Shown here: piece by piece, positions 1 to 64,000 of the stretch | Position numbering within the stretch: the stretch's first letter is position 1 | Layout: every line of letters starts with the position of its first letter | NCBI GenBank assembly: GCA_965198225.1 | Contig: CBDAOY010000008.1 | Location: forward strand, 768,012-832,011 | Source of the DNA: Terriglobia bacterium | Lineage (GTDB): Bacteria > Acidobacteriota > Terriglobia > 20CM-2-55-15 | DNA: 64,000 nt | Direction: 5' to 3' | The notes under the pieces: model-generated | The model's input: the letters and a program-made list of their open reading frames with translations, nothing else | What the model was told of the DNA's origin: nothing | Database searches by the model: none | Program-made: the position numbers and the translations under genes

Positions 1-2
1 GC

Positions 3-161
3 TTGGAAGTCGGCTTACCCGCCCCGCTCTTCGCGACCATCGTGATCGTCTACATCGCCGGAACGGCACAGTGGTACTGGGTAGGAGGAGGCCTGGCCGC
101 CGCCCTGGAGAGGATCTGGGAAGGGCTGAAGACGCAGGATGATGACCTGGATTGGATGTAG
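3..161 (+). CDS. 3' end of an upstream gene (hydrophobic C-terminus, partial)
   Basis: Open frame from the window edge ending in TAG at about 159-161; translation ...PAPLFATIVIVYIAGTAQWYWVGGG... looks like a transmembrane helix. Confidence 0.3.
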   Translation: MEVGLPAPLFATIVIVYIAGTAQWYWVGGGLAAALERIWEGLKTQDDDLDWM

Positions 162-207
162 TGGGGAAGTAGTCAGTTGGCGAGAACACCAGGTTAGCAG
201 AAACCCA

Positions 208-316
208 GACTCCCCTCCTCAGATGAGGAGGGGTGGCGCGAAGCGCCGGGGTGGTGCTGACCAAGAGATTCTGCGCCTGTGGCGCAGCTACGCCTCCTTA
301 TCCAGGGAGGGGAGTC
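208..316. repeat. REP/MITE-like element, family 1 (GACTCCCCTCC...GGAGGGGAGTC termini, internal TGGCGCGAAGCGCCA and CTGCGCC..GGCGCAG hairpins)
   Basis: Same modular sequence recurs at 4732-4777, 7783-8005, 36541-36590 and 44586-44753; intergenic; spurious ORF 139..324 lies inside it. Confidence 0.55.
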
Positions 317-393
317 GTTTTTAACTTCCACACTGCTGACCAACTGACTACCGACTACGGACAACGGCCTACGTCTTCTGTTATCCTGCCCGC

Positions 394-2472
394 GTGATTC
401 GCCGCGTTGCGCTCTTCGTCTCCTGTCTTGTAGATCAGTTTTATCCTCAGGTCGGCTTCGACACCGTCCGGGTGCTGGAACGCGCCGGACTGGAGGTGAT
501 CGTTCCGCCCGACCAGACCTGCTGCGGACAGCCCGCCTGGAACAGCGGATACCATGACGAAGCGCGAGGTGTGCTCGAAGCCGCCGGGCGATGTCTGGCG
601 TCTGCGGACGTGGACGCGGTTGTGGTTCCATCCGGTTCCTGCGCGGCCATGATGCGCGTCTCCTCGGCGGAATTGACCGATAGTCCTCCGGCCGTGTTCC
701 AGAGGACCTACGAATTGTCGGAGTTGCTCGTCCACCAGATGGGGATCGAGGACATCGGCGCGAGGTTCGAGGCGAAGGTCGTCTACCACGATTCCTGCCA
801 TCTGCTCCGCGGCCTCGGTGAGTCCGTCGCGCCACGCCGTTTGCTTGGGGCAGTCAAGGGGCTGGAGCTGCTCGAGATGCCGGAGGCTGAATGCTGCGGG
901 TTTGGCGGCGCGTTTTCAATCAAGATGCCGGCGATCGCGAACGCGATGCGTTCGGACAGGATCGACGCCATTGTTGCCAGCGGAGCAAACGCGGTCGTGT
1001 CGGCCGACATGGGTTGTCTCATGCATCTTAGTGGTGGTCTGAGCGACAAGGGGGGCCGCGGTGCGGACTCTGCATCTCGCGGAGGTCCTGGCCAGATCAT
1101 GAAGTCCTTCACAGACCGAGTCGAAGAAGCGCTGACCAATTCGGGACTTCAGCGTGCCCTAACGTCGGGGACGCGGCTGGCGCGGCAGAACCGCGCCGAG
1201 GCGTTCGAATGGATGCAGGGCGAGGGACTCGAGACGGAGCAGATGCGTGAGGCGGCCCATCGGACCAAGATGGAGATTCTCGGAGACCTGGACCGATGGC
1301 TGGATCGACTCGAGGAGAGCGTCGTCGCCAACGGCGGCGTGGTCCAGCGAGCGGGAACGGCCGCGGAGGCCTGCGACTACATCCTTCGGCTTGCAGACGA
1401 CAACGATGTTCGATCGGTCGTGAAGAGTAAATCGATGGTCACCGAAGAGATCGATCTCAACGAACGGTTCGAGCGCGCCGGTATCGAAGTCCTGGAGACG
1501 GACCTTGGGGAGTACATCATTCAGCTCGCGCAGGAGCGCCCCTCCCACATCGTTGCTCCGGCGATCCACAAGTCCCGTTCCGACGTTGCCGACCTGTACC
1601 ACGAACTGTTTGGCACCGATCGCGACATGACGGCGGCCGAGCTGACAGCGTGGACGCGGCGGCGGCTTCGCCCCCGGTTCCTGGACGCGGACATGGGCGT
1701 ATCCGGTGCGAACTTCGCGATCGCCGACACCGGAACCCTGGTCATCGTCGAAAACGAAGGCAACGCCCGGTTGACGACGAGTGTTCCGCGAATCCATGTA
1801 GCGGTCACAGGCATCGAGAAAGTGATCCGCTCCTGGACCGATTTGCAGACGCTACTGCCGTTGCTGCCGACCAGCGCGACGGGCCAGCGGATTACCAGCT
1901 ACGTTTCGTTCCTGAACGGCCCGCGCCGCCCGGGTGAAACCGAGGGTCCCGAGCAATTCCACCTCATTCTCCTCGACAACGGCCGCCGCGAGATCCACAG
2001 CGACCCGGTCTTCAGGGAAGCGCTCGCTTGCATCCGGTGTGGCGCCTGCCTCAACGCATGTCCCGTTTATAGTCGAATCGGGGGGCACGCCTACGGATGG
2101 GTGTACCAGGGACCGATCGGCGCCGTCATCACTCCCCACCTGAAGGGAATCGAGGCGGCAGGAGAACTGCCCTTCGCATCGTCGCTTTGCGGTGCCTGTA
2201 TGGACGCGTGTCCCGTAAAGATCGACATTCCCAGCCTCCTCATTCATCAACGCGATCGCATCAACCGGGAGGACCGCCCGCACGCACCGTTCGAGCGGTG
2301 GGCCTTCAGGCTGTGGAGCTGGTTTGCCGCCCGGCCGCGAATGTATCGTCGAGGCGCTCGTCTTGGGCGTTGGTTAGTGACTCGGAAAATACCCGCGACA
2401 AGGACGGGTAAGAAAAGTTTCCTGGAACAATGGAACTCGTCAGGAAATTCGAAGCAGCAGCGCGCACACTAG
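394..2472 (+). CDS. Fused LutA-LutB lactate utilization Fe-S oxidoreductase (N-terminal CCG-domain protein, C-terminal 4Fe-4S/DUF162 protein)
   Basis: GTG start; N-terminal CCGQPAWN and ECCGFGGAFS motifs (LutA/GlcF-like); C-terminal CIRCGACLNACPVY and CGACMDACPV ferredoxin motifs (LutB). Confidence 0.8.
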   Translation: MIRRVALFVSCLVDQFYPQVGFDTVRVLERAGLEVIVPPDQTCCGQPAWNSGYHDEARGVLEAAGRCLASADVDAVVVPSGSCAAMMRVSSAELTDSPPAVFQRTYELSELLVHQMGIEDIGARFEAKVVYHDSCHLLRGLGESVAPRRLLGAVKGLELLEMPEAECCGFGGAFSIKMPAIANAMRSDRIDAIVASGANAVVSADMGCLMHLSGGLSDKGGRGADSASRGGPGQIMKSFTDRVEEALTNSGLQRALTSGTRLARQNRAEAFEWMQGEGLETEQMREAAHRTKMEILGDLDRWLDRLEESVVANGGVVQRAGTAAEACDYILRLADDNDVRSVVKSKSMVTEEIDLNERFERAGIEVLETDLGEYIIQLAQERPSHIVAPAIHKSRSDVADLYHELFGTDRDMTAAELTAWTRRRLRPRFLDADMGVSGANFAIADTGTLVIVENEGNARLTTSVPRIHVAVTGIEKVIRSWTDLQTLLPLLPTSATGQRITSYVSFLNGPRRPGETEGPEQFHLILLDNGRREIHSDPVFREALACIRCGACLNACPVYSRIGGHAYGWVYQGPIGAVITPHLKGIEAAGELPFASSLCGACMDACPVKIDIPSLLIHQRDRINREDRPHAPFERWAFRLWSWFAARPRMYRRGARLGRWLVTRKIPATRTGKKSFLEQWNSSGNSKQQRAH

Positions 2473-2921
2473 CCACACCCTGCGTGCAGATGGACCGCGA
2501 TCAACTCGAGTCAGGTCTCGCGGCCTACCTCGGTGAAATGGGTGTTCGGAGCGTCGTGGTCGACTCCGAACGGGTTCGCCTGGAGGCATTCGAGCACGTG
2601 GATTCGCCTCGAGCCGATTGTGGCGTGACCGACGTACTGTGGGGCATCGCATCGACGGGTACCCTTGCGATACCGATGACACCGGACAACCGACGAACAA
2701 CGTCCTTGGTTCCCCCGCTTCATGTCGCTCTGCTCGGAAAGGAGGATCTGATTCCCGATCTCACGATGGCCCTCGATCACCTGTATCAGGGAATGATGAA
2801 AAGGGAGGATCGTCCGTCGAGCGTAGTTTTCGTCACCGGTGCGAGTCGGACCGCCGATATCGAGTTGGACCTGGTCGTCGGGGTGCATGGGCCTCGGGAG
2901 TTACACGTGGTGTTGTTCTAG
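2430..2921 (+). CDS. lutC: LutC-like lactate utilization protein (DUF162/LUD domain)
   Basis: Overlaps the lutAB 3' end; 163 aa; stop TAG lies in the CTAG site that received the IS insertion. Confidence 0.65.
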   Translation: MELVRKFEAAARTLATPCVQMDRDQLESGLAAYLGEMGVRSVVVDSERVRLEAFEHVDSPRADCGVTDVLWGIASTGTLAIPMTPDNRRTTSLVPPLHVALLGKEDLIPDLTMALDHLYQGMMKREDRPSSVVFVTGASRTADIELDLVVGVHGPRELHVVLF

Positions 2922-2963
2922 GGCGTGTTAACACTAATGAGCATGAATGTTTTATAATCACGC

Positions 2964-3371
2964 ATGGAGATCACACAGGAGCAGTATTGTCGCATCGAGC
3001 CGGAACTGCCGCGTCAGCGGGGCAACGTCAGTCTTTCGAACCTGACGGTCTTGAACGCCATTTTGTATGTGGCTGAGCAGGGCTGCAAGTGGCGCGGTCT
3101 GCCCAAGCGCTTTGGCAACTGGCACACCATCTACACCCGGATGAACCGCTGGTCCAAGAACGGCGTGCTCGACGCCGTCTTCGAGAAACTCCAGCGCGAG
3201 CAACTGGTCCGCATCCGGGTCGAAGCCGTTTCGATGGACTCAACCATTGTGAAGGTGCATCCCGACGGCACGGGAGCGTTAAAAAAAACGGTCCGCAAGC
3301 GATCGGCAAATCCCGCGGCGGATGGACCACCAAGATTCATCTGGTTGCCGCGAATGCTCGAACGGCGATAA
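2964..3371 (+). CDS. IS5-family transposase, N-terminal frame (orfA)
   Basis: Sequence ...LTVLNAILYVAEQGCKWRGLPKRFGNWHTIYTRMNRWSKNGV... is typical of the IS427 group; an A8 slippery run at about 3283-3290 fits a programmed frameshift. Confidence 0.8.
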   Translation: MEITQEQYCRIEPELPRQRGNVSLSNLTVLNAILYVAEQGCKWRGLPKRFGNWHTIYTRMNRWSKNGVLDAVFEKLQREQLVRIRVEAVSMDSTIVKVHPDGTGALKKTVRKRSANPAADGPPRFIWLPRMLERR

Positions 3372-3721
3372 CGTTTGCGCTCTCGCCCGGCCAAGCGCAC
3401 GACGCCCCGCAGGGCCGCGATCTGCTCGCCGGCCTGGGGCCATTGCCCGCGCCGCTGCCGCTGCTGATGGACCGTGCCTACCAGGACGACCAGACCCGCC
3501 AATTGGCTCTGGATTTTGGGTGGATTCCCGTCGTGCCGCCCAAGCGCAACCGCCTGGAGCCGTGGGAATACGACCGCGTGCTCTACCGCCGCAGGAACGA
3601 AGTCGAGAGGCTCTTCCGCCGACTCAAGGGTTTCCGGCGTATCTTCTCCCGTTTCGATAAACTCGACGTCATGTTCCTCGCCTTCCTTCACTTCGCGCTC
3701 ATCGTCGAGGCACTACGTTAG
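3089..3721 (+). CDS. IS5-family transposase, C-terminal frame (orfB, DDE domain); expression depends on a frameshift from orfA
   Basis: Sequence ...GWTTKIHLVAANARTAITFALSPGQAHDAPQG...LDFGWIPVVPPKRNRLEPWEYDRVLYRRRNEVERLFRRLKGFRRIFSRFDKL... is DDE-transposase IS427-like. Confidence 0.8.
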   Translation: MARSAQALWQLAHHLHPDEPLVQERRARRRLRETPARATGPHPGRSRFDGLNHCEGASRRHGSVKKNGPQAIGKSRGGWTTKIHLVAANARTAITFALSPGQAHDAPQGRDLLAGLGPLPAPLPLLMDRAYQDDQTRQLALDFGWIPVVPPKRNRLEPWEYDRVLYRRRNEVERLFRRLKGFRRIFSRFDKLDVMFLAFLHFALIVEALR

Positions 3722-3734
3722 TGTTAACACGCCC

Positions 3735-3759
3735 TAGTGACCTGTTACAGGTCACTAGC
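3735..3759. repeat. 25-nt palindrome CTAGTGACCTG-TTA-CAGGTCACTAG (two joined MITE-type termini) containing the stop codons of convergent lutC and the moaD-like gene
   Basis: Perfect 11-bp arms; the same termini flank the 275-bp elements at 14062, 35240 and 51729. Confidence 0.6.
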
Positions 3760-3964
3760 CAATAGCGGGAACGATTTCGACTTCGGCGCCGTCCGGGATT
3801 ACCGCACTCATGTTTCCGGTGTCGCGAGCATCTTCGCCGTCGATATAGATGTTGAGTCCGGGATGGATCCGACCGTCTCTTCCGCAGGCATGGTTCCGGA
3901 AACCGGGATGCCGTCGCTCGATGGCGGCGATCAGTTCCGAAACTGTCGCAACCTCCAGCTCCAT
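3755..3964 (-). CDS. MoaD/ThiS-like ubiquitin-fold sulfur-carrier protein (about 69 aa; C-terminus ...VPAIG)
   Basis: MELEVATVSELIAAIERRHPGF...GEDARDTGNMSAVIPDGAEVEIVPAIG resembles MoaD; start chosen at an internal Met because the longer ORF 3755..4171 overlaps the upstream gene; terminal residue is Gly but not a canonical GG. Confidence 0.45.
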   Translation of the reverse strand: MELEVATVSELIAAIERRHPGFRNHACGRDGRIHPGLNIYIDGEDARDTGNMSAVIPDGAEVEIVPAIG

Positions 3965-4035
3965 CCGGGCCTTGGTGCGGAGATTCTGCCGGAGGGGCAG
4001 GTGAATCCAGACGCTGGAGACTCCCATCGGCTGAG

Positions 4036-4629
4036 CTACTGTGCGACGGGTTGTTCTTTCCGGTTCGGGACGACGCTGTCGTTCTTGAACGGGCTTACTC
4101 CGCGCGTCGAGAACGTCGGTTCCGAGGTGTTTCTGCAGTCGTAGTAGTCCCACCGTTGGGTGTGGTCGCACACGAAGACTTCATCGAACAGCATGGAGCT
4201 GATAGGCAGAGTCACAGTTTTCCGGGTGTTGCGTATCACGAAGACCGGATGGAAGCCTTCCCGCGACAGTCCGTTCCACCGGATCCGGTCGTCATCGCTG
4301 AGCGGCCCGACGGCATCGCTGAGGACCTCGCGGAAGAACCGAAGCTTGAAGCCGTCATGAAGGTGGTTCGTTGCAACAACATAGTCGTTGCCCTGATGGA
4401 AAAGGAGGAGCTTGCTTGTGGCCCGGCGGTAAATGAGCGGAAAGATCGAAAGTACGAGGGTGACGACTGCAACCAGACCCAGACCCATCAGACCCAGGCG
4501 GACCGGTCCAGAGCTGCCAGGAAAGGTCGATGCAACGCCGATCAGAACGGCGATCGCCGAGACGATGGCCAGGGCGCCTGCCAAACGCATGCGGTTGATT
4601 TCGTTCCGTCCGAGCACGACCATGATTGA
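4036..4629 (-). CDS. Hypothetical membrane-anchored protein (two N-terminal TM helices plus a soluble domain)
   Basis: ORF 4036..4785 trimmed to MVVLGRNEINRMRLAG...; the upstream part of the ORF runs through a family-1 hairpin. Confidence 0.35.
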   Translation of the reverse strand, partial: SIMVVLGRNEINRMRLAGALAIVSAIAVLIGVASTFPGSSGPVRLGLMGLGLVAVVTLVLSIFPLIYRRATSKLLLFHQGNDYVVATNHLHDGFKLRFFREVLSDAVGPLSDDDRIRWNGLSREGFHPVFVIRNTRKTVTLPISSMLFDEVFVCDHTQRWDYYDCRNTSEPTFSTRGVSPFKNDSVVPNRKEQPVAQ

Positions 4630-4731
4630 CCCTCCGGCCCAAACTTCAAACCTGTCATTATACCGGGGCTGCAGGCGTGTTGCCAGCAGCCCCGGTAGTG
4701 GCCGGTTGTCACGAGTCAGTTGCCGGTTGTG

Positions 4732-4777
4732 CAGGGAACGACTTCCCTCCTCAGATGAGGAGGGAAGTCGTTCCCTG
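4732..4777. repeat. 46-nt perfect hairpin (family-1 core: CAGGGAACGACTTCCCTCC-TCAGATGA-GGAGGGAAGTCGTTCCCTG)
   Basis: Perfect inverted repeat; the core GACTTCCCTCCTCAGATGAGGAGGGAAGTC matches the termini of family-1 elements. Confidence 0.6.
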
Positions 4778-4887
4778 ACTCTCATGAGATATTCATCCGA
4801 CGCATTGAGAGCCCACGCTTCTCCATTGATCGAGATCGCGAGTGCCGCCGAGCAAGTTCCGGGTGTTTATCGTCTCTTCTACGGTGA

Positions 4888-5140
4888 GTCATCAGTCTTG
4901 GGGAGCAGGAGGCGCTGTGGCAAATGGCCCTGGCGCACGACTTTGTGATTCTGAGCGACGAGGTCTACGAACGGCTGGTGTTTGATGGGCGAGTTGCGCC
5001 TTCGTTCGCGAGGGTGGCGACGGACAGAGAGCACTTGCTTGTCGTCAACAGCTTCTCAAAGACCTACAACATGACCGGTTGGCGGTTAGGCTATGCTTTG
5101 GGTAGCCCAACTTTGATCGCTCTGATGACGAAGGTTGAAG
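4888..5140 (+). pseudogene. Internal fragment of a class I/II PLP-dependent aminotransferase (both ends missing)
   Basis: Frame opens after a stop at about 4885; ...HDFVILSDEVYERLVFDG...LLVVNSFSKTYNMTGWRLGYA... matches the central aminotransferase region including the PLP-lysine motif SFSKT; no N-terminal or C-terminal domains present. Confidence 0.6.
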
Positions 5141-5159
5141 ACCCGGATCGGCGTAAATG

Positions 5160-5518
5160 GTGTCGTTGCAGGCCGGTTTGGCGGCCCCGATTAGACGACG
5201 GTGCAACTGCTGGCCCGAGCCCGCCGCGCTGGCACCCACATCGGCACACTCTGTGACGCCATTCACCGCCGACAAGGGGAAGCTGCGGTCCGCCGCATCC
5301 TGGGTGTGCTCTCCCTGGCCAAGAAGTACGGTGTCTCCGCCGTGGAGGATGCTTCGGCTGCGGCACTGGAACTCCACGTCTACGAGTATCGTTTCGTCCG
5401 CCGCTATCTGGAGCGGCGACCTCCACTCGCCCTGCGTCAGGTCGATCCTCTCATTCGCGAACTGACTCAGTATCGCGATCTCATCAACCTCAAAATCCAG
5501 GAGCAGGAACACTCATGA
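5160..5518 (+). pseudogene. istA: IS21-family transposase IstA, C-terminal remnant only
   Basis: ...ILGVLSLAKKYGVSAVEDASAAALELHVYEYRFVRRYLERR... is the IstA C-terminus; stop overlaps the istB ATG (ATGA); the N-terminal roughly 300 aa and the left IS end are absent. Confidence 0.6.
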
Positions 5519-6270
5519 ATCTGATCGAACTCCAGCGGGCTCTCCGACAACTCCGGCTCGGCGGCATTGCCGAGGTGTTGGAAACACGCCTCCACCAGGC
5601 CCAGACCGAAGCCATGGCGCCGATCGACTTGGTCTCTCGTCTGGTCTCGGATGAACTGGACCGTCGCAGCATCCGGTTGTTGGAACGGCGTCGGAAACAG
5701 GCCCGGTTCCGCGATCCCCAGAAGACGCTCGACTCCTTCGACTTTACTTTCAACAAGAAGATGAATCGTAGTCTGGTCTTCGACCTGGCGACGGGCGCCT
5801 TCATCTCCAGGCACGACGATGCCTTGTTTCTCGGTCCTCCTGGCACCGGCAAGAGTCATCTGGCTCAGGCCATCGGCTTGGCTGCCATTGAGCAGGGCTA
5901 TCGGGTCGTCTACCGTGAAACTCATGCGCTTCTCGACGACATCGCCGAAGCCACCATTGACGGTACCCGAAAGGAGTGCATGGAAGCTTTGGCGACGGTC
6001 CCGCTGCTGATCATCGACGATCTGGGGATGCGGAAGCTTCCTCCCACTGCAGCAGAGGAACTCCTCGAGATCGTGATGCGACGCTATGAACGGACCAGTA
6101 CGTTACTGACATCGAATCGACCCGTCCAAGACTGGGGAAAACTACTGGGTGATAGCGCCGCCGTCACAGCCATGCTGGACCGGCTGCTCCATCACGGCCA
6201 CATCCTCAAATGCGGCCCTCGGAGTTGGAGGACTAAAACGGGCTTGCCGAGTCCAGTCCCAAAGAGGTAG
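5515..6270 (+). CDS. istB: IS21-family helper ATPase IstB
   Basis: Walker A GPPGTGKSH, LLIIDDLG, ...TSNRPVQDWGKLLGD...; full length, 251 aa. Confidence 0.85.
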   Translation: MNLIELQRALRQLRLGGIAEVLETRLHQAQTEAMAPIDLVSRLVSDELDRRSIRLLERRRKQARFRDPQKTLDSFDFTFNKKMNRSLVFDLATGAFISRHDDALFLGPPGTGKSHLAQAIGLAAIEQGYRVVYRETHALLDDIAEATIDGTRKECMEALATVPLLIIDDLGMRKLPPTAAEELLEIVMRRYERTSTLLTSNRPVQDWGKLLGDSAAVTAMLDRLLHHGHILKCGPRSWRTKTGLPSPVPKR

Positions 6271-6289
6271 AACAACACCGTCCCGGGCC

Positions 6290-6345
6290 ATCCCCGTTGG
6301 CCGGTTTTGAAGTGACCATCGTTGGCCGGTTTTGAAGTGACCACT
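6290..6345. repeat. Direct repeats CGTTGGCCGGTTTTGAAGTGACCA x2, likely IstA-binding repeats of the IS21 right end
   Basis: Two 24-nt direct copies 3 nt apart immediately downstream of istB, as expected for multi-repeat IS21 termini. Confidence 0.4.
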
Positions 6346-6612
6346 GAGGCCCGGAGCGATGCGCATCCATAGGTCCGGGTTGTGGCGAAGTGGATCGATT
6401 GAAGGGTTGGCTAAAGAGGGGTCGGAGCCTCTTCCTCGTCCTGCCCGGGTGACAATATAGATACGAATTGGCAGATCCCCAGGGACGAAATGGCAATGGG
6501 CGTAATCCACTGATACAAAAGGGGATGCGAACTCACACGAAAGCTCGGGGAAACAGCCCTGGTGCTGATATCATGGTTCGATATCAACCAATCGGAGGTT
6601 CGCAGCGCAGCC

Positions 6613-7743
6613 ATGATACGAGGCAAATCTTCTGTCGTTCGGATTGTTCTGATCACATTGACCGGTCTGATGCTGACTGCCGCCTGTGCATCCGAGCCAC
6701 CGCAGTCGTCCCTGGAAAAGATCAACCTTCCGTCGGGTTTCAGCATCAGCACTTACGCTGAAGGCGTGCCCAACGCGCGGTCCATGGCGCTCAGTCCCGA
6801 CCAGACGTTGTACGTGGCGACCCGCCGGGCGGGCAACGTCTACGCGGTCCGCGACGACGATGGGGACAACAGGGCGGATAGAGTGTTCACCATCGCTTCG
6901 GGCCTGACGATGCCTAACGGCGTGGAATTCCGGGAGGGTGCGCTCTATGTTGCGGAGGTCAACCGCGTCCTCCGATACGACGGCATCGAGGGCAAGCTGG
7001 AGAACCCACCGTCGCCCGTGGTGCTCAACGACACACTACCCACGGAAACCCACCATGGCTGGAAGTATCTTCGCTTCGGACCGTACGGCAAGCTGTACTT
7101 CAATATCGGAGCTCCCTGCAACATCTGCGAGCCTGGCGATCCCTATGGTTCGATCGTCCGTATGAATCCGGACGGCACCGGTCTCGAAGTGTTCGCGCGG
7201 GGCGTTCGAAACAGCGTCGGCTTCGACTGGCATCCGGAGTCCGGCGATCTCTGGTTCACCGACAACGGCAGGGACAACCTGGGTGACGACGTCCCGCCCG
7301 ACGAATTGAATCGGGCCTCGGAGGCCGGAATGCATTTCGGCTACCCGTACTGTCACGGCCAGGACATCGCCGACCCCGAATTCGGTAGGTCCGGTCTCTG
7401 CGCCGAATACCAGCCCGCGGCCCAGAATCTGGGACCGCATGTCGCGGCCATCGGTATGACTTTCTACACCGGCGACATGTTTCCGGATGAATACAGGAAC
7501 CAGATCTTCATCGCGGAACACGGCTCCTGGAACCGAAGCGTCCCGATCGGCTACCGCCTGACGCTGGTCCGACTTGAAGGGAACAAGGTTGTCAGCTACC
7601 AGCCTTTTGCCGAGGGCTGGCTCGAGGGCGACGAGGACTGGGGTCGCCCGGCCGACGTCCTCGAGATGCCGGACGGCTCACTCCTGCTTTCCGACGATAC
7701 CGTCGGTGCGATCTACCGAATCACCTACGAAGCGGAAAGATAG
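6613..7743 (+). CDS. PQQ-dependent soluble sugar (glucose/sorbosone) dehydrogenase, lipoprotein-type signal
   Basis: ...LTGLMLTAAC signal/lipobox; YVATRRAGNVYAVRDDDGD, GLTMPNGVEF, FTDNGRDNLGDDVPPDELN, HFGYPYCHG are SGDH beta-propeller motifs. Confidence 0.8.
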   Translation: MIRGKSSVVRIVLITLTGLMLTAACASEPPQSSLEKINLPSGFSISTYAEGVPNARSMALSPDQTLYVATRRAGNVYAVRDDDGDNRADRVFTIASGLTMPNGVEFREGALYVAEVNRVLRYDGIEGKLENPPSPVVLNDTLPTETHHGWKYLRFGPYGKLYFNIGAPCNICEPGDPYGSIVRMNPDGTGLEVFARGVRNSVGFDWHPESGDLWFTDNGRDNLGDDVPPDELNRASEAGMHFGYPYCHGQDIADPEFGRSGLCAEYQPAAQNLGPHVAAIGMTFYTGDMFPDEYRNQIFIAEHGSWNRSVPIGYRLTLVRLEGNKVVSYQPFAEGWLEGDEDWGRPADVLEMPDGSLLLSDDTVGAIYRITYEAER

Positions 7744-7782
7744 GCTAGGATCTACCGAATCACCTACGAAGCGGAAAGATAG
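7710..7782. repeat. 34-bp direct duplication of the 3' end of the PQQ-dehydrogenase gene (GATCTACCGAATCACCTACGAAGCGGAAAGATAG x2 separated by GCTAG)
   Basis: Exact copies at 7710-7743 and 7749-7782; the second copy abuts a family-1 element. Confidence 0.6.
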
Positions 7783-8056
7783 GACTCCTAGGCGGCCACC
7801 AAAACTCCCCTCCTCAGACCACCCCGTCTGCGCCCCTGGCGCAGCCACCTCCTTATCAAGGAGGGGAGTCCGGGGTGAGGCGAAGGGCCGGGGTGGTGTT
7901 GATCAATAAAATCCCGCCTAAACTTCTGGCGCATCCAATAGCGTGATCCAACCACCCCGTCTGTGCCTTCGGCACATCCACCCCTCCTTATCCAGAGGGG
8001 AGTCGGCTCTCGTCAAGGACAGTGCCGCCACAACGGCCTACGGATAACGGCCTACG
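7783..8056. repeat. Composite repeat block: family-1 modules (two nested copies) followed by a family-3 GGCCTACG motif
   Basis: GGACTCC...CTCCCCTCCTCAG...CTGCGCCCCTGGCGCAG...GGAGGGGAGTCC, then ...CTGTGCCTTCGGCACA...CCAGAGGGGAGTC, then CAACGGCCTACGGATAACGGCCTACGCC. Confidence 0.5.
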
Positions 8057-8059
8057 CCT

Positions 8060-10128
8060 TCACTCCTCCGGGTACGGGGTCCGGTTTCTGTAAACGATCC
8101 ACAACGTGGACACGAGTGTGACTGCGGCCAGGACGTAGACGACGGGGTCGAGCTGATCCACCGGGAATCCCTGTTCACCGGCCCAGATCGCCAAGGCGTT
8201 GTTTCCAATGTGAAGTACGATTCCGGGAAAGATCGACCCGGTCATCAGCGCGACTGCGGTGATCACGATGCCGAGGAATCCGGTCGTGATGATCCTGAAG
8301 ATCGTCACGTGGAAGAACCCGAAGATGCCGCCGACGACGAGTGCGAGCACCACCGGCCGGAACTTGCGGCGCAGACCGTAGAGTAGAACTCCCCTGAAAC
8401 CGATTTCCTCGCAGATTCCGGGCAGCACCGCCACGAAAAACATCAACTGCCACAGCGGCAGCCCCTCGGCGGCGAAGGCCTCCGACATCTGCTCCATGAC
8501 GCTCTGAGGGACTGGGAATACCGTGCTCGCGAACGCCAACACTGGGATAGCACTGAGCGACATGGCAGGCAGCATCAGCAGGATCACCGGCCAGAGACCG
8601 ACTCGAATCGGTCTGATCGCCAGGGTCTTTCGAGGGTCGAGTCCGTAAACCTTGACGATCAGCAGCGTGGTCCCGATGAACAGCACCAGCTCGTTGAAAA
8701 TGAGCTGAGCGCGCAGAGTGCCCAGCTGCGGCACTCCTATCGCGACACCGAACATCACCGCCCAGAGCACGGCAAACCATCGCCAGACGTTTGCCCGGAA
8801 AGCCGCCGGACCGGTCATCTGTGCCGGGTGCCGCTCCTGTGTGGCCGTGATGAGACGTTCCTCTCCGAGCAGGCCGGCCGAAAAGCGGACGAGCGTGAAG
8901 GCCAGCAGGGAATTGACCAGAAAGGCAACCACGGTCATCGGCCAGTCGGGGTTGCCGGCCAGGACCTCCCTGGCGGCGACACTGACGTTGGCTACCGGGA
9001 CGAGTGCGATAGCGGACCGCAGGTCGACGCCCGGGATCGCGCCGGCGAAGGCCGGCAGCATGCCCACCATATAGACAGGAAAAAAGTATAGCTGGGCCTC
9101 CTTGTACGACTTTGCGTAGGCGGACAGCATCAGGAGGACTCCGGCGACAAGAACGGCAAGCGGAACGTAGAGCAGCATCAAAGCGAGCGCAGAAGACGTC
9201 GATACCCGAAAAACGAAGTCCTCCGGCAGAGGAATGATGTCGAAGCTGGTGTAGACGAGAAGGTTGCCGACCTGGATCAACGTGATCACGAGAGCGACTG
9301 CCATGATGACCAGCTGCTTGGCGGCGATGATGTCGGTCCTGCCGGCGGCCGTCGTGAGGAGGGTTTCCAGCGTGCCACGCTCCTTCTCGCCGGCAATGAT
9401 GTCCATGGCCACGACCGAGCCGCCGGTCAAGGTGAGCAGGAACAGGAAGGCGGTGATGAACCGACCGATCTGGAGACCCGATGTCTCGGCCGCCGAGGCC
9501 ATGCTGGTTTCTTCAATCGCTATGAGTTCGGAGAATCGAATGGGGATTCCCCTGTCTTCGAAAGCGCCTTCGGCCCCATCCCGTCGGCCCAGCGTCAGCA
9601 GTCGCCGCATCCTGTTCGCACCGTCGGCTGCGGATGCCCTGTTGCCGGGAACGAAGATCTGGATCACGGGAACGCCGTCCAGGCGCCGGGCGAGTTCGTG
9701 CGGAAGTTCCCCGTCCTCATCATCCTGTTCGTCCTCGCGCGCCGCCCATTCCTCATCCGCGGCTCCGGAGCTCAGCGCGTTCAGATAGAACTGAATTTCG
9801 CGTTCCCGGAGGCTGAGTTCCGGGTCCGGAACCTGCACCTCGTGACGTTTGAAGTTGTGCAGCTCCGAATCCGGGTCCGATTGCAGGGCCTCCTCGGCAC
9901 GACCGATCAAAAGACGTGCCTCCTCGCTCCAGTCACCGGTGATTGCGTAGTCGTAGACGGTCTCCACGAGTTGCAGGTCCCGGCGTTCCGAAGCGAAGCG
10001 GGTGGCGAACAACATCACGGGCATGACCAGCATGGGAAGGATGATCGAGAGGATGATCGTCCGCCGCGACCGCAGGAGCGTGCGGATTTCCAGCTGCCAG
10101 ATGAGACGAACCGTGTCCCAGTTCAATG
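8060..10128 (-). CDS. ABC-2 family permease fused to a C-terminal CPBP (CAAX/Abi) intramembrane protease domain
   Basis: Multi-TM permease; C-terminus carries CPBP motifs EEIGFRG, FGFFH and HIGNN; TTG start overlapping the ATPase stop (ATTGA); the longer ORF 8060..10213 overlaps the ATPase. Confidence 0.65.
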
Positions 10129-10872
10129 CTGTTGCCCCTTCACGTACTTGACGAAGATGTCTTCCAGATAATGCTCGCCCGTCGCGGAACGCAATCCCTG
10201 CAGCGTGTCGCACGCCAGGATACGACCGTCGTGGATGATCGCGATCCGGTCGCAGAGCTTCTCGGCCTCGCTCATGATGTGTGTCGAGAACAGGACGGTC
10301 TTGCCCTCGTCACGAAGCTCCTTGATCGCCTCGGCCACCTCCAGGGCGTTGAGGACATCGAGGCCAACGGTCGGCTCGTCAAAAATCAGGACCGGAGGGT
10401 CGTGGGCGACGGTCCGGGCAATCGACACCTTCTGTTTCATACCGGAGGAGAGCTTCTCGACGCGAGCGTCGGCGTACTCCGTGATGCCGAAGCGATCGAT
10501 CAGCCCGGAAACACGGGCGGTGACCCCGTCGGCCGGATAGTGGTTCACGCTGGCGAAGAATTCGATCGTCTCGCGTGCGGTGAGTCGTGGGTAGAGCGCG
10601 GTCGTTGCCGAATAGAAACCGAGGCTGCGCCGCACATCGGGGGCCTCGTCGACGACATCGTAGCCCATGATTCGGGCTGTTCCCGATGTCGGAAGAATGA
10701 TCGTCGAAAGCATACGCAGCGTCGTCGTCTTTCCGGCGCCGTTGGCACCGAGGAGGCCGAAGACCTCGCCGGTGCGCGCTTCGAATCCGATGCCGTCGAC
10801 TGCACGGACCTCGCCGCGGGATTCGTCTTGAAAGGTCTTGTGAAGGTCGAAGACCGACACCGGCGCCCTCAT
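10123..10872 (-). CDS. ABC transporter ATP-binding protein (NatA-like)
   Basis: Walker A GLLGANGAGKTTTL, signature LSSGMKQKVSIA, Walker B LIFDEPTVGLD; start MRAPVSV overlaps the upstream permease stop. Confidence 0.85.
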   Translation of the reverse strand: MRAPVSVFDLHKTFQDESRGEVRAVDGIGFEARTGEVFGLLGANGAGKTTTLRMLSTIILPTSGTARIMGYDVVDEAPDVRRSLGFYSATTALYPRLTARETIEFFASVNHYPADGVTARVSGLIDRFGITEYADARVEKLSSGMKQKVSIARTVAHDPPVLIFDEPTVGLDVLNALEVAEAIKELRDEGKTVLFSTHIMSEAEKLCDRIAIIHDGRILACDTLQGLRSATGEHYLEDIFVKYVKGQQH

Positions 10873-12127
10873 CAGGCTCCCTTCCGGAGTACGCGTTCCT
10901 TGAAAAACCGGCTGAAACTCCCGCTGTATCCGCCCATGATGAAGTCCTCGTACTGAATGATCTTGAGAGCGAGCGCGATCGCGATCGCGATCGTGACGAT
11001 CTCCACGGCCAGAGTGATTCCGATCAACCGCCACTGGTACACGCCGGCGATCGCTTCGCGGAACATCAAGGCGATGTTCGCGACGGGGATCGCAGCCAGC
11101 CGGGGAGTGAATTCGATGTCGGGCACCTGCAGGAACATCAGGGGCAGAATCATGAGAATGTAGAAGGGACCGATCATCGACTGGCCTTCCTTGAAGGTCC
11201 TGGCGAAGGAGGCCAGGATCATCATGCCGGCGGCGATGAACAGGGCCATCAGGGCGGCGCCGACGACGATCACCGGAATCGATCCGAGCGGGATGCTCAT
11301 GGTCAGACCCGACACGTCTTCTCCCATCAGAGGCGTCAGGACGGCTTTCATGGAGAACGTCATCGCCGCCACATTCAGCATCCCTGCGGCGAACGACATC
11401 GTGGCGACGTAGAGGTACTTCGAGATGAGGATGCTGCTCCGGTCCGGAGCGACCGTCATCAGCGTCTCCCAGGTCGAGTTCTCGCGCTCACCGGCAGTTG
11501 AATCGATCGCCGGGTAGAGTCCGCCGACCGAGAGCATGATGATGAGGAACATGGGAACGATCAGGCCCAGTATGAACTGACCCATCTCGCGGCCGGTCGC
11601 GACATTCCGATTCTCGATCCAGAATTGCTGGAGTTCTGCCGGTTCGATACCGGCCTGACGGGCGACCCCGAGCAGATACGTCTGCCTGTAGTCGTTCAGG
11701 TGAGATTCGAGTCGGGATCGAGCCAGCAGGCTGCGATCCTTGGCCGCGTCATAGACCAGCGTCACCTGGAAGTTGTCGGCAAACAGCGGGATCGTTTCCT
11801 CGGCCTCGTCGAAGCGGACAATGATGTCCAGGGTACCGTCACGAATCGCCCGCTCATCCCGGATGGCGAGAAGTTCCAGCGTGCTCTCCGCCTCCAGCGT
11901 TTCGCGGAATGCAGCATGTTGGACGGGCAGGTCGGCCAGCGTCACCCGGGACGGCATCTGTTCGGATTGGCCGGCAACGAAAGAGATGCCGGAGTAGGCG
12001 ACCCACAGAAAGGCAGGGTAGAGAAAGATCGGGAGCAGGATGCTGTTGATGATGATGTTCCGCTCGCGAAGAGCGGACCGAAGCTCGCGTTTATATAGCA
12101 AGCCGATGTCGGAGAGACGGCGTTTCA
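10872..12127 (-). CDS. ABC-2 family transporter permease
   Basis: 6-TM ABC-2 topology; GTG start overlapping the DMT gene stop (GTGA); ORF 10872..12539 trimmed. Confidence 0.65.
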
Positions 12128-13045
12128 CCCCGATTCCTCCGTGACCATTATCGATTCGGCCTTCTGGGACCGCACGATAAATATGCCCGCGAGAATGAGC
12201 ACGATGCTGACACCCTGACCGATCACGGGACGTTCCCCCAGCAGCGCCCATGCGGCCAGCAGAGCGACGATCGGAGTCAGGTTGCCGACGACCGCCGTCC
12301 GGGCGACCCCGATGGTCTTGATGGCGTAGGACCAGACGAAGTAGCTGTAGACGATGGCCAGCCAGGCCGACGCGGCAACGCCAAACCAGGCCCAGAGGGG
12401 AACCTCCGACCAGCGTTGTTCCAGTAGCGAGGGAACGGTCAGCGGCAGCAGGACCGCTACTCCGAACACCATCGCGAGCACCGTGATCTCGAGCGTTCCG
12501 TAGCGGCGCAGTAACGAGGTTGCGGCCCCCGTGTACCAACCCCAGCAGAATGCCGCCGCCACGATCATCAGGTCTCCGACCCAGGTCCCTCGAAAAGACA
12601 CCTCATTGCCACCGAAAAGGACGATCGCCGCGACGCCCAGGACCGACAGGACGATTCCACCCAGGACCCGTCGGTTGAAGCGTTCCCGTTTCAACACAAC
12701 CCCGGCCATGTACGCGAATATGGGAGTCAGGGCGAGAAGCAGGCCGACGTTGCCTGCCCGGGTCCGGGCCAGACCGAGGACGAAGAACATCTGGTACCCC
12801 GTGTTGGACATGATACCGAGTCCGATCAGCGCCAGTACGTCCCGCCGGTCGATCCTCAGACTGACGCCGCGCAGTTTGAGGATCGAGACCATCGTCAACG
12901 TCGCGATTGTCATCCGGACGGCATTGAACGCGAGGGGATGGAGGTATTCGTAGAGGACCTTGATGATTGAGAAATTCGTACCCCAGATCACGGCGACGGT
13001 CAGCAGGAGAAATTCCACAAGGTAGATTCGCGTGCTGTCTTTCAA
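12125..13045 (-). CDS. DMT superfamily (EamA-type) transporter
   Basis: 10-TM; duplicated EamA-like halves (...TNFSIIKVLYEYLHPLAFNAVRM... and ...GNLTPIVALLAAWALLGE...). Confidence 0.8.
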   Translation of the reverse strand: MKDSTRIYLVEFLLLTVAVIWGTNFSIIKVLYEYLHPLAFNAVRMTIATLTMVSILKLRGVSLRIDRRDVLALIGLGIMSNTGYQMFFVLGLARTRAGNVGLLLALTPIFAYMAGVVLKRERFNRRVLGGIVLSVLGVAAIVLFGGNEVSFRGTWVGDLMIVAAAFCWGWYTGAATSLLRRYGTLEITVLAMVFGVAVLLPLTVPSLLEQRWSEVPLWAWFGVAASAWLAIVYSYFVWSYAIKTIGVARTAVVGNLTPIVALLAAWALLGERPVIGQGVSIVLILAGIFIVRSQKAESIMVTEESG

Positions 13046-13116
13046 TATGTCCGTTCTCGATCCGTGCGGTCTGGGGAATGTTCCGGCCCGAACTGCAGTT
13101 CGAGTAGTATAAGCCG

Positions 13117-13971
13117 ATGCTGATGAAAGACTTCGGGAATTCCGGCACGCAAGTACCCGTCATCGGACAGGGTACATGGGAAATGGGTGATCGTCCCGCT
13201 GATGCGAAGCGCGAAATCGAGGCCTTGTGCGCGGGGCTGGATATGGGCCTGACCCATATCGACACCGCCGAGATGTATGGCAACGGGCGCTCGGAGCGAC
13301 TGGTCGGTAAGGCGATCGAGGGTCGGCGGGAGGAAGTGTTTCTGGTCAGCAAAGTGTTGCCGTCACACGGCGCCTATGACGATACGATCCGAGCGTGCGA
13401 ATCCAGCCTTCGCCGGCTGGGGACCGCCTACCTGGACCTATACCTGCTGCACTGGTGGACGGGGGGGAATCCGATTGAAGAAACGATGCGCGCAATGGCG
13501 AAGCTGGTCGACGACGGTAAGATACGGTTTGCAGGCGTGAGTAACCTGGAACTCGATGAGATGGACCAAGCCCGAGAGGCTCTCGGCGGGAAACCCCTAG
13601 TCTGCAATCAGGTGCTCTACCACCTGCAATCGCGCGGCATCGAGTTCCGCATGATCGACGAGTGTGCGGACCGTAGTGTGGCAATCGTCGCGTACTCGCC
13701 TCTGGGTCAGGGAGATTTCCCGACGCCGCAGGGCCGGCAGGGCAAGGCTCTCGCGCGAATTGCGGATCGCCACGGTAAGACGCCGCGTCAGGTGGCGCTG
13801 AATTTTCTCACAAGACAACGGAGCGTCTTCGCAATCCCGAAGGCCGCTCGGAGCGATCATGTTCGTGAAAACGCCGGCGCCCTCGGATGGTCCCTGACCA
13901 GGGAAGATCTCGCTCTGCTCGATGAAGCGTTTCCGCCCCCGGCGAAGGAAGTCCCTCTGGAGATGATCTAG
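13117..13971 (+). CDS. Aldo/keto reductase family oxidoreductase
   Basis: ...IGQGTWEMGD..., ...THIDTAEMYGNG..., AKR fold motifs; 284 aa. Confidence 0.85.
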   Translation: MLMKDFGNSGTQVPVIGQGTWEMGDRPADAKREIEALCAGLDMGLTHIDTAEMYGNGRSERLVGKAIEGRREEVFLVSKVLPSHGAYDDTIRACESSLRRLGTAYLDLYLLHWWTGGNPIEETMRAMAKLVDDGKIRFAGVSNLELDEMDQAREALGGKPLVCNQVLYHLQSRGIEFRMIDECADRSVAIVAYSPLGQGDFPTPQGRQGKALARIADRHGKTPRQVALNFLTRQRSVFAIPKAARSDHVRENAGALGWSLTREDLALLDEAFPPPAKEVPLEMI

Positions 13972-14061
13972 CCGTTGCGGGTTTTCGAGGAACGAATTGA
14001 ATCAAGCTCGGGCCAGGAAGGGGCGTTGCTTCGAAGGTGCCGCGGTAGGATCTTTAGAAGG

Positions 14062-14336
14062 CTAGTGACCTGTAACAGTGCTATCGGTACCAGCGTTCGG
14101 CGGAACGGCGTCGGATTCTAGGAGTGACGCCCGAGCCAATGCTGTTTCATTGCGAGGGCGTTACGACACCGAAGACGGCGCCGTTGGGCCGAACCCTTCG
14201 GGCCGATGGGGGTTGCGGGCGATCTCTTTGTCGGAAGCCGTCACCGATGAAAGAGCATCGCTTTCCGTCTCCCTCCTCGACCTCGCCCGCAAGACCCATC
14301 GGCGATGGTGCCGATAGCACTGTTACAGGCCACTAG
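14062..14336. mobile_element. MITE copy A (275 bp; TIR CTAGTGACCTGTAACAGTGCTATCGGTACCA ... TGGTGCCGATAGCACTGTTACAGGCCACTAG; TA duplication in a CTAG target)
   Basis: Near-identical reverse-complement copy at 51729-52003, diverged copy at 35240-35514; intergenic; internal ORFs not credible. Confidence 0.75.
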
Positions 14337-14395
14337 ATGTCGATTCCGAGAAACATCTTCCCCTTATCGGGTCGCTGACTCAAGGGTTCTCTTCG

Positions 14396-15913
14396 TCAAT
14401 TCAATCGAAAGATCGTGCAACACGCCGATCGAAAGGCTTCTTCAGCTTCGGGGTCGGAATTGAGCGCGCGAATCAGATTGCCGTGATCGTTCGTCACGAA
14501 GACAAGCCGAGACTGAAAGTCGTTCCGTATGACTTCCGCCGCTCGATTACCGGTGCGCGTGACGTCGACGTACCTGTCGTACAGTTCGGGGTCCTTCAGG
14601 TACATGAACAGAGGATCGAGCCCCACGATGAAGGTGTTTTCAGGAGCGGCGTAGAATAAGACCGGGAAGTCGTCCCAATCGGCGTTGAACACCCGCTCGC
14701 CGGGCCCGGTGTTTTCCCTGAACCATCCGGCCGCTTCGAGAGCCGGGCGATCGATTCCTTCACCCTGGAGTTCGTCGATCGCAGCACGCCCATTCGACCA
14801 GGCGAAGAAGCCGGCCAGGACCAGTGCCGCCGTCATCGACACCGCCTTACGGTATCCGGCCCAGGGGAAGGGTCTGGCTCCAACAGCGACCGCTGCCAGC
14901 AGAACGGAGAACAACGGCCAGTATTCCGAGAAGCGCCGGTGCTTCAGAAAGAGCACAAAGAAGAGGACCGACACCAGGGCCAGCGCATATCGGGCGGTGC
15001 GATTGTTCTCATCGGAAGCCCTCGCGAAGCCGAGCCCCGCGAGGAAGCATGTCAGCGCGATCCAACTGCTGGACAGCAGGTGGTCGGTCTCGAATGGGTA
15101 CCACTCGTTGCCCACGCGAACCGGAAACCCGCCGATGAGCTTGGAGCTGGCATGCACGATGACGAACCTCGCGTAGTCGAGCATGTAAGGGTGAATCAAC
15201 ATCCCCGCGAGCATCCCGGCGCCGGCGAACCAGATCGGATCAAGATTCCATTTTCCCTCGGCCACGGCCGCTCCGAGCACGGTCAAGGCCACAACGCCGC
15301 CCAGCATCGGGAAGGCCGCGTAGGTCCAGGCAAAGATAAAACCGACGGCGAACAACCCCCAGCGATACCGGCCGAGCGTGAGCCAGCAACCCAGCAGCAA
15401 CAGGATCGCACCCAGCGACTGGGCGCGAAGCAGGGACATCCGGTAGAGAAAAGGCTCCGATGCCGCTCCCAGGAGCACGAACCAGAACCACGGCCACCGC
15501 ACGCCGAATTTGCGGAGGAGGAAAAAGAAGGTTCCCGCCATCGCCGTAGCGAAGACGACGGCGGCGAGTTTCACCATGATCATGGGATCGCCGAGCGCGG
15601 TGAACGGTGCCATGAGGGCATGGAACAGGTAGTGGTGATCTGCGAAGTCGGCCTCCGATAGGATCGTCATCGAGAGGTAATCGAAGCGGAATGGCAGGAA
15701 GAGATGATCCAGCATGAGGGCGGCCATTCGCGCGTGATAGTACCCGTCGAATCCGGCCAGACCCGTCACCGAGAACTGAATCCACCCGAAGAATCCGAAT
15801 GCCAGAGTCAGCGCCAGGGTGTACTGGTAGAAGGGTCTACGGATGAGGACTGCTGCCAGCGCCAGGCTCGGGGGTTCTTCGCCCCGGGTCGATGATGTGG
15901 TTTCCTCGAGCAA
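14396..15913 (-). CDS. Polytopic membrane protein, candidate GT-C-type (PMT/ArnT-like) glycosyltransferase
   Basis: About 11 predicted TM helices plus a C-terminal soluble domain; follows a GT2 polyprenyl-phosphate sugar synthase homologue in the same operon; family assignment is inferred from architecture, no catalytic motif confirmed. Confidence 0.4.
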   Translation of the reverse strand: MLEETTSSTRGEEPPSLALAAVLIRRPFYQYTLALTLAFGFFGWIQFSVTGLAGFDGYYHARMAALMLDHLFLPFRFDYLSMTILSEADFADHHYLFHALMAPFTALGDPMIMVKLAAVVFATAMAGTFFFLLRKFGVRWPWFWFVLLGAASEPFLYRMSLLRAQSLGAILLLLGCWLTLGRYRWGLFAVGFIFAWTYAAFPMLGGVVALTVLGAAVAEGKWNLDPIWFAGAGMLAGMLIHPYMLDYARFVIVHASSKLIGGFPVRVGNEWYPFETDHLLSSSWIALTCFLAGLGFARASDENNRTARYALALVSVLFFVLFLKHRRFSEYWPLFSVLLAAVAVGARPFPWAGYRKAVSMTAALVLAGFFAWSNGRAAIDELQGEGIDRPALEAAGWFRENTGPGERVFNADWDDFPVLFYAAPENTFIVGLDPLFMYLKDPELYDRYVDVTRTGNRAAEVIRNDFQSRLVFVTNDHGNLIRALNSDPEAEEAFRSACCTIFRLN

Positions 15914-16063
15914 TGTGGTAGGTCTTGATCTGTATCAGCTTAGTGGTGGTCCGACTCTGCCGATCATATGAGGGTCAGCGGCTGGCACGGCAGGGAACCA
16001 GCCGGGAGAAGTCCAGCCAGACCCCGGCGTCCGGTCGCGAGATCCTGGATCGGTTGATACGAC

Positions 16064-16837
16064 CTACGGCGTGTCGTGCCGTTCGGCCGGTAGTTCGCCG
16101 CGAGTAGGCACCTCGCCCCACCGGACGCTCCACCAGACCCGCGGCAGCTCGAGCAGCGCGCGAAGGACCACGTCGAGCCGCGCTCCCGATTGCCGGCCGT
16201 GCCGACGGGCGTAGTGGTGGACTCCGATCTCTTCAAACACGTGCCCGCGCAAGCGGAGGCGCGCGAGCAGTTCGGCGTTGAAGAGAGCTCCGGTCGAAGA
16301 AAGGGAGACTCCGGCGATGGCGGACCGCCGGAAGAGCTTGAAGGCGCAATTCATATCCCTGCAATGGACACGCAGGACCACCCCGATCAGGGTCGTGTAG
16401 AGGGAGCCGAGCAGTCCCCGTCCCGTGGCATCCTGGCGGTTCAACCGGTACCCGAGTACGCCATCCGCTTCGCCGAGGACTTCGATGAGCCTGGACAACT
16501 CGGAAACGTTGAACTGGCCGTCGGCATCGGTGAAGAAGACGAACTCGAACCTCGCTGCTTTCATCCCGCTCCAGACAGCGGCGCCATACCCGCGATTCCG
16601 GACGTGTATCACGGTCCGCAACGTTGGATATTCCGATTGCAGCCGTTCGGCTTCGTCCTCGGTACCGTCGGTGCTGCCGTCGCAGACGACGATGATCTCG
16701 TGCGTTTCCGCGCAGGAAACGCCCGTTGCCGCAGCTTCTCGGACGACATCGGCGAGGTTCTCTCGCTCGTTGTGACACGGAAGGACGATGGAAAGTCCGG
16801 ATAGCCTCAACCTTCTCTCCTCATCTGTTCCATCCAC
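16064..16837 (-). CDS. GT2 family glycosyltransferase, polyprenyl-phosphate sugar synthase type (Dpm1/GtrB/Ppm1-like)
   Basis: ...LSIVLPCHNERENL..., ...VVCDGSTDGTEDEA..., ...FFTDADGQF... (DXD); 257 aa. Confidence 0.8.
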   Translation of the reverse strand: MDGTDEERRLRLSGLSIVLPCHNERENLADVVREAAATGVSCAETHEIIVVCDGSTDGTEDEAERLQSEYPTLRTVIHVRNRGYGAAVWSGMKAARFEFVFFTDADGQFNVSELSRLIEVLGEADGVLGYRLNRQDATGRGLLGSLYTTLIGVVLRVHCRDMNCAFKLFRRSAIAGVSLSSTGALFNAELLARLRLRGHVFEEIGVHHYARRHGRQSGARLDVVLRALLELPRVWWSVRWGEVPTRGELPAERHDTP

Positions 16838-17556
16838 CGGCGCTCCTCGAGTGCCGCAACAAGGAAACAGGTCACGGCGACCAACTCCACTCCTTCGTCC
16901 CAGAAGTCGACGTACCAGTTCCCTCGGGTCGCGGCGGGGAACAGGCCGACGTCAAAAAATTGCGACAATGTAAAGAGCGCAACTCCGGCGGCAGCCAGCC
17001 GTCCCGAGCTTCTCCGGAACAACTGCCGGAACTGTCCGGTCCGGATCAACGGTCGGATGAGAAACACGAGCAGGGTCAGAACGACCCCTGCCAGCAACAA
17101 GGTGATAAGCAAGGTCAGCCAGGGTTGGTGCTGGAAAAGGTCCTCGAGAGTATTGTGGACGTTCAACATGTTGTAGTCGACCCTTCCTTCCCGTACCGCC
17201 CTGATCTGCCGGGTCACGTTGCCCCAGTCGGATTCCTCACCCGCGCCCAGGATGCCGAGAACGCCGACGGCCCGCCAGCAGTTGGGGAAGGAGGGTCGCA
17301 GGTCGCGACTGGCAGCCTGAAACGCAAATACGGAGAGGAGGATGTAGCCGACGAACTGTGCCGTTTCGACCGGACCGTTCTCCTGGAGCACAACAAGGAC
17401 GAAGTCCGATTGGGGTTCGACCAGCATCAGCAGTTCGACGATGCTGACGAACAGGATTACCAGGCCGAGAGAAAGCCGAGTCGAAGGGCTCGTCGAGGCT
17501 CGTGAACGCGGTGGGTCCGCCGTAAACGCGCGGCCGAGGAACGTTTCCGCCTTCAC
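16807..17556 (-). CDS. Hypothetical integral membrane protein (operon partner of GT2/GT-C and the pilin genes)
   Basis: Several TM helices; 4-nt overlaps with neighbours on both sides indicate co-transcription. Confidence 0.45.
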   Translation of the reverse strand: MKAETFLGRAFTADPPRSRASTSPSTRLSLGLVILFVSIVELLMLVEPQSDFVLVVLQENGPVETAQFVGYILLSVFAFQAASRDLRPSFPNCWRAVGVLGILGAGEESDWGNVTRQIRAVREGRVDYNMLNVHNTLEDLFQHQPWLTLLITLLLAGVVLTLLVFLIRPLIRTGQFRQLFRRSSGRLAAAGVALFTLSQFFDVGLFPAATRGNWYVDFWDEGVELVAVTCFLVAALEERRWMEQMRREG

Positions 17557-18779
17557 TTCCGGACCTCCCGGAACGTGATGACCCTGGTCCGGATCGACGA
17601 GAGGTAGTTGCTTATCCGAGTCATGTCGAGCGCCAACTCGAAGCTGCCTCCTCCTTCGAAGTCCCCCCCGGCGATCGCCGCGCCATAGAGATTGTGGACC
17701 GACCCCCCTCCGCCAACGTCGAAATTTCCGGAACAGATGATCAGACCGTAGAAGGCGATGTTGGACAGGTCGACATCGCCGTCCGCGATGAGGATGCCGT
17801 AGGCGCTGTTGTTGTTTCCGTTGATGTCCACGGAACGGTCGCTGTACATGAGCGCAGGATTGGCGTCTGTGCCCACGGCAAAGCCAGTGTAGCGGTAAAG
17901 GTCGGATTGGGTGACCGTCGGCGTCGCGAGATCCGTTATCGGCGTGAAAGCGGCGCTGGCGGCGGCGACGTAGCTGGCGACGTCATAGTCGGGGCTGACG
18001 CTTCCGACCATGTCGTTCGGCGCTGCCGGGAAGAACAACTGGGTCGGGGGACTGGGAGTCGGAGGGGACGTATCTGCAGCCCGAACGCCGTCGACAGTCA
18101 CACCGGCAGTCACGTCGATTCCGTTGACCGAGATGTTTCCCTGCAGGGTCACGTCCCCGTTGGTTCGAACCACAGCGTCGATCGTAGGGCTGATGATGAA
18201 TGCCGGAACGATTTCAGCCTCGACCAACTCTCGACGCCCGTTGAGGGTGGCGTAGGCCTGGATCGTCCGGATCGGCACGCCGTTGCCGGTCAGATTTCGG
18301 GTCAGGTTGCCCGTCGTAGCGTCCGGTCCCAGGTAGACGACAGTGGTCGCGTCCAGACCAGCGACACCGTCGATGTCCCGGTTCTTGTTTGCTTCAGTGT
18401 TGTAGAAGATCTTGACCAGGACGTAAGGCGGGGTTCCCCCCAGCGCGGTCGCGACGGAGGTCGAGCCGTATCCACCGTATGCGGGATCCAGACCCAGGAT
18501 GTTGACGGTCGTGTCCGAGCGGATGTACCCGGCCCAGTTGGCCGTCGGTACCGCTGGCAGACTGGGTAGCTGCGACGCGGAACCGTAAAGAAGGCGTGCG
18601 CGCGCCTCCTCGATCCCGGCATCCGCGAAGTAAAACAGTTGGAGATTCCGTTCCAGGACCGAACTCGAGCGAGCATCCTCGAGCAGGTTCATCATCAGCA
18701 GGAGGGTCAGCGCGCTCATCATCGAGAGCAGGATCAGGACCGTGATCAGCGCGACTCCGCGTGCTTTCGATGCTCTCAT
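17553..18779 (-). CDS. PilX/GspK-like large minor pilin (PilX N-terminal domain)
   Basis: N-terminus MRASKARGVALITVLILLSMMSALTLLL is a typical PilX_N/GspK hydrophobic segment; 408 aa. Confidence 0.6.
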   Translation of the reverse strand: MRASKARGVALITVLILLSMMSALTLLLMMNLLEDARSSSVLERNLQLFYFADAGIEEARARLLYGSASQLPSLPAVPTANWAGYIRSDTTVNILGLDPAYGGYGSTSVATALGGTPPYVLVKIFYNTEANKNRDIDGVAGLDATTVVYLGPDATTGNLTRNLTGNGVPIRTIQAYATLNGRRELVEAEIVPAFIISPTIDAVVRTNGDVTLQGNISVNGIDVTAGVTVDGVRAADTSPPTPSPPTQLFFPAAPNDMVGSVSPDYDVASYVAAASAAFTPITDLATPTVTQSDLYRYTGFAVGTDANPALMYSDRSVDINGNNNSAYGILIADGDVDLSNIAFYGLIICSGNFDVGGGGSVHNLYGAAIAGGDFEGGGSFELALDMTRISNYLSSIRTRVITFREVRK

Positions 18780-18841
18780 CGTCCTATCCGCCTCCGTGCG
18801 GATTGTCGATCATCTTGCAGGCGCTCCAGGGCGTCGGTGTC

Positions 18842-19981
18842 TCATCGGCTTGAATTCGAGTTGGAGTTGCCGTTCGAGTTGGAGTTGCCGTTCGAATTGA
18901 AGTTGCCGTTCGAGTTGGAGTTGCTGTTCGAGTTGGAGTTGCTGTTCGAGTTGGAGTTGGAGTTGCTGTTGCTGTTGGAGTTGCCGTTCGAATTGGAGTT
19001 GGAGTTCGTGTTCGAGTTGGAGTTCGTGTTGCCACCACCACCATTGGCGTTGCCGCCATTGCCGTTGCCCCCGGAGGGCGTCGTCATGAAGCCGAGGATC
19101 CCGCTCCGCCGAAGCGTGACGTCGGAGCTGAGGGTCACGTTGATCTGATTACCCGAGACGGGGTGGTTCTGACTCGCGAAGGATGTGACCGAGAGGTTGA
19201 TCCGCGTGATATTGCCGAGGGTGCCGGTCGGAACCGAACTCTGTCCGCTACCGCCGCCGCTACCACCGCTGCCACCGCTACCGCCGTTCCCGTTGGAATT
19301 TGTGTTGCCGTTGGAGTTCGAATTCGTGTTGCCGTTCGAGTTCGTGTTGCCGTTCGAGTTTGAATTCGAGTTGGAGTTGCTGTTCGAGTTGGAGTTGCTG
19401 TTCTGGTTGGAGTTGCTGTTTGAGTTGGAATTGCCGTTCTGCGCTGCCAACGTGATGAAGCCCCATCGGCGGAGGAGTCGAGCGACGGGAGACGCCGTGG
19501 GTGACGGGGGATTGCTGACGAAGCTTCCGGCATCACCGGTCGACACGAAATACGCAAAGAGCAACGCCGAGATATTGGATGCCAGTTGCTGCGACGTCGC
19601 CGTGCCTGTCAGGGCACCGGTCGCGTCCAACGGTTGTGTCGTCCGTGTGATGATGTTGTTGGCGTAGCTGAACGTCACCCGTTCGACCGTTCCGTCATCA
19701 TTCGTGTCGCCCGAAAAGGCGACCGTGGACTGATCGGCCTGGGCGATCGGCGTCACACCGGCGGGAGTGTTGTAGCCGGCGGACAGCAATTCCCGCCCGA
19801 TGCGTTCGGCTGCGAGCCGGGAATTCTGGCCGGCCTCGAGCTGGGACTGCTGGATCTGATAGGTTCTCTGATTCTGGGTGACGAGGAGAAAGACCGCTCC
19901 GAGGACGACCATCAACACAGCCACAACGATCAAGACTTCCAGCAGGGTGAAACCTTTGCTTCCTCTCTGTGCAGCTCTCAT
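18842..19981 (-). CDS. PilW/GspJ-like prepilin-type minor pilin with a long Asn/Ser/Gly-rich repetitive C-terminal tail
   Basis: Class III signal ...SKG|FTLLEVLIVVAVLMVVLGAV; C-terminal (NSNSNG)n, GGSGGSGGSGGGSG and (NSNSNS)n tracts encoded by hexanucleotide repeats. Confidence 0.6.
   Translation of the reverse strand: MRAAQRGSKGFTLLEVLIVVAVLMVVLGAVFLLVTQNQRTYQIQQSQLEAGQNSRLAAERIGRELLSAGYNTPAGVTPIAQADQSTVAFSGDTNDDGTVERVTFSYANNIITRTTQPLDATGALTGTATSQQLASNISALLFAYFVSTGDAGSFVSNPPSPTASPVARLLRRWGFITLAAQNGNSNSNSNSNQNSNSNSNSNSNSNSNSNGNTNSNGNTNSNSNGNTNSNGNGGSGGSGGSGGGSGQSSVPTGTLGNITRINLSVTSFASQNHPVSGNQINVTLSSDVTLRRSGILGFMTTPSGGNGNGGNANGGGGNTNSNSNTNSNSNSNGNSNSNSNSNSNSNSNSNSNSNSNSNGNFNSNGNSNSNGNSNSNSSR
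18850..19032. repeat. Tandem hexanucleotide/18-nt repeat tract 1 (GAGTTG/GAGTTC units) inside the pilW-like gene
   Basis: gttcgagttggagttgccgttcgagttggagttgc... repeated; encodes (NSNSNG)n on the minus strand. Confidence 0.75.
19288..19440. repeat. Tandem hexanucleotide repeat tract 2 inside the pilW-like gene, preceded by a GGTAGCGGC repeat (19237-19290)
   Basis: gttggagttcgaattcgtgttgccgttcgagtt... encodes NSNSNSN; the GGS-coding repeat lies immediately upstream on the coding strand. Confidence 0.75.
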
Positions 19982-20000
19982 AGACAAACTCTCCCTCGTG

Positions 20001-20405
20001 TTACGGGGCCCGATAGGTTCGGGCCGAGAGGTCGATCGGCGATGTTCCACCGATACCGGTGATAACGGTCGTGGTCACCGTGATCTCTTTCATCCCGACG
20101 CCCGGGGAATCGACTGTGACGGTCCAGGATCGGGTGAAGGCAGCTCCTGTCTCGGAAGTTTGCGGAATCCCGTCATCGTCCAGAAAGTCATTTCCGCTCT
20201 GCAAGGAATCATACGATGTGGCCTTCAATTCCTCCATCTTTTGTCGCAGGGCGGAGGTCATCCTCGAGATGTCCTGACTGTTCTTCGTTCCGATGACACT
20301 GGTGCTCATCGCGCCGGCCACCGCGAGGACGCCCGTCATCAGGATGAGCGAGGCAAGCATCAACTCGATGAGGCTGAAGCCTCTCTGGCTACTGGATGCT
20401 GACAT
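20001..20405 (-). CDS. PilV/GspI-like prepilin-type minor pilin
   Basis: N-terminus MSASSSQRG|FSLIELMLASLILMTGVLAV is a prepilin cleavage/methylation motif; 134 aa. Confidence 0.65.
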   Translation of the reverse strand: MSASSSQRGFSLIELMLASLILMTGVLAVAGAMSTSVIGTKNSQDISRMTSALRQKMEELKATSYDSLQSGNDFLDDDGIPQTSETGAAFTRSWTVTVDSPGVGMKEITVTTTVITGIGGTSPIDLSARTYRAP

Positions 20406-20940
20406 GGCTGGTTCCGGACACGGTTACCTGGAGGCTGTTCCCCAGATCGTTCGTCACCGTGACGGTGTAGTTCGCGGTGATGTAATCATTGTTCAGATCC
20501 ACGACGTCGCCCGCGCTGTCGAACGAGATTGCGTGGACTCCTGCCGAGACCGTCGGCGCGTTCGAAGAAATGTCGACGCCGCTTGGAAGCACGATCGGGT
20601 CGCCGAGATCCGCGTAGACGGTGCCAGCCGTCAGGGAAAAGGGAGCCGTCGGGACGACGCGCTGTCGCTTGTAGGAATTGGCGTTCGTCGCCGACGTGGA
20701 GGCATAGAGCAGTATCCGATAGCCGGTGGTGTCCGAGATCGCGTCAAAGTGGCTGCGCTGAACCAGGGCGGCGATGCCGCGGGCCGACCCGTCGAGGACG
20801 TAGTTGGCGTTGATACTGGTCAGGTTCGGCACCGCTATGGCCAACACGATCAGCATGATAGCGATAACCATCGCTACTTCGAGCAAGCTGAAGCCGCGGT
20901 TTGTTCGAGCCAATCCTTTACCTCCTCCAGTTTGCCGCAA
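20389..20940 (-). CDS. FimT/FimU/GspH-like prepilin-type minor pilin
   Basis: ...TNRG|FSLLEVAMVIAIMLIVLAIAV; an internal TTG at about 20910 with an 8-nt GGAGGAGG RBS may be the real start (7-aa leader). Confidence 0.65.
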   Translation of the reverse strand: MRQTGGGKGLARTNRGFSLLEVAMVIAIMLIVLAIAVPNLTSINANYVLDGSARGIAALVQRSHFDAISDTTGYRILLYASTSATNANSYKRQRVVPTAPFSLTAGTVYADLGDPIVLPSGVDISSNAPTVSAGVHAISFDSAGDVVDLNNDYITANYTVTVTNDLGNSLQVTVSGTSHVSIQ

Positions 20941-21005
20941 TCAAACGCGCAAACGGAGCATCTGGGCCCGAGGGGGCCGTCAAACATCAATCCATCGAGT
21001 GGAAT

Positions 21006-21021
21006 GGCAGTTTCGGTTCCA
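21006..21021 (-). promoter_or_regulatory. Candidate sigma-54 (-24/-12) promoter for the minor-pilin operon
   Basis: Minus-strand TGGAACCGAAACTGCC has GG-N10-GC spacing (consensus TGGCAC-N5-TTGCW), about 70-100 nt upstream of the fimT-like start. Confidence 0.25.
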
Positions 21022-21383
21022 AAACTCGACCACTCATGGTGTGAGATGTCCGGTTCCCCTAGGGGCCGGCGCAAGAGCCCCCTTTTTTAAGGATAGAACA
21101 ACGCGATTATACGAACGGGACGGAACGACTGTAAAGCGGATATTGGAGTAGGATAGCGTCCTAGACACAACGACTTGTCGTTCTTGCGCGCTTTTGACTC
21201 AGAACTTTGTCGCTAGGAGAGTGCCCCGGCACGGACGGCTTCGCGGCATTGCCAGCGCGGATCGAACGGCTACTCTTGTCAGCGCCGAACCAGACGCTCG
21301 GCCTCTGCGGGGTCGGCGAGGCAGTCAGAGCGTTGACAGCCTGAGGGTGGTCGCATCCGATGGGGCCGTCTATCGCACCCGAC

Positions 21384-22376
21384 TCAGGGGAGACGCTCAA
21401 CAAGTCGGGAGTGGAGATCCGCCAGGACCACCTCGGCGGCGCCCTGGATCGAGACATCCAACTGCGCGGAGACGGCTGTCGCTTCGAGATTGATTTCCGC
21501 GCACCCGAAGGTGGAGATCCGCGTGAGACATCCCTTTGCTTCGAGATTGATTTCCGCAGCAAAGGCTCCGCGTGCCTTTGCGGTACTGCTGAGCGATGCT
21601 GCAGGGTAGACGACCGACGAGGTCCCAACGGTCAGGAATACGTCGCAGACCAGGGCCCCGGTCGCCTGCTCGAGCGTTTCCGAGGCGATTCCTTCACCGA
21701 ACCAGACGACACCGGGTCGGATGGGGCCATCACAGTGCGGGCATGTCGGCGGCAGCTTCTCGAACGTCGTCGTTTCGTCGAGCCACTTCGGTGGCGAGGA
21801 CGGGCAATCGTTCCAGCAAGAGACCTCCCAGATCGATCCGTGGAAGCGAACCACGTTGCTCGTGCCGGCTCGCTCGTGGAGGCCGTCGATGTTCTGAGTG
21901 ATCAGGGTGAACTCGGGATAGCGATGGCTCCAATCCGCGATGACTTCGTGGGCCCGGTTGGGCCTGCAGGCCGCGATCTTTTCCCTGCGCCACTGATACC
22001 ATTCCCATACGAGTTGCGGGTTCTCTGCGAATGCCTGGGGTGTGGCGAGGCTTTCCGGACGGTAGGACTTCCACAGGCCTTCCTGGCCACGAAAAGTGGG
22101 GACGCCGCTGGCTGCCGACACGCCCGCACCGGTCAACACGGTGAGGCTTCGCGCACCGTCCAGGGCGTCGACGATCCGATCGAGTGGGTCCTCCACTGCG
22201 GAGGATTGTAGAATGGGGACATCGTTCCGCAAGGATTTGTTGAGGGCAAAAAACAATAGGGGCGGACCGGCTCCGTGCTCGATCGATCTTGGTGGTTTAA
22301 AGCGCCTGCCGTTGAACACCGCAATCTGCGACACAGTCGGCGGAGACCTACTTCCGGATAGCGACGATAGTCGCAT
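21384..22376 (-). CDS. cobB: NAD-dependent protein deacylase, sirtuin (CobB/Sir2 family)
   Basis: ...LTGAGVSAASGVPTFRG..., ...QNIDGLHERAG..., Zn ribbon CWNDC...CPHCDG; the start could also be the GTG near 22199; the C-terminal region carries a 20-bp direct repeat (21482/21539) and a hairpin (21560-21582). Confidence 0.75.
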   Translation of the reverse strand: MRLSSLSGSRSPPTVSQIAVFNGRRFKPPRSIEHGAGPPLLFFALNKSLRNDVPILQSSAVEDPLDRIVDALDGARSLTVLTGAGVSAASGVPTFRGQEGLWKSYRPESLATPQAFAENPQLVWEWYQWRREKIAACRPNRAHEVIADWSHRYPEFTLITQNIDGLHERAGTSNVVRFHGSIWEVSCWNDCPSSPPKWLDETTTFEKLPPTCPHCDGPIRPGVVWFGEGIASETLEQATGALVCDVFLTVGTSSVVYPAASLSSTAKARGAFAAEINLEAKGCLTRISTFGCAEINLEATAVSAQLDVSIQGAAEVVLADLHSRLVERLP

Positions 22377-22570
22377 CCGATCGAGCTGAAGGCTGAACGC
22401 TGATCGCCCACCTGCCCGGATTTTGTGGACAGGAGCTCGTGTCCGATTGATTATTAAGCCGAACGACTTAAACGGGACGAATGCCACCGGGGTCTATCCG
22501 GTAAGCGAGCTCTCGGAAGCTCGCGGTCGCACGATGGTTCGGAAGACACTCAGTTCTGGATGAATCGCCA

Positions 22571-23806
22571 ATGAAGAACGCGAAACTGCACGCCTTCAAC
22601 AGACTCGCATTTGGGCCGCGGCAGGAAGATCTCGATCGCGATCTGGTCGATCTTCAGGAACACGTCGAGGTCCAGCTCCACCCGGCCGACATCGCCGACC
22701 AGGCGATAGAGCAGCGGCTGGCGACCCTGGAAACGCTCGGCATGTCGCCCCTGGAGTTCCTGAGGAAGTATCCCGGGCGCCGGGACTGGCGGATCGGTTT
22801 GCAGCAGCTGACGGCCGCAAAGCTGCTGCGCGCCGTCCAAAGCGAATGCCAGCTCCGGGAAGTGATGGTCGACTTCTGGTTCAATCACTTCAACGTATTC
22901 GCGGGTAAAGGTGCATGCCGGCTCCTGGTTTCTTCCTACGAGAGAGACGCCATCCGCCCGTACGTCTTCGGAAAGTTTCGCGAACTGGTGTCGGCGACGG
23001 CGCGCCACCCTGCGATGCTGTTCTACCTGGACAACTGGCTGAGCGCGTCGCCCGACGCCGAGCCGCGTGGGCGTCGTCGTGGGCTCAACGAGAACTATGC
23101 CCGGGAGTTGATGGAACTGCACACGCTCGGCGTCGATGGTGGCTACACGCAGGAAGACGTCGTCGCCGTGGCGCGCGCCTTCACCGGCTGGACGATAGAG
23201 GCCCCCCGGCGCCCGAGCTTCATGTTTGCCCCACCGCTGCATGACGACGGTGCCAAGACCGTCCTTGGCAGGGCGATAGACGGCGGCGGGATGCGGGATG
23301 GCGAACAGGTGATCGATGTGCTCTGTGGTCACCCGTCTGCGGCGCGGTTTGTCGCGACCAAATTGATTCGGCGTTTCGTCTCCGACGATCCCCCTGCGGC
23401 GCTGGTGGAGAGTGTGGCGCGGACGTTTACCCGGACGGATGGCGACATCCGGGAGATGCTCCGCGTGGTGATCCATTCGCGGGAGTTCGCCGAATCGGAA
23501 CAGCAGAAGGTCAAGACGCCGTTCGAGTTCGTCATCAGCGCCGTGCGTGCGCTCGGAGCCGAGGTGAGCAATCCCGGTATTCTCGCGCGGTTCCTGCAGC
23601 GGATGGGTCAGCCGCTCTACATGGCCATACCGCCGACCGGCTACTCCGACGAGGCGGCCGATTGGATGAGCTCCGGCACGCTGATGTTGCGTCTCAACTT
23701 CGTGGCGCAGATCGCTGCGGGGCGATCGCGGGGAATTCAGCTCGACGGGCGCGAGCCGGAGCAGATCGTCAGGAATCTGGGGACGCCGGAGTTTCAGCGG
23801 CGCTAG
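22571..23806 (+). CDS. DUF1800 family protein
   Basis: ...WFNHFNVFAGKGACRLLVSSYERDAIRPYVFGKFRELVSATARHPAMLFYLDNWLS... is the diagnostic DUF1800 block; pairs with a DUF1501 gene. Confidence 0.7.
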   Translation: MKNAKLHAFNRLAFGPRQEDLDRDLVDLQEHVEVQLHPADIADQAIEQRLATLETLGMSPLEFLRKYPGRRDWRIGLQQLTAAKLLRAVQSECQLREVMVDFWFNHFNVFAGKGACRLLVSSYERDAIRPYVFGKFRELVSATARHPAMLFYLDNWLSASPDAEPRGRRRGLNENYARELMELHTLGVDGGYTQEDVVAVARAFTGWTIEAPRRPSFMFAPPLHDDGAKTVLGRAIDGGGMRDGEQVIDVLCGHPSAARFVATKLIRRFVSDDPPAALVESVARTFTRTDGDIREMLRVVIHSREFAESEQQKVKTPFEFVISAVRALGAEVSNPGILARFLQRMGQPLYMAIPPTGYSDEAADWMSSGTLMLRLNFVAQIAAGRSRGIQLDGREPEQIVRNLGTPEFQRR

Positions 23807-24077
23807 CAGCCCGTGGCAGAACTCTGCAGGGCCGCGTTACGGCCAAACGGGGACCGGATTCTAGGAGGCGAGGACGAAACAATGCTCATTCATTGGGAGG
23901 AGTCGGCGACAACGAAGACGGCCCCATTTCGCCGTAACCCGAAGGGCGCAGGGGGGGGCGGGCCGCAGGCTTTGTCGCTCGTCGGTCACGATGAATGATC
24001 ATCGCTCCGCTCCTCTCTTCGCGCCTGCAACCCGAAGACCCCTGCGCGCGACCCTCCAGAGTTCTGCCACGGGCTGC
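23806..24077. mobile_element. MITE copy D: same roughly 210-bp core as copies A/B/C but different 30-bp termini (GCAGCCCGTGGCAGAACTCTGCAGGGCCGC ... inverted), with TA duplication
   Basis: Core blocks cggattctaggag, aatgct..ttcattg.gagg, cgaca.cgaagacggc, ctttgtcg and gtcac.gatgaa.ga.catcgct are shared with 14062-14336; flanked by TA/TA; sits between the DUF1800 and DUF1501 genes. Confidence 0.55.
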
Positions 24078-24122
24078 TATAGGGATGTTATTTCTGATTC
24101 AGGACGCCAGTTGGGTGAGGGA

Positions 24123-25346
24123 ATGGGCTTGACCAAGGAGTTTCGCATGGATCGCAGGAGTTTCCTGAAAGGTACCGGTGCATCGATCGTCACGCTCGGG
24201 TTTGCCCCTCGACTGGTGTGGGGCCAGGCGGCACGGCCCAAGGTGGTCGTGTCGGTGTTCCAGAGAGGTGCCGTGGACGGGTTGAATATGGTCGTCCCGT
24301 TCGCCGAGCAAACCTACTACGACAGCAGACCCAACATCGCGATCCCGATGCCTTCGCGTGAAGGGGAGGGGAAGGCTCTGGATCTGGACGGTTTCTTCGC
24401 CTTCCACCCTGCGATGGCTCCCCTGAAGCCCCTCTTCGAGGAGGAACGGCTCGCCGTGGTTCATGCCGCCGGTTCGCACGACCCCACGCGATCGCACTTC
24501 GACGCCCAGGACTACATGGAGTCGGCGACTCCTGGTGTGAAGAGCACCCGCGACGGCTGGATGAACCGCTACCTTCAGAGTGCTGCCGGTGACGCCAGTC
24601 CCCTTCGGGGTATGTCGATCGGCCGCAGCCTGCCCCGCACGCTCGCCGGGCGCTCGGCGACATTCTCTCTGGGTTCACTGGCGGAAGCCCGCCTGAACGG
24701 GCCCGCGCGTCTGTATAGGGAACTCTTCCAGGGTGAGCGGGAAGACATCGTTTCTCAGGCGTCGGTCGAGCTGTTCGAGACCCTGGACTTTCTCGAAGGC
24801 AAGCGTCTGGAAGACTACTCCCCCTCGGTCGACTATCCCAACGGACGGTTCCCTGCCGCCATGCGCGATGTGGCGCAGTTGATCAAGACCGACGTCGGGC
24901 TGGAAACGGCGTTCGTCGAGATTGGCGGGTGGGATCATCATGCCAACGAGGGTGGGACACGCGGCCAGATTGCGAATCGACTCCGCGAGTTCTCGGGTGG
25001 ACTGCGCGCTTTCTACGACGATCTCGGCGATCGGGTCGAAGACGTGGTCGTGGTCACGATGTCGGAATTCGGCCGGACCGTACGCGAGAACGGCAACCGC
25101 GGGACCGACCACGGCCACGCCAACGCCATGCTCGTCCTGGGGGGACCGGTGCGCGGCGGCAAGGTCTACGGTAAATGGCCCGGGCTCGAAACCGAGAAAC
25201 TCCATGAAGGGCGGGATCTGGCCGTAACCACCGACTTCAGGAACGTCCTGGCCGAAGTCTTGGCCGAGCATCTCGGAGCGGGCGACCTGGATGGTGTATT
25301 TCCGGACTTCGAGATTGCGAAACCGTTCGGTCTCATCCAGGCCTAG
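24123..25346 (+). CDS. DUF1501 family protein (Tat-signal, sulfatase/phosphatase-like fold)
   Basis: MDRRSFLKGTGASIVTLGFA twin-arginine motif; the listed ORF start at 23991 runs through the MITE, so it is trimmed to MGLTKEF (24123) or MDRRSF (24147). Confidence 0.7.
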   Translation: MGLTKEFRMDRRSFLKGTGASIVTLGFAPRLVWGQAARPKVVVSVFQRGAVDGLNMVVPFAEQTYYDSRPNIAIPMPSREGEGKALDLDGFFAFHPAMAPLKPLFEEERLAVVHAAGSHDPTRSHFDAQDYMESATPGVKSTRDGWMNRYLQSAAGDASPLRGMSIGRSLPRTLAGRSATFSLGSLAEARLNGPARLYRELFQGEREDIVSQASVELFETLDFLEGKRLEDYSPSVDYPNGRFPAAMRDVAQLIKTDVGLETAFVEIGGWDHHANEGGTRGQIANRLREFSGGLRAFYDDLGDRVEDVVVVTMSEFGRTVRENGNRGTDHGHANAMLVLGGPVRGGKVYGKWPGLETEKLHEGRDLAVTTDFRNVLAEVLAEHLGAGDLDGVFPDFEIAKPFGLIQA

Positions 25347-25400
25347 GCGTTCTGGGGCTTTCGTCCCCCGAAAGCTTGCCTTGGCGATTGTAGGCGGATC

Positions 25401-25964
25401 TCAGCGGCGAATTTTGCCGGTGATCACTTTGATCGTCTGAAGTTCGCTGTCGATGATCCGAAGCAGACGGATGTCGACGATGTCTGGAGACCGCACGACC
25501 CGGCGGAGTTTTGGCCGAAGGCTACTGACGAGTCGCGAAATGAGCGTCAGTTTGCGGAAAAGCGGCATCGCCTCCAGGTTCTCGGGCCGCAGCCGGGGGT
25601 TTGGCGCAAACTCCACCAGGTACGACGCCACTTTGTCGATTCTGTCTTCCAGATCTTCGGCCGTCTCTTTCGCCTCGTCGATCGCCCACGTCGCGCCTTC
25701 TGGCGCGTAACGATAAGACAGAATGTCGCGGGCCGACGCGTAAAAATCGTTGATGCTGGACACGAATGCCTCTATGTCCCCCCGTTCGTCCAGGCGGCCG
25801 ATGGTCCATGGCGCAGGCAACCCTTCCTCGATCCCCTCCCAATGAGTCCGGATCACCTCGTCCAGGCTCAACTCCCGCAGGAGGTCGTCCGGGCGCTGCC
25901 CGTAGGCCGGGATCGCGCAGGCAATCGCAAGGGTGATGAAGGCTGTCCGTGTTCGGGAAGTCAT
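25401..25964 (-). CDS. Hypothetical secreted protein (signal peptide)
   Basis: MTSRTRTAFITLAIACAIPAYGQ signal; no recognisable domain. Confidence 0.45.
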   Translation of the reverse strand: MTSRTRTAFITLAIACAIPAYGQRPDDLLRELSLDEVIRTHWEGIEEGLPAPWTIGRLDERGDIEAFVSSINDFYASARDILSYRYAPEGATWAIDEAKETAEDLEDRIDKVASYLVEFAPNPRLRPENLEAMPLFRKLTLISRLVSSLRPKLRRVVRSPDIVDIRLLRIIDSELQTIKVITGKIRR

Positions 25965-26061
25965 GGCCGTCTCAAGGGTACTATGACGAATTCAGTGTAT
26001 CCAAGACCGTTCGCACCCTCCGTAATTCACAACACGAACCTGCGTATAATCTGTGAAATGA

Positions 26062-26179
26062 ATTCGGGGACGGAGACCGAATTCAGGTGAGGATTGAGAT
26101 CAGGGACGGAGACCGAACTCTTGGGAACCGAAAATCAACGGTTTGATAGTCCGGATAATTCGGTCTCCGTCCCCGAATT
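26062..26179. repeat. 118-bp element bounded by a perfect 23-bp inverted repeat AATTCGGGGACGGAGACCGAATT, with a third internal GGGACGGAGACCGAAC copy
   Basis: Perfect terminal IRs; an internal AACCG-aaaatca-CGGTT hairpin; about 27 nt upstream of the PCD RBS/ATG. Confidence 0.5.
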
Positions 26180-26206
26180 TAGCGAAGAACAGGAGGAGTG
26201 AAGAGA

Positions 26207-26526
26207 TGGGTCTTTCCGACAAAACCTGCATCCCATGCCGGGGAGGAATTCCGCCGCTTACTGCGGACGAGATCACCCCTCTGGCCGCCGAGGTGGCGAC
26301 ATGGTCGGTTGTCGATGATCACCACATCGAGAGGAAATTCGAATTCCCCGACTTCAGCGCCGCGCTGGAGTTCGTGAACAGCGTTGGAGGGATCGCTGAA
26401 GCAGAAGGGCACCATCCCGACATCTACCTGGCATGGGGCAAGGTTGGCGTGACGATCTGGACGCACAAGATCGACGGACTTACCGAGAGCGATTTTATCC
26501 TCGCGGCCAAGATCGACAAGATCTGA
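26207..26526 (+). CDS. phhB: Pterin-4a-carbinolamine dehydratase (PCD/DCoH)
   Basis: ...FEFPDFSAALEFVNSVGGIAEAEGHHPDIYLAWGKV... with the diagnostic EGHHPD motif; AGGAGG RBS; ORF 26143 trimmed to Met at 26207. Confidence 0.8.
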
Positions 26527-26634
26527 CCGGCCGGTTCAGCGCGCGCTTGAGGCCGGCCGTGATTGGCTGACAGGGTAGGTGATCCCTGCTAACATTTCGT
26601 CGAATTCATCCACGAGAAGTTGTAGGAGGTAGAC

Positions 26635-27615
26635 GTGAACGAAAAGAGGTCCGGCGCGTCCCGCCGGGAATTCATCCGGGGCACCGGTATCGTCGCCGGA
26701 GGTCTGGCCTCTGGCGCGATCGTTTCCGGCCCGACCCTGGCGGAAACGGCGAAGCCAACGCAGGCGAGCGGCGGCACGCCGGGCGCTCGGTTTGCGAACT
26801 TGATCGCTCGGGGTGAACCGTTGATGGCGCCGGGGGCCTTCGAGGTACTCACGGCTCGTCTGATCGAAACGCTAGGGTTCGAAGCGGCCGTGGTCGGTGG
26901 AAGCGCCGTTTCGGCCAACGGCTACGGCGTTCCGGATCACGGTCTGGTCTCGGTGACAGAGTTGATCGAGTTCTCCGGCCGGATTGCGCAGTCAGTCGAC
27001 ATACCGGTCATGGCCGATGCGGACGATTGCGGCGGCAGCGCGATCGCCGTGTACCGGGCCATCCAGGGCTTCGAGCGTGCCGGTCTGGCAGCGGTCATGA
27101 TCGAGGATCACGTTCAGGCTAAACATCTCGGTCAGGGTGGCCGGCTTGTCACGACCGACGAGATGGTCAACAAGATTCGAGCAGCGGTGGATGCCCGCAG
27201 GGACCAGAACCTCACGATCGTGGCGCGGGGCGATGCAACGTCGATCGGCGTGTCCAAAGAGGAAGCCCTCGACCGTGGGGCGGCCTACGCCGAGGCCGGG
27301 GCCGACATACTCTTCTTTGCCGGCCTGCCGCAGGACGAGATGCCGGGGGTTGCCGATCAGATGGGGAAACCCTTGATGACGACTGTCAACAACACGCCGA
27401 TTCCCGAACTGCGACGAAACCGGGTCAGTCTGGCCGTCTACGCCGGTCAGGCCGTCAACGCGGCGATGGGGGCTGCCTATGAGGCCCTGAAACAGTTGAA
27501 GGAGACCGGGCAGGTATCGGGTTTGCCGTCTGTGCCGCGCGACATCCGTTCCACACTGACGCGGACTCAGGAGAGCATCGAGCGGGGCCGACGGTACGGG
27601 CTCGCGGGCGAGTGA
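26635..27615 (+). CDS. Isocitrate lyase/PEP mutase superfamily protein (PrpB/carboxyvinyl-carboxyphosphonate phosphorylmutase-like) with a predicted Tat signal
   Basis: SRREFIRGTGIVAGGLASGA Tat-like N-terminus; ...PGAFEVLTARLIE..., ...VMADADDCGG..., ...AAVMIEDH... are ICL/PEPM fold motifs. Confidence 0.65.
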   Translation: MNEKRSGASRREFIRGTGIVAGGLASGAIVSGPTLAETAKPTQASGGTPGARFANLIARGEPLMAPGAFEVLTARLIETLGFEAAVVGGSAVSANGYGVPDHGLVSVTELIEFSGRIAQSVDIPVMADADDCGGSAIAVYRAIQGFERAGLAAVMIEDHVQAKHLGQGGRLVTTDEMVNKIRAAVDARRDQNLTIVARGDATSIGVSKEEALDRGAAYAEAGADILFFAGLPQDEMPGVADQMGKPLMTTVNNTPIPELRRNRVSLAVYAGQAVNAAMGAAYEALKQLKETGQVSGLPSVPRDIRSTLTRTQESIERGRRYGLAGE

Positions 27616-27665
27616 TCCTGCTCGGCAACGGCCAAGGAACGATCTCGTTCGACAACGGCGGATGA

Positions 27666-28712
27666 ATGGAGAGCAGACCCAGAGGGCGAGGGGCGGCGGA
27701 GAATCCCGGGAATCGCTTCGAGACCATCTCCTACGAACGGGACGATTGGTCTGAGGACGATCCGGCTCCGACCACGCGCTTCCTGAGAGACCGGACCCGT
27801 TCGGTAATCAGTCGCAACGAGAGCCCCGACGTCGGCTTCGACGCCAGCGTCAACCCGTATCGGGGATGTGAGCATGGCTGTATTTATTGTTTCGCTCGAC
27901 CGAATCATGAATATTTAGGTTTTTCGGCGGGGCTGGACTTCGAAACCCGGATCATGGTCAAGGACGACGCCCCGGATCTGCTCGCGAATGAACTCTCCGG
28001 TCGCGCGTGGCGTCCACAGGTCGTTGCGATGAGTGGTGTGACCGATCCCTACCAGCCGATCGAACGGCGGCTTGGCTTGACCCAGCGGTGTCTGGAGGTT
28101 CTGGCTGAGTTTCGAAACCCGACCGTCATAATTACTAAGAGTGATCTGGTCGTTCGAGACCGGGATGTCCTCGGGCACATGGCGGACTGGGACGGCTGTG
28201 CGGTCTTCGTTTCCGTCACGACCCTGGATGCGACTCTCGGTCGGCGTCTCGAACCTCGGGCGGCGCATCCGGGGCGACGGCTGGCGGCACTCCGGCAACT
28301 GAGCGAGTCTGGCATCCCGACGGGAGTCCTGGCCGCGCCGATCATACCCGGCCTGACGGACCATGAATTGCCCGCCATTCTGGATGCGGCGAAACGCTCG
28401 GGGGCGCGCTTCGCGGGCTTCATCCCGTTGCGCCTGCCCTACGGCGTCGGTGCCTTGTTCGAGAGCTGGCTCGAGGACAACTTTCCAGCGCGTAAGAACA
28501 AGGTCATGCATCGAATCCTGGAAATGCGCGGCGGGCGTCTGAATGACCCGAATTACAACACCCGCATGCGCGGCGAGGGAGCACACGCCGTTCAGATGAA
28601 GAAAATGTTCGACATCGCTTGCCGGAAGGTCGGGTTAAACGAGACCGAGCCAAAGCTTTCGGCCGAAGAGTTCCGGCCTCCGGCGTCGGCACAGCGGTCT
28701 CTGTTTGGTTGA
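27666..28712 (+). CDS. Radical SAM protein, SplB-like (COG1533 DNA repair photolyase family)
   Basis: CEHGCIYC (CxxxCxxC) cluster after NPYRGCEHG; family-typical ...AVFVSVTTLD... and ...IIPGLTDHEL... blocks. Confidence 0.7.
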   Translation: MESRPRGRGAAENPGNRFETISYERDDWSEDDPAPTTRFLRDRTRSVISRNESPDVGFDASVNPYRGCEHGCIYCFARPNHEYLGFSAGLDFETRIMVKDDAPDLLANELSGRAWRPQVVAMSGVTDPYQPIERRLGLTQRCLEVLAEFRNPTVIITKSDLVVRDRDVLGHMADWDGCAVFVSVTTLDATLGRRLEPRAAHPGRRLAALRQLSESGIPTGVLAAPIIPGLTDHELPAILDAAKRSGARFAGFIPLRLPYGVGALFESWLEDNFPARKNKVMHRILEMRGGRLNDPNYNTRMRGEGAHAVQMKKMFDIACRKVGLNETEPKLSAEEFRPPASAQRSLFG

Positions 28713-28855
28713 ATGAGAGGCGATCAGCTCGATCGGATGGGACTATCGGCGCGCTTCCGAAGTAAGCTGATAGCTGAAGGCTGAGAGCACGCTTGATCCT
28801 CACGATTGGAGAACAAGCTCCCGGACCGAGGATCAAGCGTTTAAGGAGAAGCAAG

Positions 28856-30034
28856 ATGAGGAGTATCGGTCGCCGGTTCGGCCTGTTGTTTTTCGCCGCG
28901 TGGTTCCTGGTATTGCCGGTTGCTGCGCAAGAGGCGATTCCTCTCGATCTTCGTCTGGGGGTCGAGCATGTCGATGCGATGGCGCGCGACGAATTCGAGC
29001 AGGACGACGTCGGCAGCGTGGCGATCGGAATCGTTGATGGTGCGGATCTGATCTGGACTAAGAGCTACGGTTACGCCGACATGGAGTTGGAAAGCCTGGC
29101 GGACCGGAACACGGTCTACCGGGTCGGCTCGATAACCAAGCAGTTCACCGCGCTGATGTTGCTCCAGCTCGCCGATGCAGGCATCGTCCGGCTTTCCGAC
29201 CCGGTCGAGATCTACTTTCCCGAGATCAACCGCGTGCAGGACCGCATCCCCGATGCCCCCCCGATCACGCTCGTCCAGCTGGCCACCATGACGTCCGGGC
29301 TGGCCCGCGAGCCCGACGATCTGGCCACCTACCTGAGAGGACCGGTTTCGGAGTGGGAGCAAGTCCTGATCGCCGCTCTCGGCGAGACCCACTATTCACA
29401 CGAGCCCGACACGCGCTACATGTATTCGAACATCGGGTATGGATCGCTGGGCGCCACGCTGGGAAGGGCGGCTGGAAACGTGTTTACCGACTACATCCAC
29501 GAACGGATACTTGAGCCCCTCGGGATGGCGCATTCCGCCTTCGAACCGAACGACGCAATTAAGCCTCACCTGTCGAAGGGCTACAGCGTGAGCCGCGAAG
29601 GCACAGTGGACTCGGAGACTCCTGCCAGGGAACACGCTGGGCGCGGCTACAAGGTGCCGAACGGTGCGCTCTACACGAGTGTGGTCGATCTCGCTCGTTT
29701 CGTATCATTCGAACTCGGTCGTGGGCCCGCAGAAGTGCTGCCGCCGGAGGTCTTGGCCGAGAACTTCGAACGGGTCAATTCAGCCGACGGCGACCTCGAG
29801 TCCGGCTACGGCGTCGGCTTCCAGTTGAGCCGTCGTGACGACCTGATATTCCACGGCCATGGTGGGGGGGTGTCCGGTTATCGTGCCGCCGCGCACGTCC
29901 ATCTGCGAACTGGGATCGGAGTCATCGTCCTGCGGAACGTCAGCGGTGGCGCCTTCGACGTGGGAGGCCTCTGTCTGGACGCTCTCGAAGTCCTCGTTCG
30001 CGCACGACTGGCTTCCTCTGAAGACCCGCACTAG
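28856..30034 (+). CDS. Serine hydrolase, beta-lactamase/PBP4-fold family, secreted
   Basis: Signal MRSIGRRFGLLFFAAWFLVLPVAAQ; S-x-x-K motif SITKQF; YMYSNIGY (YxN); stop TAG lies in the CTAG end of the downstream element. Confidence 0.75.
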   Translation: MRSIGRRFGLLFFAAWFLVLPVAAQEAIPLDLRLGVEHVDAMARDEFEQDDVGSVAIGIVDGADLIWTKSYGYADMELESLADRNTVYRVGSITKQFTALMLLQLADAGIVRLSDPVEIYFPEINRVQDRIPDAPPITLVQLATMTSGLAREPDDLATYLRGPVSEWEQVLIAALGETHYSHEPDTRYMYSNIGYGSLGATLGRAAGNVFTDYIHERILEPLGMAHSAFEPNDAIKPHLSKGYSVSREGTVDSETPAREHAGRGYKVPNGALYTSVVDLARFVSFELGRGPAEVLPPEVLAENFERVNSADGDLESGYGVGFQLSRRDDLIFHGHGGGVSGYRAAAHVHLRTGIGVIVLRNVSGGAFDVGGLCLDALEVLVRARLASSEDPH

Positions 30035-30194
30035 CAGGCTGCTGAAAAAACTCCGTTTTTCGGCAGTCTGTGTCGCGGCACCGGACGTGCCGCCATTTTC
30101 GATGGCTGTATGCCATTGAAAATGTGAGGCACCTGAGAATCAACCTTCTCAGGTGACGTTGCTGAAAAAGCCACTGAAGGCTTTTTCAGCATCC
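30033..30194. repeat. About 162-bp inverted-repeat element CTAGCAGGCTGCTGAAAAA ... TTTTTCAGCATCCTGCTAG enclosing several hairpins; a further 12-bp IR hairpin follows at 30198-30270
   Basis: 19-bp imperfect terminal IRs starting with CTAG; internal hairpins CCTGAGAA/TTCTCAGG, CGGCAC/GTGCCG and GCTGAAAAAGCC/GGCTTTTTCAGC; ORFs 29940..30143 and 30031..30252 inside it judged spurious. Confidence 0.45.
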
Positions 30195-30499
30195 TGCTAG
30201 TGTCCTGAGTCGGGAACAATATCGCTATCGCAGACGAGTGTTGCTCGAGCAAATTTCGGACTCAGGACACTGTTACATGCCACCAGACGAGCCCCCGCTT
30301 TCGGAACCTTCCGAGGCGGCGACTCCTGACTACCCGTCCAGGGGCCCCTCCCTACCGAGGAGGGTCGCACCCCCCTGATGAATTCCTGTATTTCCTGCAT
30401 GGAGACGCGCAATTTTTACGTCTTATTAAGTGAGACGGCCATATGGAGACGTACGCAAGAAATTCGCGCGAGGGATTAAATCACTGATTCTATTTTTCT

Positions 30500-30530
30500 T
30501 GACAGCAAGCGTGTCAACGATAGTATAGTG
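30500..30530 (+). promoter_or_regulatory. Sigma-70-like promoter (TTGACA-16 nt-TAGTAT) inside an AT-rich island, with a TTGACAgcaagcgTGTCAA palindrome over the -35 box
   Basis: tcTTGACAgcaagcgtgtcaacgaTAGTATagtg, about 190 nt upstream of the EAL-HDOD gene; the surrounding 30370-30560 is markedly AT-rich and holds GGAGACG direct repeats. Confidence 0.4.
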
Positions 30531-30715
30531 TTTATAGTTTTTTCACTAATGGTTGGATAACGCCTGCCGAAATGTAACAGTAAACGTTCGAGGGGAGGCC
30601 GGAGACGAGGTCGCGCAAAAGCGAAGGCGTCCCCGGTCGGATCCAATAAAGTGGATGGCGGTTCGTCGTCGCCTTCGAAGAGCTTTTTCCGAACCGCACC
30701 CTAGGGAAACGACCT

Positions 30716-31912
30716 ATGGAGAAGACATTTGTAAGTAGACACCCCATCTACGAATCGCACGTCAACTTGCTCGCATACGAGTTGCAGTCTCAGAACAGAG
30801 TCGCGAATGGGAACGGACCGATCGACTCCGAAACGATCAAAGCGGACCTGAGCACGTTCTCCGATGTCGGCCTCGACCACATCGCGGGCGACCATCTGGC
30901 GTTCCTGAACGTTTCGCGGGAGGCCGTCCTCGGGGGGCATTGCGCTGCGCTGTCAAAGCAACGAGTCGTGCTGGAAGTTCTGTCTGACGTGGTGTTCGAC
31001 GAATCGCTTCGCGATGGACTCGAAAACCTGGCGGCCGATGGGTACAAAATCGCTATTCCGGACCCTCTCGTCGGAGATGAAGCCGTTAATCTAACCAGCG
31101 TGGCTGACATCGTCCGCGTCGATGTCAGCGAGATGGACGAGACTGGTCTCAGCGAGCATCTGGAGCTGCTTTCGAAGTTGAGCGTGACGCTGCTGGCGGA
31201 GAAGATCGAGACCTACGAAAAGTTCGAGCTCTGCAAGAAGTTCAATTTCGATTACTTCCAGGGTTATTTTTTCTGTGCGCCAAAGTCGGAACATCACGAC
31301 ATTCCTGTCAACCGGCTCGCCGCAGTCCGGGTTCTAGCTCAGCTGCAGGACCCCGACATCAGTATCAACAAGCTCGAGCAGACGATCAGCACCGATCTCT
31401 CTCTCAGCTACAAGCTCCTCCGGTACGCCAATTCGGCCTACATCGGACTGAATCGGGAGGTGGAGTCGATCAGCCACGCGGCGAAGATGGTGGGTATCGC
31501 GCGGATCCGCCTGTGGGCCAGCCTCCTTGCGTTCGCGAAGATGGAAGACAAGCCACGCGAGTTGATGATCACCGCGATCGTCCGCGCGGCGATGTGCGAA
31601 CGCCTGGCGGCATCGGCAAAGGAAGAGCCAAAGGAAATGTTCTTCACGGTCGGGCTGCTGTCGGTGCTCGAAGCGTTGCTCGATTGCTCGATGGAGGAGG
31701 CACTGGAGAAGCTTCCGCTGGTCCGGGAGATCCGAAGCGCGCTGCTCCGGGGCGAGGGCGCGGCCGGTGAAGCACTCGCCTGCGCGCTGGCGTATGAAAG
31801 AAGTCAGTGGGATGCAGTGCAATACAAGGATCTGGGTTCCATGACCATCCGGGGCCACTACCTCGATTCGCTCGGATGGGCCCGGCGGATTAGTGAAGGT
31901 TTGATGATCTGA
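30716..31912 (+). CDS. EAL-like plus HDOD domain signalling protein (COG3434 type, c-di-GMP related)
   Basis: N-terminal EAL-fold region (...LEVLSDVVFDE..., ...YKIAIPDPLVGDE..., ...FDYFQGYFF...) and C-terminal HDOD region (...LSYKLLRYANSA..., ...HAAKMVGIARIRLWA...). Confidence 0.65.
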   Translation: MEKTFVSRHPIYESHVNLLAYELQSQNRVANGNGPIDSETIKADLSTFSDVGLDHIAGDHLAFLNVSREAVLGGHCAALSKQRVVLEVLSDVVFDESLRDGLENLAADGYKIAIPDPLVGDEAVNLTSVADIVRVDVSEMDETGLSEHLELLSKLSVTLLAEKIETYEKFELCKKFNFDYFQGYFFCAPKSEHHDIPVNRLAAVRVLAQLQDPDISINKLEQTISTDLSLSYKLLRYANSAYIGLNREVESISHAAKMVGIARIRLWASLLAFAKMEDKPRELMITAIVRAAMCERLAASAKEEPKEMFFTVGLLSVLEALLDCSMEEALEKLPLVREIRSALLRGEGAAGEALACALAYERSQWDAVQYKDLGSMTIRGHYLDSLGWARRISEGLMI

Positions 31913-31953
31913 GTTGAGCTGATAGCTGAACGCTGACGGCTGATCGCTTACCC

Positions 31954-31990
31954 AAAAAGGCGACGACTCCTCGAGTCGTCGCCTTTTTGG
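31954..31990. terminator. Bidirectional rho-independent terminator (AAAAA-GGCGACGACTC-ctc-GAGTCGTCGCC-TTTTT) between the convergent EAL-HDOD and amidase genes; followed by a solo MITE terminus GTTACAGGCCAC-TA-TA at about 31992-32008
   Basis: 11-bp GC-rich stem, A-run upstream and T-run downstream. Confidence 0.65.
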
Positions 31991-32000
31991 TTACAGGCCA

Positions 32001-33425
32001 CTATAGCGGCGGACGACGGCGGTGCCAGTCGGTCTGGGACTCGTAGGCATGACTGACCTTGAACAGCGTGAACTCATCGAACGGCCGACCGTAGAACTGG
32101 ATCGTAATCGGTAATACCGGAGGGCCCGAAGCAAAGCCGCAGGGGATCGTGATCGCCGGCAGTCCCGTCATGTTCCCGATGAACGTGTTGCCTCGGCGAA
32201 ACCGGGGAGTCGACGCTCCAGGGCGGACGTCGCTCCGCGCCTCCTCGGCCGATCGGAGCCTGCCCGCCACGCTCGTGTTGCCCGGCACGGCCATGACGTC
32301 ACACGTTTCAAAGACCCGCTTCATGTCCTCTTGCAGTATGGTTCTCACGCGCAGAGCCTTGATGTAGTCGGTTGCGGTGTAGAACTTCCCGGTTTCGAGG
32401 CGCTCTCGTACCAGGGGGTCGAACAGGTGGGGCGACTCTCTTAGACGTCTCTCGTGAAAACATGCTGCTTCGGCCATAGCGACGGTCCAGCCGGCCGATC
32501 CGGCGAGGTTCGCGTTCGGGACTTCAACGTCCACTATCCGCGCTCCCATCTCGGTGAGCGAACGAATTGCTTCCCGAACCGCGCCGTCGACTTCATCGGA
32601 CGCTCCCTCGAAGAAGTAGTTCGTCGGAACGCCGATCCTCAGCCCTCGAATGTCGCCGTCCAGGGCACGATCATAGTCGGGGACAGCCTCATCGATCGTG
32701 CTGGGGTCCGCAGCGTCGAAGCCGGCCATGACCTGCAGCATGTGTGCGGCGTCGGCGACTGTCTTGGTCATCGGTCCGGCATGATCCAGCGTCCAGCTCA
32801 GCGTTGTCACGCCGTGGCGGCTGACGCGACCGTAGGTCTGTTTCAACCCTACAATTCCGTTCGCAGCCGCGGGTCCCCGGATGGACCCTCCCGTGTCGGT
32901 GCCGATCGACAACGGAACCATGTAGGCAGCCAGCGCAGCGCCCGAACCGCTGGAGGATCCGGCCGGCGAGTAGTCCAGATCCCAGGGATTGTGCACGGGT
33001 CCGAAGCCGGATAGGACGCCGCTGCCCATCGCGAACTCCAGCAGGTTCAGCTTCCCGATCAGGATGGCGCCGGCACGGTTCAGGCGATCGGTGATCGTGG
33101 ACTCGTAGTCGGGAACCCAGTTGGCCGTGACTTTTGATCCGTTCGTCGTGAGGATGTTTCTGGTCGCCAGGATGTCTTTGGGTGCGTAAGGGATGCCGTG
33201 CAGCGGGCCGCGGTAGCTTCCACCCTGTATCTCGCGCTCTGCCTCGCGTGCTCTCCGTAGAGCGTGCTCGCGCGTGAGGGTGATGAAGGCGTTGACCTGC
33301 GGATTGAGTCGCTCCGCGCGGTCGAGGAACGCTGTGACGACTTCAACCGGGGACACCTCCCGTGAACGTACGAGGTCTGCGAGTTCCACACCACTCTTGA
33401 AAACAAGATCCTCGGCCTGCATCAT
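32001..33425 (-). CDS. Amidase-signature family amidase (GatA/AtzE-like)
   Basis: AS motif GSSSGSGAALAA, the catalytic Ser-cisSer-Lys region, and the APKDIL block; 474 aa. Confidence 0.8.
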   Translation of the reverse strand: MMQAEDLVFKSGVELADLVRSREVSPVEVVTAFLDRAERLNPQVNAFITLTREHALRRAREAEREIQGGSYRGPLHGIPYAPKDILATRNILTTNGSKVTANWVPDYESTITDRLNRAGAILIGKLNLLEFAMGSGVLSGFGPVHNPWDLDYSPAGSSSGSGAALAAYMVPLSIGTDTGGSIRGPAAANGIVGLKQTYGRVSRHGVTTLSWTLDHAGPMTKTVADAAHMLQVMAGFDAADPSTIDEAVPDYDRALDGDIRGLRIGVPTNYFFEGASDEVDGAVREAIRSLTEMGARIVDVEVPNANLAGSAGWTVAMAEAACFHERRLRESPHLFDPLVRERLETGKFYTATDYIKALRVRTILQEDMKRVFETCDVMAVPGNTSVAGRLRSAEEARSDVRPGASTPRFRRGNTFIGNMTGLPAITIPCGFASGPPVLPITIQFYGRPFDEFTLFKVSHAYESQTDWHRRRPPL

Positions 33426-33721
33426 GGCCTGCCTCGGGCTAGAAAGATTGGCGCGGGTTCGACCAGGTCGTCTATCTCGAGGTCGCGGACGATCTGGAAC
33501 TGTTCGAGGCTGCTCTCCAGAGCCGCAGTGACAACGCGAAGCCGCTCATCATCGAAGTCCTGATCGAGCAGAGATGCTGACGCCTTCAGGATCTCCGGCG
33601 ACAGAGTTTCCTGCGCCTCTGCAGCCAGCTCCAGCGCCGCGGGTCCCGTGATTCCCGCCAGAGCCAGAACCCGGATTAACTGGCGGCGTGTGACTTGTTT
33701 CTCTTCGGTCGTATGATCCAT
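33422..33721 (-). CDS. Small GatC/AtzG-like protein translationally coupled to the amidase (possible small subunit)
   Basis: 99 aa, helical; C-terminal ...RDLEIDDLVEPAPIF... resembles the GatC C-terminal motif; stop overlaps the amidase ATG (ATGA). Confidence 0.35.
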   Translation of the reverse strand: MDHTTEEKQVTRRQLIRVLALAGITGPAALELAAEAQETLSPEILKASASLLDQDFDDERLRVVTAALESSLEQFQIVRDLEIDDLVEPAPIFLARGRP

Positions 33722-33793
33722 GTTTGCCTCCGATGTCGGATTCTACACCGATTCGAACGGTTGACATGTTGACCCTGGGCGGGTCGAAGGCGG

Positions 33794-35239
33794 TCAGGCC
33801 GGCTGGTTTCCGGCGGCCCAATACGCTGACTTAAATTTTTCGAATCGCTCTCGGAGCGCGGAATCCGAGACCGTCCCCGGCGTCGTCGCTTCAAGCAGAA
33901 TGCGTTCCATCGCGCCCTCGGTCGAAGTCCCCAGGGCGCGGAAAGCGCAGCGCGCTGCCCCGCGAAGGGTTGCCAGACCCGCAGCGTGGGGAATGCGTAT
34001 CCGTTGCGGGATCACGCTCGCGAGCAGGGAAGCGAGAGCGGGCTCCATGAACCCGTTGCCGGACAGAACCGCGGTGTCGGAGCAAAGTCCCGACACGCGG
34101 TCAACCTGCTCGACATAAACTGCGAGATGAAACGCGAGGCCTTCAACGACGGCCCGTCGTAGATCCCGTATGTCATGCTCCCCCGTAAGTTCGTGCCATT
34201 CGGCGCGGAGTCGGCTGTCCCAGAAAGGCGACCGTTCGCCGCGCAGGAATGGAATGAACAGCGGGGGGGCCGGTGCCGCGCCCTCGCTGAACTCCAATCC
34301 TGCGAGAACCTGTCGACCCCAGTCGAGAACGTTCCCGCCGTTGTTGCTGGCACATCCCAGAAGGAAGTGTGTCTGGTCGAACCGATAGCAGAAGGTTCCG
34401 GCGTCGGGATCGACGACAGGTTCCCAGACGAGTTTTCGAACGCTGGCCGTGGTACCGCAAGTCACAGCGATGTGTGTGGCGTTCCCGCACCCGGATCCGA
34501 TGTTGGCCAGGAAACCGTCGCCGCCGCCTGCGACCACGGGCAGATCCGGGGGCAATCCGAGGCGGTCGGCTGCCTCTGGCTTCAGGTGTCCTGCGATCTC
34601 GGCCGGGTCGACAAGGCGAGGCAAAGCGGCGGGCGTCAAATGAAGTAGTTCGAGTACCTCCGAGTCCCATTCTCCAGACTCCAGGTTGAGCAGTCCTGAC
34701 GCCGATGCGCTGGAAGTGTCCTCGACCTTCTGCCCTGTCAGCTCCTCGAGAACGCTGCTCTTCAATGAACCGAAACAGTGGCCGCCTGCGAACATCGCCG
34801 GAGCCCTCGAGCGCAGCCACGCGAGCTTGAACACCGGAAACATGGGATGGAATCGAACCCCGGTTCTGGACAGGAACTGTTTCCCCAGGGCCTCTTCGAC
34901 TTGACCGACAGCCTCACCACCCTGGCGGTCCAGCCACGTGAATACCTCCGATTTTGTGCGCCCATGATCGTCGCGGACGAGCAGCGTGTGCATCATCGAT
35001 GACAGGACTATGGCTTCGGGGGGCGGGAAGCCTTCGATTGACGATCGGATCGAACGAGTGAGGGCTTTGCCGGCGATTTCAGGAGAGAGTGTGGCCGAGC
35101 CTTTTCCGTCTTCGGAAAACCTCCAGCCGATTTCGCTGACCCGGAGCGGGGTGAGGCTTCGATCGATCAGCGCCGCCGACGCTCCGCCGGAGGCCAGATC
35201 CACTGCGAGGACGGTGGGGTTGGACTCCGGTCTAGACAC
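33794..35239 (-). CDS. FGGY-family carbohydrate kinase (gluconokinase/xylulokinase-like)
   Basis: N-terminal ...VLAVDLASGGASAAL... and C-terminal ...VVAGGGDGFLANIGSGCG... are FGGY blocks; GTG start directly abuts the MITE B terminus. Confidence 0.6.
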   Translation of the reverse strand: MSRPESNPTVLAVDLASGGASAALIDRSLTPLRVSEIGWRFSEDGKGSATLSPEIAGKALTRSIRSSIEGFPPPEAIVLSSMMHTLLVRDDHGRTKSEVFTWLDRQGGEAVGQVEEALGKQFLSRTGVRFHPMFPVFKLAWLRSRAPAMFAGGHCFGSLKSSVLEELTGQKVEDTSSASASGLLNLESGEWDSEVLELLHLTPAALPRLVDPAEIAGHLKPEAADRLGLPPDLPVVAGGGDGFLANIGSGCGNATHIAVTCGTTASVRKLVWEPVVDPDAGTFCYRFDQTHFLLGCASNNGGNVLDWGRQVLAGLEFSEGAAPAPPLFIPFLRGERSPFWDSRLRAEWHELTGEHDIRDLRRAVVEGLAFHLAVYVEQVDRVSGLCSDTAVLSGNGFMEPALASLLASVIPQRIRIPHAAGLATLRGAARCAFRALGTSTEGAMERILLEATTPGTVSDSALRERFEKFKSAYWAAGNQPA

Positions 35240-35514
35240 CTAGTGGCCTGTAACGGAGATATCGGCACCATCGCCGATGGGTCTTGCCAGTCGAGGTCGA
35301 GGAGAGAGGAGGAATTGATGCGGTTTCATCATGACGACGAACGACAAAGAGATCGACGGCAACCCCCATCGGCCCGGAGGGTTGCGGCGGAACGGCACCG
35401 TCTTCGTTGTCGCTCCTCCTCGCAATGTAGGCGCATTACCTCGTCGTCGACTCCTAGAATCCGGTGCCGTTCCACCGCAACGCTGGTACCGATATCTCCG
35501 TTACAGGCCACTAG
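35240..35514. mobile_element. MITE copy B (diverged; CTAGTGGCCTGTAACGGAGATATCGGCACCA ... TGGTACCGATATCTCCGTTACAGGCCACTAG) inserted exactly between the gnd stop and the FGGY-kinase start
   Basis: Same termini and core as 14062-14336 and 51729-52003; the gnd TAG stop lies in the right CTAG, the kinase GTG is 1 nt from the left CTAG. Confidence 0.7.
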
Positions 35515-36419
35515 TCTCCGGGGGCCACATCATGGCCCCCGAACTGCTGACGGAGCGCAGCGACGAGCTTGTTAGAGAAAGCGTCCGGGTCCCGGGACTG
35601 CAGGCGCGCAATCAGCGAAAGCGTGATGATGGGGGCGGCCACGTCGAGTTCGACCGCTTCGGCTACGGTCCATCGTCCTTCTCCGGAGTCCTCCACATGG
35701 GCTCCGACGGAGGAAAGTCCCGAATCCTGCCGGAGAGCCCGTTCTGCAAGTTCGAGAAGCCAGGAGCGTATGACGCTACCCTGATTCCAGATTTCGGCGA
35801 CCTGGGACAGGTCCAGGTCAAATTCCGCCTTTTCGCGCAGGATCGCGAAACCCTCGGCGTACGCCTGCATCATCCCGTACTCGATTCCGTTGTGGATCAT
35901 CTTCACGAAGTGTCCTGCTCCAGCGGGTCCGACTCGACCCCACCCTCCGTCCGGGGCGGGTGCAAGCGTCTCGAACACCGGGCGTAGACGATCTACCACC
36001 TCCTCAGTCCCCCCGATCATCAGACAGAAGCCGTCGCTCCGACCCCAGATCCCTCCACTGGTTCCGACGTCCAGGAAGGAGACAGCGTGCGCCCCCAACC
36101 GGCCGTGACGACGGAGCGTGTCTTTATAGTTAGAGTTGCCGCCATCGACGACGATTGCGTCGTTTCCCAGGGCCGGAAGGAGCTCTTCAATTACGGCGTC
36201 GACGGCGCTGCCGGCCGGCAGCATCAGCCACACCACCCTCGGCTCGTGTGTCTTTTGGAGGACATCCGACAACGACTCGGCGGCTTCAAATCCGTCCGGC
36301 TCGAGCCCGCGTGCCATTTCCGGATCCCGATCGTAACCGATGACACGATGGCCGCCCGCCTGGAGTCGGCGCGCAATGTTGGCGCCCATCCGACCCAGGC
36401 CGACGATGCCAATTTCCAT
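35511..36419 (-). CDS. gnd: 6-phosphogluconate dehydrogenase (decarboxylating), short-chain Gnd/YqeC type
   Basis: MEIGIVGLGRMGANIARRL Rossmann motif; ...GGNSNYKDT..., ...GTSGGIWG..., ...HFVKMIHNGIEYGMMQAYAEGF... match 6PGDH. Confidence 0.8.
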   Translation of the reverse strand: MEIGIVGLGRMGANIARRLQAGGHRVIGYDRDPEMARGLEPDGFEAAESLSDVLQKTHEPRVVWLMLPAGSAVDAVIEELLPALGNDAIVVDGGNSNYKDTLRRHGRLGAHAVSFLDVGTSGGIWGRSDGFCLMIGGTEEVVDRLRPVFETLAPAPDGGWGRVGPAGAGHFVKMIHNGIEYGMMQAYAEGFAILREKAEFDLDLSQVAEIWNQGSVIRSWLLELAERALRQDSGLSSVGAHVEDSGEGRWTVAEAVELDVAAPIITLSLIARLQSRDPDAFSNKLVAALRQQFGGHDVAPGD

Positions 36420-36540
36420 AGAGTCCTCCGCACCCGAGGTGACCAGCCATGATAGAACAGAATGCGGTCGATGCGGAGATTGAGCCGGCCCCGCCGGGCC
36501 GGCTTAGGGACAAGTGACGAGTGACAAGTGAGAGTGCCCT

Positions 36541-36590
36541 GACTCCCCTCTTCGGATGAGGAGGGGTGCGGGGGTGGAGCGCACTCTAAC
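36541..36590. repeat. Family-1 hairpin fragment (GACTCCCCTCTTCGGATGAGGAGGGGTG) within GAGTGC...GCACTC, upstream of the SMR gene
   Basis: Matches the termini of family-1 elements; GTGACAAGTGA direct repeats just upstream. Confidence 0.45.
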
Positions 36591-36609
36591 AAAACGAAAG
36601 GATCCCAAT

Positions 36610-36930
36610 ATGGCATGGCTTCTCATTCTGATTGCTGGCACCTTTGAGGTGGTTTGGGCGATAGGGCTCAAGTACACGGACGGCTTCACGCGGCTCTGGC
36701 CCAGTGTGGTGACGGCCGCGGCCATTGTCCTGAGCATGCTTTTTCTGGCCCAGGCTGCGCGCCTGCTTCCGATCGGTACCGCTTACGCGGTCTGGACCGG
36801 GATCGGCGCAGCCGGAACGGCCGTCTTGGGAATCATCCTCTTCGGGGAGTCCCGCGACATCGCGCGCCTGGGCTCGATCCTCGTCATCATTGCCGGGATC
36901 GTCAGCCTCAGCCTCACCTCAGGGGATTAA
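36610..36930 (+). CDS. sugE: SMR family small multidrug/guanidinium exporter (SugE/Gdx-like)
   Basis: [23 protein letters not shown]... with the conserved Glu in TM1; 4 TM; 106 aa. Confidence 0.8.
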
Positions 36931-39485
36931 GGATCCGTTTTACAGCTCTGGGAGAAGGACCGGACCGCTGCCTCAACGACGGCCGTCATCTCCACATAGT
37001 CGTCGCCCACGACATCAATAGCCCGCCCGAACTGCAACCGGAGGTGCCCGGATCGTGGCCAGGAGTCGTGAAGGGAAAGGATGTCGAACATGCCCTCAAT
37101 GTAAGTGGGGACAACCGGTACCCGAAGTCGGAGAGCCATCAGTCCCACTCCGGGGCGGAACGGTTGGAGGCGGCCATCGGGTGTGCGCTTTCCCTCCGGG
37201 AAGAGAAGGGGGCAATAACCCCTTTCTACGAGTTCTCCCGTGTAGCGGAGCGTATCGCGCACCTGTCCCAGATCCTGCGAAAGGGGATAGGCGTTGATCA
37301 GGGAGCAGGCCAGGTAGTATTGAACGTGCATGGACAACGTCTGGAATCGGCCCTGCTGGCCTGCGGGGGGGAAGAAGTGTTCTTGACGCATCGCAGGAGC
37401 CAGGCGTCTTCTCCAGTGACCGGGCAACGCGGCGAGGATAGCCACTGTGTCGAGGTGACTGGTGTGATTTGCGGCGAAGATGACCGGTCCGTCCAGGTCC
37501 GCCAGGTTGTCGAGACCGTCGACTCGCAAGGTGATGTAGTGGTTGAACAGGGGTAGGATCAAGAGTCTCCGCACGGCGCTGCGCGGAAGCGCGACCATCC
37601 GTGATCGGGCCCAGCGCGGCCCTTCGATTCGTGAGCGACCAGCAGCTGGTCCGCTTGACGGCGGTAGGGAAGCAGTAGTGCCTTGGGGGGTGGTTGGGCG
37701 TTTGGCCCGCTCCACCCAGGCCGTCAGGTCGTCGATCGTCGAGAGCCTCGAGAACTCCATCTCGTCCAACTCGAGACCGTATCGTTCTTCGATCCAGGCC
37801 AGGAGGTCGATCCTTTCCAGCGACGACAGGCCCAGATCTTCCGCCAGCCGCCCTCGGCCCGAGACGTCTCTCATTGATCGACCAGTGACATGCTGGAGGT
37901 AGTCGTCGAGCCCGGCGTCCTGGGCCGCGACCTGGCGATCGGAGGACGAGGCGGACAGCCGCTCGCCGACTTTCCGGCGTTGAATTTTCAGCGTTGATGA
38001 GGTGCGCGGAAAGTCTTCGTCGGGCCAGATCGACCACCGTTGGACCCTCTGGTGCGCTTCGAGCCGGCTATTGACGCGGTCCACCAGAGACCCCGGCTCC
38101 GTGTCTGGATCGGACAGAATGAGAACGGCGTGAATCTTCTCGCTGCCTGCCTCAACGACGGGCAGGACGACGCAGTCGCGGACAGCGGCCTCCTGCCTGA
38201 TCGAGGCCTCGACGTCTTCCGGGTAGACGTTCATGCCGTCCGGGGTCACGATAACGTCCTTCTTGCGCCCCTTGTAGACGAGCCGGCCTTCGTTGTCCAA
38301 TTCCCCGAGGTCCCCTGTGTGGAGCCAGCCCTGCGCGTCGGCGACGGGTGTGGTCGAAGAACCGCTCTCCAGGTACTCGCTGACAACACTGCGGCCCCGA
38401 ACCAGAATCTCTCCGTCCTCGTCGATCCGGACTTCCTGGCTTCCGATCACCTTGCCGAGCGTGCCCCGTCGGGCATGGAAGGGATGGTTGACCGACACGA
38501 CGGGGCTGGTCTCGGTCAGGCCGTATCCCTGCACGACCAGGAAACCGACCCTCGACCAAAATGCTTCGGTCTCGGCAGCCAACGCCGCCCCGCCCACGAC
38601 GAAGGACCAGAATTTCATACCGAATTCGCGGTGCACCGACCGGTGGCGCCACCAGCGGCGCGCGACGCCGACCGGCCCCGCGGGCTTTGTCCGTGTGCTC
38701 GGGTGACGTCGCTCGAGGTCCGCCCTCAGGCTGTCGAGAATCCGCGGGACACAGACCAGGACCGAGACGCGTTCTCGACGTATCGCGCGCCGAATCGCCG
38801 CTGGGTGAAGGCCATTCACGAACACGGTTGCCCCACCTAGCAGCACGGGGATAAAAACACCCATGGATTGTCCGAACATGTGGCTCAGAGGCAACAGGTT
38901 CAGGAAGCGAATGGGCTGGAAGGGCTGTGCCCATGTCCTGTAGCGATCAATTTCGACCCGGATCGGATTCAGATTGGCGCATATGTTCCGGTGTCGGTGG
39001 ACGACTCCCTTGGGCTCGGCGGTCGTGCCCGAGGTGTAGATGATCTCCACGATGTCGTCCCCGGTGACCGTTGTCGGATCGAATGAAGAGACCTCGGGAA
39101 GCTGGTTCACATGATCCAGGACGATCTGCTCTGTCGGGAGAGCGAGCTGTTTCTCCCGGTCATGCACCAGGAGCCCGGCATCAGCCTGGGCGAGAATTCT
39201 GGACACGAATTCCGGTGAGGAACCGGGGTCGAGCGGAACGACCTGAACGCCGCGTGCGAGGCAGGCCCAGAAGACTGCGACCCATTCCGGACAGGCTTGA
39301 GCCCAGAGCAGAACGCGATCTCCTTTGCCAATCCCCCTGGAGTCGAGGTGGGAGACGACCCCCGTTATTCGACTTTGAAGGTCGCGATAGGACCATTTCC
39401 ACGTCCGGAATCCGTTCGAGAAGCGGAAGGCTTCGCGAGCGCCCAGAGACGCGATGCGGGGCAGGAGATCCAGCAGCGTTTCCAT
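36927..39485 (-). CDS. Tri-domain acyl-activating enzyme: AMP-binding acyl-(ACP/CoA) synthetase, then a phosphopantetheine-type carrier domain, then a PlsC-type lysophospholipid acyltransferase (Aas-like)
   Basis: AMP-binding blocks (...[14 protein letters not shown]..., ...[21 protein letters not shown]...); carrier-like [20 protein letters not shown]; acyltransferase H(X)4D motif ANHTSHLD and PEGKRT; 852 aa. Confidence 0.7.
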
Positions 39486-39704
39486 GGTTCACACAGCCGA
39501 TCGTCTGAGGAATAAATCCTTGACCTCGAATTCATCCTACCTTACAAAGAAGATACGGGCACAACGGCGTCCCCGAGGCGGGAATTCTCCGAGCGAGAAG
39601 CGTTCGCGCCGCCGACAACGAAGTCAAACGAGACAAAGGCGTCCAATGGTGAGGATACCCCTCTTCATTGGACTTTTTTGTGCCATCAAGGAGATGTCGT
39701 TCTT

Positions 39705-41102
39705 ATGAAACTCAGGACCCTGTCGGTCGCGAGTATTATTCCGTTGCTCTTCGGGCCAGCCGCCGCCGCGGCGGCGCCGCAAGAAGCCGCATCTGTAGCT
39801 GTGAACTCCGGGGATACAGCCTGGATCATGGTTTGCTCCGCCCTCGTACTGCTCATGACGATTCCGGGCCTGGCGCTTTTCTACGGCGGCCTGGTCCACA
39901 CGAAAAACGTTCTGGCCACTTTGATGCAGAGCTTCATCATTGCAGCACTCATCAGCGTTCAGTGGGTTGTGATTGGCTACAGTCTGGCCTTCTCTCCGGG
40001 TGCACTCATCGGTGGGTTGGATTGGATCGGGCTCCAGGGTGTCGGTCTGGAACCCGGGATGTATTCCGACACGATTCCGCACCAGGCCTTCATGGTGTTC
40101 CAGTTGATGTTTGCCATCATCACCCCGGCACTGATGACCGGAGCCTTTGCCGAGCGGATGAAGTTCAGCACGTTCCTGGTGTTCACGCTCCTCTGGGCAA
40201 CCTTCATTTACGACCCCTTGGCTCACTGGGTCTGGGGCTCGGGCGGATGGCTTGGCGAGCTGGGAGCGCTGGATTTTGCCGGCGGAACCGTCGTGCACAT
40301 CAGTTCGGGCATCTCCGCGCTTGTCGCTGCGCTCATGATCGGACGCCGGATCAATTACGGTCACATGACACCGCCCCACAACCTTCCGTTCACCGTGCTC
40401 GGTGCATCGCTCCTGTGGGTTGGCTGGTTCGGCTTCAACGCCGGATCATCGCTTGCGGCGGATGGCCTGGCGGTCAGCGCTTTTGTCGTGACCAACACCG
40501 CGGGTGCGTCCGGTGTGCTGGGGTGGATGGGCGCGGAGTGGTTCACCAAGGGGAAGCCGACTATGCTGGGCGCCGCGACCGGTGCGGTTGCGGGCCTGGT
40601 GGCGATCACTCCCGCGGCGGGCTTCGTCGGGCCGGTGTCGGCCATCGCGATCGGTTTCATCGCGGGCAAGCTGTGCTACTGGGCCTGCGAGCTGAAAGCC
40701 CGACTCGGTTATGACGACGCGCTCGACGTCGTGGGCGTCCATGGCGTCGGCGGAGTGTGGGGCGCCCTGGCGACCGGTGTGTTCGCATCGACTGCCGTGA
40801 ACCCGGATGGCGCAAATGGACTGCTCTACGGAAATCCCGGTCTGGTATGGACCCAGTTCATCGCCGTCGTCGCCACGGTGGCCTTCGCTGGAATCGGAAC
40901 CTTCCTGATCCTCAGCTTGCTGAAGGTCGTGATGGGGCTGCGTGTCACTGCCGAGGAGGAGCAACTGGGCCTGGACATGAGCCAGCACAGCGAGAATGCC
41001 TACGCGTTCGAACCGACCGGGTATGGGGAATCAGCGCCGGAGTGGGCCCTGGAGGAAACGGGGAAGGGTGTGCCCGCGGAGGGATCGGTGTTGGAGTCGT
41101 AG
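39705..41102 (+). CDS. amt: Ammonium transporter (Amt/MEP family)
   Basis: Signal peptide, 11 TM; ...DTAWIMVCSALVLLMTIPGLALFYGGLV..., ...DFAGGTVVHISSG... signatures; ORF 39678 trimmed to ATG 39705. Confidence 0.85.
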   Translation: MKLRTLSVASIIPLLFGPAAAAAAPQEAASVAVNSGDTAWIMVCSALVLLMTIPGLALFYGGLVHTKNVLATLMQSFIIAALISVQWVVIGYSLAFSPGALIGGLDWIGLQGVGLEPGMYSDTIPHQAFMVFQLMFAIITPALMTGAFAERMKFSTFLVFTLLWATFIYDPLAHWVWGSGGWLGELGALDFAGGTVVHISSGISALVAALMIGRRINYGHMTPPHNLPFTVLGASLLWVGWFGFNAGSSLAADGLAVSAFVVTNTAGASGVLGWMGAEWFTKGKPTMLGAATGAVAGLVAITPAAGFVGPVSAIAIGFIAGKLCYWACELKARLGYDDALDVVGVHGVGGVWGALATGVFASTAVNPDGANGLLYGNPGLVWTQFIAVVATVAFAGIGTFLILSLLKVVMGLRVTAEEEQLGLDMSQHSENAYAFEPTGYGESAPEWALEETGKGVPAEGSVLES

Positions 41103-41273
41103 GCCGTAGGCCGTTGCGCGTAGGCCGATGGGCCAACCGAACAGGTCGTCTCCATCCGACTGCAGCTCACATTGTCACACCGCGGACCGTCAGTGCGGGA
41201 CACCATCGACCGTTATGCGTCCCTAACGGCCTACGGCCTACGTTCTTCATCCGCGGCCTACGTTCTTCACGAA
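41100..41273. repeat. Family-3 element: GTAGGCCGTAGGCCGTT... ...AACGGCCTACGGCCTACG inverted termini around a roughly 110-bp core
   Basis: Related copy at 42585-42735; fragments at 350-375 and 8030-8056; overlaps the amt stop and the oadB-like stop. Confidence 0.5.
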
Positions 41274-42412
41274 ATTCCCAGCCCGCTGACCACCGACAGC
41301 ATGATCGCCGCGGCCATGATGGAGCCGACTTGACCCCCGGTGTTGGCTCCCATGGCGTGCATCAGCAGGTAGTTTTTCCGGTTGTATTTCTGACCTTCGA
41401 CCTGAGCGACACGCGCAGCCATCGGGAACGCCGAGATGCCGGCGGCGCCGATCAGGGGATTGACCTTACCTCCGGTCGCGAGACACATCAGCTTGCCGAA
41501 CAGGACCCCCATCGCCGTGTCCAGGATGATGGCGATGAACCCGAGGGCGAAGATGCCCAGCGTCTGGATCTGTAGAAACTGTTCAGCCTGCATCGTCGCA
41601 CCTATCGTCAAGCCCAACAGGAGCGTCACGATGTTTGCGATCTCGTTCGCCGAGGTCTGGGCCAGACGGTCGACGACGCCCGCTTCCTTCATCAGGTTGC
41701 CGAGCATCAACATGCCCATCAGGGGCGCTCCGACGGGCGCGATCAATGCGGTGAAGACTGTCACGACGATGGGAAAACAGATCTTGGCCCTCTTCGAGAC
41801 CGACTTCTGTCCGCTGCTTCCCATCATTACCTGTTTTTCCTTCTTCGTCGTCAGGAGCCGCATCACAGGCGGCTGGATCAGGGGAACCAGCGACATGTAG
41901 GAGTAGGCGGCGACGGAGACGGATCCGAGCAGGTGGGGCGCATAAGTCGACGTGACGTAGATCGCGGTAGGGCCGTCGCAGGCCCCGATGATCCCGATGG
42001 CAAGCGCTTCGAGTTTTGTGAAACCGATCAACAACGCCAGCAGCAAGGTCAGGAAGATCCCGAACTGCCCGGCCGCGCCGAGAAGCAGGATTTTCGGGTT
42101 GGCCAGCAGGGGTTCAAAGTCGGTCATCGCGCCGATCCCGACGAAAATGAATATGGGAAAGAGCTCCGTGAGGATACCTGCATCATAAAGCGTCCGGAGA
42201 AACCCGTCCGGCCCCATCACCTCGGCAAGAGGGATGTTCGTCAGGATTGCGCCGAACCCGATGGGAACGAGCAGCAGCGGCTCGAATCCCCGACCGATGC
42301 CCAGGTACAGCAGACCGCAGCCGATGAGCATCATGAGGAGATGTCCGGCCGTGAAGTTGGTGAAGCCGAGAAGGAGGGTCTCCAAACCGGCACGTAGCGA
42401 CTCTGTCAGCAC
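41267..42412 (-). CDS. Na+-translocating decarboxylase beta subunit (OadB/MmdB/GcdB family)
   Basis: 9-10 TM; family-typical ...ILTNIPLAEVMGPDGFL..., ...FIFVGIGAMTDFEPLL..., ...NPLIGAAGISAFPMAARVA...; GTG start. Confidence 0.8.
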   Translation of the reverse strand: MLTESLRAGLETLLLGFTNFTAGHLLMMLIGCGLLYLGIGRGFEPLLLVPIGFGAILTNIPLAEVMGPDGFLRTLYDAGILTELFPIFIFVGIGAMTDFEPLLANPKILLLGAAGQFGIFLTLLLALLIGFTKLEALAIGIIGACDGPTAIYVTSTYAPHLLGSVSVAAYSYMSLVPLIQPPVMRLLTTKKEKQVMMGSSGQKSVSKRAKICFPIVVTVFTALIAPVGAPLMGMLMLGNLMKEAGVVDRLAQTSANEIANIVTLLLGLTIGATMQAEQFLQIQTLGIFALGFIAIILDTAMGVLFGKLMCLATGGKVNPLIGAAGISAFPMAARVAQVEGQKYNRKNYLLMHAMGANTGGQVGSIMAAAIMLSVVSGLGIS

Positions 42413-42428
42413 GTTGTTTCGGTCCCGC

Positions 42429-42572
42429 CTATTTCGTCTGTTGGTTGTCTTTGGTTTCCACGGGGAAGGCCTTCTTCAGGGCCGATATGAGCAGGCTCAG
42501 AATCCACAGGCTGAGCAGCGTGCCACCCATCCCGATCACGGTCATGGTTATGCCGAATGTCAGGTTGTCCAT
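42429..42572 (-). CDS. Small single-TM protein, likely decarboxylase gamma subunit (OadG-like)
   Basis: MDNLTFGITMTVIGMGGTLLSLWILSLLISALKKAFPVETKDNQQTK (47 aa), located between the biotin-carrier and beta-subunit genes; not in the ORF track. Confidence 0.4.
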   Translation of the reverse strand: MDNLTFGITMTVIGMGGTLLSLWILSLLISALKKAFPVETKDNQQTK

Positions 42573-42584
42573 GGGGTAGAAGAA

Positions 42585-42768
42585 GTAGGCCGTAGGCCGT
42601 TATCCGTTGTCCGTTCAGTGCCCGACAAGGTTTCCTCAGTCCGACAGCCGTTCAAGCCTGAGGTATGCGAACTGTCATTGCTGGCGGATGTCAACGGTCA
42701 TGCTCCCCTAACGGCCTACGGACAACGGCCTACGGATTGGGAGCATCGGCCTTCAGCCGATGCTCCCA
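42585..42768. repeat. Family-3 element (GTAGGCCGTAGGCCGTTATCCGTTGTCCGTT ... AACGGCCTACGGACAACGGCCTACGG) plus an adjacent 14-bp-stem hairpin over the biotin-carrier stop
   Basis: Inverted termini about 100 nt apart; hairpin TTGGGAGCATCGGC-cttca-GCCGATGCTCCCAA at 42736-42768. Confidence 0.5.
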
Positions 42769-42968
42769 ATCACCTCATCCGCCTCCACCATCTGGCCCGC
42801 CGAAACCTTGATCTCTTCGATGGTGCCCGATTCCGGGGCGACGACCGGGATCTCCATCTTCATCGCTTCCATCACGATGACGGTGTCGTCTTCTTCGACC
42901 TGGTCGCCGACGCTGGCCTGAATCTCGAGTATCTTGCCCACCATCGGTGCTGTGATTGGAATTGCCAT
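42756..42968 (-). CDS. Biotin carboxyl carrier (biotinyl domain) subunit
   Basis: ...VIVMEAMKMEIPVVAPESG... with the biotinyl-lysine motif EAMKM; about 70 aa. Confidence 0.7.
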
Positions 42969-42975
42969 GAATCCC

Positions 42976-44529
42976 TCAAACCGGCATGACGCCGTGTTTC
43001 TTTTCGGGTCTGGATTCGACCTTGTTCGTGAGCATCTCCAGCGACTGGATGAGGCGGATGCGCGTATCCTCGGCCGCGATCGCTGCATGCGCGTAGCTTT
43101 TCTTGACTGCGTCGAACGGGCCGCTGAACCGCTCATTGAATTCCTCGAGCTTCTCCCGTCGGACCTTTTCCGGCTCGTCGGACTCTTCGATCTCCCGTTT
43201 GTACAGGACGCCGACGGCCCCGGCGCCCCCCATCACGGCCAACTCGACGCCCGGCCAGACGAACACCTGGTCCGCACCCATTTCCCGGGTACACATGGCC
43301 TGCTTCGCCCCGCCGTACCCCTTCCGCAGGTAGACGGTGATCTTCGGCACGGTCGATTCCGCATAGGCATAGAGCATCTTGGCACCGTGCCGAATGATTC
43401 CCAGCTGTTCCTGCTTCGTACCGGGCAGGTATCCGGGCACATCGACGAGCGTAATGATCGGAATATTGAAGGCGTCGCAAAGTCGAATGAAGCGAGACGC
43501 CTTGTCGGAACAGTCGACGTCGAGGCTTCCCGCGAGGAACATCGGCTGGTTTGCGATGAACCCGACCGAGCGTCCGTCGAGCCTCGCGACGCCGGTGACG
43601 ATGTTCCGGGCCCATTTCGCTTTCACTTCTGTGAAACGCGAACCGTCGGCGAGCTTCTTGATGACCTTGCGGATGTCATAGGGCTTCCGCGCCACCTCGG
43701 GAACGAGCGAGTTCATGTCGGCGATCCGGCGCAGGGGGTCGTCGTTGGACTCCACTCTGACCGGCACCTGCCCGTTGTTGGGCGGAAAGTAGTCGAGAAG
43801 GGTCTTGATCGTCTCGATGCACTCTTCGTCGTCCGAAGCGACCAGGTCCGCTACACCGGAGACCTGGGAGTGGATCTTCGAACCTCCGAGTTGTTCCATG
43901 CTGACTTCCTCTCCGGTCACCTCCTTGATGACCGAAGGTCCCGTGATGAACATCTGGCTGGATCCCTTCACCATGACGATCAGGTCCGTCAGAGCCGGAG
44001 AGTACGCAGCGACGCCGATGCAGGGACCCATGATGGCTGAGATCTGGGGCACGACGCCGGAGGTTATGGTGTTCTCGTAGAACATCTTTCCGATTGAACG
44101 CGTAACATCGAGACCTTCTTGAATCCTCGCGCCGGCAGAGTCATACAGGCCGACGACGGGCACGCCCACCTTCCTTGCTGTCGCGATGGTGTAGGCGATC
44201 TTTTCGGCGTGGACACTTCCCACCGTTCCGGCAAAACTCGTGAAATCCTGCGCGAACAGATAAGTCAGCCGGCCGTTGACCTTGCCGAAGCCGGTGATCA
44301 CACCATCACCGGGCTTCTTCCGTTCGGCCATCCCGAAATCGGTGGCCGGACTTTCTGCCAGGAGGAACTCTTCGACGAAGGTGCCGTCGTCGAAGAGTTG
44401 CGCGATCCGTTCCCTGGCAGTCAGCTTGCCCTGCTCGTGCTGGCGCTGGACGCTCTTTTCGTTTCCGCGAACTGTCTGCGCTTCCAGCGCATCGAGTTTG
44501 GCCTTCAGTTCATCGCGTGGCTTCGACAT
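42976..44529 (-). CDS. Acyl-CoA carboxyltransferase subunit (methylmalonyl-CoA decarboxylase alpha / propionyl-CoA carboxylase beta family)
   Basis: ...GKLTARERIAQLFDDGTF..., two carboxyltransferase half-domains, ...MGGSKIHSQVSGVADL...; ORF trimmed to MSKPRDEL. Confidence 0.8.
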   Translation of the reverse strand: MSKPRDELKAKLDALEAQTVRGNEKSVQRQHEQGKLTARERIAQLFDDGTFVEEFLLAESPATDFGMAERKKPGDGVITGFGKVNGRLTYLFAQDFTSFAGTVGSVHAEKIAYTIATARKVGVPVVGLYDSAGARIQEGLDVTRSIGKMFYENTITSGVVPQISAIMGPCIGVAAYSPALTDLIVMVKGSSQMFITGPSVIKEVTGEEVSMEQLGGSKIHSQVSGVADLVASDDEECIETIKTLLDYFPPNNGQVPVRVESNDDPLRRIADMNSLVPEVARKPYDIRKVIKKLADGSRFTEVKAKWARNIVTGVARLDGRSVGFIANQPMFLAGSLDVDCSDKASRFIRLCDAFNIPIITLVDVPGYLPGTKQEQLGIIRHGAKMLYAYAESTVPKITVYLRKGYGGAKQAMCTREMGADQVFVWPGVELAVMGGAGAVGVLYKREIEESDEPEKVRREKLEEFNERFSGPFDAVKKSYAHAAIAAEDTRIRLIQSLEMLTNKVESRPEKKHGVMPV

Positions 44530-44585
44530 GAGCCAACAAAGGTAAAACGTAGGTGGTGTGCGGGGCAAGCCTCTGTTTCAGAAAC

Positions 44586-44753
44586 GGACTCCCCTCCTCG
44601 GATCAGGAGGGGTGGCGCGAAGCGCCAGGGTGGTGTCGACCGGGAAGAAAACCACCCCGTTGGCGCCCTTGGCGCATCCACCCGGGCAATCGAACCACCC
44701 CGTCTGCGCCTTCGGCGCATCCACGCCTCCTTATCTATCCAAGGAGGGGAGTC
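44586..44753. repeat. Family-1 REP/MITE-like element (full modular copy)
   Basis: GGACTCCCCTCCTCGGATCAGGAGGGGTGGCGCGAAGCGCCAGGGTGGTG ... ACCACCCCGTCTGCGCCTTCGGCGCATCCAC...CTCCTTATCTATCCAAGGAGGGGAGTC. Confidence 0.6.
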
Positions 44754-44765
44754 GGGGGGGGATTA

Positions 44766-45629
44766 CTAATCGGTGGAATAGGCGACTTCCGCTCGCCTCA
44801 TCTTGAAGGCGGCGGCGGTCAGGACCAGCAGAGTCATCACGAAGAGACCGGGAACCGAGATCCAGGGGGAGGTGGGCTCGGTGATGACGGCCAGCGGGCC
44901 GAACGGCAACGGGACGGGGCAGATCGACTGCAGGTAGTGGATCACGCTGATCTTCTGCAGCGCGGCCGGCAGGAAGATGTTCCCCGATTCCCATCCGAGC
45001 GTCAGGACCGCCGGAATGATCGGGTTGCGGAAGAGGATTCCCATCAGCAGGAACACGGCGCCGTAACCGGCACAGGCCAGGAACGCCACCCCCGCATAGG
45101 TCAGGGCATGTTCGATCCCGGGTCCGTTGACGAAATGCGCTTCCATCGCGCGGGGCCCGGAGGCCATGAACATCAGGACGTAGCTGGCGAGGGCGCTCGC
45201 GACGAACAGGACGGACACGTTGAGCAGGCCGCGCAGGTACTTCCCGGTCATGATGACCTCACGTCGGACGGGTGCCAGCAAGTAGTAATGCAGCGTCTTC
45301 TCGAGCACTTCGCCCCGGAAGAGTTGGGTGAACACGCTGACGCAGCCGAAGAAAATGGCCAGCCGGAGGATATAGGATTGGAAGATGGCGGCGAAGACCA
45401 TGCTCAATTCGCCGACGTCTTCGTCCCCCGACTCGGCGCCGGCCACGACAGCGATGAGCAGCAGGAACACCGGACCCCCAGCGAGCAGGAATGCTGCGAT
45501 CCACCGCCGTCCCGCGAAACTTTTCCGCGCCTCGAACCGCGCGACCGCCAGGGTCTGCCGGGTCCAGAGGTTCCAGGGGAGCGCTTTGAGCCGGTCGAGG
45601 TAGGCGTTTGCTGTTTCGGTTGAACTCAC
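44766..45629 (-). CDS. ABC-2 family transporter permease
   Basis: 6 TM, ABC-2 topology; translationally coupled to the upstream ATPase. Confidence 0.6.
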
Positions 45630-46579
45630 GTCTGCGCTCCGTTGGTTCCCACGAGATAGTTGTAGACCGAATGAACGTCCTCGTCGGTCGGCGTCACCCC
45701 TTCGACGTTCAGCTCATCCTCGAGGACGACACGATTCAGGAGCAGGTAGAAGTCGTCCACGTTGCGGGTCCTGACGACGACGCCCCGGCCGTCGTCACTG
45801 ATCCTGGCCTCGACGACATGATCGTCGTCGAAGACCTTTGCGGCGATGACGGCGGGTCGGTCACAACGTACGAGGATGCTGATCGGATGTTCGTCCATCT
45901 CGTGCCGGACGCCCTGGATCTCCCCTTCGGCGACGACATAGCCGTGGCTCATCATCACGATCTGGTCGGAGATCATGTCCACTTCGTGCAGGATGTGGCT
46001 GGATACGATTACGTGCAGATCCCGGGCGGCAAGGTCCTGGAACAGCGCGGTAAACTCCGCGCGGGCCATCGGATCCAGACCGTTCAGGGGCTCATCCAGG
46101 ATAAGGACGGAAGGGTGGTGCGCGATGCCGGTCGCGAGCTTGATCCGCTGCCGCATCCCCTTGCTGTAAGAGGCGACGCGTCGATGAGCTGCATCGGTCA
46201 GGCCGACCTGCTCGATCGCGTCCCATGCCATGTCCTTGGTCTCCTGCGCTCCGCGACCGTGGAGCAGCAGCAGAGAATGGACAAGATCGAATCCGGTCAG
46301 TCCCTTCGGGAACGAATCGAACTGGGTACAGTAGCCGATCAGCCTGTAGAAACTCTCGGGCCCCGAAGGCGTCTGGCCGTGAACGCTGACGGATCCCTGC
46401 GTGGGTTGCAGCAACCCCGACACGAGATTCATCAAGGTCGTCTTGCCGGAGCCGTTCGGACCGACGAGGCTCGTGATCCCGGGCTTGATGGTCAGGTTGA
46501 TCTTGTTGACGCCGAGGACTTCGCCGTAGAACTTCGAGACGTTCGAGAAGACGATCTCCCGGCCCAATTCGGTACTCAT
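45626..46579 (-). CDS. ABC transporter ATP-binding protein
   Basis: Walker [13 protein letters not shown], signature [12 protein letters not shown], Walker [12 protein letters not shown]. Confidence 0.85.
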
Positions 46580-47445
46580 CGCACGACCTCATACGCGCGC
46601 ACCTTGCGTGAGAGCAGGAACAGGCTCACCGCCCACGCGATCGCCAGAGAAAGCCAGGCGCTCCACAACGGGAGCGGATAGTCCCGCGCGGCGACGACGC
46701 CCACAAACAGCCAGTGCCAGATCGCGTTCATGACCACGGGCAGCATCATCATCATGCCCCAGTCGGTGCGGAGAATCTCGTTGAACGCGCCGCCGAAGCC
46801 GGCCGCGACGAAGAAGACGCCGAACATCATGCCTGCCGCCACCGGTCTCCATCGCACCCAGGCCGACAGCGCCAGCGCGAGGAGCGAGATCGTCAGGATC
46901 CAGACCCAGGCTCCGGTGACGATCGCTCCGGCGACCCGGAGGTTCGCGAAGAACCACGCCGAGCCTTCGAGGCTGGACTGCATCAGGAACAGAATCATTC
47001 CGGGCACCCAGGTGATCAGCGAAAGCAGGAGGCCCAGGACCGCGAACTTCCCGAAGACGTACTCGCTTCGTGAGAACGGCCGGCTCAGGTAGAGGGGCAG
47101 CGCTCCGTTCGTGAGGTCGGGAGAAACCAGACTCGGGCCGACGTTGGCGGCCATGAAGAATGCCAGTGTGGACTGGATGCCCATGAGAACGGCGAAGAAC
47201 TCGGCGTTGATGGAGAGGATCTCCTCCACAGGGAGCTGGAACGCATTCAGGACGTCCAGGTTGTGCCGCAGGTAGATGATGAAGCCGCCGACCAGCATGG
47301 GGACATAGCAGAGGACGAAGTAGATGAGGGTCAGCCGCGAGGCAAACACCTGCCCGAACGCGTATCGGGTGAGCACCCAGAAACGCCATTTCGGTTGCGT
47401 CAGCGTGCCTTCGTATTCTTTGTATGTCTGCTTATAGACGGCCAT
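46576..47445 (-). CDS. ABC-2-like integral membrane permease
   Basis: 6-7 TM; stop overlaps the downstream ATPase start. Confidence 0.55.
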
Positions 47446-48364
47446 TCGGTATGTCCATCGCTTTCAGGAAGATGTCCTGCAGGGAGTCTCGTTTATAGTC
47501 AAGCTTGCGGATCTGGACGCCCGTGTCGGCCGCCATCCGGTAGAGGTCGCGAACCTCGACTTCCTGAGGCAGGATCATCTTGACCTTGCGCGTGCCGTTG
47601 ACGGCCAGCTCGCAGCCCCGGCCTTCGGCGAGCCGGAGGAACGCAGCCGTGTTGCCCTTTGTTTCCACGTTCAGGAACTTCCTGTTGCTTCGCCGTTCTT
47701 CCTCGAGGTTGCAGTAAGTGACGATCTCTCCTTCCTTGAGGATCAGGACCTCGTCGCAGCACTCTTCAACGTCGCGTAACAGATGAGAAGACAAGAGTAA
47801 TTGGGTGTGTCCGCTGTCGCGGATGTTCCGTATGATCTCGAGCATCCGGGCCCTGGCATTGGCGTCGAGGCCGTTTGTCGGCTCGTCCAGAATCAGCATC
47901 CGCGGACCGTGCACGGTCGCCACGGCCAATTTGGCCATCTGCTTCATGCCGAGTGAATAGGTGCCGACGGGCCGGTAGCGCGCCTCGCCCAGGCCGAGGA
48001 AGAACAACGTTTCATGTGCGCGTTCGAGAGCTTCGTTCTTGGGCAAACCGGACAGTTCTCCCATCAGCCGAACGAGGCGGATGGCGCTCATACCGGCGAT
48101 GAACGCGTCGTTTTCCGGCATGTAGCCGATGTGGTGACGGACCTGGCGGACGTCGGTGCGGATGTCCATGCCGAGTATCCGGGCCGTGCCGCCGGAGGGC
48201 TCGTGGAACCCGAGCAGCGTCTGCATCAACGTGCTCTTGCCGGCACCGTTCGGGCCGAGCAGTCCGATCGCGCGTCCCGACATGGCCGCCTGGAGTTCCT
48301 TCAGGATCGGTCGTCCGCCGAAGGTCACCGACAAGCGGTCGAGTTCGATGTTTGGCGTTGCCAT
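47432..48364 (-). CDS. ABC transporter ATP-binding protein
   Basis: Walker [15 protein letters not shown], signature [12 protein letters not shown], Walker [12 protein letters not shown]; start trimmed to [13 protein letters not shown]. Confidence 0.8.
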
Positions 48365-48483
48365 CGGTAGCTTCGTCTCGCGGGGACGGTCATAGACCGC
48401 CCCCTCTTCTGTCAACCGTGCTTCTTCAGTCTCTAACATCATGCACTCACTGACAACCGACTACTGTCAACCGGCAATTTGGA

Positions 48484-51111
48484 TTACTGTTCGCTCCCCT
48501 GAACCTGCCGCAAAGTCTCCAGCAAACCGGTGAAGCCGCCCAGGGTGACCAGGTTGAATGCCAGTTCGCCCTGATTCGATGCTACGATCCGATCGTCTTC
48601 GGCCGCGACACACACCAGCGTCGGCGGTGTGTTCTCCACGGTTTCGCGGATGGCGGCGAGCTGGTCGTCGTCGAGCACATCGTCCGGCAACGGGACATAC
48701 TCGGCGACGCTCGAGATCATCGGCGTCATGTTCTGGTACAGGATGGCCGAGCAGTAGTTGGCGCCCCCTGCGGGCAGCAGGCTCTGGAACCCGGCGGAGC
48801 TCCCCAGCGTGTAGCGGCTCTGGTTGTACTGCAGCGCCTGCGTCACGAGGGCGCGACTGCCCGCCACGATCATGTAACCGCCCGAGTAGGTGTAGTGGAT
48901 CTCTGCGCCGTTCTCGAGCGCCGTAACGGTGTGGTAGATCTGTCCGCCGACCGATTCGGCGGTGATCGTCACGCCCTGCTTGCCTTCCGTTGCAGCAACC
49001 CGGCTCAGCTCGGCTCCGAGCCGCTCAATCGTGTTCTGCAATCGCGCCGAGTCGTAGACCTCGATTACGATCTTCCAGGACGGCGTCGGGAGCATCGGAC
49101 CGTCGATCGTCATCGCGAACTCGCCACCGAGCGGGGATGCGAGGTCGTACTGGATGTCGATCCCGTGTTCCTGCTGGAAGGTGATGATCTCGTTCCACGC
49201 CTCAGGGTCTATCGAGGAAACCGTGTCGAACAGCTCTCCGATGATCGACGCAGGATCCTTGGTCAGCCCCGCGGCGACTCCGAAGGTGTCCGGGGAGATG
49301 AAATCCAGTCCCCCCATCGGTGCAGCCTGCCCGATCCAGGACGCGACTCCGGTTCTCGACTGGTCGAAGCTCATGATCGCGCGGGTGGCGCTGCTCGCGC
49401 CGAGGACCTTGTAGTCCACGACGAGGTCGTTCAGGTCGTTGAGGCCGATTCCCCGGGGCACGTCGTCGATCTCTCCGCTGAGGAGTTGATCGAAGTCGAC
49501 GGCGAATAACCAGTCGGTGCCGTCGGCGTACGCCGCAGCGAGCGAGCCGTAGAACTCCGTGCCGGAAAAAGAACCATCCGGGTTGACGGCCGCGATGACG
49601 GCGGCTGGAGACGGCGAGAAGGCGAGCAGCCCGCCTTCCACATAGGCGATCGCCTCGGCGGTTCCGGCGTGCGCACCAAGATCAGCGGCGGCGGTCACGA
49701 TCCGGAGACCGTCCGGTTCGAGCGACGCGGCCAGCGCCGCGCGCAGCAAGATCACGACCTGTTCGGCGTCGGTGATCTCGGCCAGCAGGACGGGCTCCGG
49801 GTTATTGTTGCCGCCTGCCATGGCCACGACCACTTCGCTCCCGACGAGACTCGACAGCGCCCGAACCTGTTCGATCATCTGTTCGATCGACAGATGCCCG
49901 GACTCGGCGGCCTCCTGTGCAGATTCATTCCACCATTGCTGGATCACCGGATTCTCGTCGATCCGGCTGCGGAAGACGTCGTACGCACCCGTCAGCGTGC
50001 GTGCAACGTTCGGGAAGGAGGCGTACATCACCGTGTCGCCGGGCACACGTCCCAGCAAGGTCGACGAGTAGCGGAGCCCCTGAGAGGCGATTGCATCTCT
50101 CAATTCGTCGCGGGCGCTGGAGAACTCTCGCAGCAGGGCAATGTGGAGAGCCACCTCCTGGCTCCAGGCAATCTCCTGCTCGATAGGCACTTCAGTCAGG
50201 GTCTGGCTCGAGTTGAACTGCTCGCCCGGGAACAGTGCCGTAGCCGTCGCCCCGTGCTCGACGTTGACTTCGCCTTCTATTACTGAAACCCGGGCCCCCT
50301 TTGTTCCTTCACTGACGGCAAACACCGTGCCGACGACCGAGACGTCCACGTCATCGGTCGAGACGTAGAGATGCCCGTCACGTTGTTCCGCAGCGCGGAC
50401 GATAACGCTTCCACGGTCCAGTTGGATGCGGACGCCGTCGCTGGCAGCCGCCAACGTCATCTGCGATCGTTCCCGCATCTCGATCCGAGTGCCATCGGCG
50501 AGTTCGACGATCGCTCCCGAGTCGGTAGCGGTACGGACGGGTTCTCCTGCAGTGATCTCCGCTCCGGCCGAAATCGGCGTCAATTCCTGACCGGCCAGGA
50601 GGAACAGCTGTCCGCGGACAGTCTGGGCGGACGCGTGAACCTCGACGGGGAACAGCATCATGCGGACCAGATCGGCCTGCTGGATCCCGACGGCGAGCAT
50701 GAGTGCCGCGGCCACACCGATGGCCGCCCACTGCCAGGTGAGCAATCCGCCTCGGCTCTCTCTTCGAGCGCCGGAGGTGCTCGGCGCCGAAGAACGTGCC
50801 GCCGTCAACGCCTTCCGGCAAACGACGCACTCGTGGCTGTGGTCTTCCAGCAGCAGTGTTCTTGCCCGGCTCAACTGCCCCGCCAGATAGGCGGGGATCA
50901 ACGACTGGTAATCGGCACATCCTCGGATCGCTTCGGTTTCCGAACCTGCAAGGACCGGCTCGGGCCGGGATTGTTCAACCGCTTCTTCGGATATGCGTGC
51001 CCAAACGCGGGCAGCCGCCGCTTCGATGTCGGCGGGATCGGGACGAAGTTTCCGAACTTCGTCGACCGCACTTTTGAGCGCATGGGCGGGCTTCTGACGT
51101 TTGGACTTCAT
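48484..51111 (-). CDS. Anti-sigma factor: N-terminal zinc-finger (zf-HC2 type), one TM helix, FecR-like periplasmic domain, and a roughly 550-aa C-terminal domain of unknown function
   Basis: HSHECVVCRKAL (H-x3-C-x2-C); TM WQWAAIGVAAALMLAVGI; FecR-like ...GAIVELADGTRIEMRERSQMTL...; ATGA overlap with the sigma-factor gene. Confidence 0.6.
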   Translation of the reverse strand: MKSKRQKPAHALKSAVDEVRKLRPDPADIEAAAARVWARISEEAVEQSRPEPVLAGSETEAIRGCADYQSLIPAYLAGQLSRARTLLLEDHSHECVVCRKALTAARSSAPSTSGARRESRGGLLTWQWAAIGVAAALMLAVGIQQADLVRMMLFPVEVHASAQTVRGQLFLLAGQELTPISAGAEITAGEPVRTATDSGAIVELADGTRIEMRERSQMTLAAASDGVRIQLDRGSVIVRAAEQRDGHLYVSTDDVDVSVVGTVFAVSEGTKGARVSVIEGEVNVEHGATATALFPGEQFNSSQTLTEVPIEQEIAWSQEVALHIALLREFSSARDELRDAIASQGLRYSSTLLGRVPGDTVMYASFPNVARTLTGAYDVFRSRIDENPVIQQWWNESAQEAAESGHLSIEQMIEQVRALSSLVGSEVVVAMAGGNNNPEPVLLAEITDAEQVVILLRAALAASLEPDGLRIVTAAADLGAHAGTAEAIAYVEGGLLAFSPSPAAVIAAVNPDGSFSGTEFYGSLAAAYADGTDWLFAVDFDQLLSGEIDDVPRGIGLNDLNDLVVDYKVLGASSATRAIMSFDQSRTGVASWIGQAAPMGGLDFISPDTFGVAAGLTKDPASIIGELFDTVSSIDPEAWNEIITFQQEHGIDIQYDLASPLGGEFAMTIDGPMLPTPSWKIVIEVYDSARLQNTIERLGAELSRVAATEGKQGVTITAESVGGQIYHTVTALENGAEIHYTYSGGYMIVAGSRALVTQALQYNQSRYTLGSSAGFQSLLPAGGANYCSAILYQNMTPMISSVAEYVPLPDDVLDDDQLAAIRETVENTPPTLVCVAAEDDRIVASNQGELAFNLVTLGGFTGLLETLRQVQGSEQ

Positions 51112-51698
51112 GACTGACCTCCTACGAACGAGCGGAGCGATTTTCGGAGACTACTCCGCGCGCGAAACAGGGTGACCGCGATAGAGCCGGTCGAGGTGCC
51201 GAGCATTCCGGCGATGTCTCCATTGCTGTAGCCCTCGATGTGCCGCAGCACGAAAACTTCGGCGGCCCTCGGGTTCAAGTTCGAAAGAGCGCCGCGAAGT
51301 TTTTCGCCCAGTTCCGTACTCTTGTGCTGCCGGTACGGATCCGGCCAGGACTCTTTGATCCAGGGCTCCATCTCCGTGATCGAGACGCTGCGGTTCCGCT
51401 TCCGAACGAGATCGAGCGAAACGTTCACCGCGGCGCGGCGCAGGTACGGAGGCCAACCGCTTTTCAGATCCGGCGACGATTCCCTTCGGGCGAGCCGCAA
51501 AAAAAGCGTCTGCAGCACGTCCTCAGCATCGTTACCGTTGCCGGTGACCCGGTAGGCAGTCCGATAGACCAGGTCGTAATGGTCCATGAACACCTTCTCG
51601 AGGTCTTTGGACACCGGCTTCTGTTGTTGTTCGGGTTTCACACCAACTGATACGGTCATTTTCTCGTCTCCACACCATCTAACGACCTTGGTGTTCAA
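51108..51698 (-). CDS. ECF (sigma-70 family group IV) RNA polymerase sigma factor
   Basis: Region 2 (...DHYDLVYRTAYRVTGNGNDAEDVLQTLFLRL...) and region 4 (...EVFVLRHIEGYSNGDIAGMLGTSTGSIAVTLFRAR...); the true start may be MTVSV at about 51659. Confidence 0.8.
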   Translation of the reverse strand: MNTKVVRWCGDEKMTVSVGVKPEQQQKPVSKDLEKVFMDHYDLVYRTAYRVTGNGNDAEDVLQTLFLRLARRESSPDLKSGWPPYLRRAAVNVSLDLVRKRNRSVSITEMEPWIKESWPDPYRQHKSTELGEKLRGALSNLNPRAAEVFVLRHIEGYSNGDIAGMLGTSTGSIAVTLFRARSSLRKSLRSFVGGQS

Positions 51699-51728
51699 CG
51701 ATTAACAAGAAAATGCGCCATCTCCGGC

Positions 51729-52003
51729 CTAGTGGCCTGTAACAGTGCTATCGGTACCATCGCCGATGGGTCTTGCGGGCGAGGTCGAGGAGGGAGACGG
51801 AAAGCGATGCTCTTTCATCGGTGACGGCTTCCGACAAAGAGATCGCCCGCAACCCCCATCGGCCCGAAGGGTTCGGCGGAACGGCGCCGTCTTCGGTGTC
51901 GTAACGCCCTCGCAATGAAACAGCATTGGCTCGGGCGTCACTCCTAGAATCCGACGCCGTTCCGCCGAACGCTGGTACCGATAGCACTGTTACAGGTCAC
52001 TAG
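51729..52003. mobile_element. MITE copy C (reverse-complement, near-identical to copy A)
   Basis: CTAGTGGCCTGTAACAGTGCTATCGGTACCA...TGGTACCGATAGCACTGTTACAGGTCACTAG; spurious ORFs 51729..51941 and 51748..51987 mirror those in copy A. Confidence 0.75.
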
Positions 52004-52163
52004 TTCGTAGGAAGTATCAAGGTCATGCGTTTCCGCATGCAACCAGATTACGCCGGGCCGGTCGGGAAAGTTCAAGTTATTTGTATAGAGGGTTTTCGAC
52101 GACAGGGCTACACTTGTCCCCTCACCCTGTCCTTGCCTGAGCCGGGTCGAGCGGGAGGAACCA

Positions 52164-53048
52164 ATGGCAGGCCGCGTTCGAATCTTGGTGTCGAGACATG
52201 CCGCCTTCTACACCCCTTTGATCGTCACGATCGCGGGAGGCTTTCTCCGAGAGGAGGGTCTGGCTTCGACTTACGCCGTAAAGCCCGTGGATCGGGGCAC
52301 TTTCGACATTCTCGCAGCGGGCGAAGTCGATGTCGTACAAGCCGCGGTGTCCTCAAACTGGGCGCGGATGGAGAAGGGAGTCCCCGATCTCCCGGCACAT
52401 TTCGCCCAGATCAACCGTCGTGACGGGTTCTGGATCGCTGCCCGTGAGGCAGGATCGTTTGACTGGAAGGATCTGGAGGGGAAGAACCTGCTGGCCGATC
52501 ACGGCCCCCAGCCGATGGCCATGCTGCGGTACGCAGGGTCAGGGCAGGGGGTGGATTGGGACAAAGTGACCCTCGTCGACGCCGGCGGACCGGGCGACAT
52601 CGATGCCGCGTTCAGAGCAGGACAGGGCGATTTCGTCCACCAGCAGGGGCCGGCGCCCCAGCAACTGGAAGACGATGGGGTGGGCTACGTCGTCGCGTCG
52701 GTGGGGCAGGCCATGCCGCCCGTCGCCTTCAGCAGCCTGATGGCATCCCATGATTTCCTGAAGACCGCAATCGCAAAGGCTTTCATGCGGGCCTACCGAA
52801 GGGCGCTGGCCTGGCTCCAGAAGGCCACGGCGAGCACCATAGCGGCTCGGGAAGCGGCATACTTTCCCGATGTCCCGGCGCCGGTCCTCACTCGCGCGAT
52901 CGCGGCCTACAAAGAAATCGGTTGCTGGTCTGAGGATCCCGCAATCCCGGAGCCGGAGTACAATCGATCCCTGGATGTCTTCCTGGCTGCCGGCGCCATT
53001 ACGAAACGACATGCTTTCGGGGAAGTCGTCGTCCCCCCGCCTGGCTAG
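52164..53048 (+). CDS. NMT1/THI5-like (ABC substrate-binding-fold) protein without an obvious signal peptide
   Basis: Type II periplasmic-binding fold; N-terminus MAGRVRILVSRHAAFYTPLIV lacks a signal peptide. Confidence 0.55.
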   Translation: MAGRVRILVSRHAAFYTPLIVTIAGGFLREEGLASTYAVKPVDRGTFDILAAGEVDVVQAAVSSNWARMEKGVPDLPAHFAQINRRDGFWIAAREAGSFDWKDLEGKNLLADHGPQPMAMLRYAGSGQGVDWDKVTLVDAGGPGDIDAAFRAGQGDFVHQQGPAPQQLEDDGVGYVVASVGQAMPPVAFSSLMASHDFLKTAIAKAFMRAYRRALAWLQKATASTIAAREAAYFPDVPAPVLTRAIAAYKEIGCWSEDPAIPEPEYNRSLDVFLAAGAITKRHAFGEVVVPPPG

Positions 53049-53128
53049 GGTCTCAAGTAATAAATGAGACTAGTGCCTGCAAATACTGATACTACATTAT
53101 TTAAATCGAACACGGTGGAGTTGTCGAA

Positions 53129-54496
53129 GTGCCGATCGAATCATTGAACCCATACAGCGGTAAAACGATCAAGACGTATGAAGAGTACGCCCCGGATCGG
53201 GTAGACGAGATGCTTCGAGCAGCCGAGTCTGCCCACCGGAGTTGGCGTCAGAGCAGCTTCGACCAGCGTGGGGAGCCCATGAGGCGGGCCGGGGCGATCC
53301 TTCGGGACCGGAAGGAAGAATACGCCCGGCTGATTGCCTGCGAGATGGGCAAGCCTCTGGCCCAAGGCCGCGCCGAAGCGGACAAATGCGCCTGGGGGTG
53401 CGACTACTATGCCGAGAACGCGGCCGCTTTCCTCGAACCCGAAGAAGTGGCGACCGATGCGGTCCGAAGCAGGGTCGAGTTTGAGCCCCTGGGTGTCGTC
53501 CTGGCAGTGATGCCGTGGAATTTCCCGTTCTGGCAGGTGTTCCGGTTTGCGGCGCCTGCGATCATGGCTGGAAACGCAGCCGTCCTGAAGCATGCCTCGA
53601 GCGTTCCCGGCAGCGCGGTCGCGATCGAGGATGTGATGCGTGATGCCGGGTTCCCCGACGGGCTGTTCCAGACGCTCCTGATCGGCTCCGCGGCCGTCGA
53701 TCGCGTTATCGAGAACCCGATCATAAAAGCCGTCACGCTGACCGGCAGCACGCCGGCGGGAAAGGCCGTGGCTGCGAAAGCCGGTTCGGAGTTGAAAAAG
53801 ACGGTCCTGGAGTTGGGTGGAAGCGATCCGTATCTCATCCTCGACGAGTCCAGCCTGGAGGAGACGGCCGAAAACTGCAGCGCAGCCCGTTTGGTCAACG
53901 GCGGCCAGAGCTGCGTCGCAGCGAAACGTTTCATCGTTCTCGATTCGCTCCGGGAACGATTCGAAGCGTTGATGGTCGAGAAAATGAAGGGGTACATGAT
54001 GGGCGATCCTTTGGAGGACGGCGTTCAGATCGGTCCGCAGGCGCGCCATGATCTGCGTGACCAGCTTCACGACCAGGTCCGCCGCAGTGTCGATCTCGGG
54101 GCACGGGTGCTTCTGGGGGGCAAGGTGCCGCAGGTGGCCGGGGCGTTCTACCCGCCGACAGTGTTGGCGGGTGTCACGAAGGGCATGCCCGCCTACGACG
54201 AGGAGATGTTCGGTCCCGTCGCATCGGTGATTTCCGTCAAGGATGAGGACGAAGCGGTCCGCGTCGCAAACGACACCGTGTACGGTCTTGGCGCTGCCGT
54301 CTATACCAGCGATGAGGCCCAGGCCGAGCGAGTCGCTTCGAGAATCGAAGCCGGCTGCTGCTTCATCAACGGTTTCGTCCGCTCCGATCCGCGCCTGCCC
54401 TTCGGTGGGATCAAGCAATGCGGCTACGGCCGCGAGCTCGCCGCTTACGGCATCCGAGAGTTCGTCAACATCAAGACCATTTACCGGGTCAAATAG
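53129..54496 (+). CDS. NAD(P)-dependent aldehyde dehydrogenase (succinate-semialdehyde dehydrogenase-like)
   Basis: ...FEPLGVVLAVMPWNFPFWQV..., ...ELGGSDPYLIL..., catalytic Cys in ...GQSCVAAKRF...; GTG start. Confidence 0.8.
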   Translation: MPIESLNPYSGKTIKTYEEYAPDRVDEMLRAAESAHRSWRQSSFDQRGEPMRRAGAILRDRKEEYARLIACEMGKPLAQGRAEADKCAWGCDYYAENAAAFLEPEEVATDAVRSRVEFEPLGVVLAVMPWNFPFWQVFRFAAPAIMAGNAAVLKHASSVPGSAVAIEDVMRDAGFPDGLFQTLLIGSAAVDRVIENPIIKAVTLTGSTPAGKAVAAKAGSELKKTVLELGGSDPYLILDESSLEETAENCSAARLVNGGQSCVAAKRFIVLDSLRERFEALMVEKMKGYMMGDPLEDGVQIGPQARHDLRDQLHDQVRRSVDLGARVLLGGKVPQVAGAFYPPTVLAGVTKGMPAYDEEMFGPVASVISVKDEDEAVRVANDTVYGLGAAVYTSDEAQAERVASRIEAGCCFINGFVRSDPRLPFGGIKQCGYGRELAAYGIREFVNIKTIYRVK

Positions 54497-54508
54497 GGCC
54501 TTTGACGC

Positions 54509-54650
54509 GTTTGAAATTGGAGATTGCAGATTCGAGATTTGAGATTAGTTGCGGAGCCGGTCCCGGGAGCAGTCGGCCGTCTTGGTCCTGCCTTTACGTC
54601 TTTCAATGTCCGATTTCGAATCTCGAATGATGAAATCTCGAATAGCTGTT
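54509..54650. repeat. Low-GC inverted-repeat block (ATTGGAGATTGCAGATTCGAGATTTGAGATT ... TTCGAATCTCGAATGATGAAATCTCGAAT), related to the tandem repeat at 61562-62072
   Basis: Shares the ATTGGAGATTG...AGATTT block with the 220-bp repeat unit; intergenic. Confidence 0.35.
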
Positions 54651-54739
54651 TTCTTGCTCCCCGTTTACCGGAGTTTCAGTCCAAATACTTCATGTACACG
54701 ATGTAGGGTCCCTGGCCGATACTTTGGAGGGAATCAGGC

Positions 54740-56140
54740 ATGAAGCTCGAAAGGCGTACGATTCAAGGTAAATCGACCCATCCGGCAGGCAGAATCAGCG
54801 TCGTAGTCCTGCTGATCCTGGTGTCGGCCGTGCCGGCCGCGGCCCAACGGACGGAGCTCGAGCCCGGCTGGAACCTGTTTTCGCCGCAGGATGACGTCGA
54901 GATGGGTCGCCAGGTCGCGCGGGAAGCGGAAGAGCAGCTGGCGATTATCGACGACCGGGAGCTGGAGCGATACCTGGAGAGGCTGGGGCAGCAGCTGGCG
55001 GCCCAGGCGCCTGGTGAGAAGTATCCGTACCGGTTCAAGCTCGTCAACGACAAGACCGTCAACGCGTTTGCGCTCCCGGGTGGGTTCATTTACGTTCACC
55101 GGGGGATCGTCGAATTGGCGTCCCGCGAGGCCGAACTGGCCGGCGTGGTCGCCCACGAAATCGGTCATGTCGCGCTCCGGCACGGGACGAACCAGGCCTC
55201 GAAAGCCTACATCACACAGGCGCCCCTGGCGATCCTGGGTAGCGTGTTCGGCGGCGGCGGCGGTGTCGGGTCGATCCTGACACAGCTTGGCATCGGTTTC
55301 ACCGCGAATTCCATCTTCCTGAAGTTCTCCCGCGACGCGGAACGGCAGGCCGATCTCCTCGGCGCCCAGATCCTGTTCGACGCGGGCTACGATCCGACGG
55401 GGATGTCCGAGTTCTTCGAGAAGATGGAAGCTGAGCATGGAAACGGGGCCGAGTTCTTCAGCAGCCATCCCAACCCCGGCAACCGTCTCGAGAATGTCGG
55501 TAAAGAGATCCAGAAACTTGGGGACTCGCCGGGCCGGTACCGCGACAACTTTTCCGACTTTCGGAGAGTCAAGGCCCGTCTCGCCGACATTCCCGAGCCC
55601 GACCCCCGCGAACGTCGGAACCGGACGAGGGAGCGTACATCCAGGGACCGCCCCGACCGGCCTTCCGGCCGCTACGACCGCTATCAGGACCGAGATCTGA
55701 GTTTCAGCTACCCGGACAACTGGAGGGTCTATGAAGACCGAAACTCCCTCACCATCGCTCCCGACGGAGGGTTCATCTCCGGCCAAGGAGGTGGTCTCGC
55801 CTACGGAGTCGTGGTTTCGACTTTCGACCCGCGGCGCGACCGGCGCGGCCGCATAACGCTCGAAGAAGCAACCGATCAGTTGATTGAGGACTTGAGGATG
55901 TCCAACCCCGGCATACGCGTCGGCGCAGGCTACAGGCGCGGGCGACTGAGCGGCCGCGGAGCGCTGTCGGTCGTCATGATCGGGGATTCCCCTCTCGGTG
56001 GGTACGAACGCGACTGGATCGTAACGACATTTGCACCCGACGGTACGTTCTTCTACTTCATCGCCGTTGCGCCCGAGCCCGAATTCCGTACGTACGAGAG
56101 GACCTTCGAGGCGATCTTCGAATCGATACGATTCCGTTGA
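54740..56140 (+). CDS. M48-family zinc metalloprotease, secreted/periplasmic, with a C-terminal extension
   Basis: Signal peptide; HEXXH in ...VVAHEIGHVALRHG...; downstream EAEHGNGAEFFSSHPNPGNR is the third zinc ligand region. Confidence 0.75.
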   Translation: MKLERRTIQGKSTHPAGRISVVVLLILVSAVPAAAQRTELEPGWNLFSPQDDVEMGRQVAREAEEQLAIIDDRELERYLERLGQQLAAQAPGEKYPYRFKLVNDKTVNAFALPGGFIYVHRGIVELASREAELAGVVAHEIGHVALRHGTNQASKAYITQAPLAILGSVFGGGGGVGSILTQLGIGFTANSIFLKFSRDAERQADLLGAQILFDAGYDPTGMSEFFEKMEAEHGNGAEFFSSHPNPGNRLENVGKEIQKLGDSPGRYRDNFSDFRRVKARLADIPEPDPRERRNRTRERTSRDRPDRPSGRYDRYQDRDLSFSYPDNWRVYEDRNSLTIAPDGGFISGQGGGLAYGVVVSTFDPRRDRRGRITLEEATDQLIEDLRMSNPGIRVGAGYRRGRLSGRGALSVVMIGDSPLGGYERDWIVTTFAPDGTFFYFIAVAPEPEFRTYERTFEAIFESIRFR

Positions 56141-56169
56141 GACCGTGACAAGTGTCACGCCACGGGCTG

Positions 56170-56712
56170 CTAAAGCTTCTTGAACGTCCCGAACACAACA
56201 TCCCAAACGGGGGACGTCACGCCGTAACAATTCCTCTCATCGATGAAATGATGGTAGAAATGGCGCCTTCGGTGCCAATCGACCCCTTGTGAACGAGAGC
56301 TGACGTGTACGCTGTAGTGGACCCACTCGTAGTAGAGGAATCCCGCCCAGAGGCCCATCATCACGCCGGCAGCCGACAAGAGGCTGGCGGTCCACGCGTG
56401 CACGATGGCCAGGATCAGGGCAGAAATCGGAATGCTGAACAGCGGCCGCACCAGGATCTTGTTCGGATTCCTCGGATCGGCGTGATGGGCCAGATGAAAC
56501 TGGTAGACGAGTTTGCGCAGGCTCGGGTTGGAAGGGCTCCAGTGAAAGACGAATCGGTGGAGGCCGTACTCCAGAAGAGTCCAGATCACTAAGCCCGCTG
56601 GTCCCAGCCAGAGATAGTCGACGAAAGACCGCTGCCCCTCGACCTGAGTCGCAGAGTAAACAAGGATCGCCGCAGCCGAAGGATAGAACCAGAACGAGCA
56701 GAAGCGCACCAT
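56170..56712 (-). CDS. Fatty acid hydroxylase / sterol desaturase superfamily membrane protein
   Basis: Histidine boxes ...HRFVFHW..., ...HLAHHADPRN..., ...HHFIDERNCYG... Confidence 0.6.
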   Translation of the reverse strand: MVRFCSFWFYPSAAAILVYSATQVEGQRSFVDYLWLGPAGLVIWTLLEYGLHRFVFHWSPSNPSLRKLVYQFHLAHHADPRNPNKILVRPLFSIPISALILAIVHAWTASLLSAAGVMMGLWAGFLYYEWVHYSVHVSSRSQGVDWHRRRHFYHHFIDERNCYGVTSPVWDVVFGTFKKL

Positions 56713-56919
56713 TTCCTCAGATTATAGCTATCCGCATAGCCCACCGCGAACCGCCAGCCACTAGCCCGGATTATTCATGAATTGTCTACTGCAGCGGCGG
56801 ATACACTCGCAGATACGGCGTTGCGCTAACGGGCCGGCCTCGGCATTTGATCCAGACACCCCGTCCTCGCGCGCCTTGTCTCTGCCGCGTCTCCACCGCT
56901 TCGCGACGACAACCACGAA

Positions 56920-58044
56920 TTAGACCGGACAAAGCGCGCGACTCAGGTCTTCAATCAGGTCGTCGGGGTGTTCGAGTCCGATCGAGAGACGGATCAGGTC
57001 GTCGGGCGATGTGGCATCGGCGCCCTCACTCGTCGCCCTGTGTTCGATCAGGCTCTCGATGCCACCCAGAGATGTTGCCCGGATGAACAGGCGCGAACGA
57101 CCCACGATCGCGAGAGCGGCTTCCCTGCCGTCCCGAACCCGGAACGACAGCATCGCTCCGAATTCCGACATCTGGGCGGCGGCAAGCTCGTGGCCGGGGT
57201 GAGACTCCAGGCCCGGATAGTGGACCTCCGCGACGTTGGGATGCGACTCCAGCATTCGTGCGACCCTCAGCGCGTTCGCGCTTTGCAGAGGCATGCGGCA
57301 AGCGAGGGTCCGGATGCCACGCAGCACAAGCCAGGAGTTGAAGGGCGAGATGACGGCACCGAGAATGTGTCGGGCGCGCTCTATTGCCGAATGGAGTTCG
57401 TCGGCTTTCCGGAAGACGAGACAACCGCCAGCCACGTCGCTGTGTCCCCCGAAGTATTTCGTCGCGGAATGCAGGACGATGTCGGCTCCGACTTCGATCG
57501 GGCGCTGCAGGACGGGCGTCGCGAAGGTGTTGTCGACCAGTACGCGGGCACCCACCCTTCGGGCCGCGACCACGGCCTGCTCGAGATCGACGATCCTCAT
57601 TAACGGGTTTGACGGCGTCTCGACCCAGACCAGCTTCGTGTTGGCCCGGAGCGCCCGGCCGAGCCCATCCGCGTCGTCCATCGCTACGAAGTCGGATTCG
57701 ATGCCCCACTTCGAACAGAACTCCCGCGCGGCCACCGCGAACCCGTAGTACACGTCGTCGGGCATCACAACGTGGTCCCCGGGCTTGAGCACCTGGAGGA
57801 CTCCAACCCCGGCGGCCATGCCGGAAGCGAATGCCAGTGCCGTCGCTCCTCCCTCGAGGTCGGCGACCGCCTCCTCGAGGAAGACCTGATTCGGGTTCGA
57901 TTCCCGGATGTAGGTGTGGTCACTGAGGGGTTCCCCCTCCGCGTTGCGGCCGAAAGTTGTCGACAGGTGGATCGGCGGCACGATGTCCCCGCCCACCGGA
58001 TCCACAGGGGGACCGGCGTGGACGACACGAGTTGCGAATTTCAT
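56920..58044 (-). CDS. Cystathionine gamma-synthase/gamma-lyase family PLP enzyme (trans-sulfuration)
   Basis: ...VVHAGPPVDPVGGDIVPPIHLSTTF...; the PLP-lysine in ...LHSATKYFGGHSDVAGG... Confidence 0.8.
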   Translation of the reverse strand: MKFATRVVHAGPPVDPVGGDIVPPIHLSTTFGRNAEGEPLSDHTYIRESNPNQVFLEEAVADLEGGATALAFASGMAAGVGVLQVLKPGDHVVMPDDVYYGFAVAAREFCSKWGIESDFVAMDDADGLGRALRANTKLVWVETPSNPLMRIVDLEQAVVAARRVGARVLVDNTFATPVLQRPIEVGADIVLHSATKYFGGHSDVAGGCLVFRKADELHSAIERARHILGAVISPFNSWLVLRGIRTLACRMPLQSANALRVARMLESHPNVAEVHYPGLESHPGHELAAAQMSEFGAMLSFRVRDGREAALAIVGRSRLFIRATSLGGIESLIEHRATSEGADATSPDDLIRLSIGLEHPDDLIEDLSRALCPV

Positions 58045-58119
58045 ATCCTCTTTTCCTGCGTTCCTATCTGGTTACTGAGGAGTTCCGGCTAAAAGGCGAC
58101 AACCATCAGCCTCCGCCAT

Positions 58120-58821
58120 CTATCCGAGTTCCTCGACGCGTGGATCTTTGAGCTTCAGGATCACCGACACGGCGACGACGGCGTACAGCACGCAGGCGAT
58201 GATCAGCGGCCAGAGCAGCCAGGGAAACACGACGAACAGCTCCATCGAAACGTAGGCCTGGATGTAGCACAACGGTGCCATTCCCGCCAGCGTGCCCAGC
58301 ATCACCGCTGCCGTCGAGATGCTCGTCAGGCCGGCCGCGTAGGAAACGATGTCAGACGAAGTCAGCGGGTTCACGCGCAACAAGGTGATTGCCAGCAGAC
58401 CACGCCGCTGCAACAGTTCCTCATAGCGGTCCAATTCTCTCTTCGCGAAGAAGTCCCGGCTCCAAGCCTTGCCGACGAGGGTGCGCATCAGCAGACAGGA
58501 GATTCCCGCTCCGATGGTGTTGCCGATCAGGGAGAATGTTCCGCCCCAGAAACCTCCGAAGATGACCCCTCCCGGCAAGTAGAGGATGGTTCCGGGTATG
58601 GGCGCAACGACGACTTCGACGACGACAAAAAGGACGTACGCAAGCGGGGCGAGTGGACCCCATGCCTCGAAGGAGAGACGCAGGGCAACGAGTTTGGCCT
58701 CTGCGTCGACGTCTGGGTTCATCAGAGTGCCGATGATTCCACCGCTCCAGTAGGACCATGTGACCCACCCGGCCACCAGGCCCAGGCCGACGGCCGCCAG
58801 CAATCGGTGTCGCCTGCGCAT
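58120..58821 (-). CDS. DedA/TVP38/TMEM64 family membrane protein
   Basis: ...PIPGTILYLPGGVIFG... and ...LLRVNPLTSSDIVSYAAGLT... are SNARE-associated/DedA motifs. Confidence 0.7.
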   Translation of the reverse strand: MRRRHRLLAAVGLGLVAGWVTWSYWSGGIIGTLMNPDVDAEAKLVALRLSFEAWGPLAPLAYVLFVVVEVVVAPIPGTILYLPGGVIFGGFWGGTFSLIGNTIGAGISCLLMRTLVGKAWSRDFFAKRELDRYEELLQRRGLLAITLLRVNPLTSSDIVSYAAGLTSISTAAVMLGTLAGMAPLCYIQAYVSMELFVVFPWLLWPLIIACVLYAVVAVSVILKLKDPRVEELG

Positions 58822-59118
58822 GGAGATTCATTGTAGTGAAAGTGGTGTCCCGGCGGTGGTTTTTCAGCGCGACGGCTACCCGAAAATTCATGACACACCT
58901 AACCTTATGGAAAAACGAAACGTCTACGTGAGGTTGGGGTGGTTCGCGGCGAAGCCGGCCCGATCGTGCCGAGAAAGTCACGAAACCAAGCTGGATGAAA
59001 CACACCCTATTCCGGCCCCGCCAAATCAGTGGTTTAGCGGTCTTACGAGGCCGGTACATCTTTTTACAGGATCGATACAGCCTCGAAGATTCTCTGCGGC
59101 TCGACACGGCTATATTCG

Positions 59119-60762
59119 ATGGCGATGTCCTCGAAAACGAAGCTGATCTCCCTGGCGGTTGTCGCCGTCATGGTTCCGACAACGATACTGTCCGTTATCC
59201 AGTATCAGTCCCTCCAGGATCTTCAGAGCGCCACGAAACTGGCTGCGCAGCAGAGCCTCCGGCAGGTGTTGAACGGCGTTTCGGGCCGGGCAGAAGAGGA
59301 GTTAGTCTGGGTGGCGGAAAAGGCCGTCGCGGCCATCGACATCAAGGAAGTCAAGCGCGACAACATCCGCCTGATCGAGAGCCACTTCGAAGACGCGATC
59401 CGGGCGAATCTCGAGATCGAAGCACTCTGGCTTTCTTATGAGCCGGATTGTGAGGATGAAGAGTTCGTCGTCATGACAACAGCAAAGGGGTCGCTCCGGC
59501 AAACCTACCCGTGGCTGGCGCGAAACGAGTTCGTCCGGGACACTCGGCAGCTGTTTGAAACGACGAAGGCCAATGCTTATCCGGAAGGACGTGTGAGTCG
59601 GGAATTCTTCTTCGCGCACCTGTCTGAATGCGAGGGAGAATCATGCCGGAAAGGCCGGGACTTTCAGACGATCGTCTTTTATCCGCTCGTCTCTTCCGGC
59701 CAGTCTCTCGGTTTTGCCGCCGTATCGATCGAGTCGTCCTTCGTCACTGAAGTGTTGTTCGACAAGACGCTGCCGGGTGAGCTGGACGAGGAGCTCTCCT
59801 TCGCGATCTTCGACGAAAACCGGACGGAGCTCTACTCCACTCCGGACGCCTTGAAGAACTACGAGGTCGCCCTCTCGTTCGAGCCGGTCTTCCCGAAGTG
59901 GCGACTCGAAGCGGGCTTTCGCAATACCACGATCGACGCGATCGCCAGTGAAAACTTCGAAAAGAGCCTCGCCCTTTCATTGTTCGTCCTGTCGCTGCTG
60001 ATTCTCGGCATAGTTCTGACGCTCCGAGCCACCGCTCGCGAAATGCGCCTGGCGGAAGCCAAATCGACCTTCGTCTCGAATGTTTCCCACGAGCTGAAGA
60101 CACCCCTGGCCCTGATCCGGCTCTTTGCCGAGACGCTGGAACTGGGACGGGTTCGATCCTCAGACAAGGCCAGGGAGTATTACAGGATCATCAGCAACGA
60201 GAGCCGGAGGCTGACCCAACTGATCAACAACATTCTGGATTTCTCCAGAATCGAGGCCGGGCGGAAGGAATACCAGTTCGAAACCACCAATGTGGCGGAC
60301 GTCGTGCGGGAAGTCATCGAGACCTACCAGCACCCACTCGAGAACGCCGGGTTCGAGATCGTGACCGACATCGAACCCGACTTGCCGGCAGTCCGGATCG
60401 ACCGCGACGCAATTTCCCAGGCCGTCCTGAACCTGGTGAACAACGCGGTGAAGTATTCCGACGAAGTCAAACACATCGACATCCGCGTGCGATCCAGAGG
60501 TCCCTGCGTCGCCGTCGAAGTGGTGGACAAGGGCATCGGGATACCAGGCGCCGAGCAGGAGAAGATTTTCGAAAAGTTCTACCGCATCAGCACCGGCCTG
60601 GTTCACGACCGCAAGGGGAGCGGGCTGGGTCTTGCGCTGGTTAGACACATTGTCAAGGCTCACAGCGGTGAGATTGTAGTCGACAGCACCCCGGGACACG
60701 GAAGTCGGTTCACGGTCCTGATCCCGATGAACCTGGACTCAGGACTCGGGCAGGAAGCGTAA
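59119..60762 (+). CDS. Sensor histidine kinase (periplasmic sensing domain, HisKA, HATPase_c)
   Basis: H-box [21 protein letters not shown]; N, G1 and G2 boxes (...[10 protein letters not shown]..., ...DKGIGIP..., ...GSGLGLALV...). Confidence 0.8.
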
Positions 60763-60770
60763 GGAAGGCC

Positions 60771-61451
60771 ATGCAGAAAGTTCTCGTCGTCGAAGATGAA
60801 CCGGACATGAGTCTGGGTTTGAAGGACAACCTGGAATTCGAGGGGTACGATGTCGCCGTCGCAAGCGACGGCCAGGAAGGGCTGGACCTGGCACAGGCAA
60901 GCCGTCCCGACTTGATTCTTCTGGACGTGATGCTGCCGAAGATGAGCGGCCTGGACGTCTGCCGCAGCTTGCGCAGCCTGGGGGCCGACATGCCGATCAT
61001 CATGCTGACGGCGCGCAGCCAGGAGGTCGACACGGTCGTCGGCCTGGAGGTCGGCGCGGACGACTACGTCACCAAACCTTTCAGCATCAAGGAACTGCTC
61101 GCCCGGGTTCGGGCCCAACTGCGTCGGGCCTCAAAGCAGGTCATCGAAGTCGATACTTATACATTTGGTGACGTCGAGCTTTTCTTCAAGAAACACCAGG
61201 CCCGGAAAGCCGGCCAACCGATCGACCTCTCTCCACGTGAATTCGACATGCTCAAATACTTCATCCGACACGCGGGCAACGCGATCAGTAGAGACGAGTT
61301 GCTCAACCATGTCTGGGGGTATACGAGCTTTCCTCTCACGCGCACGGTCGACAATCATGTCGCCAGGCTGCGTCAGAAACTGGAAAACACTCCTTCCGAG
61401 CCCAAACACATCATCACGGTCCACCGCGTGGGCTACAAGTTCGTCGAGTAG
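60771..61451 (+). CDS. OmpR/PhoB-family response regulator
   Basis: REC domain (...[17 protein letters not shown]...) plus a winged-helix C-terminus (...[11 protein letters not shown]). Confidence 0.85.
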
Positions 61452-61561
61452 GCCGTCAAGCTGGAGGTGCCGCGAGAGAGCCACTGTGAGGGGGACAGGG
61501 GTATAGCCCTGTCCCCGGGTTTTGACTACGCAGAAAAGTGGCGGAACGAACGGTACAGGCG

Positions 61562-62072
61562 GGTGTAGGTGCGCTCTATGAGCGCACGTGTTTCGATTTG
61601 AAGAGTGTGCGGTCATAGACCGCACCTACACGTATCGCAAATTGCGATATTTGAAAGAATCCACATTGCAGGTTGCTCATTGGAGATTGTTTTCATTTCA
61701 GATTTCCGACCAATAAGAAATCGAGCAATTTGCAATCTCCAAATTTCCACTGCGGAATCGTCCAGTGACCAATCTGCAATGGCTGTCGGACGAGGTCCCC
61801 AGCCACCTCACTCGATCGAGTAGAGTGTGCGGTCATAGACCGCACCGACACCTATCGCAATTGCGAGATTTGAAAAGAATCCACATTGCAGGTTGCTCAT
61901 TGGAGATTGTTTCATTTCAGATTTCCGACCAATAAGAAATCGAGCAATTTGCAATCTCCAGATTTCCAATGCGGAATCGTCCAATGACCAATCTGCAATA
62001 GCTGTCGGACGAGGTCCCCAGCCATCTCCCTCGATCGAGTAGAGTGTGCGGTCATAGACCGCACCTACACGT
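61562..62072. repeat. Tandem repeat: two roughly 220-bp low-GC units, each bounded by the hairpin GAGTGTGCGGTC-ATA-GACCGCAC(C)TACAC(G) (three hairpin copies at 61603, 61823, 62042) and preceded by a variant hairpin at 61562
   Basis: Unit period 220/219 bp with about 95% identity between units; GC content well below the window average. Confidence 0.75.
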
Positions 62073-62102
62073 CATGCAGCGATACAGGCCGGGATTGCCG
62101 GG

Positions 62103-64000
62103 TTACTTGGGGTCCTGGTTCCACCAATACTGTTCCGGTAATTTCTTCTCTTCCGGCCAGATCTGATCCAGCGTGTCTCCCTCGAAGATTTCGCCGTTCT
62201 TCATGACGTAGCGGATCGAATTCGTGTTCCGGATGTCCTCGAGCGGGTTGCGATCCAGGACGACGAGGTCGGCGAGTTTTCCGGCCTCCAACGAACCGAC
62301 GTCCTGCCGGTAGCCGATAGCCTCGGCGCCGAATATCGTTGCGACCCGCAGCGCGTCGTGGTTAGGCATCCCTCCCGACTGCATCGACCACAACTCCCAG
62401 TGATAGCCGATGCCTTGCATCTGGCCGTGGCTGCCCACTCCGGCCCGTCCTCCGGCCGCGACGATGTCGGCGACCCCTTTCGCGATCCCTTTATGGCCGT
62501 ACTCTTCTGGAAGGAACCACTGGCCCCGTCTCCGAACCATGCTGTCGAGCAGTTCGTGAGGGATGAAGCGACGGAGTTTCATGTCGCCGTGCACATCGGT
62601 TGTCTCGAAGAAATGGTTCTCCGTCCACGGAGCGCCGTAGGCAACCAGAGTCGTCGGGGTGTAGAAGGTCCTGGTGCCAGCGACGAATCGGGCCACATCG
62701 TTGTAGAGCGGCTGGATCGGCAGGCTGTGCTCCAGACCCGTGAAACCGTCCGACATTTGCGATAGGTCGAGCTTCATGTCGAGGCCGCCCTCCGTGGTGG
62801 GCATGATGCCGAACTCGCGGGCTGCCATGATCACCCACTGACGGACGATGCGGTCGCCCGACATGTACGCCTTGATCGTCGGCGTCCGGTAGGCCTCCTT
62901 GTAGCGCATGATGAAGTCGCGGGTCGCTTCTTTGTCGTCGAGCCCGGAACGCGAGAAGACGCCGGGGCCGGTCGCGAAAACCCGCGGCCCGAGGATTTCT
63001 CCGGTTTCGACAAGGTCGCTGTAGGAGAAGACATCGGTCGTCGACGTCTGAGGGTCCCGGGTGGTCGTCACTCCGTAGGCGAGGTTGGCCAGGTACTGCC
63101 ACACCTGTGTCTGGTGTACGCCACGCGGCGCCCACATGTGGGCGTGGGTGTCGACGAGTCCAGGGATGATGAACTTTCCGCTGACCTCGATCTCTTCCGT
63201 TCCCGCCGGTACTGGAAGGGTTCCACGGGCGCCGACCCCGACGATTCGGTTTGCCGTGACGAGGATTTCCCCATCTTTGATGACTTGATCGTCGCGCATC
63301 GTGATGATGCTGGCGCCGCGGAGCACGACGCTCCCGGAAGGCCGCGCCCGGGTAGCTTCGATCACCGCGACCGAGACTTCCGGAAACGCAGAATCCGGCC
63401 GGCGCCGGTAGAATGTGTCTCCGAGAGCCCAGGTCAACCACTCCCCGTCCTTGCTCCAGCCAAGATAATCGCCACCCTCTGCGGAGAGTTTGGTGACCGG
63501 CACGTTAGCCGAGTCCTCTCCGGCGATACTGATCCGTATGGTCTCCTTGCCTGCGGAGGGAACCGAGATCAGGTAGTGCTTATTCTGCAGGCTGACGAAC
63601 GCCCTCATTCCGTCCGGAGAGATGTGAATCTGCTCGGCCGTCGGCTTGTTCGGTCCGGCTCCGGTTCCACTGATCCGGAAGTGTGTTTTTCGGTCCAGCC
63701 CGTCCAGTCGCAGAGAGCCCAGACCGCTGTTGGACGTGAAGTAGACGCGCTCAGGGTCGCTCGTGAAATGCGGAAAACGACCTCCCTGAGTTCCCGCGAT
63801 CAGGGTGGAATCGCCTCCCGAGGAGGGAATCCAGCGCAGGTCCAATCCGCTGCCGCGTGGAATGCCGCCGATTTCTCCAGCCCCGGAGCCGTCGTCGTAG
63901 GGTAGGTCCGGCTCCTGTTGTTGGAGATCGGAAAAGAGCTGACCCGCCGTCGAGCCGGAAATGAACACGATCTTTTCGCCGTCGGGCGAGTAAACCGGGT
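62103..64000 (-). CDS. Amidohydrolase-family (metal-dependent hydrolase) protein with an N-terminal TolB-like beta-propeller region; N-terminus lies outside the window
   Basis: ...GLVDTHAHMWAPRG... metal-binding motif and other amidohydrolase blocks; upstream half has beta-propeller-like repeats; the open frame continues to the window edge. Confidence 0.6.
   Translation of the reverse strand, partial: PVYSPDGEKIVFISGSTAGQLFSDLQQQEPDLPYDDGSGAGEIGGIPRGSGLDLRWIPSSGGDSTLIAGTQGGRFPHFTSDPERVYFTSNSGLGSLRLDGLDRKTHFRISGTGAGPNKPTAEQIHISPDGMRAFVSLQNKHYLISVPSAGKETIRISIAGEDSANVPVTKLSAEGGDYLGWSKDGEWLTWALGDTFYRRRPDSAFPEVSVAVIEATRARPSGSVVLRGASIITMRDDQVIKDGEILVTANRIVGVGARGTLPVPAGTEEIEVSGKFIIPGLVDTHAHMWAPRGVHQTQVWQYLANLAYGVTTTRDPQTSTTDVFSYSDLVETGEILGPRVFATGPGVFSRSGLDDKEATRDFIMRYKEAYRTPTIKAYMSGDRIVRQWVIMAAREFGIMPTTEGGLDMKLDLSQMSDGFTGLEHSLPIQPLYNDVARFVAGTRTFYTPTTLVAYGAPWTENHFFETTDVHGDMKLRRFIPHELLDSMVRRRGQWFLPEEYGHKGIAKGVADIVAAGGRAGVGSHGQMQGIGYHWELWSMQSGGMPNHDALRVATIFGAEAIGYRQDVGSLEAGKLADLVVLDRNPLEDIRNTNSIRYVMKNGEIFEGDTLDQIWPEEKKLPEQYWWNQDPK

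What the first reader, a model, noticed from the sequence alone, without database searches (positions are those of the whole stretch)
14396..20940. Minor-pilin operon (fimU/pilV/pilW/pilX-like) co-transcribed with a polyprenyl-P-sugar synthase (GT2) and a GT-C-like membrane protein: candidate dedicated pilin O-glycosylation module
Seen: seven co-directional genes with 4-17 nt overlaps. Four carry prepilin-type N-termini (FimT/GspH-like, PilV-like, PilW-like, PilX-like). They are followed directly by a multi-TM protein, a Dpm1/Ppm1-like GT2 enzyme and a 505-aa polytopic protein with GT-C-like architecture. The PilW-like protein ends in a roughly 200-aa Asn/Ser/Gly-rich tail, a plausible glycan acceptor. 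Established knowledge: GT2 polyprenyl-phosphate sugar synthases paired with GT-C enzymes perform protein O-glycosylation in Actinobacteria (the PMT pathway) and pilin glycosylation elsewhere (PglL/TfpO). A PMT-like pair embedded in a minor-pilin operon in place of pilY1 is not a described arrangement.
Basis: partly seen in the sequence, partly recalled or inferred. Interest (0 to 1): 0.7.

Follow-up and report, generated by a model that had tools for sequence, protein, structure and literature searches.

The report
Pilin operon with OST-like glycosyltransferase
An acidobacterial operon joins four pilus-tip (minor pilin) genes to a lipid-sugar synthase and an unnamed, miniature relative of the enzymes that N-glycosylate proteins. 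Across many bacteria this enzyme family sits beside secreted proteins with Asn-x-Asn-x repeats, like those in one pilin here, which points to an undescribed protein-glycosylation system.

Summary
The seven co-directional genes are real: four prepilin-type minor pilins, a 249-aa membrane protein, a GT2 most similar to polyprenyl-phosphate sugar synthases, and a 505-aa polytopic protein.

The 505-aa protein has no Pfam or NCBIfam family. It is not PMT-, ArnT- or PglL-like. Its confident model (pLDDT 92) is closest over its full length to the oligosaccharyltransferases STT3, AglB and PglB (Z 23-26), including their C-terminal domain. A profile-profile comparison with true STT3-family proteins gives 98% probability. 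The catalytic Asp, Glu and Arg align, and DWDDF aligns in register with WWDYG.

The family occurs in about 1170 of 36,145 genera and is rarely next to pilins. Its usual neighbour is a same-strand secreted protein with (Asn-x)n repeats: 60 of 426 nearby ORFs against 1 of 693 distant ones. Asn is the constant residue, and Ser/Thr are dispensable. In this 6.4-Mb genome the only such protein is the PilW-like pilin of this operon.

In this order, the pilin genes and the GT-C gene occur in the same 4 of 35 genomes.

Best reading: a dedicated glycosylation module for a minor pilin, probably Asn-linked rather than O-linked. The chemistry is inferred, not shown.

The parts
21106..21135 (-). Promoter-like site (TTTACA, 18-nt spacer, TATAAT; 11 of 12 matches), about 170 nt upstream of the first pilin gene
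   Evidence: It is the only such site in 13800-21600. This is a consensus match only and does not exceed the number expected from shuffles.
20389..20940 (-). Minor pilin 1, GspH/FimT-like, 183 aa, prepilin-type N-terminus (RGFSLLEV)
   Evidence: N_methyl PF07963 E 9.4e-6. Weak GspH and Verru_Chthon-D hits, below cut-off. Orthologues are 57-87% identical in L005, L094 and L095.
20001..20405 (-). Minor pilin 2, PilV/GspI-like, 134 aa
   Evidence: N_methyl E 8e-6. TIGR02523 PilV E 1.3e-4, below cut-off.
18842..20050 (-). Minor pilin 3, PilW/GspJ-like, 402 aa (379 aa from the ATG at 19981). Proposed acceptor protein.
   Evidence: N_methyl E 1.8e-7. It is the only strong (Asn-x)n ORF in the 6.4-Mb genome. 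All four orthologues have repeat blocks at the same two positions, with variable length.
19283..19438 (-). (Asn-x)n block 1 of the PilW-like protein (residues 205-256; x = S, G, T, Q). It is followed by a Gly/Ser linker and precedes the last conserved segment of the pilin domain.
18851..19030 (-). (Asn-x)n block 2, the C-terminal tail of the PilW-like protein (residues 341-400)
   Evidence: Two metagenome runs show a 6-nt (one N-S unit) length variant at 18962.
17553..18779 (-). Minor pilin 4, PilX/GspK-like, 408 aa, with a large C-terminal domain
   Evidence: PilX_N PF14341 E 9e-7. GspK E 2.5e-4, below cut-off. In the order it is found in exactly the four genomes that carry the GT-C.
16807..17556 (-). 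249-aa membrane protein of unknown family (about 6 helices), specific to this lineage. Its role (flippase, or anchor for the GT2) is only guessed.
   Evidence: Only 8 homologues of at least 57% identity among 5.8 billion proteins. Only weak distant hits among 1.84 billion representatives. It stays with the cluster in all four genomes, but lies divergently upstream in L095.
16064..16837 (-). GT2 glycosyltransferase, 257 aa, like polyprenyl-phosphate sugar synthases, with no C-terminal TM helices
   Evidence: PF00535 E 1.6e-25. NCBIfam: ArnC 1.3e-17, AglJ 1.2e-14, PpgS 5e-12, Dol-P-hexose transferase 6e-12, all below equivalog cut-offs. PDB: ArnC 8e-16, P. furiosus DPMS 1.7e-11. A 39-43% identical GT2 lies directly beside the GT-C in five distant loci.
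14396..15913 (-). 505-aa OST-like GT-C enzyme: TM core plus a roughly 120-aa periplasmic C-terminal domain. Conserved residues: D56 (GxDGYYH), H60, D92-H93-H94, H98, R158, E270 (VGNEWYP), R327, E330, W413-D414 (DWDDF), D433.
   Evidence: No Pfam or NCBIfam hit. AF2 pLDDT 92. STT3 Z 26.0, AglB 23.7, PglB 23.4; the C-terminal domain matches AglB-S2 at Z 10.0 and PglB at 9.3. hhalign against the STT3 family gives 98.25% probability.

Best explanation
The operon encodes the four core minor pilins of a type IV pilus tip complex together with its own periplasmic glycosylation machinery.

- The soluble or peripheral GT2 charges a polyprenyl phosphate with a sugar on the cytoplasmic face (inferred).
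- The lipid-linked sugar is flipped by an unidentified protein, possibly the 249-aa membrane protein (guess).
- The 505-aa protein is a miniature, highly divergent relative of the STT3/AglB/PglB oligosaccharyltransferases. It transfers the sugar in the periplasm onto the two (Asn-x)n blocks of the PilW-like minor pilin (inferred from genomic association).
- Asn is the only constant residue of the repeats that accompany this enzyme family in other phyla. The enzyme keeps the OST catalytic Asp/Glu/Arg and has DWDDF in register with the sequon-reading WWDYG motif. The linkage is therefore most likely to Asn, with an N-x-N-type acceptor instead of N-x-S/T (inferred).
- The result would be a heavily glycosylated, flexible appendage on the pilus tip (speculative).

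Shown: gene content, fold, remote homology, conserved residues, co-inheritance, and neighbourhood statistics.

Not shown: any glycan, the donor sugar, the linkage, or the acceptor.
For: 1. Fold. The AF2 model has pLDDT 92 and pTM 0.91.
- Foldseek's top 13 hits are STT3 or AglB, with E down to 3.5e-9.
- VIA-align gives STT3 Z 26.0 (467 residues, rmsd 3.5), AglB 23.7 and PglB 23.4 over residues 17-505.
- The C-terminal domain alone matches the AglB-S2 globular domain (Z 10.0, rmsd 2.4) and the PglB C-terminal domain (Z 9.3).

2. Remote homology. hhalign of the family alignment A1 against nine acidobacterial STT3-Pfam proteins (A4) gives probability 98.25, E 2.7e-14 and 413 aligned columns.
- D56 aligns with the EL1 Asp, E270 with the EL5 Glu, and R327 with the conserved Arg.
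- DWDDF aligns column for column with WWDYG.

3. Conservation across carriers: D56 in 822 of 837, E270 in 612 of 618, W413 in 816 of 852, D414 in 672 of 900.

4. Partner proteins.
- ORFs with (Asn-x)n repeats make up 60 of 426 ORFs within 2.5 kb of a family member, against 1 of 693 ORFs more than 3.5 kb away. All 60 are on the same strand. They occur in 48 of 82 loci by a strict criterion.
- All four (Asn-x)n partner proteins scanned carry DUF5666, as does the anti-sigma-like neighbour family. Some have a lipobox or signal peptide, or a TM helix N-terminal to the repeats.
- The residue at +2 after Asn is Asn in 1160 of 1375 cases and Ser/Thr in 25. The x residues are D, G, S, A, E and T.

5. 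In this genome the GT-C is single copy, and the PilW-like pilin is the only strong (Asn-x)n ORF.

6. Co-inheritance.
- In the order, 4 of 35 genomes have the GT-C, and the same four have the PilX-like gene.
- G017 has the same seven-gene order.
- In the closed congener G018 the flanking genes are syntenic and the module is missing.

7. A second, distant case. A Mariprofundus MAG has FimT-, PilV-, PilW- and PilX-like genes, then a secreted 224-aa Asn/Ser/Asp-repeat protein, then a family member.

8. GT2 pairing.
- A GT2 lies directly adjacent in five distant loci.
- A GT2 lies within 2 kb in 33 of 300 carriers, against 9 at random places.

9. Exact pieces of the pilin genes and of the 249-aa gene occur in two sponge metatranscriptome libraries. 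Contigs bridge the PilV/PilW and PilW/PilX junctions. This is only a weak hint of expression.
Against: - No glycan, donor or linkage has been observed. Everything about the chemistry is inference.
- The protein fails the curated STT3 Pfam model, and a profile search finds no PDB sequence.
- The canonical WWDYG motif is not kept, and the OST DxD/DHH position in EL2 has no aligned counterpart. The active site may therefore work differently.
- The GT2 link is loose across the family: 0 of 60 in the band most similar to the alignment, and 11% overall against 3% at random places.
- In G022 the GT2 is split by an insertion sequence, yet the pilin repeats and the GT-C remain.
- About a third of family loci show no (Asn-x)n neighbour. 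One Blastocatellia subclade has different conserved neighbours.
- Pilin linkage is seen in only one acidobacterial lineage, one zetaproteobacterial MAG, and a few distant carriers. Related genomes are not independent observations.
- The window's repeats are rich in Ser, so O-linkage cannot be excluded for this locus.
Confidence: 0.5

Rival explanations
1. The GT2 and GT-C pair O-glycosylates Ser/Thr of the Asn/Ser-rich blocks of the PilW-like pilin, PMT- or TfpW-style, from a polyprenyl-P-monosaccharide.
For: - The window's repeats are mostly N-S and N-T.
- A GT2 resembling polyprenyl-P-sugar synthases is adjacent. Monosaccharide-P-lipid donors are typical of O- and C-mannosylating GT-C enzymes.
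- PMT (Z 22.8) and DPY19 (Z 19.4) also match the TM core.
- TfpW is a precedent for a GT-C enzyme that O-glycosylates pilins (bioRxiv 10.1101/2020.04.19.049825, abstract seen).
Against: - In other lineages the family's partner repeats lack Ser/Thr, for example (NG)n/(NA)n in Blastocatellia and (ND)n/(NE)n in Chloroflexota. Asn is the invariant residue.
- The best full-length structural matches, and the only ones that also cover the C-terminal domain at high Z, are the N-glycosylating OSTs.
- There is no PMT, PMT_2 or MIR Pfam match.
- hhalign places the family with STT3.
Confidence: 0.15
2. The GT2 and GT-C pair modifies a non-protein envelope glycan or lipid, such as LPS, exopolysaccharide or a sheath polymer. 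The (Asn-x)n proteins, including the pilin, are neighbours because they bind, organise or sense that polymer. They are not substrates.
For: - Many GT-C enzymes (ArnT Z 21.3, AftA 18.5, ALG12 19.8) act on lipids or glycans and also match the model.
- In Chloroflexota the family sits next to an ECF sigma factor and an anti-sigma-like protein, which could suggest envelope sensing.
- A third of the loci have no repeat-protein neighbour.
Against: - The highest-ranked structural relatives, and the only detectable sequence-profile relatives, are protein-modifying OSTs, including the peptide-binding C-terminal domain with the WWD-equivalent motif.
- There is a one-to-one correspondence in this genome between the single GT-C and the single (Asn-x)n protein.
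- The partner ORFs lie strictly on the same strand and adjacent.
Confidence: 0.15
3. The 505-aa protein keeps the GT-C fold but is not a glycosyltransferase. It might be, for example, a chaperone, an export or anchoring factor, or an enzyme doing other chemistry on Asn-rich segments. The GT2 beside it serves an unrelated pathway.
For: - GT-C-fold proteins without transferase activity exist. PIG-U of the GPI transamidase appears among the matches at Z 12.6-13.5.
- The GT2 association is weak family-wide.
- The WWDYG motif and the EL2 acidic motif are not canonical.
Against: - The Asp, Glu and Arg that align with the OST catalytic and phosphate-binding residues are near-invariant across about 600-840 carriers.
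- A 39-43% identical GT2 is immediately adjacent in distant lineages, and in this lineage too.
Confidence: 0.07

Closest known systems
STT3 / AglB / PglB oligosaccharyltransferases (CAZy GT66)
   Same: - The full-length GT-C fold, including the C-terminal periplasmic domain (Z 23-26; C-terminal domain Z 9-10).
- Profile-profile homology at 98% probability.
- Aligned EL1 Asp, EL5 Glu and conserved Arg, and a W-D pair aligned with the WWD of WWDYG.
- Archaeal AglB N-glycosylates type IV pilins and archaellins (PMC5131992, abstract seen).
   Different: - It is only 505 aa, against about 600-1000.
- It fails the Pfam STT3 model.
- It has DWDDF instead of WWDYG, and no aligned EL2 DxD/DHH.
- The presumed acceptors are (Asn-x)n repeats with Asn, not Ser/Thr, at +2.
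- The adjacent GT2 suggests a polyprenyl-P-monosaccharide donor rather than a PP-linked oligosaccharide.
- Activity is untested.
TfpW of Pseudomonas aeruginosa group IV pilins (a GT-C enzyme adding D-arabinofuranose to pilin)
   Same: A GT-C membrane enzyme encoded beside a type IV pilin gene. It uses a polyprenyl-P-sugar to decorate the pilin in the periplasm (bioRxiv 10.1101/2020.04.19.049825).
   Different: - TfpW modifies Ser/Thr of the major pilin (from my own knowledge, not checked here).
- Here the gene lies in a minor-pilin operon, and the presumed target is a repeat appendage on a PilW-like minor pilin.
- The enzyme is OST-like.
- No sequence comparison with TfpW was made, because no TfpW sequence was on hand.
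PglL / PilO / TfpO O-oligosaccharyltransferases (Wzy_C family)
   Same: They are dedicated pilin glycosylation enzymes, often encoded next to pilA.
   Different: - They have a different fold and belong to a different family.
- The 505-aa protein has no Wzy_C match.
- Two Wzy_C genes lie elsewhere in this genome, at C8:547.5-549.9 kb, next to two putative major pilin genes at C8:550.8-551.8 kb and a PilB-like ATPase. The classical route seems to exist separately.
Three-component periplasmic glycosylation systems (GtrA/GtrB/GtrC, ArnC/ArnEF/ArnT; Ppm1 with PMT in Actinobacteria)
   Same: The logic is the same: a GT2 polyprenyl-P-sugar synthase plus a GT-C transferase. The GT2 is most similar to ArnC, AglJ and DPMS. 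Such systems are reviewed in PMC11127046 (seen).
   Different: - There is no GtrA-family flippase in the operon. The only genomic hit is at C5:634665.
- The GT-C is not of the GtrC, ArnT or PMT families.
- The GT2 lacks the C-terminal TM helices of GtrB and ArnC.
FimU-PilVWXY1E / GspHIJK minor (pseudo)pilin sets
   Same: Four consecutive genes with prepilin-type N-termini in the H-I-J-K order and size pattern. The last one has PilX_N.
   Different: - All equivalog models score below their cut-offs.
- No PilY1-like gene is in the operon.
- The PilW-like member carries two (Asn-x)n blocks.
- The set is accessory, present in 4 of 35 genomes of the order, and lies far from any assembly ATPase or secretin gene.

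Membership tests
GT66 oligosaccharyltransferase (STT3/AglB/PglB) | Match to the curated STT3 model (Pfam PF02516) | tested here: not met
   The 505-aa protein has no Pfam family at E up to 1. The PF02516 six-frame search found 0 candidates in G000, although 29 of 301 genomes of the phylum matched.
GT66 oligosaccharyltransferase (STT3/AglB/PglB) | GT-C fold with a multi-TM core plus a C-terminal periplasmic alpha/beta domain of the AglB/PglB type | tested here: met
   Model pLDDT 92. STT3 Z 26.0, AglB 23.7 and PglB 23.4 over residues 17-505. Residues 385-505 match the AglB-S2 C-terminal domain (Z 10.0, rmsd 2.4) and the PglB C-terminal domain (Z 9.3).
GT66 oligosaccharyltransferase (STT3/AglB/PglB) | Detectable sequence homology to family members | tested here: met
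   hhalign A1 against A4: probability 98.25, E 2.7e-14, 413 columns. A profile search against PDB sequences found nothing, so the relationship is remote.
GT66 oligosaccharyltransferase (STT3/AglB/PglB) | Catalytic acidic residues in EL1 (Asp) and EL5 (Glu), and the conserved Arg | tested here: met
   D56, E270 and R327 align with the invariant D, E and R of A4. They are kept in 822 of 837, 612 of 618 and 711 of 753 carriers. The EL2 DxD/DHH of A4 has no aligned counterpart.
GT66 oligosaccharyltransferase (STT3/AglB/PglB) | WWDYG motif in the periplasmic domain | tested here: not met
   The aligned pentapeptide is D-W-D-D-F (residues 412-416). Only the second W and the D are kept. W413 is kept in 816 of 852 carriers and D414 in 672 of 900.
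GT66 oligosaccharyltransferase (STT3/AglB/PglB) | Transfer of a lipid-linked glycan to Asn of an N-x-S/T sequon | not testable with these tools
   This needs biochemistry. The presumed acceptor repeats have Ser/Thr at +2 in only 25 of 1375 Asn positions, and Asn in 1160.
GT39 protein O-mannosyltransferase (PMT) / GT83 ArnT | Match to PMT, PMT_2 or ArnT-type models; MIR domains for PMT | tested here: not met
   No Pfam or NCBIfam hit at E up to 1. The structural match is to the TM core only for PMT (residues 20-384, Z 22.8). ArnT scores Z 21.3, below the OSTs.
Wzy_C O-oligosaccharyltransferase (PglL/PilO/TfpO) | Wzy_C domain (PF04932) | tested here: not met
   No hit in any of the seven proteins. 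Wzy_C genes are found elsewhere in the genome, beside the pilA-like genes.
GT2 polyprenyl-phosphate glycosyltransferase (Dpm1/DPMS, ArnC, GtrB, AglJ) | GT-A GT2 catalytic domain with closest similarity to the polyprenyl-P-sugar synthases | tested here: met
   PF00535 E 1.6e-25. The best NCBIfam hits are ArnC, AglJ, PpgS and Dol-P-hexose transferase, though PgaC/IcaA ranks second, and all are far below the equivalog cut-offs. The best PDB hits are ArnC 8e-16 and DPMS 1.7e-11. The acceptor lipid and the sugar are not testable here.
Type IV pilus / T2SS core minor (pseudo)pilin set (FimU-PilV-PilW-PilX, GspH-I-J-K) | Prepilin-type N-terminal cleavage/methylation motif on the first three members and a PilX_N/GspK-type N-terminus on the fourth | tested here: met
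   N_methyl above cut-off in the 183-, 134- and 402-aa proteins. PilX_N above cut-off in the 408-aa protein.
Type IV pilus / T2SS core minor (pseudo)pilin set (FimU-PilV-PilW-PilX, GspH-I-J-K) | Equivalog-level identity of each member | tested here: inconclusive
   The PilV, GspH, GspJ and GspK equivalog models all score far below their cut-offs. The globular domains were not folded.
Three-component (GtrA/GtrB/GtrC-type) glycosylation system | A GtrA-family flippase encoded with the GT2 and the GT-C | tested here: not met
   The only PF04138 hit in the genome is at C5:634665. The 249-aa membrane protein in the operon has no detectable family.

The most novel reading that the evidence does not exclude
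The 505-aa family is a widespread, undescribed class of minimal bacterial N-oligosaccharyltransferase-like enzymes. It occurs in about 1170 of 36,145 genera: mainly Anaerolineae and Blastocatellia, with distant members in Patescibacteria, Planctomycetota and Myxococcota. These enzymes would glycosylate Asn in (Asn-x)n repeats, an N-x-N-type acceptor read by a DWD motif in place of WWD. The products would be mucin-like N-glycoprotein segments on lipoproteins, anti-sigma-like proteins and, in this lineage, a pilus-tip minor pilin. That would be the first N-glycosylated bacterial type IV pilin.
Probability: 0.35. Interest if true: 0.9.

Novelty: new variant of a known kind. Interest (0 to 1): 0.8.

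Why it matters
- To my knowledge, OST-mediated bacterial N-glycosylation is known essentially from PglB of Campylobacterota and some Desulfobacterota, and bacterial pilin glycosylation is known only as O-linked (PglL/PilO/TfpO, TfpW).
- Here, a large unannotated family with an OST fold, OST catalytic residues and an altered sequon-reading motif is tied by gene neighbourhood to a simple, recognisable acceptor signature, (Asn-x)n.
- If the inference holds, it would reveal a second, phylogenetically broad route of bacterial protein N-glycosylation with a new acceptor rule.
- It would also give a function to DUF5666-linked Asn-repeat proteins in Chloroflexota and Acidobacteriota.
- It would show that bacteria, like archaea, can N-glycosylate type IV pilins.
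- A 505-aa single-subunit enzyme with a short repeat acceptor would be an attractive glycoengineering tool.
- The hypothesis is directly testable with peptides and co-expression.

Tried and rejected
- **Family scans of the 505-aa protein.** Pfam and NCBIfam scans gave no family. A profile search of PDB sequences gave only chance hits. The Atlas look-alikes are all 'hypothetical protein'.
- **The 249-aa protein.**
  - The word-index search found only 8 close homologues.
  - The full HMM search of 1.84 billion representatives found only weak hits, and those hits have no Pfam family.
  - The AF2 model has pLDDT 55.7, too poor to search with.
  - The Atlas gave nothing.
  - Its role stays unknown.
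- **Complex prediction of GT2 with the 249-aa protein.** No verdict, score 0.00. This is neither for nor against binding.
- **PilY1 (PF05567) search of the genome.** No hit, but the control matched none of the 14 reference genomes either, so this is uninformative.
- **Sponge metatranscriptome contigs.** None lay over the GT2 or GT-C genes. Nothing can be concluded from that.
- **Promoter and terminator scan.** One good promoter-like site upstream of the operon. The terminator-like hits lie mostly inside genes and were ignored.
- **Literature searches**. They found TfpW, three-component systems and AglB/PglB work, but nothing on this family, on DUF5666 function, or on (Asn-x)n acceptors. The library is partial, so this is not proof of novelty.
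- **Readings considered and rejected.**
  - PMT-like or ArnT-like identity: no model match, and the OSTs rank higher.
  - PglL-like identity: no Wzy_C domain.
  - The Asn-rich frame being a wrong-frame artefact: in PilW it is continuous with the prepilin N-terminus and with a conserved C-terminal segment, and it is kept in four orthologues.
- **Phylogeny**. Within a starred 25-row non-Chloroflexota clade, the window's clade and the Mariprofundus locus fall in different well-supported subclades whose branching order is unresolved. One or two origins of pilin linkage cannot be told apart.

Full report
**What is there**

On the minus strand between 20940 and 14396 lie seven ORFs.

- The first three (183, 134 and 402 aa) pass the Pfam N_methyl model.
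- The fourth (408 aa) passes PilX_N. The order and sizes follow the GspH-I-J-K / FimU-PilV-PilW-PilX pattern. The specific equivalog models all score below their cut-offs.
- Next comes a 249-aa membrane protein with no family.
- Next is a 257-aa GT2 (PF00535, E 1.6e-25). Its best named relatives are mostly polyprenyl-phosphate sugar synthases: ArnC, AglJ, PpgS, Dol-P-hexose transferase, and in the PDB ArnC and P. furiosus DPMS.
- Last is a 505-aa polytopic protein with no Pfam or NCBIfam hit at E up to 1.

The junctions are not all overlaps. Three overlap, by 17 nt, 4 nt and up to 31 nt. PilW-PilX has a 62-nt gap and GT2-GT-C a 150-nt gap. One strong promoter-like site lies about 170 nt upstream of the first gene.

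The flanking genes are unrelated to pili or glycans:
- a convergent aldo/keto reductase;
- an EamA transporter;
- upstream, a Sir2-family gene;
- a DUF1800/DUF1501 pair.

The nearest public record is a Terriglobia (Acidobacteriota) MAG. Its 505-aa orthologue is 97% identical.

**The 505-aa protein**

With an alignment of 34 homologues, AlphaFold2 gives a confident model (pLDDT 92.2, pTM 0.91).

Foldseek's best hits are yeast and human STT3 and archaeal AglB. DPY19, ALG12/ALG9, AftD, ArnT and PglB follow.

An aligner that does not depend on Foldseek ranks the matches as follows:
- STT3: Z 26.0, 467 residues, rmsd 3.5.
- AglB: Z 23.7.
- PglB: Z 23.4.
- PMT (Z 22.8) matches the membrane core only.
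- Residues 385-505 on their own match the C-terminal globular domain of AglB-S2 (Z 10.0, rmsd 2.4) and of PglB (Z 9.3).

Sequence methods alone see nothing in the PDB.

For a homology test I collected nine proteins from other Acidobacteriota genomes that pass the Pfam STT3 model. Two carry an exact WWDYG motif, and the alignment consensus over that stretch reads WWDxGYW. The 29-of-301 tally includes one unpublished genome, G058. No sequence from it was used.

The profile-profile comparison with the family alignment gives probability 98.25, E 2.7e-14 and 413 aligned columns. In that alignment:
- D56 of the GxDGYYH motif pairs with the invariant EL1 Asp.
- E270 of VGNEWYP pairs with the invariant EL5 Glu.
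- R327 pairs with the invariant Arg.
- By my column count, D412-W413-D414-D415-F416 pairs one-to-one with W-W-D-Y-G.

These residues are near-invariant across the family: D56 in 822 of 837, E270 in 612 of 618, W413 in 816 of 852.

The protein is therefore a remote, miniature relative of the N-oligosaccharyltransferases. It is not a PMT, ArnT or PglL homologue. It is not a member of GT66 as currently modelled. The canonical WWDYG is not kept, and the EL2 acidic motif has no aligned counterpart.

**The family and its partners**

The family is large. More than 590 species-level hits came from a pattern scan. About 1170 of 36,145 genera carry it. The closest members are in Anaerolineae and Blastocatellia, with distant ones in Patescibacteria, Planctomycetota, Myxococcota and others.

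Pilin genes are not its usual neighbours. N_methyl lies within 5 kb in 15 of 300 carriers, against 6 at random places. By similarity band the counts are 9/87, 6/75, fewer than 3/75 and 0/60.

A GT2 lies within 2 kb in 33 of 300 carriers, against 9 at random places. By band: 12/87, 12/75, 6/75 and 0/60. In five distant loci a 39-43% identical GT2 follows the gene directly.

The unexpected regularity is a different one. In most of the 82 loci examined, a same-strand neighbouring ORF encodes a protein with long runs of Asn at every second position.
- Such ORFs are 60 of 426 within 2.5 kb, against 1 of 693 more than 3.5 kb away.
- Looser repeats, masked stretches and a mis-called strand account for several of the apparent negatives.

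The typical layouts are:
- Anaerolineae: a lipoprotein with DUF5666 and (N-x)n, then the GT-C, then an ECF sigma factor, then a single-pass DUF5667/DUF5666 protein whose (N-x)n run lies after its TM helix.
- Blastocatellia: a signal-peptide protein with (NG/NA)n and DUF5666, then the GT-C, then a GT2.

Within the repeats, x is D, G, S, A, E or T. The residue two positions after Asn is Asn in 1160 of 1375 cases and Ser/Thr in 25. At least ten partner proteins show no Ser/Thr among the five commonest x residues of their runs. The conserved feature is Asn, and the classical N-x-S/T sequon is absent.

**Back to the window**

A six-frame scan of the whole 6.4-Mb genome finds exactly one strong (Asn-x)n ORF. 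It is the PilW-like pilin of this operon. The GT-C is single copy.

All four PilW orthologues carry two repeat blocks at the same two positions:
- One block lies before the last conserved segment of the pilin domain. The other is at the C-terminus.
- Their lengths run from 14 to 62 residues.

Two metagenome runs show a one-unit (6-nt) length variant in the C-terminal block.

Within the order (35 genomes, one family), the GT-C occurs in four genomes, and the PilX-like gene occurs in the same four.
- G017 keeps the seven-gene order at the same chromosomal site.
- In G022 an insertion sequence splits the GT2, and the 249-aa gene lies divergently upstream.
- In the closed congener G018 the EamA and Sir2 flanks are syntenic, but unrelated sequence of about 2.9 kb replaces the module.

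The module is thus an accessory unit, inherited or lost as a whole.

A Mariprofundus MAG offers a distant parallel. It has FimT-, PilV-, PilW- and PilX-like genes, then a secreted 224-aa Asn/Ser/Asp-repeat protein, then a family member, without a GT2. In a quick tree it falls in a different well-supported subclade from the window's clade, so one or two origins cannot be told apart.

**Mechanism proposed**

Shown:
- gene content, fold and remote homology;
- conserved catalytic-type residues;
- co-inheritance with the pilin genes;
- the statistical link to extracytoplasmic (Asn-x)n proteins.

Inferred:
- The GT2 makes a polyprenyl-P-sugar.
- The sugar is flipped. The 249-aa protein is only a guess for this step, and no GtrA-family gene is nearby.
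- The OST-like enzyme transfers it in the periplasm to the repeat blocks of the PilW-like pilin.
- The linkage is most likely to Asn, because Asn is the only constant residue of the family's partner repeats and the closest relatives are Asn-glycosylating enzymes.
- DWD in place of WWD could read an Asn instead of a Ser/Thr at +2. This is speculation.

This parallels the archaeal AglJ/AglB route, which does glycosylate archaeal pilins (PMC5131992).

Evidence for expression is weak. Exact contigs from two sponge metatranscriptome libraries cover parts of the pilin genes and of the 249-aa gene, and they bridge two gene junctions. DNA carry-over cannot be excluded.

**Rivals and limits**

- O-linkage to the abundant Ser of this particular protein cannot be excluded.
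- The enzyme might act on a non-protein glycan.
- It might have lost transferase activity.
- The GT2 link is loose family-wide, and about a third of the loci lack a repeat neighbour.
- Related genomes are not independent observations.
- No glycan has been observed.

**Comparison with known systems and novelty**

- The classical bacterial pilin glycosylation enzymes (Wzy_C family) are a different family. They appear to be present separately in this genome, next to the putative major pilin genes.
- TfpW is the nearest functional precedent: a GT-C enzyme beside a pilin gene.
- PglB and AglB are the nearest structural and evolutionary relatives.
- I found no paper on this family, on DUF5666 function or on (Asn-x)n acceptors in the searchable library.

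I rate it a new variant of a known kind: OST-type protein glycosylation with a new enzyme family and a new acceptor signature, here fused to a pilus-tip pilin.

Noticed in passing
window 23804-24079; further copies at 14093-14262, 35303-35483 and 51803-51972: A MITE-like dispersed repeat of about 280 bp with 33-bp terminal inverted repeats. The own genome has about 102 hits, and the congener G018 has more than 40. In metagenome contigs the depth over 14057-14313 is about 1600, against about 13 for the flanks. One copy lies just downstream of the GT-C gene.
   Followed up: partly
outside the window: G000:C8:547518-549858 (-), 550803 and 551348 (+), 554434 (+): Two Wzy_C (O-antigen ligase / PglL-PilO type) genes lie divergently next to two putative major pilin genes and a PilB-like ATPase. 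This is the classical layout for pilin O-glycosylation, and it is separate from the module studied here.
   Followed up: partly
L002/L003/L095 (G022), GT2 region; L004: In the 57%-identical relative the GT2 gene is split by a DDE transposase (IS). GT2 residues 11-45 lie on one side and 41-242 on the other. In L004 an IS66 transposase sits directly upstream of the GT-C, and the pilin genes are absent from the locus.
   Followed up: partly
L024, L025, L029, L046, L049, L050, L053, L065 (Blastocatellia subclade): This well-supported subclade of the GT-C family has no (Asn-x)n neighbour. Instead, most of its loci keep a conserved 268-aa lipoprotein-like gene upstream, and several also keep a 755-808-aa protein. 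Neither has a Pfam family. This may be a second substrate class.
   Followed up: no
L006, L018, L040 and many other Anaerolineae loci: An ECF sigma factor gene follows the GT-C in about 40 loci. It is followed by a single-pass DUF5667/DUF5666 anti-sigma-like protein that itself carries (Asn-x)n repeats on its extracytoplasmic part.
   Followed up: partly
window 18962 (PilW C-terminal repeat block): Contigs from two DNA runs of different studies lack 6 nt (one Asn-Ser unit) here. The L005 orthologue also carries an extra Pro/Thr-rich insert. The repeat length is polymorphic.
   Followed up: partly
window 14396-20940, public runs X15 and X17: Two sponge-metagenome metatranscriptomic libraries hold exact pieces of the operon, which suggests a sponge-associated habitat for this or a near-identical organism. 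The DNA holders come from five other studies whose labels are coded.
   Followed up: partly
L107, L109 and other loci: Proteins that pass the Pfam STT3 model occur in 29 of 301 sampled Acidobacteriota genomes. The count includes the unpublished genome G058. Two of the nine aligned proteins carry an exact WWDYG motif, so this phylum also holds canonical-looking PglB/AglB-type OSTs.
   Followed up: partly
whole genome G000: The genome has an unusually large repertoire of type IV filament genes: about nine full-length PilB/GspE-like ATPase hits, further shorter T2SSE (PilT-like) hits, and four secretins. However, only 13 ORFs carry a canonical prepilin motif. This operon lies far from any ATPase or secretin gene.
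   Followed up: no
window 22571-25346 (+): A DUF1800 / DUF1501 gene pair. The DUF1501 protein has a weak, below-cut-off match to the TAT signal model. The pair lies upstream of the operon, with the MITE-like copy in its intergenic region.
   Followed up: no

What the first reader, a model, noticed from the sequence alone, without database searches (positions are those of the whole stretch)
18850..19440. In-frame hexanucleotide/18-nt tandem repeats coding an (NSNSNG)n/(GGS)n tail in a pseudopilin: likely slipped-strand length variation
Two tracts of GAGTTG-type repeats (about 183 and 153 bp) flank a GGTAGCGGC repeat inside the pilW-like gene. All repeat units are multiples of 3 nt, so expansion or contraction would change tail length without a frameshift, as in contingency-type surface variation. 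The alternative-frame ORF 18784..19059 (ATPTRTAT...) is an artefact of the same repeat.
Basis: seen in the sequence. Interest (0 to 1): 0.5.

Follow-up and report, generated by a model that had tools for sequence, protein, structure and literature searches.

The report
Length-variable asparagine repeats in a pilin
A pilus-tip protein gene of an uncultured soil acidobacterium carries two in-frame repeat tracts coding strictly alternating asparagine-x peptides; their copy number differs even between near-identical strains, and they lie a few genes from an uncharacterised enzyme that resembles the ones attaching sugars to asparagine.

Summary
The repeats are real, lie inside a real minus-strand gene (18842..19981) and are the only such tracts in the window. 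The gene is a prepilin-type minor pilin at the PilW/GspJ position of a FimT-PilV-PilW-PilX operon. The anatomy needs correcting. One tract (19244..19438) is an internal loop of (Asn-x)n plus (GGS)n. It lies before a conserved 54-residue C-terminal segment. Only the other tract (18845..19081) is a tail.

Eight further alleles from Terriglobia assemblies carry Asn-x tracts at the same two positions, 13-99 and 18-139 residues long. Three assemblies are 99.8% identical over 11.5 kb. Their only multi-base indel is 0/+6/+18 nt in this tract. All tract indels in closer pairs are multiples of 6 nt.

So in-frame repeat-number polymorphism is shown. Its rate is unknown. The DNA repeats are imperfect, resembling the variable-number repeats (VNTRs) of staphylococcal Ser-Asp regions rather than a classical contingency locus.

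Asn is invariant at alternate positions; x varies.

Unexpectedly, a 505-aa membrane protein downstream has an oligosaccharyltransferase-like GT-C fold. Its distant homologues in Chloroflexi-like contigs also lie beside proteins with Asn-rich repeat tails. The tracts may therefore be glycan acceptors; this is not proven.

The parts
18842..19981 (-). CDS of the PilW/GspJ-position minor pilin (379 aa plus stop). Starts at ATG 19981 and reads MRAAQRGSKG|FTLLEV...
   Evidence: ORF list; translation; Pfam N_methyl 31 bits against a cut-off of 21.2; orthologues.
19889..19966 (-). Prepilin leader, cleavage/methylation motif (G10, F11, E15) and start of the hydrophobic helix (aa 6-31).
   Evidence: Pfam PF07963 and TIGR02532. 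G10 and E15 are nearly invariant in the family alignment.
19286..19438 (-). Tract 1a (aa 182-232): strictly alternating Asn-x array, with x = S, G, T or Q.
   Evidence: an N-x run of 52 residues. Its length varies among alleles.
19244..19285 (-). Tract 1b (aa 233-246): (GGS)n / GGGSG linker that continues tract 1.
   Evidence: TRF period 9/12; codon table. L003 has poly-Gly here and L005/L007 have SSSS.
19082..19243 (-). Non-repetitive conserved segment (aa 247-300): QSSVPTG...INVTLSSDVTLRRSGILGFM. It carries the C-terminal 'DVxLR[RN]' motif of the family. It is inferred to form the last beta-strands of the pilin domain.
   Evidence: Conserved in all orthologues. The family's nearly invariant R/N column aligns to residues 291-292. 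Most relatives end about 7 residues after the start of this motif.
18845..19081 (-). Tract 2 (aa 301-379): C-terminal tail. TPSGG, then NG/NANGGGG, then an Asn-x array (x = S, G, T, A, F), ending NSSR.
   Evidence: an N-x run of 60 residues. Its length is 18-139 aa among alleles.
18784..19059 (-). Alternative-frame ORF (ATPTRTAT...). It is a by-product of the repeat and not a gene in this window.
   Evidence: neither tract has a stop in sense frame +1; sense frame +2 has 0 stops in tract 2 and 3 in tract 1. The same frame is read for 63 aa in the L003 allele, between two compensating frameshifts.
20389..20940 (-). FimT/GspH-like minor pilin, first gene of the operon.
   Evidence: N_methyl; weak GspH and Verru_Chthon cassette D matches; syntenic.
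20001..20405 (-). PilV-like minor pilin.
   Evidence: N_methyl; best NCBIfam match is type_IV_pilV, below its cut-off; synteny.
17553..18779 (-). PilX/GspK-like minor pilin. It is the most divergent gene of the operon.
   Evidence: Pfam PilX_N 29.2 bits against a cut-off of 25.5. Only 61% identical to L003, against 86-97% for its neighbours.
16807..17556 (-). 249-aa protein of unknown family (hydrophobic stretches suggest a membrane protein). Its start overlaps the end of pilX by 4 nt. It is a candidate lipid-sugar flippase by inference only.
   Evidence: No significant family match; syntenic in all relatives.
16064..16837 (-). GT2 glycosyltransferase of the ArnC/DPM1/GtrB type (a candidate polyprenyl-phosphate sugar synthase).
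   Evidence: Pfam Glycos_transf_2, E 1.6e-25. Best NCBIfam matches are ArnC, AglJ, PpgS and dolichyl-phosphate hexose transferase, all below their equivalog cut-offs.
14396..15913 (-). 505-aa GT-C-fold membrane glycosyltransferase, closest in fold to oligosaccharyltransferases. No Pfam, NCBIfam or PDB sequence match.

Best explanation
The two tracts are translated parts of a type IV pilin-like minor pilin. That pilin occupies the PilW/GspJ position of a FimT-PilV-PilW-PilX operon in an uncultured Terriglobia (Acidobacteriota) bacterium. They encode strictly alternating Asn-x dipeptide arrays (x = Ser, then Gly, Thr, Ala). One array is blown up inside the loop before the last conserved segment of the pilin domain. 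The other is added as a free C-terminal tail.

Shown: the arrays gain and lose units in frame, in steps of 6 nt and often 18 nt. Closely related strains therefore carry different lengths, as in a variable-number tandem repeat (VNTR). Asn is under amino-acid-level constraint, while x and the synonymous codons drift.

Inferred: the changes arise by replication slippage or unequal recombination between the imperfect repeats. The arrays are disordered, hydrophilic and exposed on the pilus tip complex. Their length sets how much Asn-rich chain the tip displays.

Most likely use, at lower confidence: they are multi-site acceptor or spacer regions linked to the conserved neighbouring GT2 and oligosaccharyltransferase-like GT-C genes.
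For: Real CDS and pilin identity; gene order.

Tract positions are conserved across alleles that are 54-88% identical. Lengths are 13-99 aa and 18-139 aa.

Strain-level polymorphism: the only multi-nt indel in 11.5 kb of three 99.8%-identical assemblies is 0/+6/+18 nt in tract 1. All tract indels in the 97.3% and 93.5% pairs are multiples of 6 nt.

Protein-level constraint:
- N-x runs of 52 and 60 residues, with N invariant and x variable.
- Ser is encoded by both TCN and AGC codons.
- The dominant hexamers differ by lineage (AACTCA; AACTCC/AATTCC; AACTCC/AACTCG/AACAGC) yet all encode N-S.
- The tracts are AAY-rich in a genome of 61% GC.

Family comparison: most relatives end about 7 residues after the start of the 'xRN' motif. 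Some carry S/T-rich linkers plus an extra module.

Known analogue: the 18-bp Ser-Asp repeat regions of staphylococci, with 9-52 copies among strains (PMC6533592).
Against: - No reads or isolates were available, so within-population heterogeneity and rate are unknown.
- All alleles come from metagenome assemblies, most apparently long-read. Contig names such as _2x_ and _4x_, if they give coverage, mean L006 and L007 are low-coverage. Errors would, however, rarely be exact multiples of 6 nt.
- Disorder and tip exposure are inferred. The AF2 model of the pilin was unusable (pLDDT 34.5).
- The PilW/GspJ assignment is weak: all curated models score below their cut-offs, and GspJ PDB sequences match only at E 0.04-0.5.
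- The L003 allele reads 63 residues of the tail in another frame. L006 has a stop codon in its leader. This hints either that the exact sequence is dispensable or that the assemblies contain errors.
Confidence: 0.72

Rival explanations
1. The Asn-x arrays are the glycan acceptor of the neighbouring oligosaccharyltransferase-like GT-C enzyme. The ArnC-like GT2 would supply a lipid-linked sugar, and the 249-aa protein would act as flippase. Repeat number would then set the glycan load on the pilus tip. This extends the best explanation rather than excluding it.
For: - The 505-aa protein downstream has a GT-C fold, with AglB and STT3 as best matches. Its C-terminal domain matches the OST-specific globular domain.
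- A GT2 of the ArnC/DPM1 type and a further gene follow pilX with overlapping start and stop codons.
- The pilin-GT2-GT-C order is kept in all Terriglobia relatives examined.
- In four Chloroflexi-like contexts, distant homologues of the GT-C sit 29-1934 nt from proteins with N/D-rich repeat tails. These are the only Asn-rich ORFs in those loci. In the 64-kb window the pilin is the only Asn-rich ORF out of 388.
- Asn, not Ser, is the invariant residue.
- The GT2 + flippase + GT-C design is an established route for periplasmic glycosylation (PMC11127046).
Against: - There is no biochemical evidence.
- The tracts contain no N-x-S/T sequon by construction.
- The family shows no sequence similarity to any known OST, and has DWDDF where a WWDYG-like motif might be expected.
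- A 150-nt gap separates GT2 from the GT-C, so they may not be co-transcribed.
- Synteny within one clade may simply be inherited.
- The Chloroflexi-like loci share one conserved cluster, so they are not four independent observations.
- One Terriglobia relative (L008) and one outlier (L020/L021) have no Asn-rich neighbour.
- Known OSTs use diphosphate-linked oligosaccharide donors, not the monophosphate sugars a GtrB/ArnC-type GT2 makes.
Confidence: 0.3
2. It is a classical contingency locus: a hypermutable simple-sequence repeat that switches at high frequency within a clone to vary a surface structure.
For: Repeat number differs among 99.8%-identical assemblies. The gene product is a surface organelle subunit, and its neighbour PilX is also fast-evolving.
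Against: - The longest perfect tract is 2.9 copies of 18 nt, or 3 copies of 6 nt.
- All units are multiples of 3 nt, so no ON/OFF switch is possible.
- The staphylococcal analogue with 18-bp units was stable over 30 subcultures although polymorphic among strains (PMC6533592).
- No within-sample variants could be examined.
Confidence: 0.12
3. The tracts are neutral low-complexity expansions with no function of their own. They would be tolerated because they sit in a loop and at a free end.
For: - Lengths range tenfold among alleles.
- An orphan copy has only 13 and 18 residues.
- L003 tolerates a 63-residue frame-shifted stretch.
- Most of the wider family lacks such tracts.
Against: - Asn is never replaced at the alternating position in nine alleles, while x varies and synonymous codons turn over.
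- Both insertion sites are kept across alleles as distant as 54% identity.
- The composition runs against the genome's GC bias.
- Asn-rich tails recur next to homologues of the neighbouring GT-C in an unrelated context.
Confidence: 0.15
4. The tracts form a Ser-rich O-glycosylated stalk, as in staphylococcal Ser-Asp repeats or mycobacterial PMT substrates.
Against: In L003 tract 1, x is mostly Gly or Ala. In the Chloroflexi-like tails the partner is mostly Asp or Gly. Ser is therefore not the conserved feature.
Confidence: 0.1

Closest known systems
Ser-Asp repeat (R) regions of staphylococcal ClfA/ClfB/Sdr/Fbl adhesins
   Same: - A dipeptide array encoded by degenerate 18-bp units that mix TCN and AGY serine codons.
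- In-frame copy-number polymorphism among strains (Fbl has 9-52 repeats).
- The peptide is conserved despite DNA variation.
- A hydrophilic stalk on a surface protein (PMC6533592).
- NCBIfam SdrD/SdrC/ClfA models even hit residues 321-375 on composition.
   Different: - Asn replaces Asp.
- The host is a type IV pilin-like protein of a diderm, not an LPXTG wall-anchored adhesin.
- There are two arrays, one of them an internal loop.
- No ligand-binding module is being projected.
- SD repeats are O-GlcNAc-modified in the cytoplasm by SdgA/SdgB (from my own knowledge). No homologue of those was looked for here.
Modular type IV pilins (for example S. sanguinis PilB/PilC; CofB, TcpB)
   Same: Extra sequence is grafted onto the C-terminus of a minor pilin and expected at the filament tip (PMC8179133). 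Distant relatives P0085 and P0049 have a PilW-like core, an S/T-rich linker and an extra domain.
   Different: Here no folded module follows the linker-like sequence. The low-complexity array is itself the addition, and a second array is inserted inside the pilin domain.
Simple-sequence contingency loci (phase-variable surface genes of Neisseria, Haemophilus, Helicobacter)
   Same: Repeat-mediated, heritable and reversible variation in a surface-structure gene.
   Different: Those use long perfect tracts of 1-7 nt units that shift the frame or the promoter spacing to give ON/OFF switching. Here the units are 6/18 nt and imperfect, and they change only length.
Pilin glycosylation by membrane glycosyltransferases (P. 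aeruginosa TfpW and TfpO/PilO; Neisseria PglL)
   Same: A polytopic membrane glycosyltransferase encoded next to pilin genes. Pilin glycans alter surface properties and phage susceptibility (bioRxiv 10.1101/2020.04.19.049825 and 10.1101/150227).
   Different: Those modify Ser/Thr of the major pilin. Here the candidate target is a minor pilin, the conserved residue is Asn, and the enzyme family is unrelated in sequence. Modification is not demonstrated.
Three-component periplasmic glycosylation systems (GtrA/GtrB/Gtr*; ArnC/ArnT)
   Same: A GtrB/ArnC-like GT2 plus a further gene of unknown function plus a GT-C enzyme in one neighbourhood (PMC11127046).
   Different: Known systems decorate O-antigen, lipid A or cell-wall glycans. 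The 249-aa protein matches no flippase family. The acceptor here is unknown.
Oligosaccharyltransferases STT3/AglB/PglB
   Same: They give the best structural matches for the transmembrane domain, and the C-terminal soluble domain matches separately. They act on Asn in flexible segments.
   Different: - No sequence-level similarity.
- The protein is much shorter (505 aa).
- It has an invariant DWDDF, not WWDYG.
- The candidate acceptor lacks N-x-S/T.

Membership tests
Type IV pilin-like (prepilin) proteins | Class III signal peptide: short basic leader, Gly at -1, Phe at +1, Glu at +5, followed by a hydrophobic helix. | tested here: met
   The sequence reads MRAAQRGSKG|FTLLEVLIVVAVLMVVLGAVF. 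Pfam N_methyl scores 31 bits (cut-off 21.2) and TIGR02532 16.6 (cut-off 16.3).
PilW / GspJ class of minor pilins | Position in a fimU/gspH - pilV - pilW - pilX/gspK gene order. | tested here: met
   The flanking genes are FimT/GspH-like, PilV-like and PilX_N/GspK-like. The order is the same in seven other loci.
PilW / GspJ class of minor pilins | A score above the curated cut-off of a PilW or GspJ model. | tested here: not met
   TIGR01711 gspJ scores 13.4 bits against a cut-off of 64.85. Pfam reports only N_methyl for this protein. Relatives likewise hit only N_methyl, and one hits T2SSJ below its cut-off.
PilW / GspJ class of minor pilins | A globular domain homologous to GspJ/PilW structures. 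| tested here: inconclusive
   Beyond the first 80 profile positions (N-terminal helix region), the family profile matches only T2SS protein J chains (5bw0, 3nje, 5vtm), at E 0.04-0.47. The AF2 model of the pilin failed (pLDDT 34.5).
Intragenic in-frame VNTR of a surface protein (SD-repeat type) | Unit length a multiple of 3, with degenerate DNA units encoding a conserved peptide repeat. | tested here: met
   The units are 6 and 18 nt. Ser is encoded by TCC, TCG, AGC and TCA. The dominant hexamers are lineage-specific but all encode N-S.
Intragenic in-frame VNTR of a surface protein (SD-repeat type) | Copy-number polymorphism among strains of one species. | tested here: met
   Alleles of 0/+6/+18 nt occur among 99.8%-identical assemblies. 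Indels of 36, 6 and 90 nt occur in the 97.3% pair.
Intragenic in-frame VNTR of a surface protein (SD-repeat type) | Exposure of the repeat region on the cell surface. | not testable with these tools
   This is inferred from established knowledge that FimU-PilVWX-type minor pilins form the pilus tip complex.
Simple-sequence contingency locus | A long perfect tract of a short unit that gives frameshift or promoter ON/OFF switching. | tested here: not met
   The longest perfect run is 18 nt for the 6-nt unit and 52 nt for the 18-nt unit. All changes are in frame.
Simple-sequence contingency locus | A high mutation rate within a clonal population. | not testable with these tools
   No reads or cultures were available. 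The exact protein is not on record and the JGI metagenome scans found nothing.
Three-component periplasmic glycosylation system | A GT-C-fold glycosyltransferase. | tested here: met
Three-component periplasmic glycosylation system | A polyprenyl-phosphate sugar synthase (GtrB/ArnC/DPM1-type GT2). | tested here: inconclusive
   The GT2 domain is clear (E 1.6e-25). The best NCBIfam matches are ArnC, AglJ, PpgS and Dol-P hexose transferase, all far below their equivalog cut-offs.
Three-component periplasmic glycosylation system | A flippase for the lipid-linked sugar. | tested here: inconclusive
   The 249-aa protein encoded between pilX and the GT2 matches no family.
Oligosaccharyltransferase (STT3/AglB/PglB) | Sequence membership (a Pfam or NCBIfam STT3 model) and the WWDYG motif. 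| tested here: not met
   There are no Pfam or NCBIfam hits even at E<=10, and no PDB sequence hits. The family-invariant motif is DWDDF.
Oligosaccharyltransferase (STT3/AglB/PglB) | Structural similarity of both the transmembrane domain and the C-terminal globular domain. | tested here: met
Oligosaccharyltransferase (STT3/AglB/PglB) | An N-x-S/T sequon in the acceptor. | tested here: not met
   Within the alternating arrays the +2 position is always Asn. The only sequons are N136, N257, N262, N281 and N376, and those in the conserved segment are not conserved among orthologues.

The most novel reading that the evidence does not exclude
The Asn-x arrays are multi-site acceptors for a previously unrecognised family of oligosaccharyltransferase-like GT-C enzymes. 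This family would glycosylate Asn-rich repeat tails that lack the classical N-x-S/T sequon. In Terriglobia the target would be a pilus-tip minor pilin. In Chloroflexi-like bacteria it would be anti-sigma-like DUF5667 proteins and small lipoproteins. Repeat-number variation would then tune the glycan load on the pilus tip.
Probability: 0.25. Interest if true: 0.8.

Novelty: new variant of a known kind. Interest (0 to 1): 0.55.

Why it matters
In-frame repeat polymorphism in surface proteins is well known from pathogens. Here it is shown in a pilus-tip minor pilin of uncultured soil Acidobacteriota, with an unusual, strictly Asn-centred repeat. It gives a natural strain marker. It also suggests that the pilus tip is under diversifying pressure in soil, for example from phages, grazers or varied surfaces.

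The larger point is the lead it opens. A GT-C family with no Pfam, NCBIfam or PDB sequence match is closest in fold to Asn-glycosylating oligosaccharyltransferases. It sits next to Asn-rich repeat tails in two unrelated gene contexts. If that link is functional, it would define a new bacterial protein-glycosylation system with a non-canonical acceptor. That can be tested directly by co-expression and mass spectrometry.

Tried and rejected
- **Structure of the pilin.** AlphaFold2 with a 10-sequence alignment gave pLDDT 34.5. It is unusable, so loop and tail exposure rests on sequence alignment only.
- **Exact protein look-up.** The window protein is not on record.
- **JGI metagenome scans.** A protein-pattern scan and a degenerate DNA pattern for RELLSAGYNTP both found nothing.
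- **Contig L002 (88% identical).** It breaks or turns chimeric a few repeats into tract 1. It says nothing about length.
- **Sequence link of the GT-C to known enzymes.** Three attempts found no GT-C: phmmer against PDB, the whole-family profile and a C-terminal-domain profile. The idea that DWDDF corresponds to WWDYG is therefore untested.
- **afdb50 fold library.** Not available.
- **Pfam at E<=10.** Nothing useful for the 505-aa and 249-aa proteins.
- **Rfam over the whole window.** No match.
- **A DNA or RNA element on the plus strand (GAGTTG repeats).** Rejected. The dominant DNA hexamers differ between lineages while the encoded Asn-x peptide and the frame are conserved.
- **Classical N-glycosylation sequons inside the tracts.** None are possible.
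- **Assembly artefact.** Rejected. Nine alleles from separate contigs of at least seven sample or MAG records carry tracts at the same sites, and all differences are multiples of 6 nt.
- **Literature searches.** Searches for Asn-rich minor pilins and for DUF5667 found nothing relevant.
Full report
**Observation**

The region 18850..19440 contains three repeat arrays:
- 18855..19031: period 18, 9.5 copies, 81% matches. It also reads as period 6, 27.8 copies, 69% matches.
- 19283..19441: overlapping arrays of period 18, 24, 36 and 42.
- 19245..19286: a short array of period 9/12.

No other part of the 64-kb window has anything similar. All three lie in a minus-strand ORF, 18842..20050. Its probable start is the ATG at 19981, giving 379 residues that begin MRAAQRGSKG|FTLLEV.

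In the gene's frame the arrays read as follows:
- Residues 182-232 are Asn-x repeats.
- Residues 233-246 are GGS repeats.
- Residues 301-379 are TPSGG, then NG/NANGGGG, then Asn-x repeats ending in NSSR.

Asn makes up 40-43% of the tracts, against 3.0% in nine other genes of the window.

The GGS array is the end of the upstream tract, not a centre piece. The tracts are also separated by a unique 162-bp segment (19082..19243), so only the downstream tract is a tail.

The repeats are imperfect. The longest perfect stretch is 52 nt of an 18-nt unit, or 18 nt of a 6-nt unit.

**What the gene is**

Pfam finds the prepilin N-terminal methylation motif (31 bits, cut-off 21.2). The neighbours on the same strand are:
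- a FimT/GspH-like pilin (20389..20940);
- a PilV-like pilin (20001..20405);
- a PilX_N/GspK-like protein (17553..18779).

The gene therefore holds the PilW/GspJ position.

Membership of a curated PilW or GspJ family is not met. The gspJ model scores 13.4 bits against a cut-off of 64.85. A profile of 53 relatives matches T2SS protein J chains only at E 0.04-0.47, and these are its only matches beyond the first 80 profile positions, the N-terminal helix region.

An exhaustive search of 1.84 billion representative proteins gave 2424 hits at E<=1e-3, but only two at E<=1e-30. The clade is therefore rare in public data.

Typical relatives are about 200 residues long and end about 7 residues after the start of a '...DVxxRN' motif. 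That motif aligns to residues 291-292 here. Two things follow:
- Tract 1 is an expansion of the loop before the last conserved segment.
- Tract 2, plus a short SGILGFMTTPSGG piece, is an addition beyond the usual C-terminus.

A few distant relatives (P0085, P0049) have S/T-rich linkers followed by an extra domain. That is the 'modular pilin' design described for S. sanguinis PilB (PMC8179133).

**Relatives and the test of length variation**

A scan of species-representative genomes found three syntenic orthologues in Terriglobia metagenome-assembled genomes: L003, L004 and L005.

Searching with the conserved 505-aa protein downstream led to four more copies of the whole operon: L006, L007, L009 and L010. 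An orphan copy (L001) was also found.

All nine alleles have Asn-x tracts at the same two positions, with very different lengths:

| Allele | Tract 1 (aa) | Tract 2 (aa) |
|---|---|---|
| window | 65 | 79 |
| L006 | 99 | 97 |
| L003 | 58 | 139 |
| L005 | 28 | 31 |
| L007 | 40 | 59 |
| L004 | 23 | 38 |
| L009 | 25 | 38 |
| L010 | 29 | 38 |
| L001 (orphan) | 13 | 18 |

The closest comparisons are decisive:
- L004, L009 and L010 are 99.8% identical over 14-23 kb of aligned sequence. In an 11.5-kb colinear block their only multi-base indel is 0/+6/+18 nt in tract 1, giving (NS)6, (NS)7 and (NS)9. Everything else is single-base differences.
- L005 and L007 (97.3% identical) differ by 36 nt in tract 1 and by 6 and 90 nt in tract 2. 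Apart from a single 2-nt indel, their only other indels in 10.5 kb lie in the region between the GT2 and GT-C genes.
- The window and L006 (93.5% identical) differ by 60+24+18 nt in tract 1 and 18+30+6 nt in tract 2.

Every tract indel is a multiple of 6 nt. Sequencing errors would not produce that. In-frame repeat-number polymorphism among closely related strains is therefore shown.

**Constraint on the peptide**

The alternation is strict. N-x runs reach 52 and 60 residues in the window.

Across all alleles x is S, G, T, A, Q, E, F or R. Within the alternating arrays Asn is not replaced.

Ser is encoded by TCC, TCG, AGC and TCA. Each lineage has its own dominant hexamer, and all encode N-S:
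- AACTCA in L004, L009 and L010;
- AACTCC, AATTCC and AATTCG in L005 and L007;
- AACTCC, AACTCG and AACAGC in the window, L006 and L003.

This is the pattern expected when units are homogenised by slippage or recombination within a lineage while selection keeps Asn. It runs against the genome's 61% GC.

A purely neutral origin is therefore unlikely, although two features of the assemblies show tolerance, or error. The L003 allele reads 63 tail residues in the +1 frame (ATPTAV.../TPTRT...) between two compensating frameshifts. L006 has a TAA stop just before the prepilin Gly. The contig names (_2x_, _4x_), if they give coverage, suggest that L006 and L007 are low-coverage assemblies, so these may be errors.

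**Mechanism**

Shown: the arrays are translated, conserved in position, constrained at Asn, and polymorphic in steps of 6 nt.

Inferred: the changes arise by replication slippage or unequal recombination between imperfect 6/18-nt units. The arrays are disordered and exposed. Established knowledge places FimU-PilVWX-type minor pilins in the pilus tip complex.

The closest known behaviour is that of the staphylococcal Ser-Asp R regions. These are encoded by degenerate 18-bp units, vary from 9 to 52 copies among Fbl alleles, and stay stable over 30 subcultures (PMC6533592). The NCBIfam SdrD, SdrC and ClfA models even hit residues 321-375 on composition.

This is VNTR behaviour, not classical contingency switching. 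That would need long perfect tracts and frame or promoter effects.

**Unexpected context**

Three genes follow pilX on the same strand:
- A 249-aa protein of unknown family (16807..17556), probably membrane-embedded. Its start overlaps the end of pilX by 4 nt.
- An ArnC/DPM1/GtrB-type GT2 (16064..16837).
- After a 150-nt gap, a 505-aa membrane protein (14396..15913) with no Pfam, NCBIfam or PDB sequence match.

A 73-sequence alignment of the 505-aa protein gave an AlphaFold2 model with pLDDT 92.8.

Fold comparisons place it firmly among GT-C glycosyltransferases:
- Foldseek: all 25 significant PDB hits are GT-C enzymes, with STT3 first (E 5e-9).

A GT2, a small membrane protein and a GT-C together form the established three-component design for periplasmic glycosylation (PMC11127046). 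The order pilins - 249-aa protein - GT2 - GT-C is kept in six of the seven operon-bearing relatives. In L004, L009 and L010 the 249-aa gene lies upstream on the opposite strand and the GT2 is interrupted by an insertion sequence.

**Association with Asn-rich tails**

Distant homologues of the GT-C (about 34-39% identical) in Chloroflexi-like contigs have no pilins nearby. They sit in a cluster of this form: ECF sigma factor, DUF5667 anti-sigma-like protein, GT-C, small lipoprotein.

The anti-sigma-like protein and the lipoprotein both end in N/D-rich repeat tails, such as ...NDNSNDDNSNDDNGDDNG....

I scanned all stop-to-stop ORFs of at least 80 aa in every locus for windows with at least 30% Asn in 30 residues:
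- In L013, L014, L016/17 and L018/19 the only positives lie 29-1934 nt from the GT-C.
- In the Terriglobia loci the only true positive is the PilW-like gene, 2.9-4.1 kb away. It is the single positive among 388 ORFs in the window.
- Three contexts have none: the rearranged L008, the short contig L011, and L020/21. The last is a 29%-identical outlier lying among other GT-C genes.

Two unrelated gene contexts therefore share the GT-C and a rare Asn-rich tail. Asn, not Ser, is the invariant residue.

This makes it plausible that the arrays are acceptors for an oligosaccharyltransferase-like enzyme with a non-canonical target. Several points argue for caution:
- There is no biochemistry.
- No N-x-S/T sequon is possible inside the arrays.
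- The family's invariant DWDDF could not be aligned to WWDYG by sequence.
- The Chloroflexi-like loci are probably one inherited cluster, not four independent cases.
- Synteny within Terriglobia may likewise be inherited.

I put this reading at about 0.25-0.3.

**Verdict**

Its 'contingency-type' flavour is untested and unlikely in the strict sense.

The finding is a new variant of a known kind: an Asn-x VNTR in a minor pilin. It carries a more novel, testable lead, namely the link between Asn-rich repeat tails and an uncharacterised oligosaccharyltransferase-like GT-C family.

Noticed in passing
L013 9615-10202 and 10858-11874; L014 1849-2652 and 3442-4581; L016 5048-6070 and 6677-7975; L018 8244-9881: Distant homologues of the window's 505-aa GT-C protein lie in Chloroflexi-like contigs. 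There they are flanked by a DUF5667 anti-sigma-like protein and a small lipoprotein, and both end in N/D-rich repeat tails. These are the only Asn-rich ORFs in those loci.
   Followed up: partly
window 14396..15913 (-): A 505-aa membrane protein with no Pfam, NCBIfam or PDB sequence match. It folds confidently (pLDDT 92.8) as a GT-C glycosyltransferase closest to AglB and STT3. Family-invariant residues include D56, E270, DWDDF 412-416 and GLD 431-433.
   Followed up: yes
L003 8925..9120 (tail of the PilW-like gene): About 63 residues of the tail are read in the +1 frame (PMATPTAVATPTAV...TPTRT). This stretch lies between two compensating frameshifts, near 'ggcggtCCaatgg' and 'tcgaacGaacagc'. 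It is either a real double frameshift, tolerated because the sense frames are open, or a consensus error of the assembly.
   Followed up: partly
L006 5780..5850: This allele comes from a close relative (93.5% identical; contig name tagged _4x_, possibly coverage). It has a TAA stop just before the prepilin Gly (MNSAKRKN*GFTLLEV), next to an A6 run. It is either a pseudogene or a homopolymer error.
   Followed up: no
L004 10219..12767 (the same arrangement is inferred, not checked, for L009 and L010, which carry the same transposase at about 7381..9238): The GT2 gene downstream of pilX is split by an insertion sequence (a 510-aa DDE transposase). In this lineage the 249-aa protein's gene has also moved upstream, onto the opposite strand.
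   Followed up: partly
window 17553..18779 (-): The PilX-like gene is the most divergent in the operon. It is 61% identical to L003, while its neighbours are 86-97% identical. It has several small in-frame indels against L006. This suggests diversifying pressure on the pilus tip.
   Followed up: partly
window 61602..62070: An intergenic 219-bp tandem duplication (2.1 copies, 94% identical) of low GC content. Each copy is bounded by the hairpin GTGCGGTCATAGACCGCAC, and a similar hairpin lies just upstream at about 61568..61590. There is no Rfam match.
   Followed up: no
window 6295..6354: A perfect 25-bp direct repeat (2 copies, CGTTGGCCGGTTTTGAAGTGACCAT).
   Followed up: no
L001 8001..8771: An orphan PilW-like copy (54% identical, 256 aa) lies outside any pilin operon. 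It has a degraded leader (GVSLTE), a 9-residue deletion in the N-terminal helix and very short Asn-x tracts (13 and 18 aa).
   Followed up: partly
L002 760..936: This 936-bp contig is 85% identical to the window up to the start of tract 1 and then continues into unrelated sequence. It is probably an assembly break or chimera caused by the repeat.
   Followed up: partly

What the first reader, a model, noticed from the sequence alone, without database searches (positions are those of the whole stretch)
23806..24077. Same MITE core carried between a different pair of 30-bp terminal repeats (a core-sharing element family with swapped termini)
The roughly 210-bp interior of this element aligns block-by-block with the 14062/35240/51729 elements. 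Its termini, however, are GCAGCCCGTGGCAGAACTCTGCAGGGCCGC and the inverted copy, again with TA/TA flanks and CTAG at the left junction. A conserved core with exchangeable termini is unusual for MITEs. It hints that the core itself may be functional (a structured RNA?) or that the elements arose by recombination between families. The element also forced a corrected start for the DUF1501 gene.
Basis: seen in the sequence. Interest (0 to 1): 0.5.

Follow-up and report, generated by a model that had tools for sequence, protein, structure and literature searches.

The report
Modular hairpin MITE with borrowed ends
This is one copy of an abundant, roughly 270-bp non-coding jumping element of soil Acidobacteria, in which a conserved hairpin core sits between ends copied from a particular insertion sequence; it is a new, unusually modular family of a familiar kind of selfish DNA, not a gene.

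Summary
Window 23804-24079 is a 276-nt element with 33-nt inverted termini. Its interior aligns with the copies at 14062, 35240 and 51729, but its terminal stem is different. It is a miniature inverted-repeat transposable element (MITE). It lies between CTAG-type target copies exactly at the DUF1800 stop codon, and three orthologous loci lack it (25-nt versus 340-nt spacer). More than 150 copies were found, and every organism-labelled one is from an Acidobacteriota MAG. All fold as a Y: a terminal stem P1, a conserved arm A, a small hairpin and a variable arm B. Some relatives have only P1 plus arm A. At least 12 different P1 sequences carry the same arm A. The P1 of this copy matches, for 17-25 nt, the ends of a 1.49-kb IS1182/IS5-like insertion sequence found in the same genomes. 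The terminus was therefore acquired, not drifted. Arm A helices covary (20 of 37 pairs), and conserved G.A mismatches persist. However, orientation relative to genes is random, the two strands fold about equally well, and inserted copies decay neutrally. The structure is therefore probably selected for propagation of the element, not as a host RNA gene. This is a new modular variant of a known kind, of moderate interest.

The parts
23803..23806 (+). Left target copy CTAG. TAG (23804-23806) is the DUF1800 stop codon. TA (23804-23805) is the left copy if the duplication is 2 bp.
   Evidence: Orthologues have ...CGT TAG AAT... at the same place.
23804..23835 (+). P1 5' strand, i.e. the left terminal inverted repeat, family B. 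The first 17 nt after T (AGCAGCCCGTGGCAGAA) equal the right end of the IS1182/IS5-like IS.
23836..23937 (+). Arm A, the conserved module. It is a long hairpin with tandem G.A internal loops, an internal CTAG and a conserved apex (AATGC-TCATTC-ATTG).
23855..23867 (+). CGGATTCTAGGAG block on the 5' side of arm A. It faces CGAAGACGG across GA.GA mismatches.
23913..23921 (+). CGAAGACGG block on the 3' side of arm A.
23938..23944 (+). Small central hairpin CC-GAA-GG. The stem is invariant across families and the loop is variable.
23946..24047 (+). Arm B, the variable second hairpin.
   Evidence: (I2).
24048..24079 (+). P1 3' strand, i.e. the right terminal inverted repeat.
24077..24080 (+). Right target copy CTAT. 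TA (24078-24079) is the right copy if the duplication is 2 bp.
22571..23806 (+). DUF1800 gene. Its stop codon lies at the insertion point.
24147..25346 (+). DUF1501 gene with the true start at 24147. The longest ORF, from 23991, starts inside the element.
14062..14336 (+). Family A copy of the same superfamily.
35240..35514 (-). Family C copy.
51729..52003 (-). Family A copy, 99% identical to the copy at 14062.
   Evidence: (I1).

Best explanation
The feature is a non-autonomous DNA transposon (MITE) of a previously undescribed, modular superfamily abundant in Acidobacteriota. Each element is a near-palindrome that folds as a terminal stem P1 (the inverted repeats) closing a conserved hairpin of about 100 nt (arm A). 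Most members also have a small central hairpin and a second, fast-evolving hairpin (arm B). Elements insert at TA within CTAG-like targets and regenerate CTAG at both borders. Here the insertion hit the DUF1800 stop codon. The copy in the finding belongs to family B. Its P1 was acquired from the ends of a 1.49-kb IS encoding a DUF772 + DDE_Tnp_1 (IS1182/IS5-like) transposase present in the same genomes, and that transposase most likely mobilises it in trans (inferred). The families at 14062, 35240 and 51729 carry the same arm A behind other termini whose parent IS was not found. Arm A and its pairing are kept between families, while individual inserted copies decay neutrally. The constraint therefore acts on propagation of the element, not on a host function. 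The most likely reason is inferred and untested: whole-element hairpin or cruciform formation brings the two ends of a short, stiff element together for transposase synapsis. Because CTAG-targeting elements stack end to end at regenerated CTAG sites, chimeras with new termini can arise.
For: Shown:
- Termini and flanks: 33-nt TIRs with CTAG/CTAT flanks.
- Filled versus empty site: three orthologues at 88-89% identity have a 25-nt spacer against 340 nt here.
- Position: 86 of 91 copies are intergenic.
- Flanking duplication: direct, including non-canonical matched pairs (L019, L086, L061, L056).
- No conserved ORF: frames shift between families (by reading the alignment).
- B termini match IS ends 19/19 nt (17/17 for the window variant), and the core has no similarity to the IS interior. 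The same ends are conserved in ISs whose transposases are 64-93% identical, with a 24/25-nt match to the L105 right end.
- Same Y fold in all families, z = -8 to -12. One-armed relatives exist.
- Arm A: 86% of cells paired against 31-53% with partners slid, and 20 of 37 pairs with compensatory change against 4-8.
- Between-family identity: arm A 0.70, inner P1 0.44-0.46, arm B 0.46.
- Neutral decay within family A.
- Decay products: fused-tip palindromes, solo tips and IS-interrupted copies.
- End-to-end stacking at shared CTAG.
Against: - No transposition has been observed; trans-mobilisation by the IS1182/IS5-like transposase rests on terminus identity and co-occurrence only.
- The duplication length (2 bp TA or 4 bp CTAG) is unresolved, because the target is palindromic and the window junction is not base-perfect (about 42 extra nt downstream).
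- The parent IS of the non-B termini was not found, and IS630-type ends resemble them only weakly.
- Copies were collected with a pattern requiring two arm A motifs, which inflates apparent arm A conservation. Pattern columns were excluded, and motif-free families were recovered, but the sample is still biased.
- The cruciform/synapsis rationale is speculation.
- Concerted evolution of palindrome arms could produce some compensatory changes without selection.
Confidence: 0.82

Rival explanations
1. The core is a multi-copy structured non-coding RNA gene (or cis-regulatory RNA) that happens to be carried by transposon ends. The Y fold and conserved loops would serve an RNA function for the host or the element.
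For: Very stable folds, z = -8 to -12. Compensatory changes in internal helices. Conserved G.A mismatches and apex loop flanked by covarying pairs. A modest excess of G.U over A.C in P1 and a slightly more stable + strand.
Against: Orientation relative to neighbouring genes is random (26 versus 23, p = 0.78). The strand energy difference is small and noisy, -3.5 +/- 10 kcal/mol. There is no promoter-like site in the element and no Rfam match even at E <= 5. Substitutions within family A are not depleted in arm A. Arm A was never found outside a TIR-bounded element.
Confidence: 0.08
2. The termini were never exchanged. All P1 variants descend from one ancestral terminal repeat by rapid compensatory drift, with both arms kept alike by transposase recognition or by arm-to-arm repair.
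For: Non-B families form a graded series (A-C-F-E-G, D-H) with matched changes on both arms. All types share the tip pattern TAG-YR-N-CC-Y-GT, the last 3-5 bp of P1 and the same P1 length.
Against: The B terminus is identical to the ends of an IS family for 19-25 nt, and those ends are stable across 64-93% transposase identity. Convergence by drift is therefore implausible. The A versus B tip score is at most 5 of 25, while B versus the IS right end is 15-17.
Confidence: 0.1
3. The elements are hairpin repeats moved as single-stranded DNA by a HUH/Y1 enzyme (REPIN/RAYT-like, or IS200/IS605-derived palindromic elements), with arm A as the recognised hairpin.
For: Extensive hairpin structure that is also stable with DNA parameters. 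A conserved hairpin module independent of the termini.
Against: Long perfect terminal inverted repeats and flanking direct duplications are not features of those systems. The termini equal those of a DDE-transposase IS. No RAYT or TnpA gene was seen in the regions examined, though they were not searched exhaustively.
Confidence: 0.03

Closest known systems
RUP of Streptococcus pneumoniae and other IS-matched bacterial MITEs (Delihas review, PMC2229807)
   Same: Small, non-coding and multi-copy. TIRs resemble those of a resident IS and are presumed to be mobilised in trans. Inserts at TA-containing targets, is mostly intergenic, and folds as a stable stem-loop.
   Different: RUP is 107 bp, is a single stem-loop, and is matched to IS630-Spn1. 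This element is about 271 bp and Y-shaped. Family B matches an IS1182/IS5-like IS, and the same core occurs behind many different termini.
Correia/NEMIS elements of Neisseria
   Same: TA at termini, 24-26-bp TIRs, and hundreds of copies. Several terminus subtypes exist on a common body. Copies lie in operons and next to genes, with a long stem in transcripts.
   Different: Correia terminus subtypes differ by a few bases, not by replacement. Correia elements are 100-155 bp with an IHF site. No parent IS is known for Correia, whereas one is identified here for family B.
Caulobacter/Brucella CIR repeats (described in PMC2229807 as having two arms joined by a linker)
   Same: Two hairpin arms joined by a linker rather than one stem-loop, with a conserved short motif exposed in the structure.
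   Different: CIR lacks the long closing terminal stem described here. Its conserved motif is a GANTC methylation site. There is no sequence relation, although this was not tested beyond Rfam.
Eukaryotic Stowaway and Tourist MITEs (from my own knowledge: these share only TIRs and the target duplication with Tc1/mariner and PIF/Harbinger transposons, the latter related to IS5, and internal sequence has been reported to tune transposition frequency)
   Same: The MITE shares only its termini with the autonomous element, and the interior is unrelated. The idea that the interior influences mobilisation also carries over.
   Different: These are bacterial, the termini are longer, and one conserved interior module is shared across several terminus classes. 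That is the reverse of the usual pattern of one terminus with many interiors.

Membership tests
MITE (non-autonomous DDE transposon) | Short (under about 500 bp) with no transposase or conserved ORF | tested here: met
   270-276 bp. Reading frames shift between families. ORF lists show nothing conserved.
MITE (non-autonomous DDE transposon) | Terminal inverted repeats | tested here: met
   33 nt, 94% complementary. Present in 143 of 148 full arm A hits that could be assessed.
MITE (non-autonomous DDE transposon) | Flanking target-site duplication | tested here: met
   CTAG/CTAG in 42 of 76 copies. Direct, non-palindromic matched pairs occur: CCAG, CTGG, CTAT, CTAA. The length, 2 or 4 bp, is not resolved.
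MITE (non-autonomous DDE transposon) | Many dispersed copies, with presence/absence at orthologous sites | tested here: met
   At least 87 genome loci and 62 metagenome loci. Three orthologous loci are empty.
MITE (non-autonomous DDE transposon) | Termini match those of an autonomous IS in the same genomes | tested here: met
   Family B: 17-19 nt identical to the right end of a 1.49-kb IS in the same MAG (L028), and 24/25 nt to L105. Not met for the non-B families, for which no parent was found.
MITE (non-autonomous DDE transposon) | Demonstrated mobilisation by that transposase | not testable with these tools
   Needs a transposition assay.
IS1182 family (as the source of the family B termini) | Transposase reaches the NCBIfam IS1182 equivalog cut-off | tested here: not met
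   148.7 bits against a cut-off of 270. The IS5_4 model gives 89 against 140. Pfam DUF772 + DDE_Tnp_1 are present. I therefore call it IS1182/IS5-like, not a member.
IS630/Tc1-mariner-mobilised MITE | TA duplication and termini matching an IS630-family IS | tested here: inconclusive
   The TA-in-CTAG target fits, and IS630-family ISs (268.5 bits against a cut-off of 100) are present with CTAG borders. However, their ends match non-B tips only weakly (score at most 7 of 25; 10 nt for the L146 type) and do not match family B at all.
Any Rfam RNA family | Covariance-model match | tested here: not met
   0 hits at gathering threshold over the window. Nothing relevant at E <= 5 on two copies.
REP/REPIN (RAYT-mobilised) | 20-40-bp palindromes with a GTAG/CGTC tag, no TIR or target duplication, and an associated RAYT gene | tested here: not met
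   Long TIRs and flanking duplications are present. No RAYT gene was seen in the regions examined, though they were not searched exhaustively.

The most novel reading that the evidence does not exclude
Arm A is a portable cis-acting module, a structured DNA or RNA hairpin with conserved G.A loops, an exposed CTAG and a conserved apex. It actively promotes mobilisation or survival of whatever terminal repeats enclose it. It has therefore been captured repeatedly by termini of at least two unrelated transposase families, working as a transposition-enhancer cassette that moves between transposon systems.
Probability: 0.25. Interest if true: 0.65.

Novelty: new variant of a known kind. Interest (0 to 1): 0.4.

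Why it matters
MITEs are usually defined by their termini, with interiors treated as filler. Here the pattern is reversed: one structured interior module persists behind a dozen different terminal stems, one of which was demonstrably taken from an insertion sequence. If the module aids transposition, it would give a concrete and testable case of interior sequence determining MITE success in bacteria. It would also show how non-autonomous elements switch the transposase they parasitise. In practical terms, the family is frequent in Terriglobia genomes and sits at stop codons and inside operons. It misleads ORF-based start prediction, as for the DUF1501 gene here, and it will fragment short-read assemblies.

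Tried and rejected
- Rfam, at gathering threshold and in permissive mode: no family.
- tRNA/tmRNA scan: none.
- Coding potential of the core: frames are not conserved between families.
- Promoter/terminator scan of the element: no promoter-like site, and one weak terminator-like hairpin at chance level.
- Parent IS for the A-type termini:
  - Tip-pair searches in all loci found none.
  - L014 tips are solo fragments.
  - IS630-type ISs at 72-100% identity have conserved but different ends.
  - IS1182-like ISs down to 64% identity all have B ends.
  - The 820-bp IS at window 2919-3737 has unrelated TIRs.
- Similarity of the core to the interior of either IS: noise only.
- L040 as an autonomous element: it is a sister-family MITE interrupted by an IS256-type insertion.
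- Kissing-loop idea between the two apex loops: complementary in families A and B but not in C, judged by eye from the sequences, so dropped.
- K-turn reading of the G.A loops: the geometry does not fit (by inspection).
- Viral contigs: no copies.
- Base-precise reconstruction of the insertion site: prevented by about 42 lineage-specific nt next to the element.

Full report
**1. The observation**

Window 23804-24079 carries 33-nt inverted termini that are 94% complementary and 210 nt apart. CTAG lies at the left border (23803-23806) and CTAT at the right (24077-24080).

The interior aligns with the elements at 14062-14336 (+), 35240-35514 (-) and 51729-52003 (-). Mean column identity is 80%, with long invariant blocks (I2, I6, I7). 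A pattern built from two invariant blocks occurs exactly four times in the window, against zero in 100 shuffles.

**2. It is a mobile, non-coding repeat**

All are Acidobacteriota MAGs (Terriglobia, Ca. Versatilivorator), often dozens per genome. It also found 62 metagenome loci and none in viral contigs.
- Of 91 full copies, 86 are intergenic.
- Copies are bordered by CTAG on both sides in 42 of 76 cases. Where the borders depart from CTAG they can still be direct repeats (CCAG/CCAG, CTGG/CTGG, CTAT/CTAT, CTAA/CTAA), which marks a target-site duplication rather than an extension of the inverted repeat.
- The positions next to the element almost never vary and the outermost vary most. I could not decide between a 2-bp TA and a 4-bp CTAG duplication.
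- For the copy in question, three orthologous loci (DUF1501 88-89% identical) have the DUF1800 stop and the DUF1501 start 25 nt apart, against 340 nt in the window. The element begins at the TAG stop codon. The junction is not base-perfect, because the window lineage has about 42 further nt downstream.
- Decay products are present: 21-bp fused-tip palindromes, solo tips, and a copy interrupted by an IS256-type insertion.
- No reading frame is conserved between families.

**3. Anatomy**

Every family folds into the same Y shape, with z-scores of -8 to -12 and also with DNA parameters.
- A terminal stem P1 of about 32 bp (the inverted repeats).
- Arm A, a hairpin of about 100 nt with tandem G.A internal loops, an internal CTAG and a conserved apex.
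- A small CCC-loop-GGG hairpin.
- Arm B, a second hairpin of about 100 nt.

Length is 271 +/- 3 nt. Families D and E have an unrelated arm B sequence that still forms a hairpin of the same size. Metagenome relatives of about 170 bp consist of P1 plus arm A only. Arm A is weakly similar to the reverse complement of arm B in families B, C and H (z = 3.4-5.4) but not in D and E, so the ancestor was probably a near full-length palindrome.

**4. What is conserved**

Mean identity between families by region, with the columns forced by my search pattern excluded:

| Region | Identity between families |
|---|---|
| Arm A | 0.70 |
| Central hairpin | 0.73 |
| P1 tips | 0.61-0.63 |
| Inner P1 | 0.44-0.46 |
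| Arm B | 0.46 |

A profile search recovered families lacking my motif (B', G, C'). In these, the base pairs flanking the G.A loops change on both sides (CCG/CGG to CCA/UGG, UUC/GAA to UGC/GCA), while the G.A mismatches and the CUAG stay.

On an arm A alignment that includes these families:
- 86% of cells pair, against 31-53% when partners are slid by 1-3 columns.
- 20 of 37 pairs show compensatory change, against 4-8 when slid.
- At most 1 of 500 shuffles reaches any of the five observed measures (0 of 500 for four of them).

P1 shows up to six pair types per column. That is expected of inverted repeats whatever their function, so it does not discriminate.

**5. The termini**

There are at least 12 P1 types. 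Among the non-B types they grade into each other. Family B, the finding, is distinct: the A versus B tip score is at most 5 of 25.

In MAG locus L028 a complete 1.49-kb IS has the same ends. It encodes a 471-aa DUF772 + DDE_Tnp_1 transposase. ISs with transposases 64-93% identical keep those ends. Family B MITEs match the IS right end 19/19 nt at both MITE ends (17/17 for the window variant), and match one clade 24/25 nt. Nothing in the core matches the IS interior.

The transposase scores best against NCBIfam IS1182 but below its cut-off (148.7 against 270) and below the IS5 cut-offs. I therefore call it IS1182/IS5-like. A captured IS1182-family member makes a 4-bp direct repeat (PMC3281130).

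An IS630-family IS also lies in these genomes with CTAG borders. Its ends resemble the non-B tips only weakly. The parent of the non-B termini remains unknown.

A plausible route (inferred) follows from end-to-end stacking. At least five kinds of element here insert at CTAG and regenerate CTAG at both borders, so they stack end to end: IS next to IS in L028, MITE next to MITE in L024, L026 and L075, and IS next to MITE at window 3735 and in L026. Such junctions are substrates for chimeras.

**6. RNA gene or transposon structure?**

Against a strand-specific RNA:
- Orientation relative to flanking genes is random in tandem contexts (26 same, 23 opposite, p = 0.78).
- The two strands fold about equally well (E(+) - E(-) = -3.5 +/- 10 kcal/mol), and G.U versus A.C in P1 is 56 versus 36.
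- There is no promoter-like site and no Rfam match.
- Within the recently expanded family A, substitutions per site per copy are 0.019 in arm A against 0.014 overall, so inserted copies are not under purifying selection.
- Arm A never occurs outside a stem-bounded element in 1.16 Mb.

The constraint on arm A therefore acts on the lineages that keep transposing. My preferred reason is inferred, not shown. A short, stiff element benefits from whole-element hairpin or cruciform formation, which places both ends at the base of the structure for transposase synapsis. Persistent G.A mismatches and a conserved apex suggest that a protein contact is also possible.

**7. Comparison with known elements**

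Bacterial MITEs are typically 100-200 bp, carry TA at their termini and fold as one long stem-loop. RUP is matched to IS630-Spn1. CIR repeats are the noted exception, with two arms joined by a linker (PMC2229807).

This family shares the defining MITE features (see the membership table). It differs in four ways: it is longer, it is Y-shaped, it is matched for family B to an IS1182/IS5-like IS, and it keeps one interior module behind many termini. I found no description of it.

**8. Side claim**

The DUF1501 start at 24147 is right. An identical 399-aa protein is on record, and the orthologues are also 399 aa. In loci that lack the element, the orthologues begin at the corresponding ATG. The longest ORF, from 23991, starts inside the element.

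**9. Caveats**

- Copies were ascertained with arm A motifs.
- Only 8 kb or less around each hit was available.
- MAG assemblies can misplace repeats.
- No experiment supports mobilisation.

**10. Verdict**

It is a new modular MITE superfamily, which I rate a new variant of a known kind and of moderate interest.

Noticed in passing
window 2919-3737: An IS of about 820 bp of the IS5/IS427 type. ORF 3089-3721 has DDE_Tnp_1. The TIRs are GGCGTGTTAACACTAA and CTAG lies at both borders. Copies 97% identical occur in L026, L049 and L083. It abuts an A-type tip palindrome here and a full A-type MITE in L026, sharing one CTAG each time.
   Followed up: partly
window 3735-3759; also L026 ~1301, L030 ~4877, L024 ~2807: A recurring 21-bp palindrome, AGTGACCTGT-A-ACAGGTCACT, between CTAGs. 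It consists of the two A-type tips fused with everything between them lost. It could be a deletion product, an excision relic or a minimal mobile unit.
   Followed up: partly
window 30197-30275: An 80-bp element whose tip and inner stem (CTAGTGTCCTGAGTCGGGAACAATATCGCTATCG) match the P1 of a Y-element family seen only in metagenomes (L152, L161). It is probably an internally deleted derivative.
   Followed up: partly
window ~31990-32003 and ~56160-56172: Solo right-end tips, A-type and B-type respectively, with no partner. The first lies directly after a terminator-like hairpin.
   Followed up: no
L028 5116-7757: The IS1182/IS5-like IS and an IS630-family IS abut at a single shared CTAG. The IS630-family element has conserved, imperfect ends, TAGTGGTCCCCGTCAAAC and TAGTGTAGTCCGTCA, across homologues 72-100% identical.
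   Followed up: yes
many loci; window 23804-23806: Many copies lie 2-4 nt into the end of a called gene, meaning at its stop codon. Insertion at the TA of TAG or TAA with an element starting in G rebuilds a TAG stop, so such insertions leave the upstream protein intact.
   Followed up: partly
L002, L007, L035, L058, L072, L081 (300-308 nt copies); L023/L040 (306-312 nt): Some family B and family A copies carry an extra hairpin-like insert of about 28-35 nt inside arm B.
   Followed up: no
window 18815-19463: A coding-strand repeat with an 18-nt (and 12-nt) period, built of GTTGGAGTTGCCGTTCGA-like units, inside the ORF at 18842-20050 (-). It probably encodes a repetitive protein.
   Followed up: no
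window 61600-62080: About three tandem copies of a unit of about 220 bp, 90-100% identical over the repeated blocks, in an apparently non-coding stretch.
   Followed up: no
window 208-320, 4740, 7798-8060, 36536, 44582-44745: Another dispersed repeat family. It has GACTCCCCTCCTCAGATGAGGAGGGG hairpins, AACCACCCCGTCTGCGCC...GGCGCA hairpins and ACGGCCTACGG runs, and is unrelated to the MITE studied here.
   Followed up: no
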